From: Dehalococcoidia bacterium
Lineage (GTDB): Bacteria > Chloroflexota > Dehalococcoidia > UBA6926
Direction of reading: 5' to 3'
Length of the DNA stretch: 64,000 bases
NCBI GenBank assembly: GCA_965207895.1
Contig: CBDBNN010000001.1
Location: forward strand, 182,312 to 246,311
In this document: positions 1-64,000 of the stretch, one piece after another
Position numbering within the stretch: position 1 is the first letter of the stretch
Layout: each line of letters opens with the position of its first letter
Made by a program: the position numbers and the translations under genes
The notes under the pieces: generated by a model
Told to the model about the DNA's origin: nothing
What the model saw: the letters and a program-made list of their open reading frames with translations, nothing else
The model's database searches: none

Positions 1-1616
1 CCTCGGCGCTCGGCGGAGAAGGATTCGATTTCTGGCGTTCCAGCCGCATGGTTGCCGTACCCGGCACGATCAGCATCACGGAGTTCCCGTTCTTCTCCTA
101 CCTCTTTGCCGATCCTCATGCGCACATCTTTGCCATGCCGTTCACGCTGGTCGCCGTCGGCCTCAGCCTTGCCGTAGCACTCGCCCTCTATGAACGGCGC
201 AGGCTCCTCTCAATCGTCCTGCCCTTTGGCGCCCTTTCTCTAACACTTGGCGCGCTGTTTGCGGCCCATTCATGGGACTACCCCACATTCCTGTTCATCG
301 CTGTCGCTGCCATCACCGTTGCCCTGGTCGCGCGAGGAACCGACTTCAAAACAACAATCATGCTGACTCTCGCGGCCACTGCCCTCTTGGTCGGAATCAG
401 CTTTGCCCTCTTCGCTCCGTACCACGCCACCAACGCCACTTTCTATACGGAAATCGTTGCCAGCAACGAACAGACCCCCATCCGCTCACTGCTTGCCATC
501 TTTGGTCTGCCATTGCTGATCATCGGCGTCTCTCTCCGCCCGGCTGTGTCAATCGCCCTCGGGCTTTCCAGTGCCGGACTTCGCGAACTGCTCAGAGAAT
601 TGCGTTCGCGCGTCTGGCCGCCCGAAGACACTGGCACTGCATTCCTAACGCGCTTTGGCAGCATGGTCGGCGGCATCATCCTTGCAGCAGGATTCCTGAC
701 TCTTTTTATTGCAGGCTTCGGCAATGTGGCGATCACAGCCGCGCTTGCCGCTGTGATGCTGGCGATCACGTTCTCAACACATCTGCCTCTACCCGTGCGC
801 CTGTCATATGGCGCGGCCTCTCTCGCCTTTGGCCTCATCGCCGCCGTAGATATCCTTGCCATACAGGACCACCTGGTCCGAATGAACACGATCTTCCGTG
901 TATACCTGCAGGCGTGGCTGCTGCTCGGAATCTCGGCGGCGCTCCTTCTCTGGTGGATGCTCCACTCCGGCGGCGCGCTCAGGATGCCCGGCATCGGCCG
1001 CATCTACCGAATCTCCTTCTACGTGGTACTGGCCATTGCTGTTCTCGGTGTGGCCGTCTATCCGATTCTCGGCACAAAAGCGCGTCTTGCAGACCGCATC
1101 GATACGGACATCCCCTTGACGCTGGACGGCTCGGCGTACATGCAAGACGGAACATACATCGATGTCGACGACACCGAGATCATCCTGCGCCATGAACTGG
1201 ACGCCCTCCTCTGGCTGCGGGAGAACGCCCAGGGACTTCCCGTGGTTGCCGAGGCCGGCTTGCCGCCCGTCCAGAACGACACTCCCTATTACCGCATTCA
1301 GTCCCGCGCCGCCATGTACGCGGGTCTGCCAATGATAGTCGGCTGGCCCTGGCACCAGAGACAGCAGCGCGGCATCGGCATCGCGGAGCCGGAGATCGAC
1401 CGCAGGCAGGCGGACGTGAGAAGCCTCTACACGTCCGGCTCCCCGACTGTTATCAAACGCATCCTGGACGAATACGATGTCGGCTACGTCCTAGTCGGTC
1501 AGACGGAGCGGGCATACTACCCCGACGAAACCGTCACCGCGCTTGAACGGCATCCACAACTCCGGCTTGCCTACGAAAACGAAGCAGTTCGCGTGTACGA
1601 GGTGGCAGACAGCTGA
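1..1616 (+). CDS. Polytopic membrane protein, N-terminally truncated by window start (DUF2298 / Chlor_Arch_YYY-like, tentative)
   Basis: Reading frame is open from the first base through to stop at 1614-1616. There are many hydrophobic helices and a C-terminal soluble domain. Resemblance to DUF2298/TIGR03662 is from memory only. Confidence 0.55.
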   Translation, partial: SALGGEGFDFWRSSRMVAVPGTISITEFPFFSYLFADPHAHIFAMPFTLVAVGLSLAVALALYERRRLLSIVLPFGALSLTLGALFAAHSWDYPTFLFIAVAAITVALVARGTDFKTTIMLTLAATALLVGISFALFAPYHATNATFYTEIVASNEQTPIRSLLAIFGLPLLIIGVSLRPAVSIALGLSSAGLRELLRELRSRVWPPEDTGTAFLTRFGSMVGGIILAAGFLTLFIAGFGNVAITAALAAVMLAITFSTHLPLPVRLSYGAASLAFGLIAAVDILAIQDHLVRMNTIFRVYLQAWLLLGISAALLLWWMLHSGGALRMPGIGRIYRISFYVVLAIAVLGVAVYPILGTKARLADRIDTDIPLTLDGSAYMQDGTYIDVDDTEIILRHELDALLWLRENAQGLPVVAEAGLPPVQNDTPYYRIQSRAAMYAGLPMIVGWPWHQRQQRGIGIAEPEIDRRQADVRSLYTSGSPTVIKRILDEYDVGYVLVGQTERAYYPDETVTALERHPQLRLAYENEAVRVYEVADS

Positions 1617-1689
1617 ACTGGGCAGGTTTGGCAATTCGGGCGCCGATGCCCAATACTAACCACAGTGGTTTCGCTAGCGAGGTACGTTT

Positions 1690-1971
1690 TTGGCCGACAT
1701 CATCGCGATCATCCGGGATATCGTCATCATCGTCTGGGGTGTGCTTGGCATCCTGGTGTTTCTCGCCATCATCCTCATCGCGCTGGCCATCCTCCGCTCT
1801 GTGAAGCCTATTCTCGAAAACGTTCGTGGAACGACAGGGGAAGTTCGCACGGCCACGCGCCTCGTTACCGACGCCATCATCCGCCCAGCCGTCCCGGTCA
1901 TCAGTTTCTACACCGGCATCCGACAGGGGTTTCGTGTCCTGCGAAGATTCGGCCGCCGTGGCAGCGGCTAA
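1690..1971 (+). CDS. Small membrane protein (hypothetical)
   Basis: 93-aa ORF with TTG start. A weak GAGGT sits about 8 nt upstream. It has one strong TM helix followed by a basic tail. Confidence 0.4.
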   Translation: MADIIAIIRDIVIIVWGVLGILVFLAIILIALAILRSVKPILENVRGTTGEVRTATRLVTDAIIRPAVPVISFYTGIRQGFRVLRRFGRRGSG

Positions 1972-2066
1972 GCTCAAACCATTCTTGGGTACACCTTGAA
2001 AACTGTATAATTGTTTCGATGCGCTCGGTGAAGCGCCATTAGGAATCCAGACGAAGGGGTGGCGCA

Positions 2067-2360
2067 ATGGTTGAACAAGATGACAGTGGCAATGCCTTGA
2101 CATTCCTTTTGGGCATCGTCTCCGGTTTGATTCTTGGTGTCGTTCTCGGCGTGCTTTTCACACCGCAGTCCGGTTCCGAGTCACGGGCCGATATTCGCAA
2201 CCGTACGCTCGGCCTGCGTGAGCGGGCGCGTACTGTCGGAGAAACGGGAAATGATGCGCTTCGCGACGCCATCTCCGAGGGCCGCGATGCTGCAATGCGC
2301 GCCGGCCAGGAAATGCAGGACTGGATTCGGCATAACCGCGGCGACGGTTCCGCAACCTAG
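2067..2360 (+). CDS. YtxH-like (DUF948) small membrane protein
   Basis: N-terminal TM helix LTFLLGIVSGLILGVVLGVLF followed by a charged helical region (RADIRNRTLGLRERAR...), typical of the YtxH family. Confidence 0.55.
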   Translation: MVEQDDSGNALTFLLGIVSGLILGVVLGVLFTPQSGSESRADIRNRTLGLRERARTVGETGNDALRDAISEGRDAAMRAGQEMQDWIRHNRGDGSAT

Positions 2361-2391
2361 AATCCCGAACTGTCACCGAGCCTGATCAAAA

Positions 2392-2424
2392 AGCGCCCCG
2401 CATCATAGGTGGGGCGCAGGTTTT
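2392..2424. terminator. Putative bidirectional rho-independent terminator between convergent genes
   Basis: GC-rich inverted repeat GCGCCCC...GGGGCGC followed by GGTTTTCTCC, lying between the stop of the YtxH-like gene (2360) and the stop of trkA (2438). Confidence 0.4.
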
Positions 2425-2437
2425 CTCCTAAGTTGCC

Positions 2438-3110
2438 CTACTCAGGCGCAACGCCCGTCAATGCCTCCCTCAACGCTGCTTCCTGTTCCTCCCGCGTAAC
2501 CGCAAGAACCACCTGCCCCGCCTGAAGCTGCAGTCCATTTGTCGGCGTGCTCACTGTCTGATCGGGACCCACAATCAGGATAATTCTGCTATCGCCGGGC
2601 AGCCGCAGAAAGCTGACCTCCTCCCCAAGCAGCGGCGAGTCTGCCGTTACTTCCACCTGGCACAACTCCTGTCCAGTCCCAGGCAGCGACAACACCTGCG
2701 TCAGTGGGCGTGATGGCATCTCCTGCACGATTTGCGACATGATCACATCTGTAGAGTTCACGGTTGCGTCCACGCCGAGGATCCTGAATATCTCCCTGTT
2801 CCGTGGATCATTGATGCGTGCCACCGTCCTCGGCACCCGGAATCGCGCCTTGGCCACCTGGCAGGCGATGAGGTTGTCCGCGTCATCCCCCGTCACGGCC
2901 ACAAACACGTCCGCCCTGCCGGTTCCCGCATCCTCAAGCACGCTCACCTCACAGCAGTCCCCCTGGTAGCTTGCGCTGCCGAGATCCTCGGCGATCACGG
3001 CACAGCGGTGGGCATCCTTCTCGATGCACAAGACTTCATCCCCGTTGGCCAGCAAGGCTTGTGACAGCCCGAAGCCAACCTTGCCCCCGCCCGCGACAAT
3101 GACGTACATA
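2438..3110 (-). CDS. trkA: TrkA/KtrA-type K+ uptake regulatory protein (TrkA-N + TrkA-C)
   Basis: MYVIVAGGGKVGFGLSQAL Rossmann GxGxxG motif plus a C-terminal TrkA-C-like domain. Start reassigned to the internal ATG at 3110 because the upstream gene stop is at 3114. Confidence 0.8.
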
Positions 3111-3113
3111 TCT

Positions 3114-3539
3114 CTATTCGTCCTCCGGCGCTCTGTCTGACTCGTCAAAGATCATTTCCCGCACCAAACCCGTCACGAACCGCGGCGAACTGAGCGTCTG
3201 AAGACCCAGTTCACGAAAAACATCCGCGCGGTTATCGTCATAAACCCGTGCGATGACACGTGGCACTTTGAAAATGTGCTTTGCCACCTGCGCGGCCATC
3301 AGGTTGCGGTTGTCACCCTGGGTCACAGACACGAATACATCCGTGTTCTCTATTCCCGCTCGCTGCAATGCCATTGAGTCAAGACCATCGCCGATGATGG
3401 CATTCCCACGGAATTTCGCCGTGAGACGCCGAAAAGCATCCTGCCTCACGTCCATGATTGTCACGTCATGGCCTTCATCGGTCAGGCTGCGAGCCAATCC
3501 GGACCCCACTCGCCCGCAGCCCATAATCACGAATCTCAT
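3114..3539 (-). CDS. TrkA-N (NAD-binding) domain protein
   Basis: MRFVIMGCGRVGSGLARSLTDEGHDVTIMD is a classic TrkA-N motif. The 141-aa protein is the N domain only. Confidence 0.75.
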   Translation of the reverse strand: MRFVIMGCGRVGSGLARSLTDEGHDVTIMDVRQDAFRRLTAKFRGNAIIGDGLDSMALQRAGIENTDVFVSVTQGDNRNLMAAQVAKHIFKVPRVIARVYDDNRADVFRELGLQTLSSPRFVTGLVREMIFDESDRAPEDE

Positions 3540-3569
3540 AGTCGGCTCATTCCCCGTCAGTCCGCCTGG

Positions 3570-4094
3570 TCAGCGAACGCCGTTCTGGTTGATGGGCGCG
3601 CGCAGAAGCCACAACGTAGATGAGACATGCTGCAGCACGTGCGCGGTAGCAGACCCCAGGCTGTAGTCTCCAAAACGCCTCTCATGGTCGATGCCCATGA
3701 TAACGAGGTCCGCGCCACGCTCCACAACCTCCGTTACAATCGCCGGCCCGGCCTGCCGCGCCTGCAGCAGTTCCGTGACAACACTCGTCTTCTTATGCGG
3801 CCAATGATCCTCGATATCCTTGAGGATTCGCTCGCCGTTCCGGACTTGCTCAGCCATTGGATCATCCAACGGCACCGCCCGCGGCACCTCAATGATGTAT
3901 AACACGTGTACGCGGCCGGATGACTCCCTCGCTACCTCGCCTGCCACTTTGAGGGCAGACTCATCCATTGACGATCCAACGAGCGGCACGAGAACTGTTT
4001 GCGCGGTAGGCAATTCACCTTTCCCGCCAAACAGACTCGCGAATGATCCAAGCCATGAGTCGGATCCCGTCTGCCGCCTTGCGCTCCTCATCAC
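3570..4094 (-). CDS. Universal stress protein (UspA family)
   Basis: VLVPLVGS...VHVLYIIEV...ADLVIMGIDHERRFGDYSLGSATAHVLQHVSSTLWLLR matches the UspA fold signature. The true start may lie downstream of the annotated ATG. Confidence 0.75.
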   Translation of the reverse strand: MMRSARRQTGSDSWLGSFASLFGGKGELPTAQTVLVPLVGSSMDESALKVAGEVARESSGRVHVLYIIEVPRAVPLDDPMAEQVRNGERILKDIEDHWPHKKTSVVTELLQARQAGPAIVTEVVERGADLVIMGIDHERRFGDYSLGSATAHVLQHVSSTLWLLRAPINQNGVR

Positions 4095-4103
4095 CGCCCC
4101 AGC

Positions 4104-4454
4104 TTACCCCTCCCCTCCAAGCGAACGGCCGCCAATCAGGTGCATATGGAGGTGCGGCACAGTCATGTGCGCGTCCGGGCCGCAGTTGACCGCGAGACGA
4201 TACCCGGACCTGGAGATTCCCTCGGATTCGGCGAGTCGATTCGCGATGCCTGTGAGAGCCCCCATGACTGGCAGCTGCGCGTCCGTGATCTCACCAACGC
4301 TTGGAATATGTTCCGTCGGAATAATCAGGATGTGGACGGGCGCGCGAGGGCTGATGTCACGGATGGCAAATGCCTTGTCCTCCTTGTGCAGGAACTCGCT
4401 GGGTATCTCCCCGTCGCGAATCCGACAGAATATACAGTCGTCTGCCCCTGTCAC
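4104..4454 (-). CDS. HIT family (histidine triad) protein
   Basis: CIFCRIRDGEIPSEF and HLHMHLIGG, the HxHxHxx histidine triad. GTG start. Confidence 0.8.
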   Translation of the reverse strand: MTGADDCIFCRIRDGEIPSEFLHKEDKAFAIRDISPRAPVHILIIPTEHIPSVGEITDAQLPVMGALTGIANRLAESEGISRSGYRLAVNCGPDAHMTVPHLHMHLIGGRSLGGEG

Positions 4455-4470
4455 CGGCCGGCCTCCACGC

Positions 4471-5304
4471 CTACCCTGTCAGGTTGTACGTCGCCTCGGC
4501 TTCCGCCACGCGTTCCTCTCTCTTGAGCTTGTCCAGGTGCGTGCGAACGTTCCCGGTCGCCGCTCGGCGGAGTTGCTTCTTCAGGTTCCGAGGATAGATG
4601 TCCTTGACCATCTCATCGACCTTCTCAATGCCTTTTTCAAGCGCGGAAACCACCTGATCCTCTCGCTCCTGTCGATGAGACATGTACCACGCGACAAGCC
4701 GGCGCCCTCGCGGCGGCGGCACCACTCCGCCATGCGCCGGAGCAATAGTGTCCACGCGCAGCTTGGACAGCTTACCGAGAGTCTTCATGTAGTCATACAG
4801 ATCATGGACAGACGAGGACGAGGAGCCCAGGATCGTGTCCCCCGTGAACAGCACCCGCTCAGCTGCAAGGTGATAGCAGACGTGGTCGACCGCATGGCCC
4901 GGCGTGAACAGCGCCCGCACTGCGACTCCCCCGCCTGTCCGCACCATCTCCCGTGACTTGAGGGGAATAACGAGTTCATTCTTGTGTCCCAGGACGCCCC
5001 GCAGCTGCTTTGCCAGCTTCGGGTGGCAGCGCACAGGCGCTCCCGTCGCCTCCTGGACCCGATCGAGTCCGCCGGTGTGGTCGCCGTGCCCGTGGGAAAT
5101 GAGAATTGCCCCGATCCTCGGTGATCCCAGCCCTTCCCAGTACTCAAGAATTTGCTTCGTCCATGAGCGATCATGTTCGCCGGTATCAAGTATCAGCATT
5201 TCCTCGGATGGATCGCCGATGAAATAGATGGTGGTTCCGCCCGGATGCATGTAGTGCGTATCCGCGATGTGGCAGGCGTAAACGTGGTCACTGATCTGTG
5301 TCAT
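4471..5304 (-). CDS. MBL-fold metallo-hydrolase
   Basis: ISHGHGDHTGG (HxHxDH) and a later TPGHAVDH motif. A GAGGAG RBS precedes the ATG. Confidence 0.8.
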   Translation of the reverse strand: MTQISDHVYACHIADTHYMHPGGTTIYFIGDPSEEMLILDTGEHDRSWTKQILEYWEGLGSPRIGAILISHGHGDHTGGLDRVQEATGAPVRCHPKLAKQLRGVLGHKNELVIPLKSREMVRTGGGVAVRALFTPGHAVDHVCYHLAAERVLFTGDTILGSSSSSVHDLYDYMKTLGKLSKLRVDTIAPAHGGVVPPPRGRRLVAWYMSHRQEREDQVVSALEKGIEKVDEMVKDIYPRNLKKQLRRAATGNVRTHLDKLKREERVAEAEATYNLTG

Positions 5305-5383
5305 TTCTACTCCTCACGGCTGTCCGCCGCCCGGTCTACCCTTCGGGCAACGCGAACGACTGTAGCGCGGCGGACGGCGATGG

Positions 5384-6079
5384 TCAACGTCCATCCTTCC
5401 CTTTCGCGTCAAACTGTTCAAGGTGCAGCTCCTCAAATTCCTTGTCCAGTCCTGCCAACACAAGCACGTCACCCCCGGAAACCTTCTCAAATCTATCCGG
5501 GTGAATCAGTGCCTCATTGCGATTGCGGATAATGAGCACCACGCTTAATTCATTTGCTTGGCGAGGATGCACCAGGCCGAGTTCTTCAATAGTTCTGCCC
5601 GCCATCCCGTCATTGACCAACACGGTACTGATCCCATAGTCGCGGCTCAGTTCGAAGTAGTCCTGCACACCTCTGAATGACAGGCTGTGCGCAAGTCGCT
5701 CGGCTGTATCAAGTTCCGGAAACACCACCCGATCCGCCCCCAGCTGCATGAGCGCGTTCCCATGCAGCTCATCTCGTGCCCGGGCAACAACGTCCGTCGC
5801 GCCGAGCGTCTTCAGCAAGACCGTGGTCAACAGGCTGACCTGGATATCGCCGCCAACTGCGACAATCACTGATTCGGATTCCGGCACACCAAGCTCAATG
5901 AGCGCGCCGCGGTCACTCACGTCCGCGACCATCACGTGTTGAAGCAACGCGGCGGATTCCCTCACCCGATTGGGATCCCTATCGATGGCGAGAACGTCCA
6001 CGCCCTTCAGTTGAAGATCGCGCGCCACGCGCTGGCCGAAACGGCCGAGTCCTAGAACAGCTACCTGTCCTTTTGCCAC
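5384..6079 (-). CDS. trkA: TrkA/KtrA-type K+ uptake regulatory protein
   Basis: VAVLGLGRFGQRVARDL Rossmann motif plus a TrkA-C-like C-terminal half. Lies directly upstream of trkH. Confidence 0.8.
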   Translation of the reverse strand: MAKGQVAVLGLGRFGQRVARDLQLKGVDVLAIDRDPNRVRESAALLQHVMVADVSDRGALIELGVPESESVIVAVGGDIQVSLLTTVLLKTLGATDVVARARDELHGNALMQLGADRVVFPELDTAERLAHSLSFRGVQDYFELSRDYGISTVLVNDGMAGRTIEELGLVHPRQANELSVVLIIRNRNEALIHPDRFEKVSGGDVLVLAGLDKEFEELHLEQFDAKGKDGR

Positions 6080-6109
6080 GTCAGCACTCTCCGATGGGTT
6101 GATCCTGTA

Positions 6110-7543
6110 CTAGCCTATCCTAACTTCCGCCTCCGGGTATCGGAATCGTGTATATCGTTCCCGATTAGCCAGCTCCAGCGCAAGGAAGAACGGCGCAAAG
6201 CGGCCAACAAACATCGACAGTATGATCACGCCCTTGCCAAAGTCCGACATGCCCGGAATCGTCCCCGTCGACAACCCGACCAATCCGAACGCTGACACCT
6301 CGTCAAAGAGGATTTGCACAAAGTGCTGCCCTTCCACCAAGCTCAGCAGCAACGCCATCGAGTTCACCCAAACAAATGCGAAACTCGCAATTGTGATGGC
6401 CCGCCGCACCTGCGCGTCCGCAATCTCCCGGCCAAAGATCGCCGCATGGGCAAGGCCACGAATGCTCGACATGACGGACGTGAACATCACCATAAAGGCA
6501 TTGATCTTTATGCCGCCTGTCATTGATCCTGCAGCTCCGCCGATCACCATCAGCCAAATCAGCAGAAATAGGGTGTGCTCGTATGTTGCACTCACGGCAA
6601 AAGTGCTAAACCCCGACGTTCGATTCCCCACCGCCATCACAAGGCCGTCCCAAATACGATTGACTATGGGCTGCGACCCCAGGGTTTCAGGATTGGACCA
6701 CTCAGTGATCAGGATCCCGACGAAACCGGCTACCGCAACCCCCACCATGCCTCCGACCACAATCTTTGCGTCCAACGGCAGCGTCAGCCAGCGCCTTCGT
6801 CGATAGATGATTATCAGGATGGCCGCGCCCGTCGCTCCAACGAATGAGAGGAGCGTGATTGGCCCGGCGACCAGGATTGAATAGCGGTACTCAAAAAGGC
6901 TTGGCGCGCCGCCGGTGATGTCGAAACCTGCATTGTGAAAGGCAGACACCGCGTGGAACAGGGCAAACCAGCTTGCCTCGCCCAGATGATGCCCTGCTAC
7001 GACGAAACCCACTATCAGGACAAGGAACCCAATGAACTGTAGAACGATGGAAATACGTATGACGTCCCTCGCCTCCTGGCTGACCCTCCCTAGCGCGCCG
7101 CCCCCCAGCGTTGCGCGCAGCGACTGCCTGTCAGAGAGAGATGCTCCCCGCTCACGTCCAAGGATGATGATTGCGAGACCGGCAACATAGCCCAGTCCCC
7201 CAACCTCGATCAGCAACAGGATGATGAGGTGACCATAGATCGACCAGTACTCGCCGGTCTCAACAACAATGAGTCCCGTGACGAAAGAAGCGGATGTCGC
7301 TGTGAAGAGTGCTGTGACAAAATCGGTCGCCGTGCCGTCCGCGCTCGCCCACGGCATCAACAGCAGGGTCGTTCCAAGAGCGATAAGCAGGCCGAAGAAG
7401 AGCGATATCCGTACGTACGGCGTGCCCAGGAATCGTGGAAGTCTCGGCGCGCTGGGCCGACTTATGGCGAGTCGACGAGATTGAGTGCCAACTGAGCGGC
7501 GCACAAGCCGCTCTCGGGGGCGCTGTCGATTATCGACCCCCAC
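6110..7543 (-). CDS. trkH: TrkH/KtrB family K+ transporter membrane subunit
   Basis: 477-aa polytopic membrane protein with repeated GxG-containing pore-loop-like segments (EVGGLGY, TGG). GTG start. Confidence 0.85.
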   Translation of the reverse strand: MGVDNRQRPRERLVRRSVGTQSRRLAISRPSAPRLPRFLGTPYVRISLFFGLLIALGTTLLLMPWASADGTATDFVTALFTATSASFVTGLIVVETGEYWSIYGHLIILLLIEVGGLGYVAGLAIIILGRERGASLSDRQSLRATLGGGALGRVSQEARDVIRISIVLQFIGFLVLIVGFVVAGHHLGEASWFALFHAVSAFHNAGFDITGGAPSLFEYRYSILVAGPITLLSFVGATGAAILIIIYRRRRWLTLPLDAKIVVGGMVGVAVAGFVGILITEWSNPETLGSQPIVNRIWDGLVMAVGNRTSGFSTFAVSATYEHTLFLLIWLMVIGGAAGSMTGGIKINAFMVMFTSVMSSIRGLAHAAIFGREIADAQVRRAITIASFAFVWVNSMALLLSLVEGQHFVQILFDEVSAFGLVGLSTGTIPGMSDFGKGVIILSMFVGRFAPFFLALELANRERYTRFRYPEAEVRIG

Positions 7544-7613
7544 GGCAGACTAACCGCCAGCCTCAGTGAAAACTATCACGCAACGATTGTACGCCCTGCC
7601 CGCAACCCGCCCC

Positions 7614-7645
7614 TGTCATTCTGAGCACAGCGAAGAATCCAAAAA
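7614..7645. repeat. Intergenic about 30-nt motif TGTCATTCTGAGCnCAnCGAAGAATCCAAA (copy 1 of 2; copy 2 at 17460-17491)
   Basis: The two copies are near-identical, at about 27 of 30 nt. Both lie in intergenic regions. Confidence 0.5.
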
Positions 7646-7731
7646 CTAATCCGCCAGACCAATCCCGAAACGTCGCCCAAAGAAAAGAGGCGCCCCATAG
7701 GACGCCCCTAATCGTCAACGTATTAGAAGCA

Positions 7732-8367
7732 CTAACTCTTGAATCCGGGATCCTCGCCCTCTTCCATCATCGTCAACGCGCGCTCGGCAACCTGCTTGAA
7801 CACGTCATACGGCTGCGCGCCGACAAAGAAGAAGCGCCCGATAACGTATGCGGGAATCCCCGTGACGCCGATGTTCAGCGCGTCCTGGTATTGCCGCTCA
7901 ACCTCTTCCTTATACGTGCGATCCTCAATGTGCTTGTGGAGTGTCGACCAATCAAGCCCGACTTCCTCTGCGATGGGCTTGAGATTCTCTACCACGCCGA
8001 GGTCAACACCGTCACCCCAATAGGCGCGGTACGCGGCCTCGTGAAACGCCTCGCCGACACCTGCCTGCTTGGCGGCCTCCGTCGCCTCCAACGCGAGCCG
8101 CGTATACGGAACACGCTCGGGCCTGTTCATCACGATGCCCGCCGCCTCCGCAGCCTGCTGCACGGGCGAGTTCGGGTTGTTGTAACGCTCTGGGCGCGGG
8201 ATGCCTTCAGGCGGCAAATCCGGGCGCAGGAAGAACGCGCGATAGTCAATCTCGACGTTGAAGTCCTGCTTCAGCTTATCGACCCGATCCTGGCCGATGT
8301 AGCACCACGGTCAAATATAGTCGTACCAGACCGTGACCGGTAATATGACGCCGGATGCGGTTGCCAT
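7732..8367 (-). CDS. DsbA/FrnE-like thiol-disulfide oxidoreductase with in-frame TGA at the first CxxC position (selenoprotein candidate or pseudogene)
   Basis: The ATG at 8367 opens MATASGVILPVTVWYDYI-[TGA at 8313-8311]-PWCYIGQDRVDKL, continuing in frame for 193 codons to the stop at 7732. The context matches the DsbA/FrnE dvvCPWCyiG active site with U in place of the first Cys. Confidence 0.55.
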
Positions 8368-8595
8368 GTCAAACTCCCATCAGCTCAATGGAACTAACGC
8401 CACTATACTCTACACGTCGACTCATTTGACCCACATGCAAGAGCGCAAAGTAGTCTCATATTCGGGTATCCGTCTCGCGCCCTGCCCTCTATACGGGTAC
8501 AATGACATGGAGTGACTGACATGATTGACGTTAGATAGGGAGAATTGAAGCTCGGCATTCTCCCAGCGAGCAGCAATTGAGGCAGGTGAGACTTA

Positions 8596-10086
<1,491 letters not shown>

Positions 10087-10120
10087 ATAGCCCCGATAAC
10101 GGCAGTTCGGCCAGGACTAC

Positions 10121-11473
10121 ATGACCACTACAAACCCGCTCGAAACATACGTCACGGATTTCGCGGACGCCGCCCGGGACTACCAGGCCGCGCGCGCAGG
10201 CAGAGACCCCGAATGGATAGCAGACATCCGCGCCGAGGCGTTGGACAGCTTCCAGAAACTGGGCCTCCCCATCACCCGCCGCGGCAACGAAGAGTACAAA
10301 TACACGGATATCCGTCCCCTCGTCCGACAAGGATTCTCACCGATCCAGGTCATCGACCGCGACAATGCGGTTGCGGCATCCGATGCCGACCTCGATGCGC
10401 TCCAAATCGGTCCATCGGATTGGCATCGGGTTGTTATTGTCGACGGCCGACTCGCCCCTGAGCTTTCATCAGCTCCGGACAGCTTGTCGGACGGAGTCGT
10501 CGTCAGCAGCCTTGCAGAGGGTGTGCATTCCGACGGTGATGCCGTCCGTGCCCATCTGGCCCGCCTTGCAGACTACACGGAACACGGCTTTACGGCGCTC
10601 AACACTGCCCTCGCCGCCGAAGGCGCGCTTATCCTGATCCGGCGCATGGCTACCGTTGAACAGCCCATCCAGGTTGTATACGTCTCCACGGAGCAGACGA
10701 GCGGAACGGCCTCCATGCCCCGTACCCTGGTCGTCGCCGGAGAGGACAGTTCCGCAGCAATTGTGGAAACGCATGTCTCAATGGCTGACGACGCGCACCT
10801 CACGAACGCCGTCACTGAAATCGTCGTTGGCGCCGGGGCGAATATCTCCTACTGCAAGATCCAGCAGGAGAGCGAGGCCACCTACAACGTTTCAACCACG
10901 CTGGTTGAGGTCAACGAAAACGCGAATTTCCGTTCAATGGCCATTGACATCGGCGGACGCCTTACCCGCAACAACCTGACCATCATCATGGCCGGCGAAG
11001 GAGGCAATAGCGATGTCCGAGGCGCATACGTCATCTCCCGTGATCAGCACGTGGACAATCAGGTCATCGTCGACCACGTGGTTGGTCATAACGATATGAA
11101 CGAGATTTACAAGGGAATCCTGGACGGGCACGCTCGCTCCGTCTTTCACGGCAGCATCATTGTCCGTCCAAACGCCGCCAAAGTGAACGCCATGCAGGTA
11201 GACAAGAACCTGTTGCTGTCCAATGACGCGGAGGCGGACACCAAGCCTGCTTTTTGGATTTATTGCGATGACGTCCGCTGTGGACACGGCGCGGCCTGCG
11301 GCAATCTTGACGAGGATGCGATGTTCTACCTCCGGAGCCGCGGCATCGAGGAAGAAGAAGCACGGATGATGCTCATTCGAGCCTTCGTCTCCGAGGTCGT
11401 GGATGCCATCCAGGAGCCCTCCATTCACGACCACGTGGCCGCGCTCATCGCCACGAAACTGGATAATCTTTAG
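10121..11473 (+). CDS. sufD: Fe-S cluster assembly protein SufD
   Basis: 450 aa with the SufD beta-helix C-terminus (NNLTIIMAGEGGNSDVRGAYV...FWIYCDDVRCGHGAACG). Immediately follows sufB, with no sufC between. Confidence 0.85.
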   Translation: MTTTNPLETYVTDFADAARDYQAARAGRDPEWIADIRAEALDSFQKLGLPITRRGNEEYKYTDIRPLVRQGFSPIQVIDRDNAVAASDADLDALQIGPSDWHRVVIVDGRLAPELSSAPDSLSDGVVVSSLAEGVHSDGDAVRAHLARLADYTEHGFTALNTALAAEGALILIRRMATVEQPIQVVYVSTEQTSGTASMPRTLVVAGEDSSAAIVETHVSMADDAHLTNAVTEIVVGAGANISYCKIQQESEATYNVSTTLVEVNENANFRSMAIDIGGRLTRNNLTIIMAGEGGNSDVRGAYVISRDQHVDNQVIVDHVVGHNDMNEIYKGILDGHARSVFHGSIIVRPNAAKVNAMQVDKNLLLSNDAEADTKPAFWIYCDDVRCGHGAACGNLDEDAMFYLRSRGIEEEEARMMLIRAFVSEVVDAIQEPSIHDHVAALIATKLDNL

Positions 11474-11547
11474 ACAGGAATTTGTACTGTTGTGGATGAT
11501 GTAGAGGGGACGGAAGCAAGCCGTCCCGCTAGAGGAGTGGAGGTGCA

Positions 11548-12696
11548 ATGACCACAGATTCTGCGCCGCTCCGTATTGCCGTCATCGGGTCAACAGGCTC
11601 GCTCGGCCAGATTGTTCTTTCCGTCGCTCGCTCACTTGGTGACAACGTCCGCATCGTAGGCCTCGCGGCAGGCTCAAATCTTGAGCGCCTTGCCGAACAG
11701 ATCCAGGAATACCACCCGACCCTGGCCGGTTTTGCACGTGGACGATGGCGCGACGATGTCCCGGAGGGCGTGGAATTCAAGTCCATCAATGACATCGTCA
11801 CCTCACCGGACGTTGACATGGTAATCATCGCGAACGTGGGGCGCGCAAGCCTGGAAGCTGCGTGGGCGGCCATTGACGCGGGTAAGCGCGTCGCTATGGG
11901 CAACATCGACACACTCTATATCGCCGGCGCACTACTCACTCGCCGCGCCAAAGAGACCGGCGCAACCATCTTTCCCCTTGATGACGAACCCATCGGTGTC
12001 TGGCAAACGCTGTGGGGAGAAAGCTCAGAGTCCGTCCGGCAGGTCACCATGACGTCAACGTGGGGCACCGTGCAGGCGCGCCGCCTCCCCCGCCACGGCA
12101 CGCAGATGCCGGCCGGCATGGAGGCGCCCCGGCCCGCTCGCGCAGTGGGACGAAAGCGCTCGATTGACGCCTCAACCCTCATGGTCAAGGCAACGCAGGT
12201 GGCGGTTGTCAACGCCCTTTATGACATCCCTCTGGAAAACATCAATGTCCTCTTCCATCCCCAGGGCCTCGTCCGCGCGCTGACCGAATTCAAGGACGGA
12301 TCGGTCAAGTCTGCCCTCTTCATCCCGGACATGCGCGTCCCCGTCCAGCTCTCTTTGGCGTACCCAAACCGATGGGCGAACGCGGAGATCAACCGTGTGG
12401 ACCTGCTCGCAGAGGGCCGCCTCTCTTTTGAGCCGCTGGAACATGAGCTTTTCCCCTGCTATCAGATCGCTATCGAGGCGGCGCGACAGGGCGACACATA
12501 TCCGGCGGTTGTGGCCGCAGCCAATGACGCCGCAATCGAGCTATTCATTTCTCAGCAGATCGGCCTCACAGATATTCCCAAGATCATTGATCGCGCCGCG
12601 AACGCCCATCGCCCGCAGCCCCTCGATGACCGCGCGAGCATCATTGAAGCAATGGACTGGGCCAAGACGTACGTCGGCGGCCAGGTACAGGACTGA
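11548..12696 (+). CDS. DXR-like protein (1-deoxy-D-xylulose-5-phosphate reductoisomerase family, catalytic motifs divergent)
   Basis: IAVIGSTGSLG N-terminus, the ...GRKRSIDASTLMVKA... segment and FPCYQIAIEAARQG...AANDAAIELFISQQIGLTDI all parallel Dxr. The conserved NKES, DSEH and SGGPF-type motifs are replaced. Confidence 0.65.
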   Translation: MTTDSAPLRIAVIGSTGSLGQIVLSVARSLGDNVRIVGLAAGSNLERLAEQIQEYHPTLAGFARGRWRDDVPEGVEFKSINDIVTSPDVDMVIIANVGRASLEAAWAAIDAGKRVAMGNIDTLYIAGALLTRRAKETGATIFPLDDEPIGVWQTLWGESSESVRQVTMTSTWGTVQARRLPRHGTQMPAGMEAPRPARAVGRKRSIDASTLMVKATQVAVVNALYDIPLENINVLFHPQGLVRALTEFKDGSVKSALFIPDMRVPVQLSLAYPNRWANAEINRVDLLAEGRLSFEPLEHELFPCYQIAIEAARQGDTYPAVVAAANDAAIELFISQQIGLTDIPKIIDRAANAHRPQPLDDRASIIEAMDWAKTYVGGQVQD

Positions 12697-12756
12697 TTGT
12701 CGAACCGCAGCCGTTTTCATCCGGAAACTATCACTGACCAAACTGCCGGAGGACGA

Positions 12757-14607
12757 ATGAAACCTTGGCGAGCCATTACGGTCGCCCTACTCGCCGTGGC
12801 ACTCGCTGCCGCGTCAATCGCGTGCGAAGACGAAGAGGAGACCCAACCCACGGTTCAGCCGGTCCCGACCCCGGTTCTCTCAATACCCACCGCCACTCCC
12901 CCAACGGCCACGCCCACTCCACCCACCGCTACTCCTGTACCGTCGCCGACGCACACGCCCGATATCATCACACCTACTCCGCAGCCTGAGCAGGAAGTCT
13001 TGACTATCCTCTATTGGCAAGCTCCAACCCTGCCGTTCCCCTACCAATCGTCAGGCAGCAAGGATCGCGACGCCGGGGCGATAGTGCTTGAGTCTCTCGC
13101 TGTCATAGACCCCGATGGCAACGTCGTCCCGAAAATCGCCGCGGAGATTCCCTCTCGTGAGAACGGGGGCATCTCGGAAGACGGCCTCACTATCACGTGG
13201 AGGTTGCGTGAGAATCTCACTTGGTCGGACGGCAGCCCGCTAACCGCCAATGACGTCGTCTTTACCTGGCGTTACTGCACAACCGACGAGATCGGCTGCC
13301 TCGCCCTCAACACATTCGAGCGGTTTATGTCCGTTACAGCACTAAATGATCGCGAAGTTCTGCTCACGCTCGATAAAGCGGAGCCTCGCCCTGAGCTGCT
13401 GCTGGCCGGCACAGACGTGCCTATCATCAGTGAGGCCCAATTCGCAGAGTGCCTCGCCGGAGACCCACCCAACTGCGATGACGAACATCTCATGCCCATC
13501 GGGTCAGGCCCCTACCGCGTCGTCGAGACTATCCCAAATGAGCGTATCGTCTATGAGCGCAATCCTCACTATTGGGGCGGCATACCGCATTTCGACCGCG
13601 TTGACCTGATAGGCGGCGGTGACGCAGAGTCAAACGCGCAAGCCGCTCTCGTCGAAGGAACGGCGGACTACGCCTGGAACCTGCAGGTAACTCCGGATGA
13701 CTTGAATGAATGGCAGGCTAATGGGATCGGCGAAGTCATCACGGCCTTTGCCAGTGATGTTGAACGCATTGTCGTCAATCAAACGAATCCTCACACGGAG
13801 AATGAAGAGCATCGCTCAGAGTACCTGGGTGGCGACAATCCTCATCCATACCTGACAGTCACGGCCATTCGACAGGCCATGTCCATGGCCATCGACCGGC
13901 AACGCATCGTCGACGATTTCTACGGCTCTGCGGGCGTGGCAACGTGCAATCTCGTAGCTGCGCCGGCGCGGTTTGTCTCCGACCTCAACGACGGCTGTCT
14001 CACGCAGGACATCGAGGGCGCAAAGGCCCTGCTCGACGAGAATGGCGTCGTCGATACTGACGGTGACGGCGTCCGCGAATACAAAGGCGTGGCACTCACG
14101 CTCACCTACCAGACGACAGCCAATGCCGTTCGTGAGGGCACCTTCGCGTTGATCCAGGGCTGGTGGGCCGAAATCGGCATCGATGGCACACTGATCACGC
14201 ACGATGCCAGCATCTTCTTCGGTCCGGCCGAGCACACGGAGTCATACCGTCGCTTCCTGGCGGACGTCCAGATGTACACAACCGGCTCCGGCCTTGATCC
14301 CCAGGGCTATCTGTCTTCATACCAATGCAACCATATCCAGTCTCGCGAGAATATGTGGGCCGAAGACAACAACGCCCGCGTATGCAGCCAGGCCTACGAC
14401 TGGGTTTTCAGCCAACTGGAAGCTGCCGGCAGCGAAACGGAGCGGGAAGCCGCAATTCGCGCTCTCAACGATGCCATCGTGGTCAACGCCTACGAGATCC
14501 CCCTCGTGCTTCGCGGCTTTGTCTCTGCAAAGGCAATCGACTTGCACGGTGTTCGCATGAATGCGTGGGACAGTGAGCTCTGGAACATCGCAGAGTGGCA
14601 TCGCTAG
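12757..14607 (+). CDS. ABC transporter substrate-binding lipoprotein (family 5, peptide/nickel-type)
   Basis: The ATG at 12757 is preceded by GGAGGA. Lipoprotein signal MKPWRAITVALLAVALAAASIAC, a Thr/Pro-rich linker, then an SBP_bac_5-like body. Confidence 0.75.
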   Translation: MKPWRAITVALLAVALAAASIACEDEEETQPTVQPVPTPVLSIPTATPPTATPTPPTATPVPSPTHTPDIITPTPQPEQEVLTILYWQAPTLPFPYQSSGSKDRDAGAIVLESLAVIDPDGNVVPKIAAEIPSRENGGISEDGLTITWRLRENLTWSDGSPLTANDVVFTWRYCTTDEIGCLALNTFERFMSVTALNDREVLLTLDKAEPRPELLLAGTDVPIISEAQFAECLAGDPPNCDDEHLMPIGSGPYRVVETIPNERIVYERNPHYWGGIPHFDRVDLIGGGDAESNAQAALVEGTADYAWNLQVTPDDLNEWQANGIGEVITAFASDVERIVVNQTNPHTENEEHRSEYLGGDNPHPYLTVTAIRQAMSMAIDRQRIVDDFYGSAGVATCNLVAAPARFVSDLNDGCLTQDIEGAKALLDENGVVDTDGDGVREYKGVALTLTYQTTANAVREGTFALIQGWWAEIGIDGTLITHDASIFFGPAEHTESYRRFLADVQMYTTGSGLDPQGYLSSYQCNHIQSRENMWAEDNNARVCSQAYDWVFSQLEAAGSETEREAAIRALNDAIVVNAYEIPLVLRGFVSAKAIDLHGVRMNAWDSELWNIAEWHR

Positions 14608-14631
14608 TCGACCGGCTGCATACCGGCAGGA

Positions 14632-15282
14632 ATGTATTACTACGATCTCCATTCCCACTCCGTCGCCTCTGACGACTCCCGCGCAACGGTGGAACAGTAC
14701 CTGAAATGGATAGGTACGCTCAGGAAGCGCGGCATGCAAGTGGACGGAATTGTCCTGACCGAGCACCGTCAATTCTCCCTTGATAAGGATTATTCGGCGT
14801 TGGCTCAGCAGTTCGGCGTCACGATTCTCAAGGGCGCGGAACTGGATACACGCCATGGGCACTTCCTCCTCTATGGCGTCTCCGAAAAACTGGCTGAGGA
14901 AGTCGACCCCTTAGACCTAAAGATGGACTCTATCCGCCTGATGGAGACCGCGGAGAAGCACGGCGCAATCGCCATTCCCGCCCATCCCGGACGCGCCGGC
15001 ATCGGCCTGGTCTCATGGATGGCAGATGGCATCGAGTTCCCCCAGGTCGACATCGTCGAGCGCTTGAACGGCGGCAATCGTCCGGAGGAGGCCGAGGCGG
15101 CCGAGAAATTGGTCGCCGAAAAAGGCTACTCTGGTATTGGCGGCAGCGATGCCCACTTTGTCAGTGCGATCGCGCGCTGCCTGACCGCCTTTGGCGCGCC
15201 GATCTCTTCTGAGGCGGAGCTTGTTGAAGCGTTGCGGTCCAAAGAATTTGCTGCTGTTAGGCTTGAAGAAACACAGCAATGA
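14632..15282 (+). CDS. PHP-domain metal-dependent phosphoesterase
   Basis: YYDLHSHSVASDD at the N-terminus is the PHP HxH motif, and GIGGSDAHF lies near the C-terminus. Confidence 0.7.
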   Translation: MYYYDLHSHSVASDDSRATVEQYLKWIGTLRKRGMQVDGIVLTEHRQFSLDKDYSALAQQFGVTILKGAELDTRHGHFLLYGVSEKLAEEVDPLDLKMDSIRLMETAEKHGAIAIPAHPGRAGIGLVSWMADGIEFPQVDIVERLNGGNRPEEAEAAEKLVAEKGYSGIGGSDAHFVSAIARCLTAFGAPISSEAELVEALRSKEFAAVRLEETQQ

Positions 15283-15309
15283 ACTCTTGAGGGGAACAGG
15301 GGAAAGCGG

Positions 15310-15813
15310 ATGACAACAAACCAGGGGGACGGCGGAGATACCGCTGCCCCGCAGATCACTTTCAACGAGGCCATTCTGCACGTTGAACAGATGACGGGGG
15401 TGATTGAACTGACGCAGGAGCTGGTCGACCGCTATGTCGAACTGACCGGCATCCCGAAGATCGAAGTCGGGGATGATGGACGACAAGAGGCCCCCATGGC
15501 CATGCTCAACGTCTTTTTCACTCGCAACCAGGAACGGGGCGCGGATGTCAAGCTGGAAGGCGCAACCGTTGGCCTCAACGCCGGCCGCGCCATTGAACTC
15601 CACACCCCCATTTACGTTGGCGACAAGCTGACTCGATACGCCGTCCTTCAAGACGTTTATTCGAAGACGGGCCGATCCGGAACGATGGCCTTTGAAGTCT
15701 GGGAAATCCTCTTCCGCAATGACGCCGGCGAGCTCATCGCCCGCGCCCGTGACTCCATGGTATTTCGTGCGCCCGGCGTTCCTCCGGCGAAGGACGGGGA
15801 GGCACAATCATGA
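15310..15813 (+). CDS. Hotdog-fold protein (MaoC-N / FAS1-like dehydratase N-terminal type)
   Basis: 167 aa. Size and pairing with the downstream MaoC-like gene suggest a hotdog pair. The genes overlap by 4 nt. Confidence 0.55.
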   Translation: MTTNQGDGGDTAAPQITFNEAILHVEQMTGVIELTQELVDRYVELTGIPKIEVGDDGRQEAPMAMLNVFFTRNQERGADVKLEGATVGLNAGRAIELHTPIYVGDKLTRYAVLQDVYSKTGRSGTMAFEVWEILFRNDAGELIARARDSMVFRAPGVPPAKDGEAQS

Positions 15814-16265
15814 CGGAGATACAGGTGCACGCGGACATTGGTGACGAGGTCCCACCCATCGAATGGACACCTCACACTTCATGGGTCAAAGAGATGATGG
15901 CCCTCTCCGGCTGGATCAATGACAACGAAGCCGAGCGAGGCTCCATGACCGGCCTCAACCGGTTCACAGACGAAGAGGCCGCCCGCAGCGAGGGCTTCAA
16001 CAGCATGATCGTGCCCGGCAACCTCGGCATGACCGCTATGGAAACTGCCCTTCAACGTTGGCTGCCCACCGGACGCATCGAAAAACTTGATTGCGTCTTC
16101 CGCATGCCGGTCAACCAGGGCGAGACCTACACCGCCACCGGCGTCGTCACAGACCGCCACGACGAGCCGGATCGCGTCATCCTTGAAATCGACGTGTACC
16201 TGCTGCGTGCGGATAATCTACGTCCGCAAGGCGGCACTGCGGTCGTTACTATCGCCACAGGATGA
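15810..16265 (+). CDS. MaoC-like (R)-specific enoyl-CoA hydratase / dehydratase hotdog protein
   Basis: 151 aa with a MaoC dehydratase-like core (...SMIVPGNLGMTAMETAL...). Confidence 0.65.
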   Translation: MTEIQVHADIGDEVPPIEWTPHTSWVKEMMALSGWINDNEAERGSMTGLNRFTDEEAARSEGFNSMIVPGNLGMTAMETALQRWLPTGRIEKLDCVFRMPVNQGETYTATGVVTDRHDEPDRVILEIDVYLLRADNLRPQGGTAVVTIATG

Positions 16266-16326
16266 ACAGGAATCAACTGACGATCCCCTGCCCTATGTAA
16301 AGCGGATCCAACAAGGAGGAGCCAGG

Positions 16327-16857
16327 ATGGCAATCTACTCAATAAACGGCAAGACGCCTGAGATTCACCCGACAGCCTTCATCGCGCCGTCGGCGAGCGT
16401 CATCGGCGATGTGGTGATCGGACCGAACGTCAGCGTATGGTTCAACGCCACCCTGCGTGGCGATTCCGGCCGCATCACGGTTGGTGAGAACACGAACATC
16501 CAGGACGGCGCGGTGCTCCATGAGGAAACGACCATCGGCGCAAACTGCGTCATAGCCCACATGACCCTTGTCCATCACGTGAAGACCGGCGACAACGTCC
16601 TGATTGCCAACGGCGCGAAGTGCGTCGGCGCGCCCGGCCCTGCGGAGATTGAGATTGGTGAAGGAGCAATCGTCGGCGCAGGTTCTCTGGTCACCCCCGG
16701 CACGAAGATCGAGCCAAATACTCTTGTGATGGGCAGCCCGGCCAAGCCCGCCCGTGAGGTCGATGAGCGCCTGCGCGGTGTACAGCAGGGCCCCTTGCAG
16801 GGTTACCTCAAGAGCAAGGACGACTACAAAGGCGACTCATTCCAGCAGGTGGGCTAA
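16327..16857 (+). CDS. Gamma-carbonic-anhydrase-like / hexapeptide-repeat protein (PaaY/CaiE/YrdA family)
   Basis: MAIYSINGKTPEIHPTAFIAPSASVIGDVVIGPNVSVWFNATLRGD is the left-handed beta-helix signature. The start was moved to the internal ATG at 16327, since the long track ORF overlaps the MaoC gene. Confidence 0.8.
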   Translation: MAIYSINGKTPEIHPTAFIAPSASVIGDVVIGPNVSVWFNATLRGDSGRITVGENTNIQDGAVLHEETTIGANCVIAHMTLVHHVKTGDNVLIANGAKCVGAPGPAEIEIGEGAIVGAGSLVTPGTKIEPNTLVMGSPAKPAREVDERLRGVQQGPLQGYLKSKDDYKGDSFQQVG

Positions 16858-16895
16858 CCTGCCCTCCTCTCCCTCAGGCAGGGGGTTGCAGAGGG

Positions 16896-17312
16896 TTAAG
16901 GTGAGGACTCCAGTCCCCTCCGATACAGATAATCCGTCACGGCCAGGATCGCGTTATACACATACGCGATGTACTCATGGAGCGGCAGATCGAGCGGTCG
17001 AATCTCCTCCCGACGATCCGCATACTCCTGCGCGCCCAGTGTTTCAAAGGTGGCGCGGACAACCAGCTCATAGATCTCCCCGTCCGGGCAGACGACGATA
17101 GGCCCGCGATCCGGCGACTCCATCTCGCGAGGTTCCACTTCAATGGCCTCGAGCGGTGAATCGGGAAACACCGCCGGAAATCGCTCAATCTGATCAATGG
17201 CCGCCAGCAGCGTCTCGCGCAGATCTCCCACACTCCGCTGCAAGACGGAATCGCTACGCGCCCGCAGCGTCAACGGATCGATGCGCGGCGATGGCGGAGT
17301 ACCCTGCACCAT
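16896..17312 (-). CDS. Hypothetical protein
   Basis: 138-aa ORF with coding-like composition and no recognisable motif. Confidence 0.4.
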   Translation of the reverse strand: MVQGTPPSPRIDPLTLRARSDSVLQRSVGDLRETLLAAIDQIERFPAVFPDSPLEAIEVEPREMESPDRGPIVVCPDGEIYELVVRATFETLGAQEYADRREEIRPLDLPLHEYIAYVYNAILAVTDYLYRRGLESSP

Positions 17313-17459
17313 TCTCCCTCCGGTTACTCGACGTCTCTCTCAATCAATACCACACTACGAGCGTAGCACTGCGGCCCCTCTCCTCGCCTCCGCCTGTATT
17401 TGATTCTATGTTCGGTACGGCCATCCATCGCACCCATTTGTTCTGAGCCGGACACCGCA

Positions 17460-17491
17460 TGTCATTCTGAGCGCAACGAAGAATCCAAAGA
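17460..17491. repeat. Second copy of the intergenic about 30-nt motif (see 7614-7645)
   Basis: TGTCATTCTGAGCGCAACGAAGAATCCAAAGA. Confidence 0.5.
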
Positions 17492-17623
17492 TTCACTTTT
17501 GCAGCCACAGCTTAAGGGGCGGCCTGTCACTCTAGCGCCTCAATCCCGCCGCCGCTCCGTTCAGGATGACAGTTTGCGGCGCACTTATGAGGGCGTATCA
17601 TTGAAAGGTCAGCAGCTTGGCGC

Positions 17624-17695
17624 GGCAACGTAGCTCAGCGGCAGAGCGGGCGCTTCATAAGCGCTAGGTCACAGGTTCGAATCCTGTCGTTGCCA
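17624..17695 (+). tRNA. tRNA-Met (anticodon CAT; elongator-type or possibly tRNA-Ile2)
   Basis: Cloverleaf by hand: acceptor GGCAACG/CGTTGCC, D-stem GCTC/GAGC, anticodon stem GGCGC/GCGCT with loop TTCATAA, T-arm ACAGG-TTCGAAT-CCTGT, and G1-C72. Confidence 0.8.
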
Positions 17696-17742
17696 CCGGC
17701 CGCATTCATAGAGCGGCGCGCGTGCCGGAGGGTGGCAAACGG

Positions 17743-17819
17743 GGGCGGTTAGCTCAGCTGGTTAGAGCGCTTCCTTCACACGGAAGAGGTCACAGGTTCG
17801 AGTCCTGTATCGCCCACCA
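17743..17819 (+). tRNA. tRNA-Val (anticodon CAC)
   Basis: Acceptor GGGCGGT/ATCGCCC, D-arm GCTC-AGCTGGTTA-GAGC, anticodon stem CTTCC/GGAAG with loop TTCACAC, T-arm ACAGG-TTCGAGT-CCTGT, and an encoded CCA. Confidence 0.85.
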
Positions 17820-19396
17820 TTTTTGACGGTAGACAGAACCGAGCCGTTCAGGGCCATCTCCTCGGCGTTTCTCCCTCCTACCGGTCCATCCTGAGGCATG
17901 GGGATGGTGTACCGGAGGAGGGCGTTGTCGGGCATGACGACGATCTCCTTGACGAAAGACTCGATGAAGGCCCTGCGCTCGGTCAGTTCGCTCTCCTTCA
18001 GGAACTCGCTCATGTCCTGGGCATAGGTGGCGATGGTTTCCACGTCGTCCAAAACCTCCCTGCGCTGGGAGAGGATGGTCCTGGCCTCGGCCGCCGAGTC
18101 CTCAAGGCGCTGTTGACGCTCCCGGTGCTCCCTGATGCGTTCCGAGGCGTCGGCCATGTCGAGGTCGGTGTTCTCCACCAGGTGCCAGACGCGGCCCAGC
18201 TTGCGCTTGACCTCATCAAGCTCGGCCTCGATGGTCTCCAGCCGTTTGCGCTGCTCCGCTGCCACCCCGTCCATCTCCTCGTCCACGATCTTGACCAGTT
18301 CGGTGATGTTGGACTCGGTGAGGACGTTCTCCCGTATCCTCTCCACCACCATCTCCTCGAAGCGTCGTGCGTTGAGCCTGGGGGTCGTGCAAGCGTTCTT
18401 GCCCCGCTTCATGATGGACTGGCAGACGTAGTAGGCGAACTGGCCGCTCTTGGCGTCCTGGCCTGAGAGCGCCCTGTTGCAGGACTTGCACCTGACCAGC
18501 CCGCTGAGCAGGTAGGAGCTTCCCACCCTGCGAGGGTGCGTCCTCTTCGGCGCGCGGGAGCGCATGAGCCGCTTGACGCGGTTGAATTGGGCCTTGGAGA
18601 CGACGGCGGGGAACGCCTTCTCTATGCGTACGGGGTCGGACTTGACCTTCCCTGTAGTGCCCCAGAGCAGCGTGCCCGTGTAGACCTCGTTTCTGAGGAT
18701 GAAGTGGACGCCGTTCTTGGACCAGAGCTTGCCGGTGGCGCTGGCGATGCCCTCTGAGTTGAGTGTGCGGGTGATTTCGGTCATCCCGGTGGCCGACTCG
18801 GCCATGTCGAAGATGCGCTTGACGACGGGAGCAGTGTCAGGGTCGATCTCCAGTGTGGGCCGCTTCTTGGCTCCGTCCTGCACCATGACGCGGTTGTAGC
18901 CGTAGGGCGTCCTGCTGGCGACCCAGAAGCCTCTGGAAGCGGCCTCCCGCATCCCACGGCGAACCTCTTCCGCAAGATTTTCCGAGTAAAACTCATCGAC
19001 GGACTCGATGATGCCCTCAAGGAGCCTGCCTGTGGCGGTGTCGTCGGCCTGCTCGGTGATGGAGACGACGCGGACGCCCTTTCGCCTGAGCATGGACTTG
19101 AAGGCGACGGCGTGCTCGCGCTTTCTGGTGAATCTACTAAATTTCCAGACAAGGATTTCTCTAAACGGGGCCTCGGGCTTGGCGGCCTCGTCGATCATCT
19201 TGCGGAACTCCGGGCGGTCGGCGACGCGCCCGCTCTCGGCCTCGTCCACGTACTCGCGGACGACCACGTAGTCGTTCTTATGGGCGTATTCCCTGAGCGC
19301 CCGCAGCTGTGCGGCCACGGACAGGTCCACGTCCTGTCTGTCGCTGGAGACCCTGGCGTAGAGGGCCACGGGGGTGTAGTCGCTTCTATTGTTCAT
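17762..19396 (-). CDS. Large serine recombinase (resolvase/invertase-type integrase)
   Basis: ALYARVSSDRQD with the catalytic Ser, a recombinase domain, a zinc ribbon (CKSCNRALSG...YYVC) and a coiled-coil tail. The start is taken at the ATG at 19396, which follows AGGAGGAGG. The 3' end overlaps tRNA-Val by about 58 nt. Confidence 0.85.
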   Translation of the reverse strand: MNNRSDYTPVALYARVSSDRQDVDLSVAAQLRALREYAHKNDYVVVREYVDEAESGRVADRPEFRKMIDEAAKPEAPFREILVWKFSRFTRKREHAVAFKSMLRRKGVRVVSITEQADDTATGRLLEGIIESVDEFYSENLAEEVRRGMREAASRGFWVASRTPYGYNRVMVQDGAKKRPTLEIDPDTAPVVKRIFDMAESATGMTEITRTLNSEGIASATGKLWSKNGVHFILRNEVYTGTLLWGTTGKVKSDPVRIEKAFPAVVSKAQFNRVKRLMRSRAPKRTHPRRVGSSYLLSGLVRCKSCNRALSGQDAKSGQFAYYVCQSIMKRGKNACTTPRLNARRFEEMVVERIRENVLTESNITELVKIVDEEMDGVAAEQRKRLETIEAELDEVKRKLGRVWHLVENTDLDMADASERIREHRERQQRLEDSAAEARTILSQRREVLDDVETIATYAQDMSEFLKESELTERRAFIESFVKEIVVMPDNALLRYTIPMPQDGPVGGRNAEEMALNGSVLSTVKNGGRYRTRTCDLFRVKEAL

Positions 19397-19440
19397 CTGT
19401 GAGTCCTCCTCCTGTTTCCTGTCGTTCCCGTGGGCCACTA

Positions 19441-19800
19441 CTAGCCTGCAACACCCGGCATCGTCGTCATCGAACCCGTGTCTTCCCCAAGCGCGCTGAC
19501 CATTTCACGCGGAAGGATGCCCTCGATCTGTTCAGCCTCGGAACGCTCGGCGTGGTAGAGGTCCCAACGGAGTTGCAGGTTCATCCAAAAGCCGGGCGAA
19601 GTGCCGAAGAACCTAGAGAGCCTCAGGGCGGTGCTTGGCGTGACCCCCCGCTTCCCTCGGACGACTTCGTTGACCCTCTGATAGGGCACGTGAATGGCAT
19701 TGGACAGGTCGCGCTGAGTCATTCCGAGGGGCAGCAGGAACTCCGTCAGAAGCATCTCGCCCGGATGCGTAGGCTCTCGATCGGTGGGAATGCGTACCAT
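19441..19800 (-). CDS. higA: HigA-type antitoxin (HTH, XRE-like)
   Basis: MVRIPTDREPTHPGEMLLTEFLLPLGMTQRDLSNAIHVPYQRVNEVVRGKRGVTPSTALRLSRFFGTSPGFWMNLQ is the HigA/VapI signature. Starts 14 nt after the higB stop. Confidence 0.75.
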   Translation of the reverse strand: MVRIPTDREPTHPGEMLLTEFLLPLGMTQRDLSNAIHVPYQRVNEVVRGKRGVTPSTALRLSRFFGTSPGFWMNLQLRWDLYHAERSEAEQIEGILPREMVSALGEDTGSMTTMPGVAG

Positions 19801-19814
19801 GCTCATTCTCCTCT

Positions 19815-20108
19815 TCAGTGATAGTCGGTGATTTCGACGTCGGCGGGTCCGGCAGGTGTCCACGTGAAGCAGATTCGATACCTGTCGTTGACGCGAATAC
19901 TGTGTTGCCCGCTTCGATCTCCGGCCAGCCGTTCCAGGCGGTTGCCGGGAGGTATTCTGAGGTCTCCCAGAACGGAGGCGGAATCGATCTGGTCAAGCTT
20001 TCGATGAGCCACTCCCCATATCGGCATGGGACATGCCCGCAGGGCCGCTTGAGTGGATTGCCCGTTGAAGATGTCCTCTGTACCGCCGTCTCTGAATGAG
20101 ACAATCAT
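19815..20108 (-). CDS. higB: HigB toxin (RelE/ParE superfamily)
   Basis: MIVSFRDGGTEDIFNG...HRKLDQIDSA...NRLERLAGDRSGQHSIRVNDRYRICF is the HigB killer-protein pattern. Confidence 0.75.
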   Translation of the reverse strand: MIVSFRDGGTEDIFNGQSTQAALRACPMPIWGVAHRKLDQIDSASVLGDLRIPPGNRLERLAGDRSGQHSIRVNDRYRICFTWTPAGPADVEITDYH

Positions 20109-20589
20109 AAGTACATAATAGCACGGCTTTCGTGCTATGCCAAGATGCTAGCTTCACGCGGCCATCTCCAACGAGTCTGCCGGGGACAAGGTTGGGCGGG
20201 ACGTTCACCGCCTGCCCTCGCCGTCATCCTCTGAGTGAGCCGCGTTCCTGCGCATGTGGGCGCGGACGGCGACCTTGGCCAGGATGCGCAGCCCCTTGCG
20301 TATCGTCCTCCGCTGCTGAGGAGTATAGGACTCCATCGGCCTGTCGGAGGATGACTCGGGAGCATCCCTCCCCAGCCTCTTCTTTTGCCGGTTCCTCGTA
20401 TCTTCTCTATTGGTGTCTTTCATGTTGCCTAATCTCAGCGGCGGTTCGTTGGGCCGCTGGCCTCTCGTTACAGGTGTATTGGGTGGCCGCCGGGCACGGA
20501 CGGATGGGTGCGAGCGCCCGGCGGCGTTGTGGTGTCCTACCCCGCCGCGCCGCCGATGCGCCGGTTAGGGCGCCGGCGGGGGGTGCCGG

Positions 20590-20880
20590 CTAGCTCCTGA
20601 AGTGGGTCATCCGTAGCTCCTCCCCCAGGAGGATCGGAAGGCATCCGATGCGGTTGGCGAAGATGACCAAGGTGAGCATGGAGCCTCCGCTGGGCGCCCA
20701 GCCCTTGAGCCACCTTCGCAGCAGCTTGTAGTCGATGCCGGTGACCCTGCACAGGCCGCGCCAGGAGAGGCCGCTGGCCTCCTTGAGGCGCACGAGCCGC
20801 TGGGGGAAGTCCTCGGGCATGTCGGCGCCCTGAAGGGGCTCCATCTCGCTCCATCCGTCGATGTGATCGATGTTGGTCAT
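20590..20880 (-). CDS. Small HTH DNA-binding protein (possible excisionase/regulator)
   Basis: The internal ATG at 20880 gives a 96-aa protein with an HTH-like segment LVRLKEASGLSWRGLCRVTGIDYKLLRRWL. The N-terminal extension in the track ORF is low-complexity. Confidence 0.45.
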   Translation of the reverse strand: MTNIDHIDGWSEMEPLQGADMPEDFPQRLVRLKEASGLSWRGLCRVTGIDYKLLRRWLKGWAPSGGSMLTLVIFANRIGCLPILLGEELRMTHFRS

Positions 20881-21202
20881 GTCTATCCTCCATGTCGTAA
20901 AGCTTTGGGTTGTTGTTCCCAAGGCCATGTGCATCCGGCGGCGGATGCGACCGGAGGGCGGTCGCTCCCCACGCGCCGACTTCGACATGGGACCGGGTCT
21001 GTCTGTATCGACCCCGGCGGGCCGGTTCCGGGAGGTGATCACCGAAGTGAGCCGTCTCCCAGGGCCGCCGCGTCGAGCCGGACGGCGCTCCGTCCTCCGC
21101 TCCTCCGGGGGCCTCTTGCTATATCGTTATCCGGTGAACGCATCGGCTTTCCATCTCCTATCGGGTATTGAGCGGGAGTTTTCGCGACGCTCCCTGCGTC
21201 GT

Positions 21203-22864
21203 TCATTTCGCTTCCGTCGGCAGGGACTGGGGCGGCTCCCAGGCGGCGTCCGGGGTGCGCCAGGCGCGTCCCAGCGGTCCCAGGGAGTCGATGGCTTCTT
21301 TGTGGGAGACCCACAGGGGGACCGTGACCCGGCTGGCCTGCATCCGCTCCCGCGCCACGCGCAGGAAGTGGGTGGCGGCGATGTCGTCGTCGAAGACGAT
21401 GAGCACGTCGGGTCTGGCCCCGTGATCGTCCATGGGCCTGTGGGACGAGTAGTAGCGCAGATAGGGGGCGAGGCGCGTCGCCATCGTCGAGGGACGCACG
21501 GCGCGTCGCTCCCACTCCAGGAAGAAGGCCCACGTCTCTTCGCCCCTGCGCAGGACGCCGAAGGCGTCGGGGTAGACGGCGCGCAACCGTTCGTCGTGGC
21601 GGAAGTGGCGGGACGCCCTCCTGGGCGGGTCGAGCTGCGCTATCTCCCATCCCAGGTGCCGGGCCTGGCTCGCAAGCGCGGACAGAAAGACGTGGACGGC
21701 CTCGGTGTGCTCGATGTTCCTGAGAAGCTGGCGGCTCCTGCTGCCGGTGAGGTTGCGCCACTCGAAAGGCCCTTTGGCGTCCTCCGGGGCGACGCTCAAT
21801 CTCCTCCTCGCCGCCGCCACCGAGGTCCTGTCCCTGCGGGCGAGGAGGGCCAGTCCCCGGTCGGTGAGGGCCAGCCGTCCCTCCGCTTCGCGGGGCCTGA
21901 CGACGAGGCTGAAGCCCTCCAGTGGATTGATCAGCTGCGAGGCCCGCTGGGGCGATACTTCCAACAGACCGGCGAGTTCGCCGAGGGCGATCCAGGGCCA
22001 GTCGAATACCAGGTCGAGGGCGCGCTTCTCGGCGGGTCTGAGCGTCACGGGCAGCATGTGGTCGGCCATGTCGGCTACCGTTCCCATGACGGGCAGGTCT
22101 GCGGGGACCGACGCCAGTCCGGGATGCGGCTCCCCCGGAAACGCGCCGCCGGGGTCGGTCCTGTCCAGCGCATAGCGCAGGCTCACGGCTGCGTGGACCT
22201 GGGCCGGAGTCCAGATCGGGGCGTCTACGTCGGCCATGACCGTCTCGCGTTCGACGGCCAGGAGGGACGGAACGTCTGTGGTCGAGAGCATCCTGCGGGC
22301 GTGCCTGAGACGGACGGCGTCCGTCGTGAGGACGAGGACGACTCCGGGCATGGGTTCGTCCTTCAGTCGCCAGAGGCGCTGGGCGAAGACCGAGCGGTCG
22401 GCGGTGGGTCCCTGCCTCACGATGCCGACGGTCCTGCCGTCGGGAAGTTCTATACCCGCGTCCAGCTTGGATGAGCGGTACCAGCGGAAACGCAGGGGGT
22501 AGGCAACGTCGGAAGCGAGAGATGCGACGTGGTATATGGAAGCCAGGGCGTCCATGCGCTCCATCAGGCTTCGCCGCCACTCGGCGGAGACGGGGTGTGT
22601 ACGCACCAGGTCGTCAAGCGACATCCCGTCCCCATCTGCAAGCCTGCGCAGCCCCGCCCCGGTGAGGTGGAACCTCCGGGAGGGTGGAAAGGGATCGACG
22701 GCGTGGAGCACGGAGTCGCAGAGGCCGTCTGCCTGAAGTCTCTCCACGGCCTCGTGGACCGCGCCCTTGGACCGGCCCGTGACCGGGACCATCTCCCGGC
22801 GATTGAGGTAGGGCATGTCGGCCAGGATGCGGATGATCTGAGCTTCCAGTCCCGCGGGTCTCAT
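21203..22864 (-). CDS. Replication-relaxation (Replic_Relax) family protein, tandem two-module form
   Basis: The C-terminal half (HTEAVHVFL...RPDAFGVLRRGEETWAFFLEWERRA) matches the Replic_Relax pattern and the N-terminal half repeats it more weakly. GAGGAGG RBS. The start overlaps the T4CP stop (ATGA). Confidence 0.65.
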   Translation of the reverse strand: MRPAGLEAQIIRILADMPYLNRREMVPVTGRSKGAVHEAVERLQADGLCDSVLHAVDPFPPSRRFHLTGAGLRRLADGDGMSLDDLVRTHPVSAEWRRSLMERMDALASIYHVASLASDVAYPLRFRWYRSSKLDAGIELPDGRTVGIVRQGPTADRSVFAQRLWRLKDEPMPGVVLVLTTDAVRLRHARRMLSTTDVPSLLAVERETVMADVDAPIWTPAQVHAAVSLRYALDRTDPGGAFPGEPHPGLASVPADLPVMGTVADMADHMLPVTLRPAEKRALDLVFDWPWIALGELAGLLEVSPQRASQLINPLEGFSLVVRPREAEGRLALTDRGLALLARRDRTSVAAARRRLSVAPEDAKGPFEWRNLTGSRSRQLLRNIEHTEAVHVFLSALASQARHLGWEIAQLDPPRRASRHFRHDERLRAVYPDAFGVLRRGEETWAFFLEWERRAVRPSTMATRLAPYLRYYSSHRPMDDHGARPDVLIVFDDDIAATHFLRVARERMQASRVTVPLWVSHKEAIDSLGPLGRAWRTPDAAWEPPQSLPTEAK

Positions 22865-25394
22865 TCTCCGACCTCCTCGTCCTCTTCGTCGGTGTGGTTC
22901 TCGGTCGCCTGCTCGTCGTTCTCCTCCCGTTCGGCCTGCTCCAATGCCTCGACGCCTTTGTGAAATTCGTCCACCTTCCCGTGGCCCTCGGCGTCGGCGT
23001 AGTCTCCCTGGCGGGCCGAGACGGTGTAGCCTTGCGTAGCTGCACGTATGCGGTCGGCGACCGATGGGTCTCCTTCCTCAGGCTTGCGCACCTCCATCGA
23101 GAAGGCGGGCATCCGCTCGGTGCCCACGGTGGCGCGGACGTAGCAGTGGTGCACGGGCAGGGACACGACGTCGTCCTCGGACACCCGGTCCTTGCCAAGC
23201 TCCCACACCAGGGTCCTGGCGTCTGAGCCGGCCACCTGGAAGACGGCGAGGCAGCCGACGTTTGCGAGGATGGTGTCCCGCATGGTGCGGGAGAGGTCGT
23301 CCAGCTTGGCCAGGCTCTGTGTCGCCAGGATGAAGGACGCTCCGAACTTCCCAAGCTCCGACAACATCGACTCGTAGTCCACGCCGGGCATGGACTGCAT
23401 CTCGTCCACGACGACCAGCGCGCCGCGACGTTCCCTGAGAGATAGACTTCCCTGCTCCCGTATCACGGCGTCCACCAGGTTCAGGAGCGACGCGCCCACC
23501 AGGGCGGCCACGTCCCTGCCCACCGTTCCCTGGGAGGTGGAGACCAGCAGCACGCCGCCGTCGTGGATGGTCCTTCTCAGGTCGATGGTGGAGCGGCGCT
23601 GTCCCAGGATGGCCCTGGCCCGCTTGGACGATGCGTAGTAGGAGAGACGGGTCTGGACGGGGGCCAGGGCCTCCGCCTTGTACTGGCGGCCCCACTTGCC
23701 GAAGTCCCTGGCCCACCACTCCAGCAGGTAGGGGTCGGAGACCCTCTTGCGCACCTGCTTGGCGAACTCATCGTCCGAGAGCAGCTTCAGGCCGTCGAGG
23801 ATGGTGTACTGCTGTTCGGCCTCCATCTGCTCGTTGGCCTCGTGCAGCGTCTTGACGGTCTGTTCCAGGATCGACTGCATCCTCGGCCCCCACTGGTCCC
23901 AGAGGCCCTTGGCCACCCGCACCACCGAGTCGGCGGTGCGGTCCCGGTCTGCGAATACGCGGGTGTCCAGCAGATTGACGCCGGGGGAACGGCTCGCGTC
24001 CGACAGGTCTATCAGCCTCACCCTGTCGGCTATCTCCTCGGGGACGTGTTCGAGGATGCCCGCCACCAGGTCGGTGTGGGGGTCGATGACGACGATGGCG
24101 TCTTCGTCCCTGCCCGCCGCCTTCTCCCGCATCTTGTGGGCGACCACGTGGTGCATCAGCGTGGACTTGCCCATGCGGGTGCGGGCCACGTAGAGGTGGT
24201 GACGGCGCAGCAGGTCGTCGGGGAATCTGATCTCCCTCTTGGTACCCGCCGTGGTGTCGCCCACCAGCGCGCCGCCCCTGACTCCCTTCGCCGACGGGCT
24301 GAGCGCCCGTGCGCCGGACCGCTCCACCAACGGCGTCTCGTTCCCCGCTCCCGGCGGGTGCCAGAGGCAGGCGGCCTCCCGGACTCCCAACACGCTGCGC
24401 CTGCCGAACAGGCCGGGGCCTGTGGGATGCAGGTTCGTCCGGGGTCGGGAGCGACGGGCCTTACCTTGCTCACCTTGAACCTCGCCCCTGCCGGGTTGTC
24501 GAAGTGCCGGTAGGCGGCGGCAACCCTCCTCATGAGCTCCTCGGCCCGCTCGCGCCCCGTGTCGTCCGGCATGATCGCCGTGACCCGTATCTCGGCGTCG
24601 AAGGCGATGCGGGAGACCTTCTCCCTGATGAGCAGGGGGTCTTCGACCCGGTTCCTCGCCTTCTTGAAGCGGTGCCATGCCCAGCCACCGATGCCAAGCC
24701 CCAGGGCCGTTCCGATGCCAAGCAGCACCGTCTTCCACGTCTCGCCGTCCTGCACCCACAGGTAGCCCTGGAGGGCTGCGAGAGCGCCGACGCCGAGGAC
24801 GGCCATGGTCACCCCGTCCATCTGGAGGGGCTTGGTTTGGTAGGTGTAGGACGGCTCCCGCTGCTCCTGGCCGGGCCGCTTGTGGGCCTTCTCCATGTGG
24901 TGCTGGGACCAGTCGGGGCCGAGGGAGTTCAGCTTGAGTTGAGCCACCACGCGCTCCCCCTCGTAGAGGGACGACAGCGCGCCCATGAGGGCAATCAGAG
25001 GGTCGGAGCCGGGGTCGAGCAGGTCGTCGTCGCGGAAGGTGCGCAGGGGGACATACTCGGGGCCGTCGGCCCTGAGCGTCATCGACCATGCCTGCTCCCC
25101 CTCCCTTAGCCACAGCGGGTCTTCCCAGGGATGCACCTCCTGTATGCGGGCCTGGGGATAGTGGGCGGCGATCTGGCCGCGTACCACCCGGTCGTCGATG
25201 CAGCGGGCCATCAGCGTCACGCCGTCCATGTCCCCGGCAAGCTCCAGGGAGAAGGGCTCAGGCACCGCGATTGACTGGAGGAGGTTCTCCACGCCCAGCA
25301 ACGTCCGCTCGCCCGTCCTCGGCGGCGTCACCGCAAGCAGCGCCGGGGTCTTGTCGTCGCTTCCAAATAGTTTGCGTATCGGGTTCTGTTTCAT
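22861..25394 (-). CDS. Type IV secretion coupling protein (VirD4/TraG/TraD-like), apparently frameshifted near 24.3-24.4 kb
   Basis: The N-terminal part (25394 down to about 24400: two TM helices and an all-alpha region) and the C-terminal part (about 24300 down to 22861: Walker A ARTRMGKST, VVVDEMQS, ATQSLAKLDDL TraG-D_C-like) lie in different frames. GGGAGGAG RBS before 25394. Confidence 0.6.
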
Positions 25395-25409
25395 TTCTGT
25401 TACTCCTCC

Positions 25410-27665
25410 CTACGTATGGGTCTCTTCTGCGTTCTCGCCTCTCTGTCGGTGTCCGCCCGGTCTCCACTCGATGACCTCCGTTTCCTCCGGGGTGGCCTCG
25501 ATGCGGACGGGGAAGCGGTGTCCCTTCGCCAGCAACAGTCCGTCCCCACGGGGACACGACAGCAGCCAGCGCTGGAGGTCTTCGGGCAGGTCGAAGGCGT
25601 CGCCCACGGTGCCTATGGCAGCCGCGTCCTGCTGCAAGAGCAGCTTGAAGGCGGCGTTCTGGAGAAGCGCCCTCCCCGAATGGCCGGTGATGGTCCTCGA
25701 CGAGTCCTCGGACAAAAGGTCCTGGACGTCCTGGGTGATGAACTGAAGCCCCAGCCGGTGTTTCCTGGCGCGTTTCGCCATAGACACCATGAAGGCCGCG
25801 CCCTCGGGGTGCTGCATGATGCTCCACACCTCGTCCACCACCAGCAGCCTCGGCTTGGGGTTCTGGGCGGCCGCCGCCCACACCGTCTCGGTGCAGACCA
25901 TCGCCGCAGCGGGCCTAAGCTCCGGTTCGAGGAGACGCAGGTCGAAGACGGTGACGAGTGCTTCGCTCCCCAGCAGGTCGTCCCCCTCGTCGGAGAGGAG
26001 GTTGCGGAGGCTGCCGGTGGCGAAGGGCCTCAGCAGGTGGGCTATGTCCGGGGCCTGCCCTTCCAGGTATGTGTAGAAATCACGGAAGCCTGTGCGTTCG
26101 CGGTGCTGGGCGTAGTAGCCCGCCAGGGCGTGGTCCAGGGAGGCCCTGCGCTCCGCTCCGAGACTCTCACCCACCATGACTTCAATGAGCCTTCTCAGGC
26201 TCCCGATCCTCTGGAGCAGCTCCTCGTCGTCTCCCCGGTCGATGACGAAAGGGTTCATGCCCTGGCCTTCCACTCCGGGAGACAGCACCCTGCCTCCGGC
26301 GGCGCGAGCCATGTCCGCGTACTCCCCCTCCGGGTCGATGACGTAGGCGGTGACGCCGCGCGTCAATCCCCTGAGCACTCCGAGCTTGGTTGCGAAAGAC
26401 TTGCCGCTGCCCGACCGTGCGAGGACTGCCGTGTTGGCGTTGAGATGGGTGCCGTCCCAGGGGTCGTAGACCACGGGGGAGCAGGCCCGCATGTCAACGC
26501 CGTAGAGGGTGCCGCTGCGGGTATCCAGGTCCGGCGGCGAGAAGGGGAAGAGCCGGGCCAGAGAAGACGTGTCCAGGGTCCTCCACTCGGCCACGGCGTT
26601 CAGGGCCAGGGGCAGCGTCGAGAGCAGCCCCTCGCGTTGGCGGAAGGCCAGGTTGTCCAGCTTGCCGAGAGTGGCGGCAAAATGGGCCTTGGCCCTCTGG
26701 GTCATCTCCTTCAGCGACGCCTCGTCCTTCGCGTGGAGGGTCACGGATAAAGAGGAGTGAAAGAGACGCTCACGTCCGCGCTGCACCTCGTCGCGGAGCC
26801 GGGTCACGTCTTCCAGGGCGATCTCCGCCTCGGGCGACATGGTGCGGCCACGCTTGAACGAGAGACTCTGCGCCGATTCGAACCTGACCTTCTGCCACTC
26901 CAATGTCCTGGCCGCCTGCTCGGCGGGGATCGGCCCCAGATGAATGGACAGGTCCATGGGCGCTCCCGCCGCCATCAGCCCTTGCAGGAACCCTGGGGCC
27001 AGCGATCTGGGCCACTTGCCCAGGTGAAGGGAGCGGATGAGATGCGTGCCAATGCGCATGTCGCGCCGGTTGACCTGCACCTCGATCTCTTCGTTCTCGT
27101 CCACGTCAACAGGCGAGCCACCCAGGGCTGCGGCTACAAGGAACATTCGAAGCTGCCTGCCCCTGAGGGGGTGGACGGAGAGTCCGGCCCTCGCCAGCAG
27201 GCCCCGCAGCTCGTCGATACGGGAGTGCTCGCAGACGGCGTAGAAGCGCCGGTCCAGGATGCCGTCCCGGGTCTCTAGGTCGGTGAGCAGGCGCCTGAGC
27301 GACTCCGATGCCGCTCTCGTCTGCGGCGGCAGGTCGTCGGGTTGGGCCTCTTGCAGCTTCTCACGCAGACCGCCAAGGCGCGGCGGGTGCTGGCGCATGA
27401 GCAGCTGCACCGGGAAGTCGAGGGCGTTGAGCGCCCCGGCGAAGGCCCCCAGCTTCGGCTCGTCGATCTCAAGCCCCATCACCTCGCACACTCCCATCTT
27501 CACCCCGTCCAGCCGCACGGGGCCGTCCTCCTCCAGGTGCGACAGCATGAAGAAGAAGGGCAGACCGGGCGGCGGCTTCGGAACCGGAGCGGTCCCTTCG
27601 GGCGGCGCGGCGTCCGCCGTCCGCTCCGTGTTTCGTCTCTTGATTCGTTCGAGCAGCTCTTTCAA
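25410..27665 (-). CDS. VirB4/TraE/TrsE-type conjugative transfer ATPase
   Basis: Walker A LARSGSGKSFATK and Walker B LLVVDEVWSIM. Start is placed at the TTG at 27665, 9 nt after AAGGAG. The track ORF extension is low-complexity and overlaps the upstream gene. Confidence 0.8.
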   Translation of the reverse strand: MKELLERIKRRNTERTADAAPPEGTAPVPKPPPGLPFFFMLSHLEEDGPVRLDGVKMGVCEVMGLEIDEPKLGAFAGALNALDFPVQLLMRQHPPRLGGLREKLQEAQPDDLPPQTRAASESLRRLLTDLETRDGILDRRFYAVCEHSRIDELRGLLARAGLSVHPLRGRQLRMFLVAAALGGSPVDVDENEEIEVQVNRRDMRIGTHLIRSLHLGKWPRSLAPGFLQGLMAAGAPMDLSIHLGPIPAEQAARTLEWQKVRFESAQSLSFKRGRTMSPEAEIALEDVTRLRDEVQRGRERLFHSSLSVTLHAKDEASLKEMTQRAKAHFAATLGKLDNLAFRQREGLLSTLPLALNAVAEWRTLDTSSLARLFPFSPPDLDTRSGTLYGVDMRACSPVVYDPWDGTHLNANTAVLARSGSGKSFATKLGVLRGLTRGVTAYVIDPEGEYADMARAAGGRVLSPGVEGQGMNPFVIDRGDDEELLQRIGSLRRLIEVMVGESLGAERRASLDHALAGYYAQHRERTGFRDFYTYLEGQAPDIAHLLRPFATGSLRNLLSDEGDDLLGSEALVTVFDLRLLEPELRPAAAMVCTETVWAAAAQNPKPRLLVVDEVWSIMQHPEGAAFMVSMAKRARKHRLGLQFITQDVQDLLSEDSSRTITGHSGRALLQNAAFKLLLQQDAAAIGTVGDAFDLPEDLQRWLLSCPRGDGLLLAKGHRFPVRIEATPEETEVIEWRPGGHRQRGENAEETHT

Positions 27666-27684
27666 CTCGGTTGACTCCTTCGTG

Positions 27685-28002
27685 CTAGGGGGTGGGGAAC
27701 GGGACGATGCCGCTGCGCAGCAGTGCGGCGACGGCCTTGGCCAGCAGCACCAGCACAAGGCCCACGACTGCCATGACCACTGCGGTCTTGGCCCTGCCGC
27801 CGCCACGCTCCTCCGCGCCCTCGGCCATCAGGACGAAGCCCGCCCAGACGACGGCGAAGACGGCGAGTCCGGCGGCGGCGTAGGCCATCGCGGTCAGCAC
27901 CGCGTCGAAGGCGGCCAGCATCGCCCGCTCCTCGGCCGGGGCCGCGCCGACGGTCGCCAACGCAGCCCCGGCAAGGAGGATTGCCGTCCATGCCCGTCTC
28001 AC
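27685..28002 (-). CDS. Small secreted two-helix membrane protein (VirB2/TrbC pilin-like, tentative)
   Basis: GTG start overlapping the upstream stop (GTGA). A signal-like N-terminus is followed by two hydrophobic helices. Location between the PrgI-like gene and VirB4. Confidence 0.4.
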   Translation of the reverse strand: MRRAWTAILLAGAALATVGAAPAEERAMLAAFDAVLTAMAYAAAGLAVFAVVWAGFVLMAEGAEERGGGRAKTAVVMAVVGLVLVLLAKAVAALLRSGIVPFPTP

Positions 28003-29702
28003 CAGAGCCTGCCCTCAGCTTGACTGGGGGGCCACTCCCATCCCAACCGGCGGAACCAGTCGGTCAGGTCGCCGCCGGGCGTCTGCTCGGCGGGCGGGTC
28101 CTCCGGCTCAGGCTCCGGCAGAATCAGCACCGCAAAGGCGTCGTCGGATCCGATTTCGGAGGCCAGGGATAGGGACTCTTCCCTTGTCCTGGTGAGGGGT
28201 TCCCGGTCGGTCGTCTCGGCCTTGACGTGCTCGGGATGGACGATGGTGAGGGTCACGTCCCTCTGTACCGTCTCGCCGGGCACCGACAGGGTGGCGGAGA
28301 CGGTGTGCTCCGTGGTCGTTCCGTCATCGCTGGTGACGGTGACCGTCTCGCTGACGGTTTGGGTCGTTCCCGGCCGGTAAAGGCTCACCGTCTCGGTGCG
28401 CTTCTCCGTCCGCTCAGGGTGGTGGGTGAGCGTGGTCAGCGGAGGGATGGGGATGCGTAGGCTCGCCTCAAGGCCCACGTCCACGCTCACGGCGTGAATC
28501 GCCTCGCCGGTGGGCACGGCGAGCCGGAAGCTCGTCTCTCCGTCGGGGACGAATGCGACGCTCGCGGTCGATGCTCCCGTCGTGGCAACGACCGTCCCCG
28601 TGATGGCAGTCACCCCGGCGTCCATGAGCGCCGTCTCGGTGACGCTCTCGTGTCCGACCACCGTCTGAAGCTCGACCGGGTGCTCGACGGCGTCAACGCA
28701 GTCGGACTCGACGACGCCGGTGACGATCCCCGGCGTCCAGCCGAGGGAGATCACGTTCAGGTTGCACAGCTCGCCCTCGACTTCGGGGAGCGGGTACGGT
28801 ATCCGGTCATGCTCCCAGGTGAGCGCTCCCGCCTGTCCCAGCGCGTCCTCCCAGGAAACGGCAAAGGAGGGCATTGGTCCGTTGAGGGGCAGCGAATAGT
28901 CGATGCTCTCTCCCTCTGTCAGCGTCGCCGAGCCCCAGAAGCGGAGGGTCGTGCCCTGGCTGCCCCCGAAGGCTCTCACCCGGATGTCCAGGTCGGTGGC
29001 GGCTCTGAGCGTCACCGCGGCCCGGTCGCCGGAGACGGTAAGCGCCTCGACGAATATCCGTCGCCCCTCGACCGGGTCCGTGACCTCGAATTCGATCTCG
29101 TCCCGCCAGGGCTCGTGGCCGTCTGCAAAAACCGATTGGGGGACGGTGGCGGCGGCCGCCACTGCAACGACCGCCATGACCGCTATCCAGCCCTTCGGGC
29201 CGTGGCCCTGGCTGTCGCGGCCCGCCTTGCGGGAACGGCGCTTGCCGAACCAGCAGTGGGGTCGGAAGGGCTTTCTCTCCCCGTTGCGCTTCTGCTTCCT
29301 GCGGCGGCGCAGCCTCTTGAGGGCCTTTCCGGCCCGCCTCGCCATCAGCCGCAGGGGGCCGGGGCCGCTCTTCACCGGCTGCAACGGGGCGGGCGGCTCA
29401 GGACGCACCAACCCGGACACCGGGCCTGCATAGACCCGCGCCCCAAGCCGGTACTTGAGGAGGTCGGCGGCCACCAGCGGCAGCCGCCGGCCTCCTATCT
29501 TTCCCACGACGACGGCGATCCCAGTCAGCCCGAACAGGACGGCGATTCCCATCCGCACCTCGTTCGGCCCCACGGGGGCGTAGCGGTATGCGCCGTAGGA
29601 CAGGGCGCACACCGCCACCACCGCCACGATCTGCGGGAAGGTGAACCACAGCAGCACCCTGTCCTCGGCCTGCACGTGGGTCGGTACCTCGTGTTCTCTC
29701 AT
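27999..29702 (-). CDS. Conjugation membrane protein with PrgI/TcpE-like N-terminus and a large Thr/Val-rich extracellular domain
   Basis: N-terminal EDRVLLWFTFPQIVAVVAVCALSYGAY resembles PrgI/TcpE-family TM segments. 567 aa. AGGAAGGAG RBS. Confidence 0.45.
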   Translation of the reverse strand: MREHEVPTHVQAEDRVLLWFTFPQIVAVVAVCALSYGAYRYAPVGPNEVRMGIAVLFGLTGIAVVVGKIGGRRLPLVAADLLKYRLGARVYAGPVSGLVRPEPPAPLQPVKSGPGPLRLMARRAGKALKRLRRRRKQKRNGERKPFRPHCWFGKRRSRKAGRDSQGHGPKGWIAVMAVVAVAAAATVPQSVFADGHEPWRDEIEFEVTDPVEGRRIFVEALTVSGDRAAVTLRAATDLDIRVRAFGGSQGTTLRFWGSATLTEGESIDYSLPLNGPMPSFAVSWEDALGQAGALTWEHDRIPYPLPEVEGELCNLNVISLGWTPGIVTGVVESDCVDAVEHPVELQTVVGHESVTETALMDAGVTAITGTVVATTGASTASVAFVPDGETSFRLAVPTGEAIHAVSVDVGLEASLRIPIPPLTTLTHHPERTEKRTETVSLYRPGTTQTVSETVTVTSDDGTTTEHTVSATLSVPGETVQRDVTLTIVHPEHVKAETTDREPLTRTREESLSLASEIGSDDAFAVLILPEPEPEDPPAEQTPGGDLTDWFRRLGWEWPPSQAEGRLW

Positions 29703-29723
29703 TGCTTTCTCCTTCCTGCCCGC

Positions 29724-30017
29724 CTATTTATCGGGAACTTCTGTGGGTGCCGGGGTCGGATCGGGCACGGTGACATCCACCGGGGAACCGACGACGGCGT
29801 TCATCACCAGCTCCACGACCCCGTAGGCCACCATCGCAAGGACGATGCCCGCCAGGGCGGTCATCATGGCGCTCTTGCCGCGCTCCATCTGGTGGGGTGC
29901 TCCGCTGGCCGTCAGGTACAGGTAGGCCCCGTAGATGAAGAAGCCCACGCCCACGACTCCCACGATTCCCAGCAGGATGCCCACCAGGTTCGATATGGTC
30001 TGTGTCAGGTTTTCCAT
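29724..30017 (-). CDS. Small two-TM membrane protein (pilin-like, T4SS-associated)
   Basis: 97 aa with two hydrophobic helices and a Pro/Thr-rich tail. Located within the T4SS operon. Confidence 0.4.
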   Translation of the reverse strand: MENLTQTISNLVGILLGIVGVVGVGFFIYGAYLYLTASGAPHQMERGKSAMMTALAGIVLAMVAYGVVELVMNAVVGSPVDVTVPDPTPAPTEVPDK

Positions 30018-30175
30018 CTGTTTTCGCTCCTTTCAGTTGCCGGACACTTGCTCGGCCCGGCGCTCATTTCCTTGTCCTGTTGCTTCTACGCCTTCCTTCT
30101 ATCTGCACATCTCTTCGCCTCCGTCGTGGTATCGGTCGGCGCTTGTCTCGTCCGCGCCTGTGGATTTGCTAGTCG

Positions 30176-31156
30176 TTACTCGTTCGCGCTCCTGGGGGCT
30201 TCGCCGCCCATGTCTCCGCCGCCCGACGGGGTCGCCATCGACGCCGCCGAGCTGAGGCCGCCAGCCGCAGCCGACAGCCCCGCGCTGGCCGCAACCGCGC
30301 CAACCGCAACGCCTCCCGGTCCTCCCGCCGCTCCCCCGGCCATCAGCCCGATGGTCTTTGCAGAGCGCACGAAGGACGCGGGCAGGTTCATGCCGAAGTA
30401 GAGCATCGAAAGCCAGCTATCGAAGGTGCCGGCGTTGCCCAGCAGCGACGGCACCCGGGTCGCCATGTAGACGAAGGCCAGGGACATCAGCAGCTTCCAC
30501 ACCAGGTCCTGCACCGGCTCGAAGGCGGCTATCTGCGCGACCTCGTTGAGGAACCCGAACCCCAACGCCAACGCGATGAGTTGGATCGCCTGCTGGAACA
30601 CCGTCGTCATGAATAGCCTGAGCCAGTGGCGGCCCCAGCCCGCCGTGTGGGGCAGAATCCACAGCCCCAACGCGATGGGAGCCAGGGCGAGAAGAATGTC
30701 GATCAACGCAAGGCGCAGGATCATCTGCACGATGACGTAGAGGACGAAGAAGCCGTAGACGAGATAGAGCACCGCCAGCAGCAGGGCCATGCCCACGCTT
30801 CCGGCCTGAACTGCGGTGAGCAGGGTCTTGAGGGTGGACCTGAGCATGTCCCCGGCGGTGACGTTCAGAGATACCGCGACGAAGCCGGACACGGCGTCGG
30901 CAACGTCGATGACCAGGGCGCACCACCACAGGGAGGACGCGGCGGCCACAAGCCCCAGCACCAGACGGGGGACCATCTCCCGCCAACCTGTCTGAGACCT
31001 TCCGAGGTGCTCGGACACGATGAGGGACAGCCCCATCCAGCCCAGGATCACGATTAGGGCGCCCGACGTGATGGCCCAGACGACCATCCACGCCTGCTGC
31101 ACCAGGTGGTGGGCGTAGGTGAGGTCGGGGGGAGTCCCGGTGAGGATGTCGCTCAT
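30176..31156 (-). CDS. Polytopic membrane protein (VirB6/TrbL/TcpH-like, tentative)
   Basis: 326 aa with at least six TM helices and a Gly/Ala/Ser-rich C-terminal tail. The T4SS context is typical of VirB6 analogues. Confidence 0.5.
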   Translation of the reverse strand: MSDILTGTPPDLTYAHHLVQQAWMVVWAITSGALIVILGWMGLSLIVSEHLGRSQTGWREMVPRLVLGLVAAASSLWWCALVIDVADAVSGFVAVSLNVTAGDMLRSTLKTLLTAVQAGSVGMALLLAVLYLVYGFFVLYVIVQMILRLALIDILLALAPIALGLWILPHTAGWGRHWLRLFMTTVFQQAIQLIALALGFGFLNEVAQIAAFEPVQDLVWKLLMSLAFVYMATRVPSLLGNAGTFDSWLSMLYFGMNLPASFVRSAKTIGLMAGGAAGGPGGVAVGAVAASAGLSAAAGGLSSAASMATPSGGGDMGGEAPRSANE

Positions 31157-31159
31157 GGG

Positions 31160-31777
31160 CTAGCTCCCCGTCCGACAGTTGTCGGCGTCCTCGCCCGAGG
31201 CCCGCTCCACCACGCCGCACAGCGTGCCGTGGACTCCCTCGATCACCCAGCCGGCGAAGGCCCTGGCCCAGCGGGAGGGGTTGAGGGCGCTCAGAATCTT
31301 GTCCCAGATGCGTCCCGGCTGGTGGATGGGGACGACGGCGTAGAAGTCTCCCTGCTTGCCGTCCTCGGCGTGAGCCAGCATGACCAGCAGGTAGGCCCGG
31401 TCCGGGTCCAGGTCGGGCTGCTCGTCGAGCTTGGGATACTCCCAGGAGTACTCCCAGCCGTCGGAGCGCCTCTTCTCACCGCCCCTGACCCGGTACATGG
31501 CGGATATCCAGTCGCCGGTGTCGGCGTCGCGAACGGCGTAGAAGAGGTCTTGGAGCTTGCGGTCGAAGAGGGGCCGTGCGACGAACTCGCCGCCCTTCTT
31601 GCGCTCGACGAATTCTCTGCCCTCGTTTACGAGGACGATCTCACTTGCGGGCGGCGACTGGGCCAGGGCGAGGTTGCTGGTGGGGACGGCGACCAGCGCC
31701 GCCAGCAGCAACGCAATCGCCAGCGGAATGAGCCGCCTGAATGACCGGAGCTTCGATTTCTGCGCCAAGACGTTCAC
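31160..31777 (-). CDS. Secreted hypothetical protein (signal peptide), first gene of the T4SS operon
   Basis: N-terminal RRLIPLAIALLLAALVAVPTSNLALA signal. 205 aa. Confidence 0.5.
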   Translation of the reverse strand: MNVLAQKSKLRSFRRLIPLAIALLLAALVAVPTSNLALAQSPPASEIVLVNEGREFVERKKGGEFVARPLFDRKLQDLFYAVRDADTGDWISAMYRVRGGEKRRSDGWEYSWEYPKLDEQPDLDPDRAYLLVMLAHAEDGKQGDFYAVVPIHQPGRIWDKILSALNPSRWARAFAGWVIEGVHGTLCGVVERASGEDADNCRTGS

Positions 31778-32044
31778 CTCTCTGCGGTTTCGTGCGGCCT
31801 ATCGGTTTGGGCCGCCGCAGGAGAGTGTGAACAAATCAAACGCCGAAAAAGACCCCACGCATGGTGGCACCATCCATGCCCTCTTATCTGAGGCCCGTTT
31901 CGTGCAGTATTGGGGGTGTACAGGAAATGGACTTTTGTGACTGAGTGGTCAAAGTCGTGATTTCGTAGCTAAATCAGGGGCAAAACCCCCTCTACAGGAG
32001 GTGAACGGTGAGCAATCTGATGAAAGGGCGGAGTCCGGTCTCCA

Positions 32045-32149
32045 ATGACAAAAAGAGGCTTGAGGTGGGGGTGCATGACGCGGCCAAAATCGACGGCCCG
32101 ATGACAAAAACGGCCGAAAAGTCCGCTTGAGGTGGGGGTGCGTTACGCG
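32045..32149. promoter_or_regulatory. Intergenic direct repeats (ATGACAAAAA ... GCTTGAGGTGGGGGTGCnTnACGCG, two copies) between divergent T4SS and regulatory operons
   Basis: The 25-nt repeat lies at 32058-32082 and 32125-32149, and ATGACAAAAA at 32045 and 32101. A possible 40-aa ORF (GTG at 32008, after CAGGAGG) spans them. Confidence 0.4.
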
Positions 32150-32226
32150 AGGCGAGAGATCGGGCGAATCACGGACTTGGCGGAATTCATAGCTGGAACG
32201 AGTTTTCGGAGAAGGAGGAAATTGCC

Positions 32227-33084
32227 ATGAAGACGACCGAACACGGCATCGAGGACAGCAGAGACGTGGAGAACATGTACCACATGAGGCTCATGACGTT
32301 GCTGCAAGAGCTGGTGCGGGAGCGGGGATACAAGGGCGCGGCGCGGGTGTTGGAGATCGACCAGCGCACGGTGGCCGAGAGCGCCAGGACGGGGAGGCTG
32401 TCGCGGCGGATGCGGGAGTCCCTGGAGCGGGCCTTGCAGGAGGGCGTGGGTTCTGCGGCGGCCCGTCAGCGAGAGCGCAACGACGCCCTGGAGGAGCGCC
32501 TGGGGGAGTTGGAGAGCGGGATGGATTCGCTGGGCAAGGAGGCGCGCAGGCGGCTGTCCAGGGTGGAAGGCGCGGTGGAGGCTCTGGCAAAGGAGGGCAC
32601 AGTGAGTCCGAAGACGACCGGGGCCGGTCACGCCGGCGCCGGTCCCTCGGAGCAGAGCGCTGATAAAGGAGAGGATGCAGGGTCAGTGAGCGAAGGAAGT
32701 CCTGCGTCAAAGTCGTCGATGCGGCGCGAGTACCCCGATCTGGTGACCCTTGAGCCCGCCGATGACGACGAGGAGGTCTTCGGAGACGCCTGGTCCCTGA
32801 TCGTCCGGTGGCGGGAGTTGAAGGAGTCCCATCCCAACGAGGGGAAGGGCTTCGATTGGCTGGTGGAGCGGGAGCGGCTGCTGGAGATGGAGCTTGCATT
32901 GCTGGAGGAGCACTGGATGACGCTGCCACCGGAGAAGCAGCCCCTGCACGGCCTCGACCGCAGCGGCCAGGTCAGCTGGCGCAGGAAGGCCCTCTTCGAT
33001 ACAAAGAAGGCGCTGGCCAGGCGCGAGATCGTGGGACGGGTCGTGGGCTTTCTGACACTGAAGTGGTCGCGGCCTTCGCCGTGA
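32227..33084 (+). CDS. Hypothetical coiled-coil protein
   Basis: GGAGAAGGAGG RBS. 285 aa with a helical, charged N-terminus. No recognisable catalytic motif. Confidence 0.5.
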   Translation: MKTTEHGIEDSRDVENMYHMRLMTLLQELVRERGYKGAARVLEIDQRTVAESARTGRLSRRMRESLERALQEGVGSAAARQRERNDALEERLGELESGMDSLGKEARRRLSRVEGAVEALAKEGTVSPKTTGAGHAGAGPSEQSADKGEDAGSVSEGSPASKSSMRREYPDLVTLEPADDDEEVFGDAWSLIVRWRELKESHPNEGKGFDWLVERERLLEMELALLEEHWMTLPPEKQPLHGLDRSGQVSWRRKALFDTKKALARREIVGRVVGFLTLKWSRPSP

Positions 33085-33280
33085 TGCTCCGCATTGCGGA
33101 TGCGGGAGTGAACTTTGAAGCAATTTTCGGGGTGGGGGCATGCGTGGGGTCTTTTCGGCGTCGGAGACCTGCGATAATGACCCCACTGTTTGGCTTTCTC
33201 CAAGGTTTCCGACCACAGAAACCTGGGTGCGTGATCCCTGTTGCGCGGGCTTGGCCCAAGAGGGAATGCTGGCGATGCGG

Positions 33281-33482
33281 AGTTTGACGTTGGTCCTTCG
33301 CAACCAGCGCGGGCCGATTCGACGGAGTTGACGCAAGGGCCTCCGTCCCCGGCTCAGTCCGGCGGTTGAAGTTTGACGTTGGTCCCTCACCCGCAGGGCA
33401 TAGGTCTGACGGCTGGGGTTGATCGCCTCTTCGTCGGGCACCGGTCTGACGGCTGGGGTTGATCGCCGTATCCGTCGGGCAA
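33281..33482. repeat. Intergenic direct repeats: 16-nt AGTTTGACGTTGGTCC x2 and tandem about 40-nt GGTCTGACGGCTGGGGTTGATCGCC..GTCGGGCA x2
   Basis: Exact 16-mers at 33281-33296 and 33370-33385. Exact 25-mers at 33403-33427 and 33443-33467, each followed by a matching GTCGGGCA tail. Confidence 0.6.
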
Positions 33483-33793
33483 AAGGGGACGGGTGCGCGT
33501 TCAGCGTATCGCCCCCCGCAAACTGGTCGAAAGCGCGTCTGTCGCTTCGATCGGTTCAGCACGTCTGCGGCACAACCGACATGCGGTTGGGTCGCAGCTT
33601 CGACACGCGCCGGTCTGCCGTCTCAAGCAGGCTGGCCGCTTCACGTCTCGCAGCTCTTCCCCACTGACCGACTTCACCTTGGGCGAGCTGCGTCTTCTTT
33701 CACCCCGGTCTCCCCTGCGTTCGCATCGCTGGCGGCCCGGGTGCGTCTTCGGAACGGAGTCAACGGCACACAACACAGAAGGGGGTATCGCAC

Positions 33794-34309
33794 ATGGACG
33801 AATCAAGGACACAGGACAACGGAGAAGGAGGTACGAGCATGGCGGAACGGTACACCGGACCCAGCGCGGCGCGGATCGCAGACCTGCTGGCGCATCGCGT
33901 CAGCTTCGACAGAGGCTGGTTCTGGACCAGCACGGCGGTGTGCCACGGCGGGAAGTCCGACGGGCTGGCGTTTCGGCAGCGACCCGACGGCAACGGCATC
34001 GACGTACGGTGCCACACACGGGGCTGCGGTCGCGGCGTGATAGTCACCGAGCTTGAGGCCCTCACCGGTCTGCCGATCTGGACGGCCTACGAGCCGGTCA
34101 GGGACGCGGCGGTTGGGGCTGAGGCCAAGAAACCCTGGTGGAAGCGGAAGAAGGTCGTGGTGGCCGGGGTCGTCGCCCTGGTCGTCGCCGCGCCGCTGCT
34201 CACCCTCGACCTGGAGCTGTTCTTCCTGAACCTGTTCGGTCTGGGCATCGGCTGGCTGCTGCTCAGGCGGTTCATGCCCCGTCGTTCGGCGCGGAGGTTC
34301 CGTCGCTGA
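33794..34309 (+). CDS. Hypothetical protein with Cys/His cluster and C-terminal TM helix
   Basis: CHGG...RCHTRGCGRG metal-binding-like cluster and a C-terminal VVVAGVVALVVAAPLL TM helix. An alternative ATG at 33839 follows GGAGAAGGAGG. Confidence 0.45.
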   Translation: MDESRTQDNGEGGTSMAERYTGPSAARIADLLAHRVSFDRGWFWTSTAVCHGGKSDGLAFRQRPDGNGIDVRCHTRGCGRGVIVTELEALTGLPIWTAYEPVRDAAVGAEAKKPWWKRKKVVVAGVVALVVAAPLLTLDLELFFLNLFGLGIGWLLLRRFMPRRSARRFRR

Positions 34310-34438
34310 CGGCTTCGGGCTTCTCACAACCCATCACAACACGCAGGGGTCGCTCTCTCCGAGGGCGGCCCCTACTTCTTTGCCCGAAAGCGGGCGTAAC
34401 GGATTCAAGGCAACACACAGGCACGAAGGAGGTGCGAA

Positions 34439-34942
34439 ATGACGACGGCGACATTGGCGACTCGCGGACAGACGATGGACACGGAGACAGAGCGGCCCCG
34501 GCGCAGCTTGGAGGAACTGGTGGACCGGGTGTTCGCGGCGATGGGATTCACGGGGGAGACGGAGACTCAGCCGGTTGAGCGGAGCGCAACCCGCTCCATC
34601 CACGAGGCCCGACGGCTCAGGCAGGCGGGGGACGTGGACGGGGCGCTGGCGGCGCTGGGCAGTGCGAACGTGGCGCAGGCGACGCCGAGGGAGGCTCGGT
34701 GGGCCTTCTCCGAGTGGAAGCAGATGGTCAGGCGGCGCTTCAGCGGCCGGGGCGCGGTGCTCTACAGCCAGGGCGTAGGCAGAGCCTCAGCGCTGGTTCC
34801 CCACGGCGACGGGACGCTGGAGGTCGCTGCGGTCCTGGGGATGCGCTGGCGGCCCGGCAAGGTCGTCTCGGGGCGCAGCCTCCGGGGCCTCCAGCCTCTC
34901 GTATCGAGTACGAGGCAGGCTCTAGCGAAGGCTTGCCCTTGA
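34439..34942 (+). CDS. Hypothetical protein
   Basis: An AAGGAGG RBS precedes the ATG by 7 nt. 167 aa. Confidence 0.5.
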   Translation: MTTATLATRGQTMDTETERPRRSLEELVDRVFAAMGFTGETETQPVERSATRSIHEARRLRQAGDVDGALAALGSANVAQATPREARWAFSEWKQMVRRRFSGRGAVLYSQGVGRASALVPHGDGTLEVAAVLGMRWRPGKVVSGRSLRGLQPLVSSTRQALAKACP

Positions 34943-35400
34943 CCCGGCTCTCCGCACCCTCCTCGGTCGCATCGGCGGCGCGGTTGTTCTTGCAACCCGG
35001 GCGAGGACGCGCTGCCTTCTTACACCTGCTTGCTTGGGCCGAGTGCGCCGCTAGCTAACGGCCCCTCGTCCCGGCTCTCCAATCCGTTTCACACGCCGGA
35101 GCCTGCCCGCTCCGCCCCCTTGCTTGCGGGACCCGGTCCCGCACCACCCATCCACTGACCCACCCAGGAGGACCTATGCCCAACGCACGGCGGGCATTGA
35201 CATTGCCCGCGCACGGCTTCCCCACGTAGAGCCTGCCCAGTACAGCGACACGGAGGACGCCGCAGCCGGCCATCGGCCACAACGACAACACAAAACCCAC
35301 GGAGACAGTCCCGGCCATTCGGGACAACCAATTCGAGCGGGACTGTCTCCACCCCACGGGGTGGCGGCCGTCCCGCTTCTTCATTGAAAGGAGAAGCGAC

Positions 35401-36558
35401 ATGACGACGGCAACCACGACGAGGACCAATAGGACCAAGGACACGGAACCCACGACGGATGCGGCGGCGCCCGCCGAGCGCAGGGGCAGGCCCGAGAGCG
35501 AGCTGAGGGCCGCCGCCAGGAAGCGCGGCCTCACCCTGAAGGAGCTGGCGGCCCTGATGGGCGTCAGCGCAAGCCACCTCTCCCAGGTCGGCACGGGCAA
35601 GAAGCCCTGGACCCCCAACCTGCGGGAGAAGGCGATGGCCGTGCTGGGAGAGGTCCCTGGGCAGGGGATCGTCTACCGACAGACCCGCGAGGTAGATGCA
35701 GAAAGTACCTTCATCCGGGAGCGCGCACGCGAGATAGGAATCACCATGCTGGAACTGTCCGACCGGTCGGGGGTCTCCTACGGCTACCTGACGCAGGTGG
35801 CAAGGGGACGCCGGAACATGGGACCCAAGGTGCAGGCCAGCATCGAGTCGGTCCTGAACGCTCCGGCCAGGGTCGCCCCCGCACAGTGCGCCAACCGCCA
35901 GGGTGACGTGATCGAGAGTGAGGCCAGCAGCTTCATCAGGGAGACCGCCCGCGCCCTCGGACTAACCATGAGGGAGCTGGCCGAGAAGGTCGGCGTGTCC
36001 GCCGGGTACCTCAGCCAGGTGTCCAGAGGGCACCGTAGCATGGGGGTGAAGCTCCAGGCCAGGGTCGAGGCCATGCTTGGGGGACGGGCGAAGGTCGCGT
36101 CCGCCCAGTGTCCCAACCTCGACCAACAGGCCGTCTGGGACCGGATGAAGGAGCTCGACGTCAGCCAGAACGAGGTGGCGCGTAGGGCGGGCATCAGCTC
36201 CGGCCACCTCTCCCAGATCATGAACGGCAGAAGCATCCCGTCAGCCGTGGTCCTCAGGAAGCTGCACGGAGCGCTGTTCCGGCGGAGGCAGGGGGAAGAG
36301 CGGGTGATGCCCGTCGCCATGAAGGTGTTGGGCTGGAAGAAGGGAGAGCGCAGCGGGATGGTGGTGCACGGCGCTCGCGGACGCGACGGCACGGCCAGGG
36401 GCGGCGCGGTCCGCGTCGGCGGGCGCGTGCCCTGGGGCGCGGAGGTGGAGTACGCCTTCCGCACCGGATACGACGGCGCAGGGAAGGTGTCCGTGGACCA
36501 CGTGGTCGCCCCGGGCTACTCCGCACTGCTGACACAGCCCCAGGCCGGAGCCGCGTAA
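35401..36558 (+). CDS. Transcriptional regulator with four tandem XRE-type HTH domains
   Basis: Four repeats of GLTxKELAxxxGVSxxxLSQVxxGxR (LTLKELAALMGVSASHLSQV; ITMLELSDRSGVSYGYLTQV; LTMRELAEKVGVSAGYLSQV; VSQNEVARRAGISSGHLSQI). GAAAGGAG RBS. Confidence 0.75.
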   Translation: MTTATTTRTNRTKDTEPTTDAAAPAERRGRPESELRAAARKRGLTLKELAALMGVSASHLSQVGTGKKPWTPNLREKAMAVLGEVPGQGIVYRQTREVDAESTFIRERAREIGITMLELSDRSGVSYGYLTQVARGRRNMGPKVQASIESVLNAPARVAPAQCANRQGDVIESEASSFIRETARALGLTMRELAEKVGVSAGYLSQVSRGHRSMGVKLQARVEAMLGGRAKVASAQCPNLDQQAVWDRMKELDVSQNEVARRAGISSGHLSQIMNGRSIPSAVVLRKLHGALFRRRQGEERVMPVAMKVLGWKKGERSGMVVHGARGRDGTARGGAVRVGGRVPWGAEVEYAFRTGYDGAGKVSVDHVVAPGYSALLTQPQAGAA

Positions 36559-36781
36559 GGGAATCCGCAGCATGGACGGCCCAGACGGAGCCGCACACGA
36601 GACGAAGGCTTGCTGGCTGACGGAGCTTCGCACTCTCAAGCAGACATCCAGGGCGTTTGCCGGAACCCAAGCCCCCGGTGGGGCGTAGTGCGTCTTCTGT
36701 AGACCGCCCCAGGCGGGGCAGCGCAGCGCACTTGGGTTCCGGCGGCGTCCTAGGGTCACCAAGCATCAGGAGGACGACACC

Positions 36782-37039
36782 ATGAACCTCGGAGACTTCA
36801 TGGACACCTATCGCGACGCCGTCGCCCAGCGGGTGGTGGCGTCCTACCCGCCGCTGTACCGGCCCCCGCATCAAGTGCGGGACAGGCTCTCGGAGAACGG
36901 CGGCGAGTTGCCCCGCCTGCTCAGGAATCCCTGGGGGCGCAGGCCGACGCCATCAGGGGCGCGGACCTCTCCCTACAGGCCCACCCGGGGCGCCGTCCGC
37001 GGTGCGGTAGACGTGACATGCCATGGTCAGCGTGATTGA
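36782..37039 (+). CDS. Small hypothetical protein
   Basis: CAGGAGGAC RBS 6 nt before the ATG. 85 aa. Confidence 0.4.
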   Translation: MNLGDFMDTYRDAVAQRVVASYPPLYRPPHQVRDRLSENGGELPRLLRNPWGRRPTPSGARTSPYRPTRGAVRGAVDVTCHGQRD

Positions 37040-37563
37040 CGGATTCTTGCCCACAGCCGGAGCATCCCGCCGACGCTAACCGCCGCCAGCGTGGCCACAA
37101 TCAGGCCCGTCTTCACCACGGTGAACACGGCGGCCAGCCAGGTCAGCGGAGAAGGCTCACCGTCGTAGCTCAGGGCCAGCGCAGCGATGGTCGTATTCTC
37201 CAGCACATCCGCAAGGGCGAGGGCCAGCGGCAGCAGATACAGCGGCGCTCCGCCTCGAAAGAGCCGGAACAGCAGGACGGCGAACAGCAGGCCGTACGAG
37301 GCCGGAAAGAGCATGTCGACGGTGAGCGCGGTGGTCGCATAGACGACCCGTGCGCTGGCGTCGAGCCGGTCCAGGGCGTCGAAGAGGGCCGCCGCCTCTG
37401 CGGGTGTGTACCAGCCCCGACCGTCGAGCAGGTCCAGTCCTCCCAGCCGCGCCTGCCGCCAGGCGAGTCCCGCCACACAACCGACGGCGCCAACAAAGGC
37501 TGCGACCGTCATTCGCCAGGTTGCGAGTCGCTCCACCATCCTGCCCATCTGCAATGCCTTCAC
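37027..37563 (-). CDS. Hypothetical polytopic membrane protein
   Basis: 178 aa with four or five hydrophobic helices. Confidence 0.5.
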   Translation of the reverse strand: MKALQMGRMVERLATWRMTVAAFVGAVGCVAGLAWRQARLGGLDLLDGRGWYTPAEAAALFDALDRLDASARVVYATTALTVDMLFPASYGLLFAVLLFRLFRGGAPLYLLPLALALADVLENTTIAALALSYDGEPSPLTWLAAVFTVVKTGLIVATLAAVSVGGMLRLWARIRQSR

Positions 37564-37685
37564 CTCCGGTAGACCGGGCGCCTCCTCAGGACCTGCCCAT
37601 CACCCGCCCCGTGGGGCAGAGGAAGGGGGCCTGCGACATTGCCGCAGGCCCCCTTGCATCCTCTTGCCGGTCCGGCCGGGCCGGA

Positions 37686-40600
37686 CTAGTCGTCGTCTAT
37701 GATCGTCATGGTTCCCACGGCGTCGGGCGGGTAGAGGGTCCCGGGCAGGTACGCCTCCACCACGAAGTACTCGTCCGGCTCCTCATCGTCGTCGTACTCC
37801 AGCCACACCTCCGCCGTCAGCTCCGTCACCCCCGGCGCGAACACCAGCTCACCCTCCGTGTACTGATAGTCGGTCATGTGCGCCCGGTCGTCCAGCAGGT
37901 GGTACGCAGGCGCGGTGTTCCATCTGATCCTGATCTCCTCGGTGGACGCCTCGGACAGCCGCACCCGGAACTCCAGCACGTCGCCCTCCACCGCCGACGC
38001 GGCCTCGACGGTGACGGTTATCTCCACCTCCGGCGCAGCATCGTCGTTGTCGGCCACGCCGACCGTGGCCGCGCCCTGGGACGAGGACACCGTGTAGCCG
38101 CTGCCCGCGTTCACCGTGGCCGTCACCGACCCGTCGGTCTCGTCTGCGTCGTCGTCGGTGGTGCCAACGGTGAGGGTGACGCTGCCCGTGGTGGGGACGG
38201 TCACCGTGCGCTGGCCCGTGGTCGCGCCGTAGTCGCCGCTCTGGGACACCGTGACGCTCACCGCCAGGTTGGCCGCCGGGGCCGGGCTGGCGGTCACCGT
38301 GAAGATGGCGTCCCCGCCCTCGGTAACCCCGCTGCCCGCGGTGACGCTCACCACCGGCGTGGGGGCGTCGTCGTTGTCGGACACCGCCACCGTGGCCGCG
38401 CCCTGGGTCGAGGACACCGTGTAGCCGCTGCCGGCGTTCACCGTTGCCGTCACCGAGCCGTCGGTCTCGTCAGTAGTGTCGTCCGTGGTGCCGATGGTGA
38501 GGGTGACGCTGCCCGTGGTGGGTATCGTCACCGTCCGCTGGCCCGTGGTCGCGCCGTAGTCGCCGCTCTGCGATACCGTCACGCTCACCGCCAGGTTGGA
38601 CGCCGGGGCCGGGCTGGCCGTCACCGTGAAGGTGGCGTCCCCGCCCTCGGTCACCCCGCTGCCAGCGGTGACGCTCACCACCGGCGTGGGGGCGTCGTCG
38701 TTGTCGGCCACGCCGACCGTGGCCGCGCCCTGGGTCGAGGACACCGTGTAGCCGCTGCCCGCGTTCACCGTGGCCGTCACCGACCCGTCGGTCTCGTCTG
38801 CGTCGTCGTCGGTGGTGCCCACGGTGAGGGTGACGCTGCCCGTGGTGGGTATCGTCACCGTGCGCCGGCCCGTGGTCGCGCCGTAGTCGCCGCTCTGGGA
38901 CACCGTGACGCTCACGTCCAGGTTGGCCGTAGGGGCCGGGCTGGCCGTCACCGTGAAGGTGGCGTCGCCGCCCTCGGTGATGCCGCTGCCAGCAGTGACG
39001 CTTACCTCAGGCGTGGGGGCGGCGTCGTTGTCGGCCACGGCCACCGTGGCCGCGCCCTGGGACGAGGACACCGTGTAGCCGCTGCCCGCGTTCACCGTGG
39101 CCGTCACCGAGCCGTCGGTCTCGTCAGTAGTATCGTCCGTGGTGCCGACGGTGAGGGTGACGCTGCCCGTGGTGGGTATCGTCACCGTGCGCTTCCCCGT
39201 GGCCGCGCCGTAGTCGCCGCTCTGGGACACCGTGACGCTCACGTCCAGGTTGGACGCCGGGGCCGGGCTGGCCGTCACCGTGAAGGTGGCGTCGCCGCCC
39301 TCGGTGATGCCGCTGCCCGCAGTGACGCTTACCTCAGGCGTGGGCGGCGGCGGCGTCTGCGCTGCCGCCGCCTCCAGGGCCGTCAGCTCGGTCACCACCT
39401 CGTCCCACACCGGGCTGCTGTGCCGGTTCGCCATCTCCTGCGCCTCGGACGCCGTCATCGGGCCGCCCGTGACGCCGGCGCCGTCGTGCTCGCCGAAGGC
39501 CAGCAGCACCCGGTTCCAGCGGTTCACGTGGGCCGTGCCGTGCTGCGTCTGCGACGCCAGCTCCCTGACCTTCGCGATCACGTCCGGGTCCACCGTGTAG
39601 CCCGTCTGCTCCTCAACGACCGGGTCGTCGTTGTCTGCGACGCCGACCGTGGCAGCCCCCTGGGACGAGGACACCGTGTAGCCGCTGCCCGCGTTCACCG
39701 TCAGCGTCACCGAGCCGTCGGTCTCGTCCACGTCGTCGTCCGTGGTGGTTATGGTCACCGTGGCGCTGCCCGAAGTCGGGATGGTCACCGTGCGCTGGCC
39801 CGTGGTCGCGCCGTAGTCGCCGCTCTGCGAGACCGTGAGGCTCACCGCCAGGTTGGACGCCGGGGCCGGGCTGGCCGTCACCGTGAAGGTGACGTCGCCG
39901 CCCTCGGTGATGCCGCCGCCGCCGGTGACGCTCACCACCGGCGTGGAGGCGTCGTCGTTGTCGGACACGGCCACCGTGGCCGCGCCCTGGGACGAGGACA
40001 CCGTGTAGCCGCTGCCGGCGTTCACCGTGGCCGTCACCGAGCCGTCGGTTTCGTCAGTACTGTCGTCCGTGGTGCCCACGGTGATGGTGACGCTGCCCGT
40101 GGTGGGTATGGTCACCGTCCGCTGGCCCGTGGTCGCGCCGTAGTCGCCGCTCTGCGACACCGTGACGCTCACGTCGAGATTCGCGGTCGGGGCCGGGCTG
40201 GCCGTCACCGTGAAGACGGCGTCGCCGCCCTCGGTCACCCCGCTTCCAGCGGTGACGCTCACCTCGGGCGTGGGCGGCGGCGGCGTCTGTGCCGCCGCCG
40301 CTTCCAGGGCCGTCAGCTCGACGACCACCAGGTCCCACACCGGGCTGCTGTGATTGTCGGCCATGTCCTGCGCCTCGGCCGCCGTCATCGGGCCGCCGGT
40401 GACGCCGGTCCCGTCGTGCTCGCCGAAGGCCAGCAGCACCCGGTTCCAGCGGTTCACGTGGGCCGCGCCGTGCTGGGTCTGCGACGCCAGCTCCTTGACC
40501 CTGGCGATCGTTCCCTGGTTGACCGTGTAGCCGCCGTCGTCGTCGGACACGACCACGACGGCCGTCCCCTGGGACGAGGACACCCGGTAGTCGAGGTTGG

Positions 40601-43600
40601 CGCTGGCGTCGACGGTGACCGTGACCGATCCGTCGGGCTCGTCCACCTCGTCGTTGGTGGTGGCCACCGTCAGCGTGGCGTAGCCCGCTGCCGGGATGGT
40701 CACCGTCCGATGTTCCATGGATATCCCGGAGTCGTCGCTCTGCGACACCGTGACGCTCACGTCCAGGTCCGCAGCCGGGGCCGGGTTGGCGCTGACCGTG
40801 AAGGTCGCGTCCCCGCCCTCGGTCACGTTGCCGTCGGCGGTCACGCTGATCAGCGGCACGGACGTGTTGGGCGCGGGCGTCTCGAAGTCCACCGTGAAGG
40901 TCTTCGGCGTCGCGCCGGCGGCCAGGGTCCGCACGGTGATCTTGTCCAGCTGGGTCGTCCCATGAAGGACGGAGACCACGTAGTGCGACTGCGGATTAAG
41001 GCCGGTGAGCTGGTGCTCGGTGGCGGTGGTCGTGACTTCCGTCAGGACCGGGACGCCCGTGAAGCTCTCGTGCCAGACGACCAGGTAGGACGCGCCGTCC
41101 CCCTGCGGCTTCCAGGCGACGGTCGCCGTGGTGTCGGAGACGCGCTTGAGCTGCACCGGCGGAGGCGGCGGGAGGTCGTTGTTGGCGATATAGACCGAGG
41201 CGTAGCTCCTGAACCTGTTCAGCCGGTAGCCCTCGCCGAACTGCACCGTCGCGCCGAGCATCCCGTTGGAGCCCCAACCGGTGTCGTCGACGGTGGGGAT
41301 GGTGAACGAGACGCTGCCGCCGGTGGGCACGTTGACCGTGCGCTCGCCCAGGTGCTGGGCGGCGACCACGGAGCCGGGGCCGGCCACGCCCACCCTGACG
41401 TCCAGCGGCGCGTCGGGCGCGGGGTTCACGGTGACCGTGTAGACCGCGTCCTCGCCCTCGGTGATGGTGCCGCCGGCGGCGCTGATCGACACCTCGGGCA
41501 CCCGCTCCACGATCACCGACGTGGGCTCCGCCTCCACGGGCGAGCCCGCCGCAAGCGTGGTGAAGCGGATCACCGGGCTGGCGGTGCTCAGCTGCGTCGC
41601 GCCGTGGTCCTGGTAGTAGACCACCGCCCGGTACTCGGTGTCCGGCTCCAGGTGGCGGATGTTCCAGGCCGGGTCGTTGGGCTCGGCCCCGAACCAGGCC
41701 TCGTCGGCCGGGACGCCGGGGAAGGGCGAGGTGGTGGACCAGTAGCGCACCTCGTAGCCCTCGGCGCCGACCACCTGCGGCCAGCTCAGGTCGATGCCCG
41801 TGTCGGACAGGTTGGCGTAGGTCAAATCGCCCACGCGCTCCACCACCGGGTCGGGCAGGTCGCCCAGCAGCCGCTGGCAGCCCACGCAGGAGCCCAGCGT
41901 GCGGTGGAAGCTGAAGCTGTCGGTGCGCACCGTCTTCGGCGGCGTCTCCGTGGAGATCTGGTTGTCGCTGCGCTCGTACAGCTTGTAGCCCTCGACCTGG
42001 AAGGTCACGTTGCCGACCACGTTGGCGCCGACGTGGATGTCGACCTGGACCGGCGTGCGGCCGACCGTGACCGAGCCGGCGCTGACGGCAGAGTCAGTTC
42101 TGAAGGTGTGCAGGTGCGAGGCGGCGGGGCTGGTGAACCAGACCCGGTGGGACCGGAAGTACTCCGACGTGCCGCTCCGCAACAGCGGCTTGGCGAAGTC
42201 GGCGCTGATGGAGAAGCGCTTGTCCTGGTCCGCCGGCGGGTCGTTCTTCGTCCGCACCCAGAAGTAGTGCGCCTTGCGCCCCGTGTTCAGCGAGGCCGGG
42301 AAGGCCAGATTGAGCCCGCCGTCCTCGATGGACGTCCAGGTGGTCCCGTCGTCGATGGAGAACTCCAGGGTCTGCTCCCACTCGTCGTCGTCCCTGATGA
42401 TGAGCGGCACCTGCACCTCGGGGTAGTCGAAGCCTTCCACCTGGTACAGCACGCCATTTTCATAGAAGTTGTGGCCGACGGCGTGGGGCCGGTGGATCAG
42501 GAACGTCCCGTGGTCGAAGGCGTCGCTGTCCTGGCCCGCGGCGAGGCTCACCGGACGCCACTTGTTGGCGTCGCTCTCGTAGACGGACTGCGACGAGAAG
42601 GGGCAGCCGTCGTGCCGGTCCAGCAGCGGGCCGGCGGTGCTGCCGTAGCCGAAATGAATCCCATCCCGGCCAAGCCCTTCGACGATGGGGTCGCCCAGGT
42701 TGTAGGGGCTTCTACTCCCGGTGTGGCACATCAGCCGGTCCCGGTCCGGTTTGCCCGGCCCGATGTAGCCGCCGTGGTGGCTGAGCGGCTCACCCACCTG
42801 GCTGGCGACGTAGAAGTGCCGGCGCTCGTGGGGGTCCACCGCCTGCCACTGGTAGGTCACCGCCGGGCCGCCCTCCGTCAGCGTGATGGTGGGCGGCGGG
42901 TCGTGCCTGTTGTAGTTGGCGATCACCCAGCCCGTGTCGCAGTCGTTGCCCGAGATCGTGCCCGCGCAGGTGCGGAACTGCACGAAGGCGTCGGCGGCCC
43001 CCAGGTTCAGGCCGATCTTGAGCGCCTCGGAGTGGGTGCTCCAGGAGACGGCGGGGTTGGGGTAGAGCGACCAGGAACTGTGGCCGTCGCCGATGCTCCA
43101 GCCCTCGGGCAGGCGCAGGCCCCGCAGGCGCTCGGAGTTCGACGCGGTGGCGCGAAGGGTGTACGTGCTGTTGGGCTGCACGGACGCGTCGTATACATAC
43201 ACCCAGTAGGTGGTGTTCGGCTCCAGCCGCAGCCCCGAACCGTCGTTGCCCTGGTAGGTGAAGGTGAAGGTCCGGTCGGCGCTGCCCACCGGCATGGAGG
43301 GGCGCGCCAGATCGGCCAGGACGTCGGCGGCGGTACTGCCCGGCGAGCCGCCGGAGCCGGCCCAGATCTGTACCCTCAGATCACGGGCGGCGTCGGAGTC
43401 GCCGATCTCGGCAAACTCGACGTCGACGCTGTTGAGGCGGTAGTGGCCGCCGTTCTTGCCCGTCGTGAACGACTGCGCGCGGTCACGTACGGTACTGGCA
43501 GCCGTCACGGTCAACGCCGCGCCGTCCGCCTGGCCCAGGTTGCTCATCACCGCCGGCTCACCGGGCGGCGCGTTCACCGGCGTGGGCTCCACCCGGAACA

Positions 43601-46445
43601 GGGGCGAGATGCCGTAGAAGGCGTGGTCCTGGGTGCTGGCGATGGTGTTGTAGCTGATGGGGCCGGTGTCCGCGTCGGTGGTCGAGAACCGTCCGCGCCG
43701 GGCGTTGCTGGCGCCCAGAGGGTTCGCCTCCTTCGCACCGTCGGTGCGGGTGCCGGTCCACGGCCAGTCGTTCGAGGTGCTCCTCTCGCCGCTCTCGAAG
43801 CGCCGGTCCGCCATCGCCCAGTTCTCCCAGGTGTCGGACCAGAAGCCGGCGTTGTTCGCCGCGACCCGCTCGCCGTTCAGCCACCAGACCTCCGCGTCCG
43901 TGTGCCCGGCGTTGTTGGGGTTGGTCCGGGTGTGGTCCCGGGCGTCCACCGCGGCGGTGGAGCCCACCACCCGGAAGTGATCGGCGTAGCGCCGGACGGC
44001 GGCGTGCCCGTCGCGGGCCGCCTCCCGCACGTGGGCGTCGTAGACGCCGATGTCGGCGGCGGTGGCGTCGCGGTGGTCTTCGGTCATGAACAGCAGCCGG
44101 AACGTCTCGCCCGCGCCCAGACCGAGCGGCTTCAGCGGCCAGTCCAGGGGCACGGTGTAGGAACCGTCCGCGTGGGGCAGCAGCCGGCCGTTGACTCCCA
44201 TCGACAGAGTGGAGCCGCCGACCAGGGTGATCCAGTTGCCGCCCCCCTGCGCGCGGATGCGAGCGTCGTTGTTGATGCTCCAGCCGGGCGCGGCGCCCTC
44301 GTCCTCGGAGTTGCTCTGCGTGAACTTCACCTGGCTGTTGCCTTCCGTGAGTCCGGCTGCGTCCAGCACGACCCAGTAGCGGGTGTCCGCCTCGAGCGCG
44401 ACGCCCGGGTGCGTGAAGCGGTACGTGCCGGCCTGCCGGTTCACGAAGGCGGGATTGGTCAGGGTCCCCACGACCGTGCCGGGAGCCCCGTTGGCACCTT
44501 TGTGGACGGTGACCGTCAGCTTGGAGCCGAAGTCCTCGGTGGACCGCCTGAAGGCCACGTCCACGCTGGTCAGGGTGTACCCCGAGGGGTTGCCGCCGGT
44601 GTCGAAACCCTGCGCCAGGTCCACGTGCAGGCCCTGCACCAGGCCGCTCGACTGGCCGGTGTTCTTCACCAGCGCCGGGTCGTCGTCCCGCACCCGGACC
44701 GTCGCCGTCCCCAGCGACGTGGCCAGGTCGTAGTCCGACCCGTCCACCAGCGTCACCGTGACCGAGCCGTGGGCTTCGTCCACGTCGTCGTTGGTGGTGG
44801 CGATCTCCAGCGTCGCCGACCCGCTGGCCGGAATGGTGACGCTGGTGGGCAGGGTCCCGTACCCGAAGTCCCCGGTCGTGGTCACCGTGACGCTCACCGG
44901 CAGGTCTGCCGGGGGCGCCGGGACCGCCGTCAGCGTGAAGCTGGCGCTGACGCCCTCGGTGACGGCGCCGCCGCCAAGGATGCTCACCCGCGACGGCCGC
45001 AGCTTGTTGCTCACCTGCACGGAGAAGCCGTTGGACGTCGCGTGCGGGTCCGCGCCGCCGCCGACATTGGTGCCGAGGCTGGAGGCGTCGAAGGCGGCGT
45101 TCGAGCCGAGCGCGATGGTGTAGGTCTCCGTGCTCTCCGTCGCGCCGTCGACCACCGGCGTCAGCTCCAGCGTCGCCGTCCGCGCGCCCGCGCCCGAGAA
45201 GCGCACCGTCGGCGTCGCCGTGCTCGTGCCCGAAAGCGTCACGCCGGCGTTGAGGCTCGTGCCGGTCTTCTTCGCAAGGCTCCAGTCGGAGGTGGTCACG
45301 CCCGTGCCGCCGATCGACAGCGGCACGTCGATGGTCTCGCCCGCAATCAGCGCGCGGCCCAAGGTCACCGTGAACTCCACCGTCCCGCCCTCCGACACCG
45401 CGCCGCTGCCGACGCGGGCGAGGGTGACGACCGTGGGGTCGTCGTCGTGGAGGGTGTAGGTGAAGCTATTGGCGCTGGTGTCGATGGAAACCCCGGCGGG
45501 GAGCGGATTGTCCGGATCCTCAGAGAGAGTCACCGAGATGACTTCGTTGGGCACGTCCCCGACACTGCCGACAGCAAAGCCACTAATGCCCCTCTCCGTG
45601 CTACCTGCTGAGACTGTTAGATCTGCGCAACCGTTTTCATCCAGTGTCAAAACTGTGTTTTGCAAATGCTCAAACTCGAGGCCAAGGGTTGGGCGGTTGC
45701 TTGTGATACATACTCTGAAGTAGGTAGCAGTTGCCAGGGCCGATGAGACTTCCACCCGAAAACTTCCAGCAGCTGCACCTGCACTTAATTCTTGTGTCAT
45801 CTGCGGGGTAGATAGTTCTACAGACATTGTTGCGGTCTTCACCACGCCACCGAGGCTGATTTTCGGGGTTGGCGTGTTGGTGAACCATGAGCCTGTCATA
45901 GCATGCGCTCTATACACCAAGCCGTTACCGATGCTCCAGCCGGCGAGGGCTCCGCTATCTTCGTTGTTCGAATTCGTGGCGCGAATACCCGACGTGGCGA
46001 GGTTACGGCTGAGATCCAACACAAGGAAGTATGTGGTGTTCGCCGACAGGTCTATGCCGGTGCTCGTGAAGGTCAGCGTCTGGTCCGAGCTGGAGACGGG
46101 AAAGCTGGCGGGCTTGGTCAGGGTCCCCAGCGAGCTGCCCGGAGACCCGCTGGATTCGGTGTGGATGGTGGCGGTGAGGTCCGAAGAGCTGAAGCTGCTG
46201 TGGATAATGCCAAATTCCACTCCGACGCTGGTCAGGCTGTAGCCCGCGGCGTTGCTGCCGGTGGTGAACGCCACGGCGTAATCGTTGCCAAGAGCTTGAT
46301 TGAATCCGTCTGCCTGACCGAGGTTGCTGACGAAGGTCTGCGTCGCCTGCTGCGCAGAGGCTGTTTCAGACCCTCCAGACAGCAGCACGAACAGCGCCGC
46401 CGCCAGCAGGGTCAACGTGAGGAAGGTTCTGGCGGGGCGCCTCAT
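37686..46445 (-). CDS. Giant secreted adhesin-like protein (2919 aa): signal peptide, three SNLGQxDG-type domains, FN3 domains and about 8 Calx-beta-like domains
   Basis: The ATG at 46445 gives MRRPARTFLTLTLLAAALFVLLSGGSETASA. FN3-like segments (YEVRYWS..., VAWKPQGDGASYLVVW...). Repeated about 109-aa units TEGGDATFTVTASPAPxxNLxVSVTVSQSGDYGA...TDDxxDETDGSVTATV. The C-terminal domain DYQYTEGELVFAPGVTELTAEVWLEYDDDEEPDEYFVVEAYL is a Calx-beta hallmark. Confidence 0.85.
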   Translation of the reverse strand: MRRPARTFLTLTLLAAALFVLLSGGSETASAQQATQTFVSNLGQADGFNQALGNDYAVAFTTGSNAAGYSLTSVGVEFGIIHSSFSSSDLTATIHTESSGSPGSSLGTLTKPASFPVSSSDQTLTFTSTGIDLSANTTYFLVLDLSRNLATSGIRATNSNNEDSGALAGWSIGNGLVYRAHAMTGSWFTNTPTPKISLGGVVKTATMSVELSTPQMTQELSAGAAAGSFRVEVSSALATATYFRVCITSNRPTLGLEFEHLQNTVLTLDENGCADLTVSAGSTERGISGFAVGSVGDVPNEVISVTLSEDPDNPLPAGVSIDTSANSFTYTLHDDDPTVVTLARVGSGAVSEGGTVEFTVTLGRALIAGETIDVPLSIGGTGVTTSDWSLAKKTGTSLNAGVTLSGTSTATPTVRFSGAGARTATLELTPVVDGATESTETYTIALGSNAAFDASSLGTNVGGGADPHATSNGFSVQVSNKLRPSRVSILGGGAVTEGVSASFTLTAVPAPPADLPVSVTVTTTGDFGYGTLPTSVTIPASGSATLEIATTNDDVDEAHGSVTVTLVDGSDYDLATSLGTATVRVRDDDPALVKNTGQSSGLVQGLHVDLAQGFDTGGNPSGYTLTSVDVAFRRSTEDFGSKLTVTVHKGANGAPGTVVGTLTNPAFVNRQAGTYRFTHPGVALEADTRYWVVLDAAGLTEGNSQVKFTQSNSEDEGAAPGWSINNDARIRAQGGGNWITLVGGSTLSMGVNGRLLPHADGSYTVPLDWPLKPLGLGAGETFRLLFMTEDHRDATAADIGVYDAHVREAARDGHAAVRRYADHFRVVGSTAAVDARDHTRTNPNNAGHTDAEVWWLNGERVAANNAGFWSDTWENWAMADRRFESGERSTSNDWPWTGTRTDGAKEANPLGASNARRGRFSTTDADTGPISYNTIASTQDHAFYGISPLFRVEPTPVNAPPGEPAVMSNLGQADGAALTVTAASTVRDRAQSFTTGKNGGHYRLNSVDVEFAEIGDSDAARDLRVQIWAGSGGSPGSTAADVLADLARPSMPVGSADRTFTFTYQGNDGSGLRLEPNTTYWVYVYDASVQPNSTYTLRATASNSERLRGLRLPEGWSIGDGHSSWSLYPNPAVSWSTHSEALKIGLNLGAADAFVQFRTCAGTISGNDCDTGWVIANYNRHDPPPTITLTEGGPAVTYQWQAVDPHERRHFYVASQVGEPLSHHGGYIGPGKPDRDRLMCHTGSRSPYNLGDPIVEGLGRDGIHFGYGSTAGPLLDRHDGCPFSSQSVYESDANKWRPVSLAAGQDSDAFDHGTFLIHRPHAVGHNFYENGVLYQVEGFDYPEVQVPLIIRDDDEWEQTLEFSIDDGTTWTSIEDGGLNLAFPASLNTGRKAHYFWVRTKNDPPADQDKRFSISADFAKPLLRSGTSEYFRSHRVWFTSPAASHLHTFRTDSAVSAGSVTVGRTPVQVDIHVGANVVGNVTFQVEGYKLYERSDNQISTETPPKTVRTDSFSFHRTLGSCVGCQRLLGDLPDPVVERVGDLTYANLSDTGIDLSWPQVVGAEGYEVRYWSTTSPFPGVPADEAWFGAEPNDPAWNIRHLEPDTEYRAVVYYQDHGATQLSTASPVIRFTTLAAGSPVEAEPTSVIVERVPEVSISAAGGTITEGEDAVYTVTVNPAPDAPLDVRVGVAGPGSVVAAQHLGERTVNVPTGGSVSFTIPTVDDTGWGSNGMLGATVQFGEGYRLNRFRSYASVYIANNDLPPPPPVQLKRVSDTTATVAWKPQGDGASYLVVWHESFTGVPVLTEVTTTATEHQLTGLNPQSHYVVSVLHGTTQLDKITVRTLAAGATPKTFTVDFETPAPNTSVPLISVTADGNVTEGGDATFTVSANPAPAADLDVSVTVSQSDDSGISMEHRTVTIPAAGYATLTVATTNDEVDEPDGSVTVTVDASANLDYRVSSSQGTAVVVVSDDDGGYTVNQGTIARVKELASQTQHGAAHVNRWNRVLLAFGEHDGTGVTGGPMTAAEAQDMADNHSSPVWDLVVVELTALEAAAAQTPPPPTPEVSVTAGSGVTEGGDAVFTVTASPAPTANLDVSVTVSQSGDYGATTGQRTVTIPTTGSVTITVGTTDDSTDETDGSVTATVNAGSGYTVSSSQGAATVAVSDNDDASTPVVSVTGGGGITEGGDVTFTVTASPAPASNLAVSLTVSQSGDYGATTGQRTVTIPTSGSATVTITTTDDDVDETDGSVTLTVNAGSGYTVSSSQGAATVGVADNDDPVVEEQTGYTVDPDVIAKVRELASQTQHGTAHVNRWNRVLLAFGEHDGAGVTGGPMTASEAQEMANRHSSPVWDEVVTELTALEAAAAQTPPPPTPEVSVTAGSGITEGGDATFTVTASPAPASNLDVSVTVSQSGDYGAATGKRTVTIPTTGSVTLTVGTTDDTTDETDGSVTATVNAGSGYTVSSSQGAATVAVADNDAAPTPEVSVTAGSGITEGGDATFTVTASPAPTANLDVSVTVSQSGDYGATTGRRTVTIPTTGSVTLTVGTTDDDADETDGSVTATVNAGSGYTVSSTQGAATVGVADNDDAPTPVVSVTAGSGVTEGGDATFTVTASPAPASNLAVSVTVSQSGDYGATTGQRTVTIPTTGSVTLTIGTTDDTTDETDGSVTATVNAGSGYTVSSTQGAATVAVSDNDDAPTPVVSVTAGSGVTEGGDAIFTVTASPAPAANLAVSVTVSQSGDYGATTGQRTVTVPTTGSVTLTVGTTDDDADETDGSVTATVNAGSGYTVSSSQGAATVGVADNDDAAPEVEITVTVEAASAVEGDVLEFRVRLSEASTEEIRIRWNTAPAYHLLDDRAHMTDYQYTEGELVFAPGVTELTAEVWLEYDDDEEPDEYFVVEAYLPGTLYPPDAVGTMTIIDDD
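38040..40850. repeat. Near-identical tandem coding repeats (about 327-bp unit x6-7) plus a duplicated about 260-bp insert inside the adhesin gene
   Basis: Protein-level repeats are more than 90% identical. The second repeat family (GYTVxPDVIAKVRELASQTQHG.AHVNRWNRVLLAFGEHDG...AAAAQTPPPP) occurs at about 39345-39614 and 40269-40523. Confidence 0.7.
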
Positions 46446-46468
46446 GAGAGAGAACCCCCACGAAATGC

Positions 46469-46478
46469 GGGGGGGGGG
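46469..46478. repeat. Homopolymeric G10 (C10 on the coding strand) 24-33 nt upstream of the adhesin start codon
   Basis: Sequence ...atgcGGGGGGGGGGtgaagc. On the minus strand this reads CCCCCCCCCC-gcatttcgt-GGGGG-ttctctctc-ATG. Confidence 0.6.
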
Positions 46479-46748
46479 TGAAGCTCCGCAGCGCATCAGT
46501 CATGTCGTCGAACCTCCTGTGTCGCCCGACTTATGCCGCGACGCCGTGCGGGCGCTGGATCAGTAGTATTTCTAGCTCATGTCAATATGTGTCGCAAACG
46601 ACCAGCAGATATCATCCGCCAATCTGGGGTTCGTTGTCAATGGGGTCCGGGTTGGATTGGGGACGGAAAGGGAGGGCGGAGCGCAGCAACATACCGTGTG
46701 GGGACTGGCGGACAAGGGCGACTTGGCGAGACCCCTCGGAGGCAGTCG

Positions 46749-47123
46749 TTACTGTGGCGTAGCCTGGATGAGGACGCGTCCGCCTCGCTGGACCCGGATA
46801 TTCAGGTCGTGGCCATCCAGCAGCCTCATGCCGACCAGTGGAGTGGAATCGGCGGCGCTGGCCCTGGTGTTCCGCAGGCTGTCGTCCCACAGCACGGCGA
46901 CGTCATAGACATCGAAGAAAGCTTCGCTACCGTCGGCCAGAATTGCACGGCTTCGGTCCCGATAGGCCAAGCCCAACTCCCTCACCAGGTCTGAGGGCAG
47001 GGTCAGGAAGCCATTGTATCCCGTGTCTATTACGGCTTTGACTTCCCGTGACCGGCCCGTCGGCCCTTGCACTGTAAGGCCGACGACGGCTTCGTAGGCG
47101 GTGTTCACCGTTCCATGGATCAC
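46749..47123 (-). CDS. Retropepsin-like (clan AA) aspartic protease
   Basis: AVIDTGYNGFLTLP is the D-T/S-G active-site context. 124 aa. The start overlaps the upstream gene stop by 4 nt. Confidence 0.65.
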   Translation of the reverse strand: MIHGTVNTAYEAVVGLTVQGPTGRSREVKAVIDTGYNGFLTLPSDLVRELGLAYRDRSRAILADGSEAFFDVYDVAVLWDDSLRNTRASAADSTPLVGMRLLDGHDLNIRVQRGGRVLIQATPQ

Positions 47124-47437
47124 TCAGTCCTCCGCAGCGATCCGCCCCCAAAGCTGTAGAGCGCCCTATAGCCGACCCGCAGGCACCAAACGTCATAGGC
47201 GTCGGGCCGCTGGGATTGCAGCCGGTCCGTAGCGGCAATCTCGTCCGCTCCAATAGCCCAGCTTCCGCTCTCCACATCTATGGCGACGACCTCTCCAACA
47301 TGGTCCTCCTCGACCTGCCGCCGGATGTCTCGCTCGTATATCTGGTCGCCCAACCGCGCCGTCTCTTCTTTAGGACGGCTCGGCGGTGTCGTGGGCTTGG
47401 CGCGCTGGCTGGGTACCGAAGTCTCTGCGTCTCTCAT
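47120..47437 (-). CDS. Small conserved partner protein of clan-AA protease (DUF-type, tentative)
   Basis: The ATG at 47437 follows GGGAGGAGG. Carries a ...VVAIDVESGSWAIGADEIAATDRL...PDAYDVWCLRVGYRALYSFGG motif. Translationally coupled to the protease gene. Confidence 0.55.
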   Translation of the reverse strand: MRDAETSVPSQRAKPTTPPSRPKEETARLGDQIYERDIRRQVEEDHVGEVVAIDVESGSWAIGADEIAATDRLQSQRPDAYDVWCLRVGYRALYSFGGGSLRRTE

Positions 47438-47693
47438 GCCTCCTCCCTTCAATGAGCGTTCCCTCGTTCCTAATTCTACCACTCTGCGGGAGATCCGGAC
47501 AGCCAGAAGGGGCGGTGCCACAGGGGAAGACAGACCAACCAGCTATGGCCTATACTGCGAGCCTACAGACTTCCCAGTCGCATCTCGAAAACGGTTCTGC
47601 CTACCGTCAAAATAGGCCCACCAGAATCGGCAAGTTCTTGATCCAATTGTGCGTCACCGTTTGAACCACCTGTGTAACCACTAGGAGGGTGAC

Positions 47694-48617
47694 ATGACTG
47701 CTCTTGTCCGTCAGTTCAGATTCTTCCTAAGAGATGAAGTCAACCCAAATATTGACAGGGTGCGCAGGCTGCGCTCAGGCATTAGAGGAGTTAGAGATCA
47801 CCTGCACAGAAATCTTGATGGTTTTCAAGGTATCGCTCGACAGGGCTCATTGGGCTTGGACACTTTAATCAAGCCCGTCCGGGAAGATGACGAGTACGAC
47901 GCTGATGTTCAAGTCGTCATGAACCCACAGGCCAATTGGAATCCGAGGCAATACTTGGATGCTGTATTTGAAACACTGTCGACGAGCCTAGACTATCAAG
48001 ACAAACTGGAATGCAACACACGGAGCGTGACCATCAAGTTTGCCGGGCACTTCAGTATGGATGTCGTTCCGCGTATCACCCAAGATGGCCAGCACCAAGT
48101 CTGCAATCGCAGAGATAACAGATTTGAATCAACCGATGGTATGGGCTATCACAACTGGTTCCACGAGAAGAGCAAGTTGACCAACGTCAACCTCAAGCGT
48201 GCCGTCCGGCTGTTAAAGTACATCCGCGATCGTGAGAGCAATTACAAAGCTCCGTCCATATTGCTTACAACCTTGGCGGCAAACGCCATACAGTCTGGTG
48301 ATCGTGGCAGAGACTCTGTAAAGTCAGTCGCAAGCACATTGACCACGATCCTTACAAGGATGGACAGCTATTTGCAGGGGCTCCCACGAAAACCCGCCGT
48401 CAGGAATCCTGTACTACGCTCCGAGACGTTCGACCGCCATTGGAATGATGTCCAGTTTGCGATATACAGGGAGAACATTCACCGATATGCCGAGATTGCT
48501 ACAGGAGCCTTTGCCAGTTCTTCTGTCCCGGAATCAATTGATCGTTGGAGGAGGCTCTTCGGCGAAGGTTTTGGAGGGCATTACAAGGCACCGCCTCATA
48601 GTAAGCAAAGGGTTTAA
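47694..48617 (+). CDS. SMODS / CD-NTase-like nucleotidyltransferase
   Basis: AGGAGGG RBS. Carries the nucleotidyltransferase-fold motifs QGSLGLDT (GS) ... DDEYDADVQVV (h[DE]h) ... FSMDVVP (third acidic). 307 aa with a SMODS-like C-terminal helical region (RLLKYIRD..PSILLTTL). Confidence 0.6.
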   Translation: MTALVRQFRFFLRDEVNPNIDRVRRLRSGIRGVRDHLHRNLDGFQGIARQGSLGLDTLIKPVREDDEYDADVQVVMNPQANWNPRQYLDAVFETLSTSLDYQDKLECNTRSVTIKFAGHFSMDVVPRITQDGQHQVCNRRDNRFESTDGMGYHNWFHEKSKLTNVNLKRAVRLLKYIRDRESNYKAPSILLTTLAANAIQSGDRGRDSVKSVASTLTTILTRMDSYLQGLPRKPAVRNPVLRSETFDRHWNDVQFAIYRENIHRYAEIATGAFASSSVPESIDRWRRLFGEGFGGHYKAPPHSKQRV

Positions 48618-48660
48618 GCAACGTCCCGAGGATGAATCTGAGCCCTCGGTGGCGTCACTT

Positions 48661-49575
48661 TCACCAATGCCGTCGCCGACGAAGGCGTGCGGCTGAGTAC
48701 GAAAGTCTGATGGAACCAATAGCGAAACGGCTGCGGCGGGCACGCAGCACTGGGGACGGGAGATCTCCGTAATTCCGCAGAAAACGCGCTAGCGGCTCTG
48801 AGACTACGCTGCTGAACACAACGCCGACCATGACAGCAAGCACCACAGACCAATCGTCGCCACCCGGAATTGCCCGGGGTACCCATATAGCAAGAACCAT
48901 CATCGGAGAGAACAGGAACAGCATTCCAAAACTCTCCATAAGCGGGCCGAGTGTAGGATGCTTAGGCCATATTTCAACGCCTTTGAACAGCACCCACACC
49001 AATAAAGTCCATGACGCGAGCAGGGCGGACACGGCAGTCAACGGAATGAGGGTGTAATGCAACTCCCATCCGCCCATGAGCCCTGGAAGAACCCAATACA
49101 TCATCAACAGGATTCCCGCCGGCACCATGCCGATTGCCAATATCCTCTTACTTCGTATTAGTATCCAAAATATGAACAACCATGGAGCGGACACTATAAT
49201 CACGACTATGTTGATCCCCAACTCATGGAAGTCGTACGTGTTGCTAATCGCCAAGAGCGTGAAGAGTCCCAGGAAAAAGGCGATTCCAGCTTGCCACGGA
49301 TCCACTTGCCACCAATTGAGCGGTGGGACTCCATCTTCTTGCTGCATCGCCTGGTAGAACGCCACGAAAGGAAGAACCGCAAGAAGAAGATTCATCACAA
49401 CGCTGTCATACATCCTGTCTACGTAGTCAAACCCCCAAATGAAGTAGGTCGCTATCGCCAGACTAAGTAACGCAATCAGGAAGTTGACTGTGACTCCCTT
49501 ACGGAGGTCCTTCAATGGGTAATGGCGGGCTTTTGAGCTCACGTCTCGAGCACGACGCATCAGGGATCGCATCAA
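48661..49575 (-). CDS. Polytopic membrane protein (about 8 TM), hypothetical
   Basis: 304 aa and highly hydrophobic. Convergent with the NTase gene across a 44-nt gap. Confidence 0.55.
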   Translation of the reverse strand: MMRSLMRRARDVSSKARHYPLKDLRKGVTVNFLIALLSLAIATYFIWGFDYVDRMYDSVVMNLLLAVLPFVAFYQAMQQEDGVPPLNWWQVDPWQAGIAFFLGLFTLLAISNTYDFHELGINIVVIIVSAPWLFIFWILIRSKRILAIGMVPAGILLMMYWVLPGLMGGWELHYTLIPLTAVSALLASWTLLVWVLFKGVEIWPKHPTLGPLMESFGMLFLFSPMMVLAIWVPRAIPGGDDWSVVLAVMVGVVFSSVVSEPLARFLRNYGDLPSPVLRARRSRFAIGSIRLSYSAARLRRRRHW

Positions 49576-49615
49576 TCCAAAGAGGGAGGCAGGGTATCGG
49601 TGAAAAGTTCTCAGG

Positions 49616-52597
49616 TTACTTCTCCAAAAACATGGTCACGTAGTCGGCGTCGACGTTTGGCATGGTGAAGCCGTACTGCGAAATAGCCTCGGTGAACTTG
49701 CTGATGTCGTAGACGCTGGTGTCCGACAGGTACGGCTCTACGGAGTCCAGTGAGCGGAGCAGCATCTTCAATTCCAGGTCGTCGTCGCGGTCGGCCGCTT
49801 CCTGCAGTCTCGACTTCCATTCCGCCAACGGAGCGCGTTCCGTGATGTGTCTGTTGCGTTCCATGAGGCCGAAGACCTCGTCTGCGGGTATCGGATCCTG
49901 ATGGACCACGTTGTAGACCCTCCCGAGGTGATTCGAATCATCAGCGATCTTGCTGATTGCGGAAACGAGGAAGTCTACGGGTGTCATCTCGAAATTCCAA
50001 TCCGGCGCGTGGGGCGCGCTACCCAGGCGAGCGCAGGCCTTTAGGATCAGGAGGAGGAAGTCATTGGGATTGCCCGTACCCGTGCGGCTATGGTGACCGA
50101 TGTTGCCGGGCCGATACATGCAGACCGGCAGTCCTCGCGAGACGGAATGCCAGACCAGCCGCTCCGCAACCCACTTGGACTGGTTGTAACCGCCTTCCAT
50201 CCGGTCCACCCACGAATCGATTTCATTGTTCTCCAGGTATGGAGTGGTGTCACCGCCGGGAAAAACCCCGTTGGATGAGATGTACTGCAGCGTCTTTGGC
50301 TTGCCGGTCGTGGCGAATCTGAGCACTTCCGTCGTGCCGCCGACGGTGTGGGGCTTGGACGCCGAATATGGATAGACGTAGTTGACAGAGGCGGCGCAAT
50401 GGAAGATAAGGTCAATCTTTCCTGCCAACTCGTTGTATTTGTCGCCGCCCAGTCCCATTAGCGGCTGAGTGAGGTCGCCTGAGACAGTGATGATCCGATC
50501 ACCCGCAGCCTGGCTGGGCAGTCCATAGAATTTCAGCGTCTCCAGCACCCGACCAGACGGCCCGCCCTCTCCGGCGTCGCCGTCGCGTGCCAGACAGTAG
50601 AACGTCGTATCCGCCCTCGTGGATTGCACCAGCTGATCGAGCAGGAATGCCCCAAGGAATCCGGTCGTTCCGGTGATCAGGATCGAGGATGCTTCGCTCA
50701 ACCGCATAGGTGTGGCGTCGCCTCGCGGCGCAATCTCCGGGTCCAGCTTGGCGTCCTGAGCCAATGCCGCGCCGGATGCTGCTCCCCCTGCCCCGCCGTT
50801 TTCGAGATATGCCGCCAGTTCACCGATGGTTGGATATTCGTACACCTCAACGCCGCTCAGTTCTCTTCCGAATGTCTCCTCTATGGCAATCGTGAGCGAC
50901 ATGCCTGCCAAAGAGTGGCCGCCAAGGTCAAAGAAATTCCAGTCGTCCTCCAGGTCATCAAGGTTGAGCTCCAGCGTGTCGGCCCACAGTTCTCGCAGGA
51001 CTGCGCGTCTCTCTGCTGCTGTGGCATGTTCAGCCAGTCGTGTTCGTCGCTTGTCTGGCGATGCTCCATTGCGCAGTGACGGTAAGGCTTTTCGTTGCAG
51101 CTTGCCGGTCTGCTGATTGATGGGAAGGGCGTCCAGTTCAATGAAGTGAGAAGGGACGGAATAGAGAGGCAGGTATCGTTCCAGTAGGTTTCTCAGGTCT
51201 CTGCTCGCTCCGCTCCGGGCGTCCAGTTTCCAGGCAGCATTCTGGCCCCGAACCACATAGGCAACCAACCGTTTGCTGGTCTCATCCAGGTTTTCAACGA
51301 CGACGGCCGCATCCGCGGCGTCGCAGTGTCGGCGCAGCATCTCTTCAATCGCGCCGAGATACACGGTGTATCCCCTGATCTTGACCATGGAATCAGTCCG
51401 ACCCACGATCGTCGTCATGCCGTCAGCCGTAACTTCTGCAAGATCGCCGGTTGCGTAGTACCGCTCGTCATCCAGCGTGACGAACCTCTCGGCATCCAGA
51501 TCAGGCCTCTTGAGGTAGCCCCGTGCCACCCCTTGACCGCCGATGAGCAACTCCCCTACACCACTCGTCTTCACGGCGGAGCCGTCCTCCGGGCGCACGC
51601 GGAGTTCGACGCCGTCCATCGCATAACCCACCGGGCACGTGTCCATCCCATCCAGCGACAGTTCCGTCAGGTCAATGGTGCAGACATCATGGGTTTCACT
51701 GATGCTGTAGGTATTCAGCAGGCGGGCGCCTGGCGGCAGGACATCCCGGGCTTGCCTGAGCAGGCTGGCAGGAACGACCTCCCCATTCAGCCAGACGACG
51801 CGCAAGGACGACATCTGTTGCCGGAGCTGTTCATGCTCTCCGGAGTTCAGGACGCTCTGCAGCAGGGACGGCGTGAACAGGATCTCGGATAGCCGGTGCT
51901 CCGAAATGAACCGGGCAAGTGAGCGCGGAACGAAGATGACGTCATCGGAGATGACATAGACCGTGCCGCCCTTCAGCAGCGGCCGCAGGAACTCCCACGG
52001 AAAGAAGATGTTGCAGCCGACCCTGTCTCCAACGCCGTATGAACTGTACGTATACCTGGCGTCGTAGGAGGACATCATGGCTCTCAAACTCAGCATCACG
52101 CCTTTCGGATCACCGGTGGTGCCGGAGGTATAGGGGATGAATGCAAGATCATCGCTGTCGACGTGTGTCGCATGGTTTCCTGCCCCGTACTCCTGCCATG
52201 AGTGGTCACTATCAATGGGAAGTATCCGGGTGTCGCTGAACTCGGTCAGTTTCGGCAGGAATCGCTCTTTGGTAAGCACAACCTTTGGCTGCGCCTCAGC
52301 CACGATGCCGCGCAGCAGGGGTTCGGGCGAGTCAACGGCCATGGGCATGAATGCCCCGCCGGCCTTTAGCGTTGCAATGGCGCTGACGATGTATTCGGAG
52401 CACGTATCCATGAATATGCCCACGGGCTCATCGGTCCCAATGCCACAGCTTTGAAGCCAGCCACCCAGGGCGTCCGCCGATCGGTTCAACTCTGCGTACG
52501 TCATCTGCCCATCGCCGAATACGATTGCAGCAGCATCCGGGGTGATTTCAACTTGCGTTTCAAATAATTGATGGACGCTGGATTCTACTAAAACCAT
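49616..52597 (-). CDS. NRPS-like carboxylate reductase: adenylation - PCP - thioester reductase (A-T-R)
   Basis: A-domain cores (YTSGTTGDPKGV; YATGDL; KIRGYTVYLGAIE), PCP core FFDLGGHSLAGMSL and R-domain LITGTTGFLGAFLL plus a later catalytic Y...K region. The start is most likely the ATG at 52597 after GGGGAAG; the track used a GTG at 52612. Confidence 0.85.
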   Translation of the reverse strand: MVLVESSVHQLFETQVEITPDAAAIVFGDGQMTYAELNRSADALGGWLQSCGIGTDEPVGIFMDTCSEYIVSAIATLKAGGAFMPMAVDSPEPLLRGIVAEAQPKVVLTKERFLPKLTEFSDTRILPIDSDHSWQEYGAGNHATHVDSDDLAFIPYTSGTTGDPKGVMLSLRAMMSSYDARYTYSSYGVGDRVGCNIFFPWEFLRPLLKGGTVYVISDDVIFVPRSLARFISEHRLSEILFTPSLLQSVLNSGEHEQLRQQMSSLRVVWLNGEVVPASLLRQARDVLPPGARLLNTYSISETHDVCTIDLTELSLDGMDTCPVGYAMDGVELRVRPEDGSAVKTSGVGELLIGGQGVARGYLKRPDLDAERFVTLDDERYYATGDLAEVTADGMTTIVGRTDSMVKIRGYTVYLGAIEEMLRRHCDAADAAVVVENLDETSKRLVAYVVRGQNAAWKLDARSGASRDLRNLLERYLPLYSVPSHFIELDALPINQQTGKLQRKALPSLRNGASPDKRRTRLAEHATAAERRAVLRELWADTLELNLDDLEDDWNFFDLGGHSLAGMSLTIAIEETFGRELSGVEVYEYPTIGELAAYLENGGAGGAASGAALAQDAKLDPEIAPRGDATPMRLSEASSILITGTTGFLGAFLLDQLVQSTRADTTFYCLARDGDAGEGGPSGRVLETLKFYGLPSQAAGDRIITVSGDLTQPLMGLGGDKYNELAGKIDLIFHCAASVNYVYPYSASKPHTVGGTTEVLRFATTGKPKTLQYISSNGVFPGGDTTPYLENNEIDSWVDRMEGGYNQSKWVAERLVWHSVSRGLPVCMYRPGNIGHHSRTGTGNPNDFLLLILKACARLGSAPHAPDWNFEMTPVDFLVSAISKIADDSNHLGRVYNVVHQDPIPADEVFGLMERNRHITERAPLAEWKSRLQEAADRDDDLELKMLLRSLDSVEPYLSDTSVYDISKFTEAISQYGFTMPNVDADYVTMFLEK

Positions 52598-52769
52598 CCT
52601 GACTTCCCCCACACCCCAGACCTGATCACTTACGGAACAGGTAACCGTTAAATCAGCTAAATGTTGATGGTCGATTTTACAGGAACGTTAAAGCAATGTA
52701 AAATCAAGTGGTGGCTTCACGCCGTTGGCCTCGTCGGATGTCTCACCTGAATGGAAGGGATGGTCGTAT

Positions 52770-53459
52770 ATGCAGTTTGAGTCATTGGAGTTTTACAGGG
52801 AGCATGGCAAGCGATACTCCCAAATGTCTCATGAATTCTCACATTCACAATACGCTGAGATATCTCATCCCAGGCTGACAGGCGATATGGCTCTGCTGAA
52901 TCGCGCAACTGACCTGGCGTCCGGCAAGCGCAGCCTGGATGCCGGATGCGGTGCCGGGGCCCGAGACGTGGCCCTGCTCCACTCCCGGGGTTTTGATGCG
53001 TACGGCATTGACGCCGTAGAAGAGAACATTGATCTCGGCAAGAAGTTGCACCCGGAAATCGCCCACAAAATCAGTGTTGCCGACCTCCGAGAGCCCTTGC
53101 AATTCGACTCGGAGTATTTTGATCTTGTCCTTTGCAATGCCGTCATCCAGCATCTAACACCGGAGGACGTTGAGTCTACAACGATTCCGGAGTTTTCCAG
53201 GGTCCTGGCTCCCGGAGGCGTCTTACAGCTGATGTTCAAGGTCGGATCCGGCATCGCAGAGGTGAGCGACCCAGCGTTCGGGAACGATGGTGTGGACAGG
53301 CTATTCCAGCTCTATGAAGAGCGGCACCTGCTGAGCATCCTTGACGAGTCCGGCTGTTCTCTCATTGAGGAGGAAGGCAGCGACAAGCTTGGCGGCCTGT
53401 TGTACTTCACCGACCACAAGCCGATGCGCTATTGCGTCTTCTGGGCAAGAAAGAACTAG
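52770..53459 (+). CDS. Class I SAM-dependent methyltransferase
   Basis: Motif I LDAGCGAGARD and a post-I acidic residue. The start is reassigned to the ATG at 52770 after GGAAGGGA; the track ORF begins at a TTG. Confidence 0.75.
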   Translation: MQFESLEFYREHGKRYSQMSHEFSHSQYAEISHPRLTGDMALLNRATDLASGKRSLDAGCGAGARDVALLHSRGFDAYGIDAVEENIDLGKKLHPEIAHKISVADLREPLQFDSEYFDLVLCNAVIQHLTPEDVESTTIPEFSRVLAPGGVLQLMFKVGSGIAEVSDPAFGNDGVDRLFQLYEERHLLSILDESGCSLIEEEGSDKLGGLLYFTDHKPMRYCVFWARKN

Positions 53460-53471
53460 AACCGCTGCCCT

Positions 53472-54635
53472 CTAGATCTGCAGGGGCTGCGCCTCGACAG
53501 ACGCGGCGGTCTTCTGGACATCGCTGACCGGCACTTCTGCAATTCCTGTCATACTGCACTTGAGCCCCGCATAGGCGGCGGCGAATCGTCCGATTTCCTC
53601 CAGTGACCAACCTGCCCACAGCCCATACATGATGCCGGCTGAGCAGGCTGCGCCCGCTCCATTGCCGTCCACGACATCCACTTGCGGAGGCCTGACGAGA
53701 TATGCCTCGTCACCCTGCGCAACTACACACCCGTCAGCGCCCAGGGTCACGACCGCCATGTCCACCCCGCGGTCAATCAGGCTGCGGGCGATATCGGACG
53801 GATCACCGGATGCTTCGGGGATATCCAGGGAAACCTGACAGATGGTTGCTTCTTTTATCATGTCGGTGATCCACGATTCACCGTTGTATTGGGATTCCAG
53901 GTTGAGATAAACGGGCACGTCCTGAGAAACGGCGTCCCGCACGGCATGGACGACGCTTGGGCCATCATACCAATCGACGTAGAGCAGTCCCGCGTTGCTA
54001 AGCTGCGAGGGATCGGGCGGCCTCAGCTCTGCCATGGAGGCGGAATCTCTTCGCTGAAAATAGGTTCGGCCCCCGTCGGGGTCAATGATCGACACTTCGA
54101 ACGGAGTCGGCCACCCGTCTTTGATGTCCTGCTGGACATTCACACCCCATGCGTCGAGATGTTCCCTGACCCTCTCTCCACGACTGTCATTTCCGGTCGG
54201 TGAGGTGATGAGCCGCGTCGGAACGTTCCAGCTAGTCAGGATGCTTGCAGCGATGGCGGCATCATCGCCCAGGGATTCCATTGAGTCCAGGATTGGCGCG
54301 CCGCCATTGTGCTCAGGCAGCTCGTCAACCTTGAGTAGAAGGCAGTGAGTCAAGAGGCCAAAGCAGACCACGTCTCCCTTGCCAACATCCGCCGGAAGTC
54401 GATTGCCGTTCGCGTGCGTACCGTTTTTCATCATGGCTATTGCTGCTTCCCCCAGTTGCTCCCACCTGAATCCAGATGTCGAAAAAAACGAGAATCGCTT
54501 ATCAGGGAGCAAGCTTCCGCCGATGTTAACGCACTTAACAAAGAATGTCCATTCAGGTGATGTCACCCGTCTTGAGAAGCGCCAGTGTTCTGTTAGGATG
54601 GCCGCAATCGCGATTGACGCGTGATTGTCACTCAC
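53472..54635 (-). CDS. FHA-like domain fused to PfkB/ribokinase-family sugar kinase
   Basis: The N-terminus has KNGTHANGNRL...GDVVCFG, the FHA C-terminal motif. The C-terminus is PfkB-like with DVVDGNGAGAACSAG, where the canonical DTxGAGD has the last Asp replaced. GTG start without an obvious RBS. Confidence 0.65.
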   Translation of the reverse strand: MSDNHASIAIAAILTEHWRFSRRVTSPEWTFFVKCVNIGGSLLPDKRFSFFSTSGFRWEQLGEAAIAMMKNGTHANGNRLPADVGKGDVVCFGLLTHCLLLKVDELPEHNGGAPILDSMESLGDDAAIAASILTSWNVPTRLITSPTGNDSRGERVREHLDAWGVNVQQDIKDGWPTPFEVSIIDPDGGRTYFQRRDSASMAELRPPDPSQLSNAGLLYVDWYDGPSVVHAVRDAVSQDVPVYLNLESQYNGESWITDMIKEATICQVSLDIPEASGDPSDIARSLIDRGVDMAVVTLGADGCVVAQGDEAYLVRPPQVDVVDGNGAGAACSAGIMYGLWAGWSLEEIGRFAAAYAGLKCSMTGIAEVPVSDVQKTAASVEAQPLQI

Positions 54636-55073
54636 GGAGACGCACTCTCGACTCGGGACACAGACATGGGTACATCACGCGTTTGCCCGAAAAACAACTC
54701 GGCGGCTGATCCTTATTGGTGGGAACCGTCGCGGTGGCAGTGGGGGCCAAGCGCTTTCACCGGGCTGCGGCGCAGTGCACACTGTGCCCAGCACCAGCCT
54801 CACCGCCCTCACGCTGGCGATGGCGGGTAATGAGGCTTGGCGTACACCGTTCCAATTGTGATTATTTTCGGCGCTCTGCTGACGCTAAATGGTCTTATGG
54901 CAATGGCCATCGCCAGACTGATCTACATGGGCTTGCTGGGATGGGACCTGATTTTATCGAAATGATATGACGAAGATGAAAGAGGATGCCAAGCCCATAA
55001 GGCAGAAGCGAAGGGGCCGCTCCCAGTAGATGGGAACGGCCCCTTGCAGTTGTTCTGCTGTTACTGTGCCGGT

Positions 55074-56214
55074 TTACCCAGCTACCTTGGCACAAACTGC
55101 GTAGACGGTGAGGGTCCAGTTGCCAGAGACCGCGTTCACCTCAGTGGCGCTTGCGACCCATCCTGTAGGAACGCCACCAAGCTGTCCCGCCGGGCGGGAT
55201 TCAGTTACGGCTACGCCCCCGTCAGAGGACTCCACCAGCGCGCCACCGGAGATTGCAGAGAAGCCTGTGCCAACCGAAGAGCACAGTACGGTTTCGGACT
55301 TACTGGCGTCACTGTTCGATGAGCTTTGCGATCGCGCGATTCGAAGGTCGGATACTCCGGGCTCGCCTTGCTCACCCTGCGGACCATGCGGTCCTGCTGC
55401 TCCTGTTGCTCCCGTCGCACCGCGTTGTCCTGCCTCACCTTGCGGGCCTCGTTGTCCTTCCGCCCCTTGGGGTCCTATAGGTCCTGCTTGCCCTTGAGGC
55501 CCTTCGGGTCCCGTTTGGCCTTGATCGCCCTGCAGACCTCGTGGTCCTTCGGGTCCGGTTGGGCCTGTCGGCCCTTGCGGGCCTTCCGGTCCTGTAGCTC
55601 CGGCTGGTCCGACCAATCCTTGTGGGCCCCTATCACCCTGGATGCCTTGTGGGCCTTGTGGGCCTGCCTCACCCTGTGCGCCACGAGGTCCGAGAGGTCC
55701 CTGAGAACCTGCTGGTCCCGGGTCTCCCTTCGGACCTTCAGGCCCGCCTGCAGGTCCCATAGGTCCTACCTGGCCCTGTGGTCCTGGAACGCCCTGAGGT
55801 CCTTGCACGCCTTGCGGCCCAGCGGGTCCTACCCCGCCTTGAGGTCCTTGCACGCCCTGCGGTCCTGTCTCACCCTGGGGTCCTTCGGGTCCTGTCGCAC
55901 CAGTGTCGCCCTGCGGACCTGGAGGACCACCGGGATCCCCCTGAGGTCCTTGAGGTCCTGTCGCTCCTGCGGGTCCTGCCGGTCCTGCCGCACCCTGGGG
56001 TCCTGCCGGTCCGGGGTCGCCTTGCGGTCCTGCCACGCCCTGCGGTCCTGCCGCTCCTGCCGGTCCTGCCGCTCCTTGAGCCCCTTCAGCACCTTCGCAT
56101 GCAGCGGCTGCAAGGATCATGACTATCGCTAGGGCCGAGATAGCCGCGATCAACACCCACTTCCGCACGGGCTCAATCGATTTCACATACTTAGACAAGG
56201 CTGGCATCGTCATT
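55074..56214 (-). CDS. Collagen-like triple-helix repeat protein with N-terminal TM anchor and C-terminal globular domain
   Basis: The ATG at 56214 follows GAAAGGA. TM segment [20 protein letters not shown], then about 80 uninterrupted GXY triplets ([16 protein letters not shown]...), then a roughly 100-aa Ser/Thr-rich tail. Confidence 0.8.
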
Positions 56215-56587
56215 CCTTTCACCTCACCCCAACGCTCTGTTTCAATCCTCAAGCGAAATACCATGAATGTCAAGAACCTTGCTCGACTATCTATGCCTTC
56301 GCAATGAAGGAGTCGGACTCACGCGGCGCGCGGGCTCACAGCCTTCTTGAGTCGCATCGCATTTTTGACAGCGTGCCCTGCTTGCCGGAGGCGCTCTCAC
56401 TCAGAATACCAGCAATCTCACTTCCTTGACACCCCTATCGACACCCCTATCCGACTCCTGCTCTCTGCGTTTTTTCATCCAAATCGAACCAGCAAAGGAA
56501 CCAGGAAACCGATCATTGCCCTGAACCTGTCCCTCCCCCCGTACACCGAGCCCGGACGTGGACTTCACATAGAAGTGCCCTGCGTCG

Positions 56588-57727
56588 TCAGTAGATTCCG
56601 GGCATAATGCGCCATTTGACGCGGGACTTGTATTCGGCCCATTTCTCGGCGCCATACTTCTCCTCGCAGTGCGTCTCATCGCTGCGCTGCCGCCACGTGA
56701 AGAATGACACGACGAAGACGAAGTACGCCCACGCCCAGGGGTTCAGGAAGTGGCCAAATGAGAGGCCGACGGCAAAGGACAGGAACCCCTCACCCATGTA
56801 GTTGAAGTGGCGGGCCACGCCCCAGAGGCCCGTGTAGAGTATCTTACGATCGCCCGCCTGGATGTACTTCGGTTCGATAATCCCGAGGAACTTGCGATCC
56901 GGCCACCTTTTAAAGGTGTATTTCTGGAGGTTGGCACCGCGTCCGATGCTCCAGCCCAGCAGGAAGAGCGCCGTGGAGCCGATGAGCCAAACATAGGTCC
57001 AGAAATCGGAGAAGCCGGGGTGCGGGTGCGCGGCCATCCCCCACAGCGGCAGGATGAAGACCCAGCCGTAGATGACGATGCCGCCCCAGAACATCTTGAA
57101 TCCCATCCGTTCATAGATCAGATCGTAGGTGTAGAGCTGGACGCGCTCCCAGATGAAGTAGTCAAAGACGTAGAACGTGAAGAACGCGGCATAAAGGAAG
57201 ACGCCGGGGTTGAAATCGCTTCCAAATTGGTCGTAGTGCCACGCTGCGCCAGACATGGCGTTGAGCGATAACATGGTTCCGCCGACAACGTAGAAATACA
57301 TCTTGATATCGACGCGCTCGCCAAAGAGGGATATCTCCTGCGCCCGACCTTCCCATAGCGCAAGCAGTGGGTTCTTTATGTCTCCCTGTGGCTGGCTGTA
57401 GACCGCCGCGATGGACATGATGAGAGTGAAGACGGTGCCGCCGGCGATCGCATATAAGGAAGATCGATAGAACCAGTCACGCGGCATGCCTGTAATCTCA
57501 GTCGCCCAGATTGCGACGGCAACGAGGAAAACGAGGATGCCGTTCAGTCGGTAGTTGCGTGGCTGGCCGGTTTCCGGGTTGATGACGTACCCGGGTACTT
57601 TTCTGCCGGGCAGAATCAACTGAGCTAAGAGGAAGGCGGCAAAGATGGCAAGGGGCGTGAAGAACCCCGCAATCGCCTCGGCGCCTGAAAGCTCGAAGAG
57701 GTGCTCGATACCAAGCCATTCAATCAT
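56588..57727 (-). CDS. Sterol reductase family protein (ERG4/ERG24 / 7-dehydrocholesterol reductase-like)
   Basis: C-terminal LYTGLWGVARHFNYMGEGF ... WRQRSDETHCEEKYGAEKWAEYKSRVKWRIMPGIY matches the sterol-reductase C-terminal signature. Polytopic. The start is the ATG at 57727 after GGAGAGAGGGG. Confidence 0.7.
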   Translation of the reverse strand: MIEWLGIEHLFELSGAEAIAGFFTPLAIFAAFLLAQLILPGRKVPGYVINPETGQPRNYRLNGILVFLVAVAIWATEITGMPRDWFYRSSLYAIAGGTVFTLIMSIAAVYSQPQGDIKNPLLALWEGRAQEISLFGERVDIKMYFYVVGGTMLSLNAMSGAAWHYDQFGSDFNPGVFLYAAFFTFYVFDYFIWERVQLYTYDLIYERMGFKMFWGGIVIYGWVFILPLWGMAAHPHPGFSDFWTYVWLIGSTALFLLGWSIGRGANLQKYTFKRWPDRKFLGIIEPKYIQAGDRKILYTGLWGVARHFNYMGEGFLSFAVGLSFGHFLNPWAWAYFVFVVSFFTWRQRSDETHCEEKYGAEKWAEYKSRVKWRIMPGIY

Positions 57728-58020
57728 GACGGAATACCCCTCTCTCCGATGACGAGGCAATTATGGATTCAGGCTTGGTGGAAATTCAAGAAGGCGATTC
57801 CGTATCTCAACAGGATGGCGGTTTCCAGGGACCAGCGGTGCCCTACAGAATCAAGAAAATCATCGTCCGCTCCAAATAGCACGTATCCTTTCTCAAAGTA
57901 AGCGGGGAGGATGAGCCCTGTGGCAACGCCGCCTGAGTCATTCAGTAAACGCCATCGGGCACAAAGGCAGCGAGGACTCTAGTGCATTTGTCGCCGACGA
58001 AGCTGCGCATATTACGCAGC

Positions 58021-61000
58021 ATGGGGCTGCTGCTCTTGCTGGCAGCATCCATCGCCGGTTTCATGATGCTCATCGACTTGCTCGCGGATACAACGCCGCA
58101 GGACGCGCCTGATCTTCTCGCAGAGGCCGACTCCGAGGCGGATGTCATCAGCCTGCCCAATTCTGCCTCCCTGTTCGCCATCGGCCTTGCAACGATGGCA
58201 ATTATTGTCTCTCTGGCAGTTGTGGCAGCGCCCTCGAATTGGCGCCGCTCAGAGAACGGATTGCCCCGTCCACGTTGGATCTCATTGGGCATCGCCGCGA
58301 TTATTGCTCTCATCATCGCGGCGGCCGGATTGTTTCTGGCTTTCGCAGATGCATCACCTCTTTTCCAGGAGCAGACTGGCGCGGGCGAAGTAACCAGCAG
58401 CCATGAGGTCAACACCAACTGGGTCGCGCCGGCCGGCGTCGCCTTGCTGGCTGCCTTCTTCTTTACCGTCATCCTGATTGGTTTCCTCAGGCCGCGACTC
58501 GTTTTGCCGGTTCTCGCAATCTGGCTGGCCGCAAGCCTCTTCTTTGGATTCTTTAGTTCCAGCGCAATCGCGGGTCTGAGCCTGTTTGATCCCCTGGTCA
58601 GCATCAAAGTGCCGGGTGCCTTCGCCGAAGAGGTTGCCGGGCATCGGACGGTGGCGATTCAACCGGGTTCCGAAGGCGATGGTATACCAGGGCCAGGCGA
58701 CGCCTCGTCTGACCCTAACGATATTCCCGGCAATGGCGTTCTGGAAGATTCTGCTGCAAACGGCGTTAGTGGACTTGATGATGTTGGTCAGGCCGCCCCG
58801 GGAGAAATCTCGGAAGAGGCGGTTATTGCGAGGCTGGAAGGCGCGGGGGACCCCGCTGACCGCGCGAACGCCGCACAAAAACTGGCCGAATTTCGCTCCG
58901 ATGACGCGTTGCGATCTCTTGCACACGCTGGGCTATATGACCCGTCCCAGCTCGTACGCGACAAGGCAATCGACGCCATTACGGAATGGGACTTTGAGAC
59001 GCTTGTCGAGATATTGCAGGAGCACCCGGAGTCTAATGTCCGGCGCGCCGCAGCAGCAGCCCTTGGACGACTGAATGACAGTCGCGCCGTCGAACCGCTC
59101 GCCACAGCCCTGCTAACGGATGAGGCCGCAGAGGTTCGGCAGGAATCCGCCAAAGCCCTCCGCAAGCTCCGCGACCCGGAAGCCGTGAGCCCCCTCATCC
59201 AGGCCCTCTTGCGAGACGAAAATCCATCCGTCAGAACCGAGGCGGCGACTGCGCTCGGCGCGCTGGAAGATGAACGTGCGGTACAGGCTCTCCTCGAAAC
59301 ATTGCAGGGCGATACATCCGCGCTCGCGCGGGAGGCGGGCGCCGAAGCGCTGGGGCGCCTTCGCGGCTCTAACCCGCTAGCCGAACTCGACACTGCACGG
59401 GTGGATGACTTCTCGGCGGGCGTGCGCGAGGAGGCCGCACTGGCCCTCCAACGCTACACGATCCCTGAATTGATAGACGCGCTGCATAACGCGTCGGCTG
59501 CTGACGACCGCGCAGTCGCCGCGAGGCTGCTCGGCGAGAGAAGAACTCCCACAGCGATACCGGAACTCATCCTCGCCCTCAGTGACCCTGAGGGAATCGT
59601 CCGCGAGGCGGCGGCTGGGGCGCTGGGCAATTTCGGCAATATGCAGATGCTGGAGAACGGCAGCTCCGTCCTATCACACGGTGGCAACGAGTACATCATT
59701 CCGGGAACAACAACCAGGCAATCATCCGGTCTCCCTCACGTGCCCATGTTCAGATTCACAAACCAGGCCCACCTGGATTTCCTTCGTACAGCCGTCGGCG
59801 ATGTTTATAGTGGCGATGGCTGGCTGGACAGTAATATTCAAGCACTTCCCTATGAGGCCCATGAACCCATTGAGGAGATCGACGCGTCGGGCAGCCCTCT
59901 CACCTGGGTCTCATCCATGCCGGAAAATACCGTGTACTACCACCCACCGGCCGGCAAGATCTACCTTCCCCGCGGCATTTTCCCGATCGGCTATGTCACG
60001 CGTACTGCAGACGTGGACGGCATATATCGTCCCGGCAGCTCAACCTTCCTCATGCGGGAAAGGCAAAGTTATGTCACAGCCAACGTGACGCCAGCGGTCT
60101 ATGACGACTCAGTTCTGCAGTCTGCCGTTGCGGAGCAGAGCTTGAGCGTTACGTTTCCGGATTCCGTCCCCGATCGCGTTCACGATCTGGCCGCCCGCAT
60201 CACCGCAGGCCACACATCGGCATACGCCAAAGCCAAGGCAATTGAGCAATACCTGGCGACCACCTATGAGTATCGGCTGGCAGACGAGGATACCGTTCCC
60301 ATTCCAAGGGGGCACGATCCCGTTGACTGGTTCCTGTTTGAGAGTCGTGAGGGAACGTGCGGTCAATTCAGCAGCGCCTTTGTTGTGCTCGCACAGTCAA
60401 TCGGCCTCCCTGCTCGCGTGGTTTCCGGCTTCGCGATTACTCCTACCTCAGATGAACAGCTCGTCTTTGCCGACCAGGCGCACCAGCGGGCTGAAATCGC
60501 ATTTGATGGGCTTGGATGGGTTGCTTTCGAACCGACACCGGCTGAGGAGGGCGCGCCAGGCCGCGCTTCCGGTTACTTTGCATCAGGAGAATCGTCTCCA
60601 CGCTCCGCACAAGCGGAGCTTCAGCGTTTGGCGGAACAACTGTCCAGCGACAATCCCGCCGACGTACAGGACGCTCAACGCGCCATTGAGGAACTAGGCG
60701 GGAGTGTCGAGACTCTAGAGAATGGGAGCATTCTCGTAGAGGGTGAAGGTGGCGCCCAGGGCACAGCCCCAAGCACGACGGCAGATCAAGCGTATGACTT
60801 ACCCCAGTCCGCAGTGTTCACGGTTACTGGAGCGCAAGAAACCGGATACCTGGTGACGACAACCGGCGACATCTATACCGGCGACGGATGGCGTCGATTA
60901 GACCCGGTGATCGTCGACTATACCAGATCCGAATCCGTTCCCGAGCTGGTTCGCGATTCAATTGAAGAAGGCCGGGAACCGTGGGGCGATCTGCCGGAAT

Positions 61001-63990
61001 CTCGAATGGAACCGATTCTCCTGGCCCCGGGCGAAAAAGACTTCGATAACGGCGCAAGCATAAGGCTGCGTGTTGCCCCAATTGACGATTCCGGCAGAAT
61101 CCCCGCCGGAGTGGTGCCGGTTTCCCGCCACGTCAACAGCGTGGGGCTTGACGGGTCATACCGGCCCTTCAGCGGCACCTTTGAGATGGATGAGCCGGTG
61201 CTGGGCTACGAATGGTGGTCGATACTCCCGCGCCCGAGTGAGAGAGACCTCAACAGGGCTGGGATTATCGAAGACCCAACATACACCCAGTTGCCGGATG
61301 ACCTTGATGAACGCATACATGATCTCGCCCGACGCATTACGTCAGGGTACGGGACGCCATACGCCAAGGCCCGCGCCATCGAGAGTTACCTCCGCAGCAA
61401 CTACAAGTACGTACTGGGTAAAGACTCAAACAAGCCTCGGCGCCCGGCAGGGTTTGAGGCAGTAGAGTGGTTCCTCTTTGAGACAAGGGAAGGAACGTGC
61501 GGTCAATTCAGCAGCGCGTTCACCGTCCTGGCACGGTCGGCAGGGCTGGCGGCACGGGTCGTGTCCGGCTGGATGATTACACCTACCCCCAATACACAGA
61601 CGGTCTACTCCGATCAGGGTCATCAATGGGCTGAAGTCGCTTTTGAAGGCATTGGCTGGATTACGTTTGAGGCGACCGCATCAGGTGGAGCGCCAACACG
61701 TGTCAGATCCGATGGGCCACCTGATCGGCCGTTGTCGTCCGGCGGGAGTGGCGGGTCCGGCGGGAGTGGCGGGTCCGGCGGGAGCGGCGGGTCCGGTGGG
61801 AGTGGCGGGTCCGGTGGGAGCGGCGGGTCCGGCGGGAGTGGCAGGAGTGGCCCCACGATCCTGGACACCGTTACTGACATCACGTCTTGGCCCCGGGAAA
61901 TCGAGCGTGGCAGACCATTCATCGTCGGTGGCACCGTGCGAACTGATGGCGGGGCCCCCGTTAGCGACATGGAAATAGAGATCTTTGTCAACGAGATCAA
62001 GGCCCAAGGAGGACTCCGTATTGGCACAGGAATGGTACGGAACGGTCGGTACACGGTTGAAGTTGAGATGCCGCCGTCCCTGGAGCGTGGCAATTACCAG
62101 CTCATTGCACACGCAATTGAGAACGAAAACTACTACGAATCGTGGAGCGACCCGGACATCGCCGTCTTCTCAAAGAGTGGCCTCATATTTTCCGGTCCTC
62201 AGCAGGTAAACGTCGGGACGGAGGCTGTTTTCAATGGCCAGGTAACGGAGGATAACGGGAGGGGCGTGCCGGGCATACCGGTGTCCGTCATCATCGATGG
62301 CCGCTCGTTCGCCCAGCGCACCACGGTAGAGGACGGCGGTTTCAGTTTCTCCAACACGTTCCTCCTGCCGGGCGAGCATTGGGCCGAGGTACGATTCCCC
62401 AATACGAATTTCCTCCGCGCCAACTCAGCCCGTCTGCACCTGGATGTGTTCATGCCCACCACGCTCACATTGGACGCGCCCGCGCAGGCGAGGGTGGATG
62501 AGCCGTTCACCATCTCTGGCAGTTTGGTTGACTGGCAGGAAACGCCACTAAACGGCAGCCAGGTAACGATTAACGTCGGCGAAAGTGGCAGCGCCACGGT
62601 CGTCGCAGGCGTTGACGGGTCATTCACGCATCAGGTCACCCTGCCCTCCTCAGGGCAGGTCGCCGTGACCGCAGCCTACGAAGGGACCGAGTCAGTGCTG
62701 CCCTCATCAGCATCGGCCAGCGTCATCGCGCGGGATGTGACCGTTCTGTCATTCGAAGGGCCGGGACAGGTCCTGTCCGGTGAGACGGCAGTCTTCCACG
62801 GCGCAGTCACATCTCCCACGAATGAGGAGCTTGAACCACTGACTGTTGAGATCGTCTTCGGCGGCGAGATCATAGCATCCATCGGGACGGGAGAGGACGG
62901 GGCGTTCTCCTACGACACCGGCAGGCTTGAGGAGACCGGCCAGCGAATGCTGACCGCGCGGGTGCCGGAACAGCGGTTCCTGACATCGAGCGCCACCACT
63001 ATCTCCTATTCCGTCGTGCACCCCACCGTCATCACCCTCGACGGTCCGTCAGTAGCTATGACCGGACAACACATCGAGTTCATCGGCACCCTCAGGCAGG
63101 TCGATGGCCAGTCGATTGCCAGTTCGTCGGTAGTCCTGGACGGCAACCCTGTAATCACCGCAGATGACGGCACATTCAACCATGTTGTCACGCTGCCTGA
63201 AATGCTGGACGGTGATGCCGTTGAAGAGCATATCCACATCGAATACGCGTTCGATGGGACGGACCATCTCGCAGCGGCGTCCGGCAGCCGATTAATCATC
63301 GTTGGCGTGCCGCGTCTCACAACTGAGCGCACTGCTCCAATCGCGCGCGGTGACGTTGCACTACTTCGCGGCGCGGCATTCACGGGAACGCGTCCGCTTC
63401 CCGGCGCAGCCATTTCCCTCACCGGCAGACAGTCCCATGAGACCGATCCGGCCGGCCAATTCCTGTTTGAATATCAGGTTTCTCCGGATACGCCGGTTGG
63501 TCCACTACGCTTGATTGCCTCGCTTGATGATCTGGGGGTTCAGGCTCCCATTGAACTGGATATACGCTCTGCAGTGCACTTGGTCGCAACGCCACTCGAT
63601 GACGTGCGGCCGGGCCACATCATAGGGATGCAGGTCGCTCTGTACGATGACACCGGCGCGGGTATCAGCGGCGCAAACGTCCAGACAAGCACCGGACTAA
63701 ATCTCTTCACCGATGAAATCGGCCATGCCATGTTTGAACTAACCGTGCCGGAGTCCGAAGCGCTACTCGCCGTCCCCATCACATTCACATTCAGCGGCGA
63801 TACCCAACACATGCCGCTCAATTACTTCCTTGGTATCCCCGTTAGTCCACCGCCCTTCAACTGGCTTTTGTGGGTCGTCTTCCCCGCGTTCCTGCTCCTT
63901 ATGGGCGCCGGCGGTTACGGGGCATATCGGCTGCGCGCCGCCGGTGTCCCGCTTGACCCGCGGGCTTGGTCTGCGGGCGTAATCCAAGTG
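58021..63990 (+). CDS. Giant membrane protein (>1990 aa, 3' truncated by window): N-terminal TM helices, PBS-lyase-type HEAT repeats, two transglutaminase-like domains, (GGS)n linker, Ig-like repeats, C-terminal TM
   Basis: Continuous open frame from 57949 to the window end, checked by hand. HEAT repeats (NVRRAAAAALGRLNDSRAVEPL...VRQESAKALRKL...PSVRTEAATALGAL). TGase cores (EGTCGQFSSAFVVLAQSIGLPARVVSG...HQRAEI and EGTCGQFSSAFTVLARSAGLAARVVSG...HQWAEV). An alternative start is the GTG at 57982 after GAGGA. Confidence 0.75.
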
Positions 63991-64000
63991 CCTGAAAGGC

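Follow-up and report, generated by a model that had tools for sequence, protein, structure and literature searches.

[quoted passage not shown] Its pocket in A. nidulans holds F201, F202, W204, W270 and E304, with F201, W204 and W270 forming an aromatic cage (bioRxiv 10.1101/559534; PMC13194791). A diatom protein carrying an NxFFxW motif reportedly reduces tryptophan and binds salicylates (PMC13194791). Here we compare with these and other known enzymes three genes found in a window of 64,000 nucleotides (the whole stretch of DNA that was analysed) from an uncultured Dehalococcoidia bacterium of marine or sponge origin.

The three ORFs named in a preliminary description of the window were found at the same coordinates: a reductase gene, a divergent methyltransferase gene, and a PfkB-fold gene convergent with the latter. 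The longest reductase ORF runs from a GTG at 52612 to 49616, and the protein ends at residue 998 of that ORF. The ATG at 52597 is the likely start, because it is preceded by the Shine-Dalgarno sequence GGGGGAAG and relatives are 992 aa long. The long ORF of the methyltransferase gene covers 52725-53459 on the forward strand, and that of the PfkB-fold gene covers 53472-54635 on the reverse strand. The first 67 codons of the latter show no conservation, and gene callers have annotated its relatives at 320-322 aa. The trio is chromosomal and adjoins an inserted conjugative island of 31.8 kb with a CBASS cyclase.

Table 1. Features of the three-gene locus (positions in the window).
Feature	Position	Strand	Remarks
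NRPS-like A-T-R carboxylate reductase	49616..52597	-	993 aa from ATG at 52597
Adenylation (A) domain	51113..52564	-	residues 17-500 of long ORF; Pfam
Pocket motif N-I-F-F-P-W-E, in place of canonical F-D-x-S	51992..52012	-	residues 201-207; alignment to GrsA-PheA
Carrier (T) domain with GGHS phosphopantetheine attachment site	50804..51001	-	Pfam PP-binding, residues 538-603
Thioester reductase (R) domain with GTTGFLG NAD(P)H motif and YxxxK motif	49625..50683	-	Pfam, TIGR01746
Symmetric, fully overlapping bidirectional promoter-like element	52674..52704	both	TTTACA-N17-TAAAAT on each strand
Class I SAM methyltransferase, phosphobase (PMT-type) N-methyltransferase-like	52770..53459	+	229 aa; likely true limits
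Atypical PfkB-fold protein, putative kinase	53472..54434	-	320 aa; likely true limits

The reductase is an NRPS-like A-T-R thioester-reductase enzyme, as had been proposed, with all three domains in one polypeptide and intact core motifs. Pfam matched AMP-binding (E=1.1e-66), PP-binding (E=4.2e-18) and NAD_binding_4 (E=3.6e-54) in the ORF, and the thioester-reductase domain model TIGR01746 was passed with 256.7 bits against a cutoff of 213.35. The A3 motif SGTTG-PKG, the A10 Lys, GGxS, GxxGxxG and YxxxK are invariant, as are G559, G560 and S562 of the carrier domain and, in the R domain, the catalytic residues Y, K and S. The best solved relative of the R domain is that of MxaA (4U7W, E=5.6e-69), an enzyme that carries the reduction through four electrons to the alcohol. 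For the A domain, the best solved relatives are those of the NRPSs LgrA, TycA and GrsA; its score of 282.9 bits for TIGR01733 fell just below the cutoff of 317.4. Among NCBIfam models, the A-T-R parts of MxcG and AusA matched best. Carboxylic acid reductases (CARs) and the α-aminoadipate reductase Lys2 share the A-T-R architecture and the overall chemistry with this enzyme, but both equivalog models scored far below cutoff (NF041592, 181.7 bits vs 1300; TIGR03443, 287.6 bits vs 1030.1), and the A domain is of the NRPS type, not of the FAAL type. Both assignments were therefore rejected in favor of an NRPS-type, ATRR-like reductase.

More than 2800 homologues of the reductase were found, and the 120 matches listed are 65-89% identical to it over the full length. 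All 80 genome loci with the gene belong to Dehalococcoidia or Chloroflexota. Across these species-level loci the identity is 64-89%, with a mean column identity of 79% in a 22-sequence alignment, and this conservation exceeds that of either partner gene. The reductase gene is also present in species with streamlined genomes.

We aligned the A domain to GrsA-PheA, whose reference sequence was checked against 1AMU, and in a second alignment to EntF with HMMER. Asp235 (PheA numbering), which binds the α-amino group, has no equivalent in the reductase, the position being either deleted or Ile. The substrate is therefore not a canonical α-amino acid, and 'carboxylate reductase' is a fair label for the enzyme; with the TIGR01733 score, the missing Asp also led us to reject a canonical amino-acid-activating NRPS A domain. 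The A-domain code in PheA numbering reads -/I F W L W N T V C K. Of 120 family members, 118 have a motif of the N-I-F-F-P-W-E type, making it near-universal there, and none of 800 A domains taken from 150 large NRPSs has it. F203, F204, W206, W274 and E306 lie within 2-4 residues of ATRR F201, F202, W204, W270 and E304 when the numbering quoted in 10.1101/559534 and PMC13194791 is compared. The FF-W residues are likewise near the positions of the diatom NxFFxW motif, and since that protein has been reported to act on tryptophan and salicylates (PMC13194791), the motif alone leaves the substrate unfixed.

The likeness to ATRR thus extends to the stand-alone NRPS-like organization, the missing Asp235, the FFxW…W aromatics and A5 Glu at nearly equal residue numbers (by numbering, not aligned sequence), the very high conservation within a lineage, and the lack of conserved biosynthetic neighbors beyond small tailoring genes. 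The two differ in that ATRR possesses an R2 aldehyde-reducing SDR domain, whereas the reductase described here has a single R domain and no R2. Moreover, ATRR is reported only from eukaryotes, while this enzyme is bacterial and, unlike ATRR, has a methyltransferase gene and a putative kinase gene linked to its own.

The product of the divergent gene, on the opposite strand to the reductase, matched Methyltransf_11 and Methyltransf_25 in Pfam, which agrees with its earlier identification as a SAM methyltransferase and indicates the class I SAM fold. When the family profile was run against the PDB, phosphoethanolamine or phosphobase N-methyltransferases took the first four places (best E=4.7e-11), and no glycine/sarcosine N-methyltransferase appeared among the listed matches at E<=1e-3. 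The solved enzymes compared were PfPMT (3UJ6), nematode PMT-2 (4KRH and 4INE) and plant PMT1/PMT2 (5WP4 and 5WP5); they are the best solved relatives of the family, and the alignment reaches past the SAM core. By hhalign, the similarity to PfPMT is remote, with 93% probability and ~22% identity. The invariant residues Y16, H128, R177 and K228 align with PfPMT Y19, H132, R179 and K247, which are the Tyr/His catalytic dyad (Y19/H132) and two phosphate ligands (R179/K247) of that enzyme. This match of dyad and Arg/Lys ligands to invariant residues, together with the fold, provisionally suggests that the protein is PMT-type, the assignment being provisional because the similarity is remote. In contrast to the PMTs, the protein is bacterial and shorter, and their phosphate-binding tyrosines Y160, Y175 and Y181 are not conserved in its family.

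The third gene had been described as an FHA-PfkB fusion encoding a sugar kinase. PfkB is the sole Pfam domain in the long ORF (PF00294, E=1.5e-24; 87.4-88.2 bits vs a cutoff of 25.8), so the fold stands. The FHA domain (PF00498) scored 12.9 bits, below the cutoff of 20.7 (E=0.15), and residues 1-67 are unconserved in all 35 homologues, conservation beginning at M68/M69. The apparent FHA region, and with it the fusion, arose because the longest ORF was taken, which adds this unconserved extension. Like YdjH (3H49), sulfofructose kinase (7AG6) and ribokinase (1RKD), the protein has the PfkB fold and, at the ATP site, the motifs TLGxxG and GAG, both invariant in its family. It differs from them in its many invariant aromatic and acidic residues and in its partner genes, which point to a non-sugar substrate. 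The two residues that mark PfkB carbohydrate kinases, the GAGD Asp and the N-terminal hydroxyl-binding Asp, are missing in the family members: the catalytic Asp is replaced by Ala (GAGA) in 35 of 35, the N-terminal sugar (ribose)-binding position is C or T, and GGKGAN is replaced by GDDAAI. The earlier name 'sugar kinase' is thus doubtful, and judging from these residues the protein may be a poor kinase, a non-canonical kinase or not a kinase at all.

The adjacency of the three genes is far beyond chance, because the PfkB-methyltransferase-reductase order recurs in identical layout in 32 of the 80 species-level Dehalococcoidia loci, with reductases just 64-89% identical to the query. The stop-to-stop gap between the two convergent genes is 11-12 bp wherever this layout recurs. 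In nine other loci the companions of the reductase are a methyltransferase paralogue (MT') and a kinase of the unrelated EcKL/APH type, in which the HGD and DWE motifs are intact; seven have the methyltransferase only, and 30 have neither partner within 10 kb of the reductase. At the loci L039 and L045, fragments are all that is left of the PfkB and methyltransferase genes, and an intact MT' and EcKL kinase adjoin the reductase; in L042 an EcKL gene has taken the PfkB position; and L085-L087 carry a co-directional operon of a sulfatase-fold hydrolase, MT', EcKL kinase and reductase. The idea of a mini-cluster is borne out by the recurring trio and by this non-orthologous kinase replacement, and linkage, whose loss in related genomes would have spoken against it, is kept in about half of the related species. 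In some genomes the module is mobile. Outside the close clade, no other gene family was linked to the reductase among the loci compared.

The promoter-like element directs one copy toward the methyltransferase gene and the other toward the reductase gene, and it scores 10/12 on both strands. Its hexamers TTTACA and TAAAAT coincide with the conserved columns of the intergenic alignment. It was found in 30 of 38 loci with the divergent methyltransferase gene as opposed to 4 of 44 without it. The shared element argues for co-regulation of the two genes.

We tentatively propose, from sequence comparisons, that the trio may act as a single, conserved metabolic unit in Dehalococcoidia of marine and sponge habitats, a module that would turn a betaine- or amino-acid-type carboxylate into an amino alcohol and then into a phosphorylated, N-methylated product of the phosphocholine type. 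The A domain would adenylate a small carboxylate without a free α-amino group. Betaines of the quaternary-ammonium or sulfonium kind (e.g., glycine betaine) and partially N-methylated glycines are the likeliest candidates, and an aromatic cage of F203/F204/W206/W274, similar to that described for ATRR, would hold the substrate. The acyl group would be loaded onto the phosphopantetheinyl carrier domain and reduced by the R domain with NAD(P)H to the aldehyde, or after a second reduction to the alcohol, giving a choline- or ethanolamine-type amino alcohol. This alcohol would be phosphorylated by the PfkB-fold protein, or by the EcKL/APH kinase in other lineages, and the PMT-like methyltransferase would complete phosphobase N-methylation. 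Alternatively, the methyltransferase could act ahead of the reductase, making the betaine. The pathway would end in phosphocholine or a close analogue, which would serve as the head group of a lipid or glycan or be a precursor of an osmolyte; this would fit the initial suggestion of a small modified metabolite or lipid head group. Against the phosphocholine-type reading stand the missing R2, the PfkB fold without its catalytic Asp, the 30 partnerless loci, the remote similarity to PMTs and the lack of downstream phosphocholine users (LicC, LicD, Pcs), none of which was found in any locus inspected.

The more specific view is possible though doubtful: a bacterial counterpart of ATRR within an undescribed three-enzyme route of the phosphocholine type, served by either a PfkB-fold protein without the catalytic Asp, which would be a new type of amino-alcohol kinase, or an EcKL/APH kinase, and driven by a palindromic bidirectional promoter. 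If true, the NRPS-like conversion of glycine betaine into choline would no longer be limited to eukaryotes but would occur in bacteria too. Betaines are plentiful in the ocean and in sponges, and an abundant uncultured clade of both habitats would make head groups of the phosphocholine type, or osmolyte precursors, by a new bacterial route. It would also mean that a PfkB-fold kinase without a catalytic base works on a non-sugar substrate and that PfkB and EcKL proteins are interchangeable within one pathway, a case of kinase displacement. In practice, the locus offers three soluble proteins to work with and a few inexpensive candidate substrates.

A generic small secondary-metabolite cluster, in which an aryl, keto or unusual amino acid would be reduced to a reactive aldehyde or alcohol (e.g., tryptophanol-like or pyrazine-type chemistry), with O- or N-methylation and phosphorylation then yielding a signal, toxin or pro-drug, is rather unlikely. 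Such chemistry is frequent among stand-alone A-T-R enzymes, the A-T-R parts of MxcG and AusA are the best NCBIfam matches, the diatom NxFFxW enzyme is reported to make tryptophanol (PMC13194791), and mobility of the module fits as well. However, conservation of 64-89% and presence in streamlined genomes resemble primary metabolism more closely, fungal ATRR (>60% conserved) being a parallel; the methyltransferase is nearest to phosphobase N-methyltransferases rather than natural-product O-methyltransferases, and there are no co-conserved tailoring, export or regulatory genes besides the partners. The partnerless and methyltransferase-only loci (30 and 7 of 80), the methyltransferase and PfkB genes decayed to fragments next to a reductase gene that is intact, and the lower conservation of the partners would fit a reductase working alone (e.g., from betaine to choline, or on another acid) next to an independent, often lost pair with a separate substrate. 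We regard this as improbable, given that the overlapping promoter-like element is conserved with the methyltransferase-reductase pair, that another methyltransferase and kinase pair adjoins the reductase after decay of the first, and that all genes of L085-L087 are in one co-directional operon.

Similarly improbable is that the PfkB-like protein is a ligand-binding or regulatory pseudo-enzyme, or transfers phosphate to an anionic acceptor (phosphate or carboxylate) needing no catalytic base. The universal GAGA and the changes at the ribose-binding Asp and GGKGAN would be explained, but the invariant ATP-site motifs and the positional replacement by a kinase with intact HGD and DWE speak for a kinase. 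Tailoring of a sterol, hopanoid or other lipid (e.g., reduction of a lipid carboxylate) is very unlikely: it would account for an ERG4/ERG24-like reductase gene 2 kb from the trio, for squalene-synthesis genes (HpnCDE-like) in L001 and for sterol-methyltransferase-like, Rieske/KshA and MMPL genes near the reductase in L002, and steroids are substrates of EcKL kinases and steryl sulfatases elsewhere. Nevertheless, linkage of ERG4 and a collagen-like gene to the reductase is confined to the 14 closest loci, the A domain is NRPS-type rather than FAAL- or CAR-type, and the methyltransferase is PMT-like rather than SMT- or CMAS-like.

One further locus, L084, combines the sulfatase-fold hydrolase, an SDR, MT', EcKL and an aminotransferase without the reductase, a gene set that represents another possible amino alcohol route.

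The ORF listing and the Pfam and NCBIfam scans found three genes at 49616-54635, where the preliminary description had placed a mini biosynthetic-like cluster. The first (49616-52612, minus strand) matched AMP-binding, PP-binding and NAD_binding_4, in agreement with its assignment as an A-T-R carboxylate reductase, and the second (52725-53459, plus strand) is a class I SAM methyltransferase, as had been claimed. The third (53472-54635, minus strand) had been called an FHA-PfkB fusion. It matched PfkB alone, FHA reaching only E=0.15 and 12.9 bits in Pfam, and we dropped the fusion. Residues 1-67 of this long ORF could not be aligned across 35 homologues, conservation starting at M68/M69. The gene calls in relatives are of 320-322 aa, and a promoter-like site (54551-54523) falls within the presumed N-terminal extension. 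The table gives the likely true limits of the trio with the features around it.

Features of the trio, the adjoining island and the flanking chromosome (window positions)
Feature	Position	Strand	Remark
Large serine recombinase	17762-19438	-	island
Relaxase-like, T4CP (coupling-protein) and VirB4-like genes	21-28 kb		island
Multi-HTH (four-HTH) regulator	35401-36558		island
Giant 2936-aa fn3/Calx-beta surface protein	37686-46496	-	island
CBASS-type oligonucleotide cyclase	47694-48617	+	PADLOC E=6e-90
304-aa membrane protein, ~8 TM helices	48661-49575	-	no database match
Reductase	49616-52597	-	likely true limits
Methyltransferase	52770-53459	+	likely true limits
PfkB-like protein	53472-54434	-	likely true limits
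Collagen-like (G-X-Y repeat) protein	55074-56273	-	Pfam Collagen E=4.9e-37
ERG4/ERG24-family sterol-reductase-like gene	56588-57760	-

We sorted all the ORFs of the window and of 83 related loci into families, and counted partners located at most 10 kb from the reductase in 80 species-level loci. All 80 belong to Dehalococcoidia or Chloroflexota MAGs, and isolate names suggest a sponge metagenome origin for several of them. Beyond the closest clade, only two families remained linked to the reductase: the methyltransferase, in 51 loci, and the PfkB-like protein, in 35. Both were found in the window's layout, with the convergent stop codons 11-12 bp apart, in 32 of the 80 loci. Nine loci had the methyltransferase with a kinase of the unrelated EcKL/APH family, seven the methyltransferase only, one PfkB only and one EcKL only, and the remaining 30 had neither partner. 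Linkage of the ERG4/ERG24 and collagen-like genes to the reductase was confined to the 14 closest loci.

Two loci, L039 and L045, retain only fragments of PfkB and of the methyltransferase gene, and have immediately downstream an EcKL kinase and a paralogous methyltransferase (MT') that is intact. MT' is 53-55% identical to the window methyltransferase and has many invariant residues in common with it. An EcKL gene occupies the PfkB position in another locus, L042. Loci L085-L087 carry a co-directional operon of a sulfatase-fold hydrolase, MT', EcKL kinase and reductase on a mobile element adjoining a tyrosine integrase, a Mu-like transposase and IstB. This alternative module, at 8450-15606 in L085 and L086 and likewise present in L087, is cargo of the element. 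One 6.2 Mb genome has two copies of the element, whose gene maps match and whose methyltransferase proteins are the same. In L084, where the reductase is missing, the hydrolase is accompanied by an SDR, MT', EcKL and an aminotransferase. The kinase has been exchanged by non-orthologous displacement inside one module, which is strong evidence for functional coupling of its members.

The displaced PfkB-like protein has kept its fold, and its ATP-site motifs, TLGxxG and GAG, are conserved. Ala replaces the catalytic Asp of GAGD in 35 of 35 members, the position of the N-terminal sugar-binding Asp is C or T, and GDDAAI stands in place of GGKGAN. Because all three are replaced, the protein, which fails one defining feature of PfkB kinases, is not an ordinary sugar kinase. 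The same replacements might indicate a non-kinase, a reading that is partly compatible with others and that we consider improbable. That its gene gives way, at the same position, to one for an EcKL/APH kinase whose catalytic motifs are intact speaks for a phosphorylation step still being supplied by this protein. An acceptor not requiring deprotonation is one possible way round the missing base, and the invariant acidic and aromatic residues of the protein would suit a cationic substrate.

Full-length reductase homologues were 65-89% identical among the 120 matches listed and 62-89% identical in the 80 genome loci, with a mean column identity of 79% and every catalytic motif invariant. In NCBIfam, the reductase passed the thioester-reductase domain model TIGR01746, failed the CAR, Lys2 and MxcG equivalog models and narrowly missed TIGR01733. 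The nearest solved relative of its R domain is MxaA, whose R domain carries the reduction through four electrons to the alcohol. The A domain is of the NRPS type, with LgrA, TycA and GrsA as nearest solved relatives. Alignment to GrsA-PheA, a sequence verified against 1AMU, yielded the code -/I F W L W N T V C K with no counterpart of Asp235, and N-I-F-F-P-W-E stands where the canonical FDxS motif belongs. FFxW occupied the pocket position in 118 of 120 family members and in 0 of the 800 A domains taken from 150 large NRPSs.

Asp235 is also absent from ATRR, the fungal NRPS-like glycine betaine reductase (A-T-R1-R2), in which the trimethylammonium group is reported to be caged by F201, W204 and W270 with E304 (bioRxiv 10.1101/559534), and F202 to stack on W204. 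The corresponding residues of a diatom homologue are N212, F214, F215, V216, W217, F285 and E319 (PMC13194791). The window reductase has N201, F203, F204, P205, W206, W274 and E306, the same residues as ATRR to within 2-4 positions, as compared by published residue numbers; E306 is the universal A5 Glu and so does not discriminate. The pocket match is a strong lead, not proven homology of the pockets. The R2 domain of ATRR is missing from the window reductase, and since the substrate is only predicted as well, the module is not a demonstrated ATRR member. According to the ATRR authors, atrr is 'exclusive to eukaryotes' (bioRxiv 10.1101/559534), and our literature search for an NRPS-like/ATRR enzyme in Dehalococcoidia, SAR202 or Chloroflexota found no relevant paper. 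An AlphaFold2 model built for the reductase on 22 aligned sequences had a mean pLDDT of 53.6 and was too poor for analysing the pocket or searching by fold. The A-domain search of representatives was dominated by multi-module NRPSs of >5000 aa and gave no information on single-module relatives. The solved A domain 8WWW ('Carrier domain-containing protein'), considered as an ATRR-like structure, was rejected, as it was unranked among the pocket-segment matches.

A methyltransferase family profile of 17 sequences was searched against solved structures. The four best relatives were phosphoethanolamine/phosphobase N-methyltransferases (PMTs; E=4.7e-11 to 1.1e-8), with alignments extending well past the SAM-binding core, and no glycine or sarcosine N-methyltransferase was named among the solved-structure matches. 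Comparison of the family with PfPMT (sequence verified against 3UJ6) by hhalign gave a 93% probability and aligned the family-invariant Y16, H128, R177 and K228 with Y19, H132, R179 and K247. We take Y19 and H132 to be the catalytic dyad of PfPMT, and R179 and K247 its phosphate ligands. A sequence profile search with the family returned close members alone, without informative names.

The module can be seen as ATRR-type betaine reduction joined to the phosphobase methylation pathway, both of them known, and our tentative overall reading is that the trio makes a phosphocholine-type product. The reductase would adenylate a small betaine-type or N-methylglycine-type carboxylate, thioesterify the acyl group onto its carrier domain and reduce the thioester to an aldehyde or alcohol. 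The amino alcohol would then be phosphorylated by the PfkB-like protein, or by the EcKL kinase in other lineages, and the PMT-like methyltransferase would complete N-methylation to give phosphocholine or an analogue, although it may instead precede the reductase. The sulfatase-fold partner of some loci belongs with the clade of arylsulfatases and phosphonate-monoester hydrolases. Having Thr instead of the formylglycine Cys, it may be a phospho(di)esterase that draws on the same pool.

As an alternative, a generic secondary metabolite derived from an aldehyde is rather doubtful; the PMT-like methyltransferase speaks against it. The loci with neither partner would be expected if the reductase worked alone and the accessory pair were unrelated to it, but the kinase displacement makes such independence unlikely. 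Tailoring of sterols or lipids, brought to mind by the ERG4/ERG24 neighbour, is highly improbable in view of the narrow distribution of that linkage.

The methyltransferase-reductase intergenic region (172 bp) contains a perfectly symmetric element at 52674-52704, which reads TTTACA-N17-TAAAAT on either strand (score 10/12 each), such that the -35 of each promoter doubles as the -10 of the opposite one. The hexamers are conserved columns in the intergenic alignment, and the element occurs in 30 of the 38 loci in which the methyltransferase gene is divergent, versus 4 of 44 lacking such a gene. An Rfam scan of window 46-60 kb detected no riboswitch or other RNA family, and hence names no ligand.

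The window is part of a chromosome of Dehalococcoidia (Chloroflexota). A closely related chromosome, L004, represents an empty site in which window 11.6-17.8 kb and 49.6-54.6 kb lie ~4 kb apart. Thus, window ~17,820-49,610 is an inserted island of 31.8 kb (62-73% GC), which the chromosomal trio abuts. Related recombinases, tyrosine integrases and transposases recur at the reductase 3' flank in other genomes (recombinases or integrases in L025, L038, L089 and L092). This flank is therefore an integration hot spot, which explains the recurring CBASS neighbours. SMODS or CD-NTase genes occur close to the reductase in L024, L025 and L085, in L085 together with Cap15. These genes and the window's cyclase prompted the idea of an anti-phage defence role for the trio. 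We rejected it because PADLOC gave no matches for the reductase or the PfkB-like protein and CBASS belongs to the repeatedly integrating islands. No effector was recognisable in the cyclase's own operon; the 304-aa protein, convergent with the cyclase and located between it and the reductase stop codon, could be a CBASS effector or an unrelated cargo gene.

In a ~70% GC region, the giant minus-strand ORF, in which scanning detected fn3 and Calx-beta matches, overlaps a plus-strand ORF (37350-45611), both exceeding 2700 aa; the latter is probably a stop-codon-poor antisense artefact. The collagen-like gene is conserved beside the trio in the close clade only, and in L088-L093 the PfkB gene is flanked by giant fn3/cadherin proteins instead. 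Window ~57,900-64,000 (~6 kb) contains short ORFs only (at most 221 aa), without Pfam or PHROG match, and is 70-82% identical in nucleotides to the syntenic region of L005, L006, L010, L011, L013 and L065; it probably holds unannotated small genes or RNAs.

The ERG4/ERG24-family gene is the most conserved of the locus, with 92-98% protein identity among close relatives. Its neighbours in L001 (1-5510) are two SQS_PSY genes and one for an FAD amine oxidase, a set resembling HpnCDE squalene synthesis. Near the reductase, L002 (1-7300) has a CMAS/Sterol_MT_C methyltransferase, a Rieske/KshA_C pair, LppX and an MMPL/sterol-sensing transporter. These genes hint at sterol-like lipid metabolism in possibly sponge-associated Dehalococcoidia.

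Follow-up and report, generated by a model that had tools for sequence, protein, structure and literature searches.

What does a sterol-reductase-like gene do in a bacterium when no sterol genes lie around it? Enriched "TM7SF2/ERG24" genes have been reported in sponge symbionts, where an ERG24-CYP51-LSS gene cluster with a flanking sterol methyltransferase (SMT) has also been described (Kelly et al. 2022, PMC9531527), and ERG24 occurs in the clusters of Brown et al. 2023 as well (PMC10070321). The 64,000-nt stretch of DNA analysed here, which we refer to as the window, comes from a Dehalococcoidia metagenome-assembled genome (MAG) and carries a member of the same family. We asked whether this gene encodes the delta14-sterol reductase of those clusters, or an enzyme acting on another bond or another lipid. 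The gene and its surroundings are arranged as follows.

17743..49615, no strand: ICE-like genomic island, adjoining tRNA-Met and tRNA-Val and ending where synteny with relatives begins
49616-52612, minus strand: adenylation-thiolation-reductase (NRPS-like) enzyme (Pfam)
52725-53459, plus strand: SAM methyltransferase (Pfam)
53472-54635, minus strand: PfkB kinase (Pfam)
55074-56273, minus strand: collagen-repeat protein (Pfam)
56588..57727, minus strand: ERG4/ERG24-family reductase coding sequence, 379 aa; stop codon 56588-56590, ATG 57725-57727
57728..57948, no strand: intergenic region separating the divergently transcribed reductase and giant HEAT-transglutaminase genes (promoter and upstream-sequence scan)
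57949..64000, plus strand: giant open reading frame of at least 2017 aa, divergent from the reductase and running past the window end

In the open reading frame listing, the reductase appears as a single minus-strand frame at 56588..57760, which would encode 390 aa if started at an upstream TTG, while the ATG at 57727 yields a 379-aa product with the N-terminus MIEWLG. Because the majority of homologues are 379 aa long and share this start, the correct gene model is 56588-57727, stop codon included. The C-terminal motifs from which the initial annotation had recognized the family are all found in this intact frame: LYTGLWGVARHFNYMGEGF spans residues 297-315, EEKYG spans residues 355-359, and the W..Y-type motif, KWAEY, lies downstream of EEKYG. 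Just 5' of the ATG, the promoter scan returned a single sigma70-like site (minus strand, 57789-57760); a shuffled sequence likewise yields one such site, so the match does not exceed chance expectation and the intergenic feature is weak. A purine-rich stretch, GGAGAGAGGGG, is located a short distance 5' of the same ATG.

Sequence and modelled fold both place the gene product among the membrane enzymes of the ERG4/ERG24 family, which have the MaSR1 fold, in agreement with the initial annotation. The top profile is Pfam ERG4_ERG24 (PF01222; 119 bits, E=3e-34, cut-off 27), which covers reductase residues 28-379 and profile positions 77-432, versus a weak secondary match of 28.5 bits to DUF1295 in the C-terminal part only. 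Neither ICMT nor SRD5A profiles of Pfam matched the protein, even at E<=1, and NCBIfam profiles gave no match. The PDB sequence match is 4QUV, the delta14-sterol reductase MaSR1 of Methylotuvimicrobium alcaliphilum (E=6e-31). An AF2 model of moderate confidence (pLDDT 71.6, pTM 0.74) was compared with the PDB using Foldseek, and 4QUV alone was significant (E=2e-14, TM 0.72 over the whole chain, 377 columns); the steroid 5-alpha-reductase PbSRD5A reached a TM of only 0.34 (E=3.6), and ICMT structures were absent among the fold matches. Thus, of the competing families that the initial annotation had named, DUF1295/steroid 5-alpha-reductase scores far lower, and ICMT is matched by neither profile nor fold. 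Pfam and Foldseek thus lend no support to an ICMT/Ste14 identity; the name "Ste14" is found only on distant relatives, where IMG assigned it automatically.

Identity between MaSR1 and the window protein is only 29-33%, so we aligned the two and scored invariance of the aligned residues in 87 sequences of the clade to which the window protein belongs (described below), taking residue roles from PMC12489058 and PMC4951196, two papers that cite the primary work on MaSR1. Tyr186 (MaSR1 Tyr241), the putative proton donor, is invariant in the 87 sequences, as is its putative acidic partner Glu313, which replaces MaSR1 Asp363 in a conservative change. The putative NADPH-contact residues are Lys269, Asn309, Arg346 and Asp350 (MaSR1 Lys319, Asn359, Arg395 and Asp399); all four are invariant in the clade, and the C-terminal C..KYG motif is shared with MaSR1. 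We considered the Asp363-to-Glu change as a mark of the clade versus C14-type reductases (C14Rs), and rejected it, as cluster-linked C14R-type proteins have Glu too. Sterol reductases bear two signatures (PROSITE PS01017/PS01018): signature 1, G..[LIVM][YH]D.[FYW].G..LNPR, and signature 2, [LIVM]2-H-R-x2-R-D-x3-C-x2-K-Y-G. By these definitions, signature 1 is absent: the reductase has W-E-G-R-A-Q-E-I-S versus F-M-G-T-A-L-N-P-R in MaSR1 (ALNPR to AQEIS). Throughout the clade, residues of the type xE[LI/M]S stand at the LNPR position, and Glu131 does not vary. Signature 2 is partly retained (R346, D350, C354 and K357-Y358-G359); its His (MaSR1 His394) has become Trp or Phe, and its second Arg is variable. 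The loss of the LNPR signature suggests that substrate handling may differ.

The clade itself is tight, consisting of proteins of about 379 aa that are at least 72% identical and span roughly nine phyla, with a nearest outgroup of only 46% identity. A search of species-representative genomes gave 514 matching stretches; the clade occurs in symbiont-type bacteria, which are sponge-derived wherever the sample is readable. It is under strong purifying selection: dN/dS between the reductase and close relatives is 0.018-0.045 at a dS of 0.5-0.76, the proteins are about 75% identical between phyla although synonymous sites are saturated, and the gene is among the most conserved in its neighbourhood. 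The gene family does look horizontally spread (cf. PMC9531527). Beyond the clade, a wider related group is found in sterol-making lineages (chytrids, choanoflagellates, oomycetes and myxobacteria), and the closest eukaryotic and myxobacterial group bears generic or automated names only. The neighbourhood of one relative, P0148, was uninformative.

Where does this clade stand relative to known delta14-reductases? In neighbour-joining (NJ) trees of limited sampling, the C14R anchors (plant P0240, Naegleria P0266 and MaSR1) were monophyletic at 100% bootstrap and apart from the 379-aa clade, and they united with the bacterial short forms in at most 14.5% of replicates. The 379-aa clade joined these anchors in 0-14.5% of replicates, a negative result for grouping with the delta14 subfamily. 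When one cluster-linked ERG24 was added (200 bootstraps), it joined the C14R anchors at 100% and the 379-aa group at 0%, with bootstrap for the anchors alone falling to 77%. Likewise, three cluster-linked ERG24s from Data File S1 of Kelly et al. scored 221-234 bits versus MaSR1, but 113-122 bits and 28-30% identity versus the window protein. The two types have much in common, being of one family, present in sponge symbiont MAGs of many phyla, apparently horizontally spread and under strong purifying selection, and sharing the Glu at the MaSR1 Asp363 position. Yet the cluster-linked ERG24s are 343-366 aa long, have both canonical signatures and lie beside CYP51 and an SMO-OSC fusion, whereas the 379-aa clade is mostly 379 aa long, lacks signature 1 and has no cyclase closer than 10 kb at any of 85 loci. 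One MAG, p16x34bins.64, is listed as cluster-positive, while its 379-aa gene (locus L052) lies in a cyclase-free locus, indicating that a single genome can retain the two paralogues. By sequence comparison, then, the 379-aa clade is a paralogue separate from the cluster-linked delta14-reductase and not its orthologue, and automated annotation has lumped the two. Judged from these trees, whose labelled references are C14Rs, the subfamily also seems not to be a canonical C14, C7 or C24(28) reductase.

The genomic setting of the window copy was described in the initial annotation as an accessory region. This holds for the vicinity and not for the gene. An ICE-like island is indeed close by, with a serine recombinase (17762-19438) at tRNA-Val, a relaxase-like protein, a T4 coupling protein, a VirB4/TraC-like ATPase and TrbL; no att-type repeat of the tRNA end of 14 nt or longer was found at its right edge. 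However, relatives align to the window by blastn from 49614/49617 onward only, and the reductase lies 7 kb outside the island, in a block (49617-64000) syntenic with sister Dehalococcoidia genomes. The part of this block downstream of the reductase (49616..56273) aligns by blastn with L001 and L005-L016 at 79-86% identity, and its gene clusters recur in 14-15 loci. Its GC of 0.57 is backbone-like, versus 0.66-0.72 for the island. We had considered the region at 58-64 kb as an open reading frame desert (an rRNA operon or pseudogenes), but Rfam returned nothing and the region is one giant open reading frame with HEAT repeats, two transglutaminase cores, CarboxypepD_reg and Big_3_5 domains. At this position, other sister genomes have YjbQ, two SQS_PSY genes and an amine oxidase, an hpnCDE-like squalene-synthesis set directly upstream of, and head-to-head with, the reductase. 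The "ERG24-FDFT1 doublets" of Kelly et al. (PMC9531527) match this arrangement of the clade in its Dehalococcoidia members.

Sterol pathway genes, which the initial annotation had suggested looking for, were not found near the reductase. The 64,000-nt window contains no squalene/oxidosqualene cyclase or sterol demethylase, and none of 85 related loci has, within 10 kb of the reductase, an oxidosqualene cyclase (DCTAE motif) or a cluster-type CYP51 (heme-motif search); both motifs are present in the real cluster of Kelly et al. The only CYP51-type heme-motif match, a 415-aa frame at the edge of locus L033, is a truncated GPP34-P450 (cluster c10). GPP34-P450 genes do recur, within 10 kb in 13 of the 85 loci (about 15%), in Dadabacteria and three Dehalococcoidia. 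These 13 and two JGI loci variously include a Sterol_MT_C methyltransferase, a Rieske/KshA-type oxygenase, an FAD oxidase, an MMPL transporter with a sterol-sensing domain and a TP_0789-like lipoprotein, in an order shuffled between phyla. The sterol methyltransferase adjoins the reductase in 10 of the 85 loci and in two further JGI loci; in Dadabacteria, the reductase is head-to-head with the P450 and has the SMT on its other side. In most loci and phyla, the reductase is solitary among housekeeping genes. Since the window has no sterol gene and most loci are solitary, the sterol link of the window copy rests on orthology. Paralogous short clades adjoin Rieske/KshA, SDR and DUF1295 genes.

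Several neighbours were considered and set aside. A "third clade" (L089-L093, from Petrosia ficiformis and other metagenomes) was a candidate cluster-linked type and has no cyclase; in L090, the upstream neighbour of the reductase is a GMC-type FAD oxidoreductase rather than CYP51; and the large frames after the reductase in the Nitrospirales locus L043, candidates for CYP51 and OSC, encode a TonB receptor and the subunits of glycyl-tRNA synthetase. Among the other recurrent neighbours, the genes for hydantoinase, permease, amidase, CoA-transferase, Na/H exchanger, DHODH and DinB have unrelated housekeeping roles.

A separate, strongly constrained and usually stand-alone clade spread among symbiont phyla points to a bond other than delta14. 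The analysis shows to which family the enzyme belongs, its fold, its conserved residues, the separateness of its clade, the genes around it and the purifying selection on it. We tentatively read it as an NADPH-dependent sterol C=C reductase for such a bond, possibly in the side chain, a reading that we hold with somewhat less than even confidence. We infer that the substrate of the clade is a sterol, whether synthesized by the bacterium or acquired from its host; which of its bonds is reduced is a guess, and we favour one that sterol methyltransferases would leave in the side chain, delta24(28), delta24(25) or delta25(27). By analogy with MaSR1 and ERG24, a polytopic inner-membrane reductase would bind NADPH in its C-terminal half (Lys269, Asn309, Arg346 and Asp350), and the lipid substrate would enter from the membrane. 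Tyr186, oriented by Glu313, would protonate the double bond at one carbon, with the hydride of nicotinamide C4 passing to the other. This NADPH-dependent protonation and hydride-transfer chemistry is presumably shared with MaSR1. MaSR1-type genes accompany CYP51 and OSC, and the window-type gene is found without both. ERG4, the sterol C24(28) reductase, is of the same protein family, and we hypothesize that it may be a functional analogue. In Supplementary Data 1 of Brown et al. 2023, bacterial ERG4 homologues from metagenomes of lakes and hot springs lie next to ERG6, and SMT adjacency is common to the 379-aa clade and these homologues. A more specific version of this reading, which we consider rather doubtful, is a dedicated symbiosis enzyme: a non-delta14, perhaps side-chain, reductase that would have moved horizontally among about nine phyla of sponge-dwelling bacteria and would partner symbiont SMTs, the GPP34-P450 fusions specific to sponge symbionts and sterol-sensing-domain transporters in finishing or remodelling alkylated sterols.

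The enzyme could instead be a delta14-sterol reductase after all, working with the CYP51-like GPP34-P450, be it as an alternative demethylase-reductase pair or as a second, redundant copy. Of the bacterial relatives, only MaSR1 has both a solved structure and an assayed activity, and it is a delta14-reductase; the Dadabacteria arrangement, with its head-to-head P450 and SMT, resembles the ERG24-CYP51-LSS cluster (PMC9531527). The best PDB match of the GPP34-P450 is CYP51, which would equally fit a demethylase and delta14-reductase pair. That similarity is weak, however (76 bits, versus 73 for the next, non-CYP51, P450 and 68 for CYP120 and CYP3A), and most loci have no P450 nearby. Relatives are labelled "delta14-sterol reductase" in KO and IMG, but these labels are automated. 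The separation of the clade from the C14R anchors, with 0% bootstrap for its union with the cluster-linked ERG24 in the NJ tree, and the co-occurrence of the 379-aa gene with the sterol cluster in one MAG likewise lead us to regard a delta14 activity as unlikely.

Two other readings appear to us more improbable still. In one, the substrate is not a sterol at all but a (hydroxy)squalene derivative, a hopanoid-type triterpenoid, a polyprenol or another isoprenoid or lipid double bond. The closest relatives pair the gene divergently with the cyclase-free hpnCDE-like set, canonical signature 1 is missing from the clade, and the nearest relatives are uncharacterised. To our knowledge, all characterised members of the ERG4/ERG24 family nevertheless act on sterols, the wider group is found in sterol-making lineages, and the one neighbourhood that recurs in coherent form includes a Sterol_MT_C methyltransferase along with a sterol-sensing-domain transporter; a non-sterol substrate is thus quite improbable. 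In the other reading, to which we give about as little credence, the enzyme reduces a ring bond of sponge-host sterols (such as delta7 in delta5,7 sterols, the bond on which DHCR7 acts) and serves in stand-alone remodelling of host lipids. This would suit a gene that is solitary in most phyla and present in MAGs scored as cluster-free (L060, L073), as well as the sterol-sensing-domain transporters and lipoproteins of the module. Intracellular bacteria with host-sterol-modifying reductases are cited in PMC9666466 and PMC10070321. The Coxiella burnetii and chlamydial reductases are, as cited in PMC9666466, isolated ERG4/ERG24-family genes of host-associated bacteria without a full sterol pathway, and are placed near the eukaryotic K00223/K00213/K09828 types, whereas the nearest relatives of the 379-aa clade are bacterial short forms. 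Moreover, MAG incompleteness of about 8-10% weakens any scoring as cluster-free, and the squalene-synthesis neighbours in sister genomes point to endogenous triterpenoids.

Bacterial sterol chemistry in sponges has a direct bearing on the sponge biomarker debate. We know of no bacterial reductase that has been assigned as partner to the symbiont sterol methyltransferases. These methyltransferases are able to build the 24-isopropyl side chain (Brown et al. 2023, PMC10070321), but their products retain a side-chain double bond. The 379-aa clade provides a reductase that adjoins methyltransferase-type genes in Dadabacteria, and GPP34-P450 fusions, hitherto read only as phagocytosis modulators, are now tied to sterol metabolism. 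Should the enzyme prove to be just another delta14-reductase, the finding would be routine. If it is a dedicated symbiosis enzyme, bacteria could make fully saturated 24-alkyl side chains of the type that serves as a "sponge" biomarker, as in precursors of 24-isopropylcholestane, or edit the sterols of their hosts.

The gene in the window is a real, intact, and strongly constrained member of the ERG4/ERG24 family. In the ORF listing it appears as one long frame:

56588..57760, minus strand: reductase, single long ORF

An internal ATG gives 56588-57727 and a 379-aa product with the N-terminus MIEWLG. Because most homologues are 379 aa long and share this start, the shorter gene model, which is that of the initial annotation, is right; the C-terminal strings singled out there (LYTGLWGVARHFNYMGEGF, EEKYG, and W..Y) all occur in the translation. 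The sterol-reductase family membership proposed on that basis holds as well. Pfam ERG4_ERG24 matches with 119 bits (E=3e-34; curated cut-off 27 bits), as against 28.5 bits for DUF1295, a weak secondary match to the C-terminal part. The Pfam search returned no isoprenylcysteine methyltransferase profile, the competing assignment named at the outset, even at E<=1, and no model matched in an NCBIfam search. The top PDB sequence match is MaSR1, the delta14-sterol reductase of Methylotuvimicrobium alcaliphilum (4QUV; E=6e-31).

Fold, residues, and selection support the same family-level interpretation. An AlphaFold2 model built on 35 clade members has moderate confidence (pLDDT 71.6, pTM 0.74); in Foldseek its sole PDB match is 4QUV, over the whole chain (TM 0.72, 377 columns), against TM 0.34 for a steroid 5-alpha-reductase. 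Two papers working from the MaSR1 structure (PMC12489058, PMC4951196) predict that Tyr241 and Asp363 form its catalytic pair, name Asn359 and Arg395 as residues in contact with NADPH, and report that mutation of the equivalents of the latter two in human LBR leads to Greenberg dysplasia. When 87 clade sequences were aligned with MaSR1, Tyr186, Asn309, Arg346, Lys269, and Asp350 were invariant, as was Glu313 at the position of MaSR1 Asp363. Purifying selection on the gene is very strong: compared with close relatives (dS 0.5-0.76), dN/dS is 0.018-0.045, and 0.095 against a divergent 376-aa copy (homologue locus L016), and across phyla the proteins remain ~75% identical even though synonymous sites are saturated.

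At first sight, this finding looks already known. Ircinia symbionts show enrichment of TM7SF2/ERG24, SMT, FDFT1, LSS, and CYP51, and a conserved ERG24-CYP51-LSS cluster is shared by 115 of 537 MAGs, spread over 10 phyla, with horizontal transfer, low omega, and ERG24-FDFT1 "doublets" (Kelly et al., 2022, PMC9531527). Functional bacterial SMTs have been demonstrated in such clusters, whose gene order is given as SMT, SMO-OSC fusion, ERG11, ERG24, sdmA, sdmB (Brown et al., 2023 and its Supplementary Data 1, PMC10070321). Yet the window protein belongs to a different, tight group, here called the 379-aa clade. Within 10 kb of its members, the oxidosqualene cyclase (DCTAE) motif was found at 0 of 85 loci, and the single match to a CYP51-type heme motif was a truncated GPP34-P450 at the edge of one locus (L033), whereas both motifs were detected in a real cluster of Kelly et al. 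Three cluster-linked ERG24s, taken from Data File S1 of that study, are 343-366 aa long and 71-74% identical among themselves; their scores are 221-234 bits with MaSR1 and 216-223 bits with a plant delta14-reductase, but with the window protein they drop to 113-122 bits (28-30% identity). These three keep both classical PROSITE sterol-reductase signatures, here in the forms F.G.E.NP.. and H-R-x2-R-D-x3-C-x2-K-Y-G.

Neighbor-joining trees (200 bootstraps, ~350 columns, limited sampling), in which the labelled anchors were all of delta14 type (plant, Naegleria, MaSR1), separate the two types. One added cluster ERG24 groups with the anchors at 100% bootstrap. Support is 99.5-100% for the 379-aa clade together with two other bacterial short clades, 93.5-94.5% for its place in a wider bacterial short-form group, 0% for its union with the cluster type or MaSR1, and 14.5% for the union of the wider short-form group with the three anchors. 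The Binatia MAG p16x34bins.64 is cluster-positive (Kelly et al., 2022, Table S1, PMC9531527) and carries its 379-aa gene among unrelated genes (L052), and jk18x1bzbins.55 and jk18xAbins.46 have the 379-aa gene and score as cluster-negative, a score weakened by MAG completeness of ~90%. A symbiont genome can thus carry either both paralogues or the 379-aa type alone, and the KO-based label "delta14-sterol reductase" evidently lumps the two.

A word-indexed search of 5.8 billion proteins gave 980 matches, the best 120 of which are 376-389 aa long (nearly all 379) and 74-98% identical to the window reductase. In species-representative genomes, 514 stretches matched, and the top 80 belong to Chloroflexota, Acidobacteriota, Dadabacteria (labelled Thermodesulfobacteriota), Nitrospirota, Verrucomicrobiota, Latescibacterota, Binatia, and Gemmatimonadota, and the protein search added Acidimicrobiia. 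The closest relatives, at 93-98% amino-acid identity, are Dehalococcoidia (Chloroflexota) MAGs. Where record names reveal the source, which is so for part of the clade, they point to sponge metagenomes or MAGs (Ircinia, ENGE20, ROBB21, APA/IRC/RHO/COS bins). When 1.84 billion 50%-identity representatives were searched exhaustively with HMMER, a single full-length sequence stood for the whole clade; the full-length relatives that follow reach just 46% and 39% identity, and all others 33-39%. In a neighbor-joining tree the clade forms a star at the end of a long stem, with Chloroflexota basal and the remaining phyla intermixed, which fits the horizontal transfer inferred by Kelly et al. (PMC9531527). 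Some Dehalococcoidia carry two adjacent, diverged copies, in tandem (L064:10001-12476) or on opposite strands (L081:6618-8988).

The window itself is laid out as follows:

1-17 kb: core genes Trk, SufBD, DXR, and a solute-binding protein
17.6-17.8 kb: tRNA-Met and tRNA-Val
17743-49615: ICE-like island, between the tRNAs and the start of sister-genome synteny
17762-19438: large serine recombinase, overlapping the tRNA-Val end
21203-22864: relaxase-like protein
22861-25113: T4 (type IV) coupling protein
25410-27806: VirB4/TraC-like ATPase
30176-31156: TrbL/VirB6
35401-36558, plus: 385-aa protein with three separate HTH_3 (Xre-type) domains, in the island
37350-46496: region of the giant fn3/Calx-beta ORF, minus strand, ~2936 aa, Calx-beta C-terminal
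47694-48617, plus: SMODS/DncV-like nucleotidyltransferase, CBASS-type defence signature
48661-49575, minus: 304-aa ORF, no Pfam match, adjoining the SMODS gene
49616-52612, minus: adenylation-thiolation-reductase gene (carboxylate-reductase-like, NRPS-like)
55074-56273: collagen triple-helix-repeat protein, 399 aa, N-terminal TM/signal-like segment, directly downstream of the reductase
57949-64000, plus: giant ORF, at least 2017 aa, running off the window

The 17.7-49.6 kb stretch resembles an integrative conjugative element. Its GC is mostly 0.66-0.72 against a backbone of ~0.59, with a lower right end (0.50-0.59 at 46-49.6 kb), and its right edge shows no att repeat of at least 14 nt. The multi-HTH architecture is unusual. 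Opposite the fn3/Calx-beta ORF, whose coding strand was judged from Pfam matches alone and whose local GC reaches 0.73, a fully open frame of 2753 aa (37350-45611), nearly as long, has no Pfam match. The SMODS region, at the right end of the island, has low GC (0.50-0.53; 0.50 for the nucleotidyltransferase gene) and is absent from sister genomes.

Sister genomes align with the window only rightward of 49614/49617. The reductase lies 7 kb right of the island, inside this syntenic block and with backbone-like GC (0.57); thus for this copy the initial placement in an accessory region is only partly right, in that an ICE-like island is nearby. Its downstream neighbours (collagen-repeat protein, PfkB kinase, methyltransferase, adenylation-thiolation-reductase enzyme) are common to 14-15 sister loci. 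The collagen-repeat gene is kept in sister genomes, and a second GXY-like repeat stretch (~61640-61980) lies within the giant upstream ORF, an alternative frame giving PPDPPL repeats; eukaryote-like repeat proteins are typical of host-associated bacteria. Throughout the subclade of the window the adenylation-thiolation-reductase gene accompanies the reductase, and in a more distant Dehalococcoidia locus (L029:11730-14197) it lies directly downstream on the same strand, a hint that the two are functionally linked. On the upstream side, the giant ORF (HEAT/PBS-lyase repeats, two transglutaminase cores, CarboxypepD_reg, Big_3_5) is present in the window and in five relatives. At seven other loci, six distinct genomes because L001 and L005 share a contig, the reductase is head-to-head with YjbQ, two SQS_PSY genes, and an amine oxidase, an hpnCDE-like squalene synthesis set; the published ERG24-FDFT1 "doublets" fit this arrangement in Dehalococcoidia. 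No sterol gene besides the reductase was found in the 64 kb, and the assignment of the window copy rests on orthology with the clade.

Most clade loci are solitary insertions amid housekeeping genes. One coherent neighbourhood recurs: a GPP34-P450 fusion lies within 10 kb at 13 of 85 loci (Dadabacteria and three Dehalococcoidia), to which two JGI loci add, in a module whose gene order is shuffled between phyla:

GPP34-P450 fusion: L002:7626-9644 (-), L096:4724-6742 (-), also L040, L081, L082
Variable member: sterol methyltransferase (Sterol_MT_C domain)
Variable member: Rieske/KshA-type oxygenase
Variable member: FAD amine-oxidase-type protein
Variable member: MMPL transporter with sterol-sensing domain
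Variable member: TP_0789-like lipoprotein

At the five fusion loci named, the fusion is head-to-head with the 379-aa reductase and adjoins the sterol methyltransferase and the sterol-sensing-domain transporter. The fusion has been reported as unique to sponge symbionts, with a proposed role in modulating phagocytosis and no mention of sterols (PMC11706023); its function may be sterol tailoring. For Dadabacteria, de novo steroid production has been predicted (Hoshino and Gaucher, 2021), and one Dadabacteria-type chromosome (L026/L027, one contig) carries the reductase/P450/SMT/transporter module twice, ~2.1 Mb apart.

We tentatively favour an NADPH-dependent sterol C=C reductase acting on a bond other than delta14, most plausibly an SMT-associated side-chain double bond; the data establish the family, fold, residue conservation, selection, clade separation, co-occurrence, and gene contexts, while that the substrate is a sterol we infer, and the choice of bond is a guess. 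A Tyr186/Glu313 proton relay would act on the sterol C=C, and hydride would pass from NADPH to the double bond. In two metagenomes from outside sponges, SMT adjoins true ERG4 homologues (Brown et al., 2023, PMC10070321), a precedent for pairing a methyltransferase with a side-chain reductase. A second delta14-reductase, paired with a CYP51-like GPP34-P450, is a less likely reading: the top PDB matches of the P450 domain are CYP51s, weakly (76 bits), followed by the next-best non-CYP51 P450 at 73 bits and by CYP120 and CYP3A at 68 bits, and the reductases themselves branch apart from the delta14 anchors. It is improbable that the enzyme is a DHCR7-like ring-bond reductase working on host sterols. 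A non-sterol isoprenoid substrate, to which the pairing with hpnCDE-like genes and the absence of signature 1 (the first of the two above) from the 379-aa clade would point, seems similarly improbable.

Related groups have settings of their own. The paralogous short clades adjoin Rieske/KshA, SDR, DUF1295, sulfotransferase, and sulfatase genes. At L094 (the P0132 locus), L043:3564-7080, and L091:6491-12859, short paralogues, and the 379-aa gene of Nitrospirales, occur together with DUF1214, a sulfotransferase, several SDRs, Polyketide_cyc2, a Rieske/KshA-type oxygenase, DUF1295, and a sulfatase. These genes might form a module for sulfating and desulfating sterols or steroids; sulfated sterols are classic metabolites of sponges. 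The nearest eukaryotic and myxobacterial group (chytrids, Monosiga, Corallochytrium, Aphanomyces, Polarella, Nannocystaceae, Polyangiaceae) has only generic or automated names, from which no function is transferable.

The enrichment of sterol-type genes in sponge symbionts is already published as a general phenomenon. The window gene, in turn, represents a paralogous clade of its own, so far uncharacterised, which automated annotation fails to tell from delta14-reductase.

Follow-up and report, generated by a model that had tools for sequence, protein, structure and literature searches.

Open Reading Frame at the End of the Window

The window (the whole stretch of DNA that we have analyzed, 64,000 nt of contig CBDBNN010000001.1) ends inside a giant gene on the forward strand, whose features are collected in Table 1. 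When positions 57949 to 63999 are translated in frame, 2017 codons are obtained with no stop, right after an in-frame TAA. This bears out the original prediction that the frame is open up to the end of the window. The base composition of the segment gives a probability of 0.031 for a stop at each codon, so that 2017 stop-free codons are expected by chance with a probability of about 1e-28.

The only reason why this 6.5-kb gene does not appear in the list of open reading frames is that it runs off the window; the program that made the list leaves out such frames by design. Five spurious frames had been described in its place. The list does contain only short overlapping frames between 58021 and 63990, on both strands, but their number depends on the threshold chosen (about 20 have at least 80 amino acids, seven have at least 150).

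The ATG at 58021 had been taken as the start of the gene. A GTG at 57982 is the likely start codon instead: a Shine-Dalgarno-like GAGGA can be read directly in the sequence 5 nt upstream, homologues P0001, P0002 and P0003 begin with MHLSPTR at the equivalent codon, and all three have an isoleucine at the position of the ATG. Counted from this GTG, 2006 residues are present in the window. Full-length homologues have 2145–2212 amino acids, from which we estimate that the window holds about 92% of a protein of approximately 2,190 residues, some 180–190 being missing.

The frame represents a real and conserved gene, from an uncultured member of the Dehalococcoidia. The probability of dealing instead with a pseudogene, an assembly chimera or a frame left open by accident in non-coding DNA is practically negligible. 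Such an explanation could only appeal to the fact that the gene is cut by the window and to the heterogeneous GC content of the window as a whole; GC content is uniform (0.60) across the gene itself. The chance probability given above, the conservation of the catalytic residues, and the existence of homologues which are collinear over their whole length in dozens of independent assemblies (some of them complete chromosomes) all argue against it. The alignment of the homologues already rules it out.

Table 1. Features of the giant gene. Positions refer to the window, residues are numbered from the GTG at 57982.
Feature	Position	Strand	Basis
In-frame TAA opening the long frame	57946..57948	+	Sequence read
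Shine-Dalgarno-like GAGGA	57972..57976	+	Sequence read directly
CDS, giant TgpA-like protein, cut by the window end	57982..64000	+	Translation, homologues
N-terminal five-helix membrane bundle, residues 14–202	58021..58587	+	Hydropathy, loop charges, AF2
Acidic low-complexity linker, poorly conserved (47% mean pairwise identity)	58597..58836	+	Sequence, alignment
HEAT/PBS-lyase-type alpha-solenoid, about 8 repeats, predicted extracytoplasmic	58849..59646	+	Pfam
Transglutaminase module 1: LENGS hairpin, beta-rich N-subdomain, Transglut_core	59650..60560	+	Pfam, alignment
Module 1 triad: Cys793, His834, Glu850	60358..60360, 60481..60483, 60529..60531	+	Sequence, alignment
Helical linker joining modules 1 and 2	60561..60714	+	Sequence, model
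Transglutaminase module 2	60715..61695	+	Alignment, PDB match, model
Module 2 triad: Cys1173, His1214, Glu1230	61498..61500, 61621..61623, 61669..61671	+	Sequence, alignment
(GGS)11 flexible linker, encoded by a 9/18-bp tandem repeat	61741..61839	+	Repeat in sequence
About 7 Ig-like beta-sandwich domains (CarboxypepD_reg, Big_3_5, Big_1-like), stalk	61867..63846	+	Pfam
Sixth TM helix, followed by YRLRAAG (positive, inside)	63853..63924	+	Hydropathy, sequence
Cytoplasmic tail, beginning only	63925..64000	+	Homologues

Membrane Topology and Accessory Domains

The membrane anchor and the late transmembrane helix of the original prediction agree with the hydropathy profile, which has five N-terminal hydrophobic helices and one more at residues 1945–1968 (numbered from the ATG). 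This last helix had been considered the end of the protein. The homologues run approximately 190 residues further, with a CarboxypepD_reg-like Ig-like domain and a DUF4129 domain. In the five-helix bundle, loops rich in K/R alternate with acidic ones, so the positive-inside rule places the N-terminus inside and the loop that follows outside. An AF2 model has bundle helices at residues 5–36, 61–82, 99–132, 150–169 and 171–190, with low confidence (mean pLDDT 48). From hydropathy and the positive-inside rule, about 1,750 residues between helix five and the sixth helix are predicted to lie outside the cytoplasmic membrane. We should also note that HEAT repeats are rarely found outside the cytoplasm, and that the topology model puts one Ig-like domain in the cytoplasm.

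The accessory domains which had been recognized by eye are also detected by Pfam: HEAT repeats of the PBS-lyase type (HEAT_2 4e-39, HEAT_PBS 3e-17) and Ig-like beta domains (CarboxypepD_reg and Big_3_5). The equivalog model for PBS lyases gives a best score of 64.7 bits, with a cutoff of 330; to judge by these scores, the HEAT region has only the repeat type of the PBS lyases and does not belong to the phycobilin lyase family (CpcE/NblB type). A Gly-Ser linker is indeed present, but its length corresponds to (GGS)11, not to (GGS)7 as had been proposed. It is missing or different in the homologues.

At the C-terminus of the homologues, DUF4129 (PF13559) is found with E 0.004 in P0001 and above the cutoff of 24.8 bits in P0022 (26.3), P0197 (25.7) and P0207 (28.7). 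By homology, we infer that the gene in the window also has this domain, beyond the window end. It is the most conserved segment of the family (77%), which is consistent with a conserved cytoplasmic interaction.

Transglutaminase Modules and Relationship to TgpA

Two Cys-His transglutaminase cores 1.1 kb apart had been noticed in the sequence, and both points are corroborated. Transglut_core (PF01841) is found twice (E 2e-50, 170 bits with a cutoff of 23), and the catalytic cysteines, 780 and 1160 when numbered from the ATG, are separated by 1,140 nt. The two modules are 40% identical. Their two nucleophiles, Cys793 and Cys1173, are the sole cysteines in 1,993 residues. The cores are among the best-conserved parts of the protein (69–70%). 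In the aligned family, His and Glu are invariant in both cores and Cys is at least 90% conserved. Occasional homologues have lost a nucleophile: Cys is replaced by Gly in core 1 of P0003 and by Ser in core 2 of P0017, and the additional modules of larger cousins carry Ser at the Cys position. The third residue of the triad is Glu (Glu850 and Glu1230), a position occupied by Asp in TgpA and in canonical transglutaminases. Catalysis by a non-canonical Cys-His-Glu triad is plausible in both cores.

The original prediction compared the protein with very large proteases, transglutaminases or adhesion factors. This is broadly correct but imprecise, since a specific relative can be named: the TgpA-type membrane transglutaminases. 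The periplasmic domain of TgpA from P. aeruginosa (PA2873; PDB 6G49/6G4H) is the only significant sequence match found in PDB with phmmer (6G49, E 7e-10). It is also the top Foldseek match of a model of module 2 (E 4.9e-11, 317 aligned columns, target-normalised TM-score 0.59); the model has a mean pLDDT of 61, with low values in the N-subdomain. The next-best structural matches are the "putative cysteine proteases" 3ISR and 3KD4. Like factor XIII, TG2 and TG3, these two share with our protein a papain-like transglutaminase core whose Cys and His belong to the same motifs, but all of these structures match only weakly, and only over the core (Foldseek E 1e-5 to 1e-2, TM-score 0.3 at most). Unlike the soluble and eukaryotic enzymes, the giant protein has neither calcium sites nor beta-barrel domains, and its operon context is that of a membrane-anchored protein.

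TgpA has five TM helices, a periplasmic domain (residues 180–544) and a sixth TM helix, a plan supported by trypsin shaving and a PhoA fusion; TgpA is essential, and its periplasmic domain has transglutaminase activity in vitro (PMC3507681). The giant protein is predicted to follow the same plan: five helices, a large extracytoplasmic transglutaminase region, a sixth helix and a cytoplasmic tail with DUF4129 at its end, with TgpA as the best sequence and fold match of each module. Judged from its sequence, it is an enlarged, duplicated relative of TgpA. The differences are considerable. It is about 3.3 times longer (approximately 2,190 residues vs 668), the whole periplasmic module is duplicated in tandem (three or four copies are found in cousins), and a HEAT solenoid, a GGS hinge and about seven Ig-like domains have been added.

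A further difference is found in the N-terminal bundle, which has no detectable similarity to TgpA_N (PF11992/DUF3488). Pfam does not find this domain in the bundle, the best value being E 2.7 in one of ten members; a weak match to the periplasmic part of PF11992 appears in P0022 only. A bundle profile compared with 1.84 billion proteins retrieves only 94 cluster representatives. The nine most distant matches of sizeable length contain the domains of the Dehalococcoidia family itself, and no TgpA_N was detected in them.

Module 1 presents a different kind of variation. It has been swapped between lineages, with 44% identity in module 1 vs 97% elsewhere. Module 1 is a mosaic, exchanged like a cassette by recombination between lineages.

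A Conserved Five-Gene Cassette

We have found 27 homologues of the full-length type, with 39–76% identity. There are 164 relatives among the GTDB species representatives, and the best 80 are almost all Dehalococcoidia. In about 70 of the 74 related loci, nearly all of them from Dehalococcoidia MAGs, the gene is followed by the same four genes. The order is giant transglutaminase, X900 (an orphan polytopic membrane protein of about 900 amino acids), a MoxR AAA+ ATPase, a DUF58 protein and Y258 (a membrane protein of about 250 amino acids). The MoxR protein is 75–99% identical among relatives. In L001, L003, L004 and L005, for example, the MoxR AAA_3 and DUF58 genes lie downstream, adjacent and on the same strand. 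Other loci keep part of the cassette: MoxR and DUF58 in a Bathyarchaeota locus, with unmatched genes of 433 and 246 amino acids at the positions of X900 and Y258; X900, MoxR and DUF58 in a Chloroflexota locus, with a 221 amino acid frame at the position of Y258. Synteny of the upstream genes with L001 suggests that the source genome also has the MoxR/DUF58 cassette downstream. The original prediction could not have included this partnership, as the window ends before the partner genes.

The association of MoxR, DUF58 and a transglutaminase is widespread. Two genes upstream of TgpA, PA2875 and PA2874, are transcribed together with it. We take these to code for a MoxR-type ATPase and a DUF58 protein. 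In Dehalococcoidia the transglutaminase comes first, and there are two additional orphan membrane proteins. The PFNA cluster of Bifidobacterium (pkb2-fn3-aaa_atp-duf58-tgm) also has a MoxR AAA_3 protein beside DUF58 and a membrane transglutaminase-like protein, and beta-sandwich surface domains (FN3 or Ig-like) belong to both systems. However, the PFNA cluster also codes for a Ser/Thr kinase and has its FN3 domains on a protein of their own, while in Dehalococcoidia the Ig-like domains are fused to the transglutaminase, there is no kinase, and two polytopic membrane proteins are specific to the lineage. The mycobacterial moxR1 operon likewise has the MoxR-DUF58 pair, but without a transglutaminase. 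The MoxR proteins of such pairs belong to the MRP subfamily. The Dehalococcoidia family is an extreme form of this association: the catalytic module is present in up to four copies, it is fused to Ig-like spacer domains and to a putative substrate-binding domain (HEAT or beta-propeller), and two more conserved membrane proteins accompany it.

Possible Function

The explanation that we favor, and consider probable as a whole, is that of an extracytoplasmic thiol acyl-transferase acting on envelope proteins and coupled through its tail to MoxR/DUF58. The five N-terminal helices and the sixth one would hold the protein in the inner membrane and display the HEAT array, the two transglutaminase modules, the hinge and the Ig-like stalk. 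Both cores would react with Gln side chains of envelope or extracellular proteins to give thiol acyl-enzyme intermediates, from which the acyl groups would pass to amines, a cross-linking reaction like that of the TgpA periplasmic domain in vitro. Selection of the substrate may fall to the HEAT array, together with the N-subdomain of module 1, which evolves fast. Through the DUF4129 tail, the enzyme outside would be connected with the MoxR/DUF58 pair in the cytoplasm, and this pair might assemble or gate it; gene order suggests this coupling.

The transglutaminase fold also supports proteolysis and deamidation. The same protein, with the same topology, might contain hydrolases, either cysteine proteases or deamidases of the transglutaminase-like clan, which would cleave or trim envelope or secreted proteins. 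The second-best structural matches described above point in this direction, TgpA relatives are labeled "transglutaminase-like putative cysteine protease" in the sources, the PFNA protein TGM is "presumably a cysteine protease" (PMC8430577), and a Cys-His-Glu triad is compatible with hydrolysis. Nevertheless, the closest characterized relative, the TgpA periplasmic domain, is active as a transglutaminase in vitro, and sequence does not discriminate between the two chemistries. We regard hydrolysis as a serious possibility, but an unlikely one.

Returning to the acyl-transferase, we should note that the tail and the ATPase are nearly frozen and the catalytic residues fixed, while one external module is swapped. 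This points to an enzyme coupled from inside to outside, whose external specificity is under diversifying pressure, an idea that can be tested for the whole class. A more ambitious version, which seems to us quite improbable, is that the cassette forms a membrane-spanning, ATP-controlled machine for protein modification. A cytoplasmic MoxR hexamer and DUF58 would turn on the two extracellular transglutaminase heads by way of the DUF4129 tail and both orphan polytopic proteins, and module 1 would be the specificity module exchanged by recombination. Such a programmable cross-linker could build or remodel the proteinaceous envelope of Dehalococcoidia, or their attachment to a host matrix. If this is true, the MoxR-DUF58-transglutaminase association, including the essential TgpA, would have a functional logic for the first time.

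The accessory module is variable: our protein has HEAT repeats and L079 a PD40 beta-propeller, while L078 lacks such a module. The exposed region is large, rich in repeats and very acidic (net charge −125), and isolate names suggest that many related MAGs come from host-associated samples. Together with the mosaic module 1 and the extra Ser-containing modules of the larger cousins, these features would suit a sponge symbiont protein whose main role is that of a surface adhesin or host-interaction factor, with HEAT and Ig-like domains that bind host or matrix molecules and transglutaminase folds that bind without catalysis. We find this highly doubtful: nearly all members keep Cys and His in both cores, in a protein that has no other cysteines, and a passive adhesin leaves the invariant link with the MoxR cassette unexplained.

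Cassette-like replacement of module 1 is also typical of arms-race loci, and in some relatives the genes that lie upstream code for restriction-modification, toxin-antitoxin or transposase proteins. A role in conflict has been proposed for MoxR-vWA ternary systems (Kaur et al. 2020, cited in PMC12067865). In a defence system of this type, the external domains would sense phages or competitors and the ATPase would set the threshold of the response. This is very improbable indeed. PADLOC gives only generic HEAT matches with the five cassette proteins, in which no effector domain (nuclease, pore) was recognized, and the cassette is apparently near-universal and single-copy in the clade. The upstream genes vary, but the genes downstream of the cassette are syntenic in several relatives, with YjbQ and SQS_PSY in both L001 and L004.

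Open reading frame and start codon

The frame 57949-63999 (+) contains 2017 codons without a stop, and the nearest in-frame stop on its 5' side is a TAA at 57946-57948. Given the base composition of the region, about one codon in 32 should be a stop, and an open frame of 2017 codons would arise by chance with a probability of ~1e-28. An artefact is practically inconceivable, it is excluded by the alignment with homologues. The ORF lister leaves out ORFs running off the source, so all that it lists in this region, on either strand, is short ORFs that overlap. The original prediction was right on both points: the frame is open from 57949 to the end of the window, and the gene is missing from the ORF track because no stop falls inside it.

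The ATG at 58021 proposed as the start is probably not the true one: the closest homologues have Ile in place of this Met. The gene probably starts at GTG 57982, which has GAGGA 5 nt upstream: the N-termini of the closest homologues (MHLSPTR...) fall on the equivalent codon. Residues are numbered from this GTG. Rfam and tRNA searches of the window found no RNA gene or structured element in the region of the giant gene, all matches are confined to 17.6-17.8 kb.

Architecture and homologues

The segments of the protein, and the partner genes discussed below, are listed in the Table.

Segments of the giant protein and its downstream partner genes in L001, a contig from a relative. Identities are family mean pairwise values; the MoxR range comes from the survey of loci.
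Feature	Position	Identity	Remarks
Five N-terminal TM helices	residues 14-202		hydropathy
Acidic linker			between five-helix bundle and HEAT solenoid; first element of the outer loop from the membrane
HEAT solenoid	residues ~290-555		
TGase module 1	residues 557-860		
Module-1 N-subdomain		40%	
Helical linker			between TGase modules 1 and 2
TGase module 2	residues 912-1238		
TGase cores		69-70%	
(GGS)11 hinge	61741-61839		coded by a 9/18-bp tandem repeat
Ig-like domains, about seven	residues 1296-1955		
Sixth TM helix (TM6)	residues 1958-1981	73%	hydropathy
Linkers		38-47%	
DUF4129 tail		77%	
Polytopic membrane protein, ~899 aa, no known family	L001 16462-19161		downstream of giant gene
MoxR AAA_3 ATPase (E 1e-62)	L001	75-99%	downstream of ~899-aa gene
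DUF58 protein, two N-terminal TM helices	L001		downstream of MoxR
Membrane protein, 258 aa, 5-6 TM helices	L001 21481-22257		downstream of DUF58

A Pfam search gives two Transglut_core matches (E 2e-50), HEAT_2/HEAT_PBS repeats, CarboxypepD_reg and Big_3_5. Together with hydropathy, these matches agree with the domains first read from the sequence: a helical membrane anchor, HEAT repeats, two transglutaminase (TGase) cores and Ig-like domains. The charges of the loops alternate between K/R-rich and acidic. This is exactly the pattern that the positive-inside rule gives for the predicted topology, in which both termini are inside and the 1,750-residue loop is outside. A role of the HEAT repeats as phycobilin lyase was discarded, scores are far under the equivalog cutoffs. 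The idea that a low lysine content (0.8%) protects a cross-linking enzyme from itself was also dropped: it lacks specificity, as equally little lysine is found in other proteins of the window that are probably exported or membrane-bound.

Modules 1 and 2 share 40% identity across 328 residues (E 8e-70): the tandem duplication took in the whole TGase unit, beyond the catalytic core alone. The only cysteines of the protein are Cys793 and Cys1173, each within a GTCGQF motif. An 18-bp repeat tract at 61737-61851 (5.9 copies, 93% matches) codes for (GGS)11. This linker is missing or altered in homologues, its length probably varies by slippage.

We have found 27 homologues with the same architecture and 39-76% identity, the majority with 2,145-2,212 aa. 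They continue for ~190 residues beyond the sixth helix, with a CarboxypepD_reg-like domain followed by DUF4129 (over the gathering threshold in homologues P0022, P0197 and P0207), so that ~92% of the giant gene lies inside the window. In the family alignment the catalytic Glu and His are invariant in both cores, and Cys is at least 90% conserved. Sporadic losses of Cys are found: Gly in core 1 of homologue P0003, Ser in core 2 of P0017. Cousins of 2,600-2,830 aa have three or four TGase modules, with Ser replacing Cys in the first one. A chiefly adhesive protein is improbable, as the catalytic residues are conserved. These comparisons show that the gene is conserved and codes for a membrane protein in which both TgpA-type catalytic modules are intact; the modules are predicted to lie on the outer side.

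Relationship to TgpA

The only significant match by sequence to a solved structure is 6G49, the periplasmic domain of P. aeruginosa TgpA (E 7e-10). The AlphaFold model of module 2 has a mean pLDDT of 61, with 70-92 in the core, and its top fold match is also 6G49 (E 5e-11). This match covers 317 aligned columns, thus the likeness extends past the core into the N-subdomain. As 6G49 is the best match both by sequence and by modelled fold, we read each module as the counterpart of one TgpA periplasmic domain. The overall membrane plan is also the same: TgpA is described as having five TM helices ahead of its periplasmic domain (residues 180-544), then a sixth that leads to an end in the cytoplasm (PMC3507681). 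The catalytic Asp of TgpA aligns with Glu in the giant protein.

The five-helix bundle shows no detectable similarity to TgpA_N in Pfam (E up to 10). A profile of the bundle, searched exhaustively against 1.84 billion cluster representatives, matched only 94 proteins. Nine of these, the most distant ones of sizeable length, were scanned: they have the giant-protein family's own HEAT, TGase, Ig-like and DUF4129 domains, and TgpA_N was absent from all nine. The identification of the bundle as TgpA_N, which neither search supports, was abandoned. The AF2 model of the bundle (pLDDT 48) is too poor for a fold search. A TgpA-fragment search gave fragments of at most 238 aa, and showed the PF11992-PF01841-PF13559 combination. 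Since the bundle has no detectable similarity to TgpA_N, we call the protein TgpA-like, short of a strict member of the TgpA family.

Conservation and exchange of module 1

Conservation is very uneven, as shown in the Table. Homologues P0010 and P0019 have 44% identity inside module 1 and 97% outside. The low-identity tract extends from about residue 520 to 895 (59545-60670 in the window), with a gradual recovery at both ends. In addition, the types of module 1 in P0010, P0011, P0016, P0018 and P0019 disagree with the groupings obtained from the rest of the protein. This mosaic and the discordant groupings indicate a cassette-like replacement, in which module 1 would have been swapped between lineages by recombination. 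Two points are worth noting: a duplicated, swappable catalytic module and a clear contrast in conservation between inside and outside.

Gene neighbourhood and proposed mechanism

The genes upstream of the giant gene are syntenic with L001: an ERG4/ERG24-like reductase, a collagen-repeat protein, a PfkB kinase, a methyltransferase and an AMP-binding/PP-binding/reductase enzyme. The order of the downstream partners is kept where the giant protein is 40-59% identical, despite very different upstream genes. In a tblastn survey of GTDB species representatives, all four partners are found downstream in about 70 of the 74 loci, nearly all from Dehalococcoidia MAGs: the giant gene is genetically linked to the MoxR/DUF58 cassette. 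At a Bathyarchaeota locus the protein has 1,243 aa, two TGase cores, Ig-like domains and no HEAT; a Chloroflexota locus has a PD40 beta-propeller in place of HEAT.

The ~900-aa partner has at least 12 TM helices, and its C-terminal region, on the cytoplasmic side, gives a weak SH3 hint. Beyond this hint it matches no Pfam or NCBIfam family, and its only relatives, 27 in number, are all unannotated family members. The ~250-aa partner has no Pfam or NCBIfam family. Equivalents of both orphan genes are present in ~70 loci.

The adjacency of MoxR and DUF58 is a hallmark of the MRP subfamily of MoxR ATPases, and the PFNA cluster of bifidobacteria combines MoxR, DUF58 and a transglutaminase with FN3 surface domains (PMC8430577, PMC12067865). 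The giant gene, which is unannotated and specific to its lineage, is a much enlarged version of the TgpA/MoxR/DUF58 kind. A conflict or defence system is very improbable, and was dropped: PADLOC yielded nothing but generic HEAT matches.

TgpA is reported to be essential and to have transglutaminase activity in vitro, cross-linking being the activity measured (PMC3507681). By analogy, the cores probably act on Gln of envelope or extracellular proteins, by thiol-dependent acyl transfer. Hydrolytic cores, with protease or deamidase chemistry, are compatible with the sequence and possible, if somewhat unlikely. In an acyl transferase, HEAT and the variable N-subdomain would hold the substrate, and reach would come from the stalk of Ig-like domains and from the GGS hinge. 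The conserved DUF4129 tail would be the point at which the MoxR/DUF58 pair in the cytoplasm takes hold of the enzyme to assemble or gate it.

Two genes upstream is a collagen triple-helix repeat gene (55074-56273 (-), E 5e-37), whose product has a TM/signal segment at its N-terminus. The collagen-like protein was rejected as a conserved substrate or partner: G-X-Y genes are present in 11 of 80 scanned sequences, all but one or two of them close syntenic relatives. In L005, a contig from another relative, the cassette is followed from 22583 by another giant gene, annotated with a 12,219-residue product.

Other features of the window

In a patch of low GC (50-53%), a SMODS / DncV-like nucleotidyltransferase (47694-48617 (+), E 6e-24) has as its neighbour a multi-TM protein of 304 aa without a family (48661-49575 (-)). 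The pair looks like a CBASS-type cyclase and its membrane effector on an acquired segment. A second giant ORF (37686-46496 (-), 2,936 aa, 69% GC) has fn3 and Calx-beta-like repeats, with many near-identical ~100-aa units. Its product, very acidic and Lys-poor, is probably a secreted adhesin; the 2,753-aa ORF opposite is almost certainly its shadow. GC rises from ~0.59 to 0.64-0.73 right after tRNA-Met and tRNA-Val (17624-17819) and drops back near 46 kb: 18000-46000 may be an island flanked by tRNA genes, or a segment that differs in composition.
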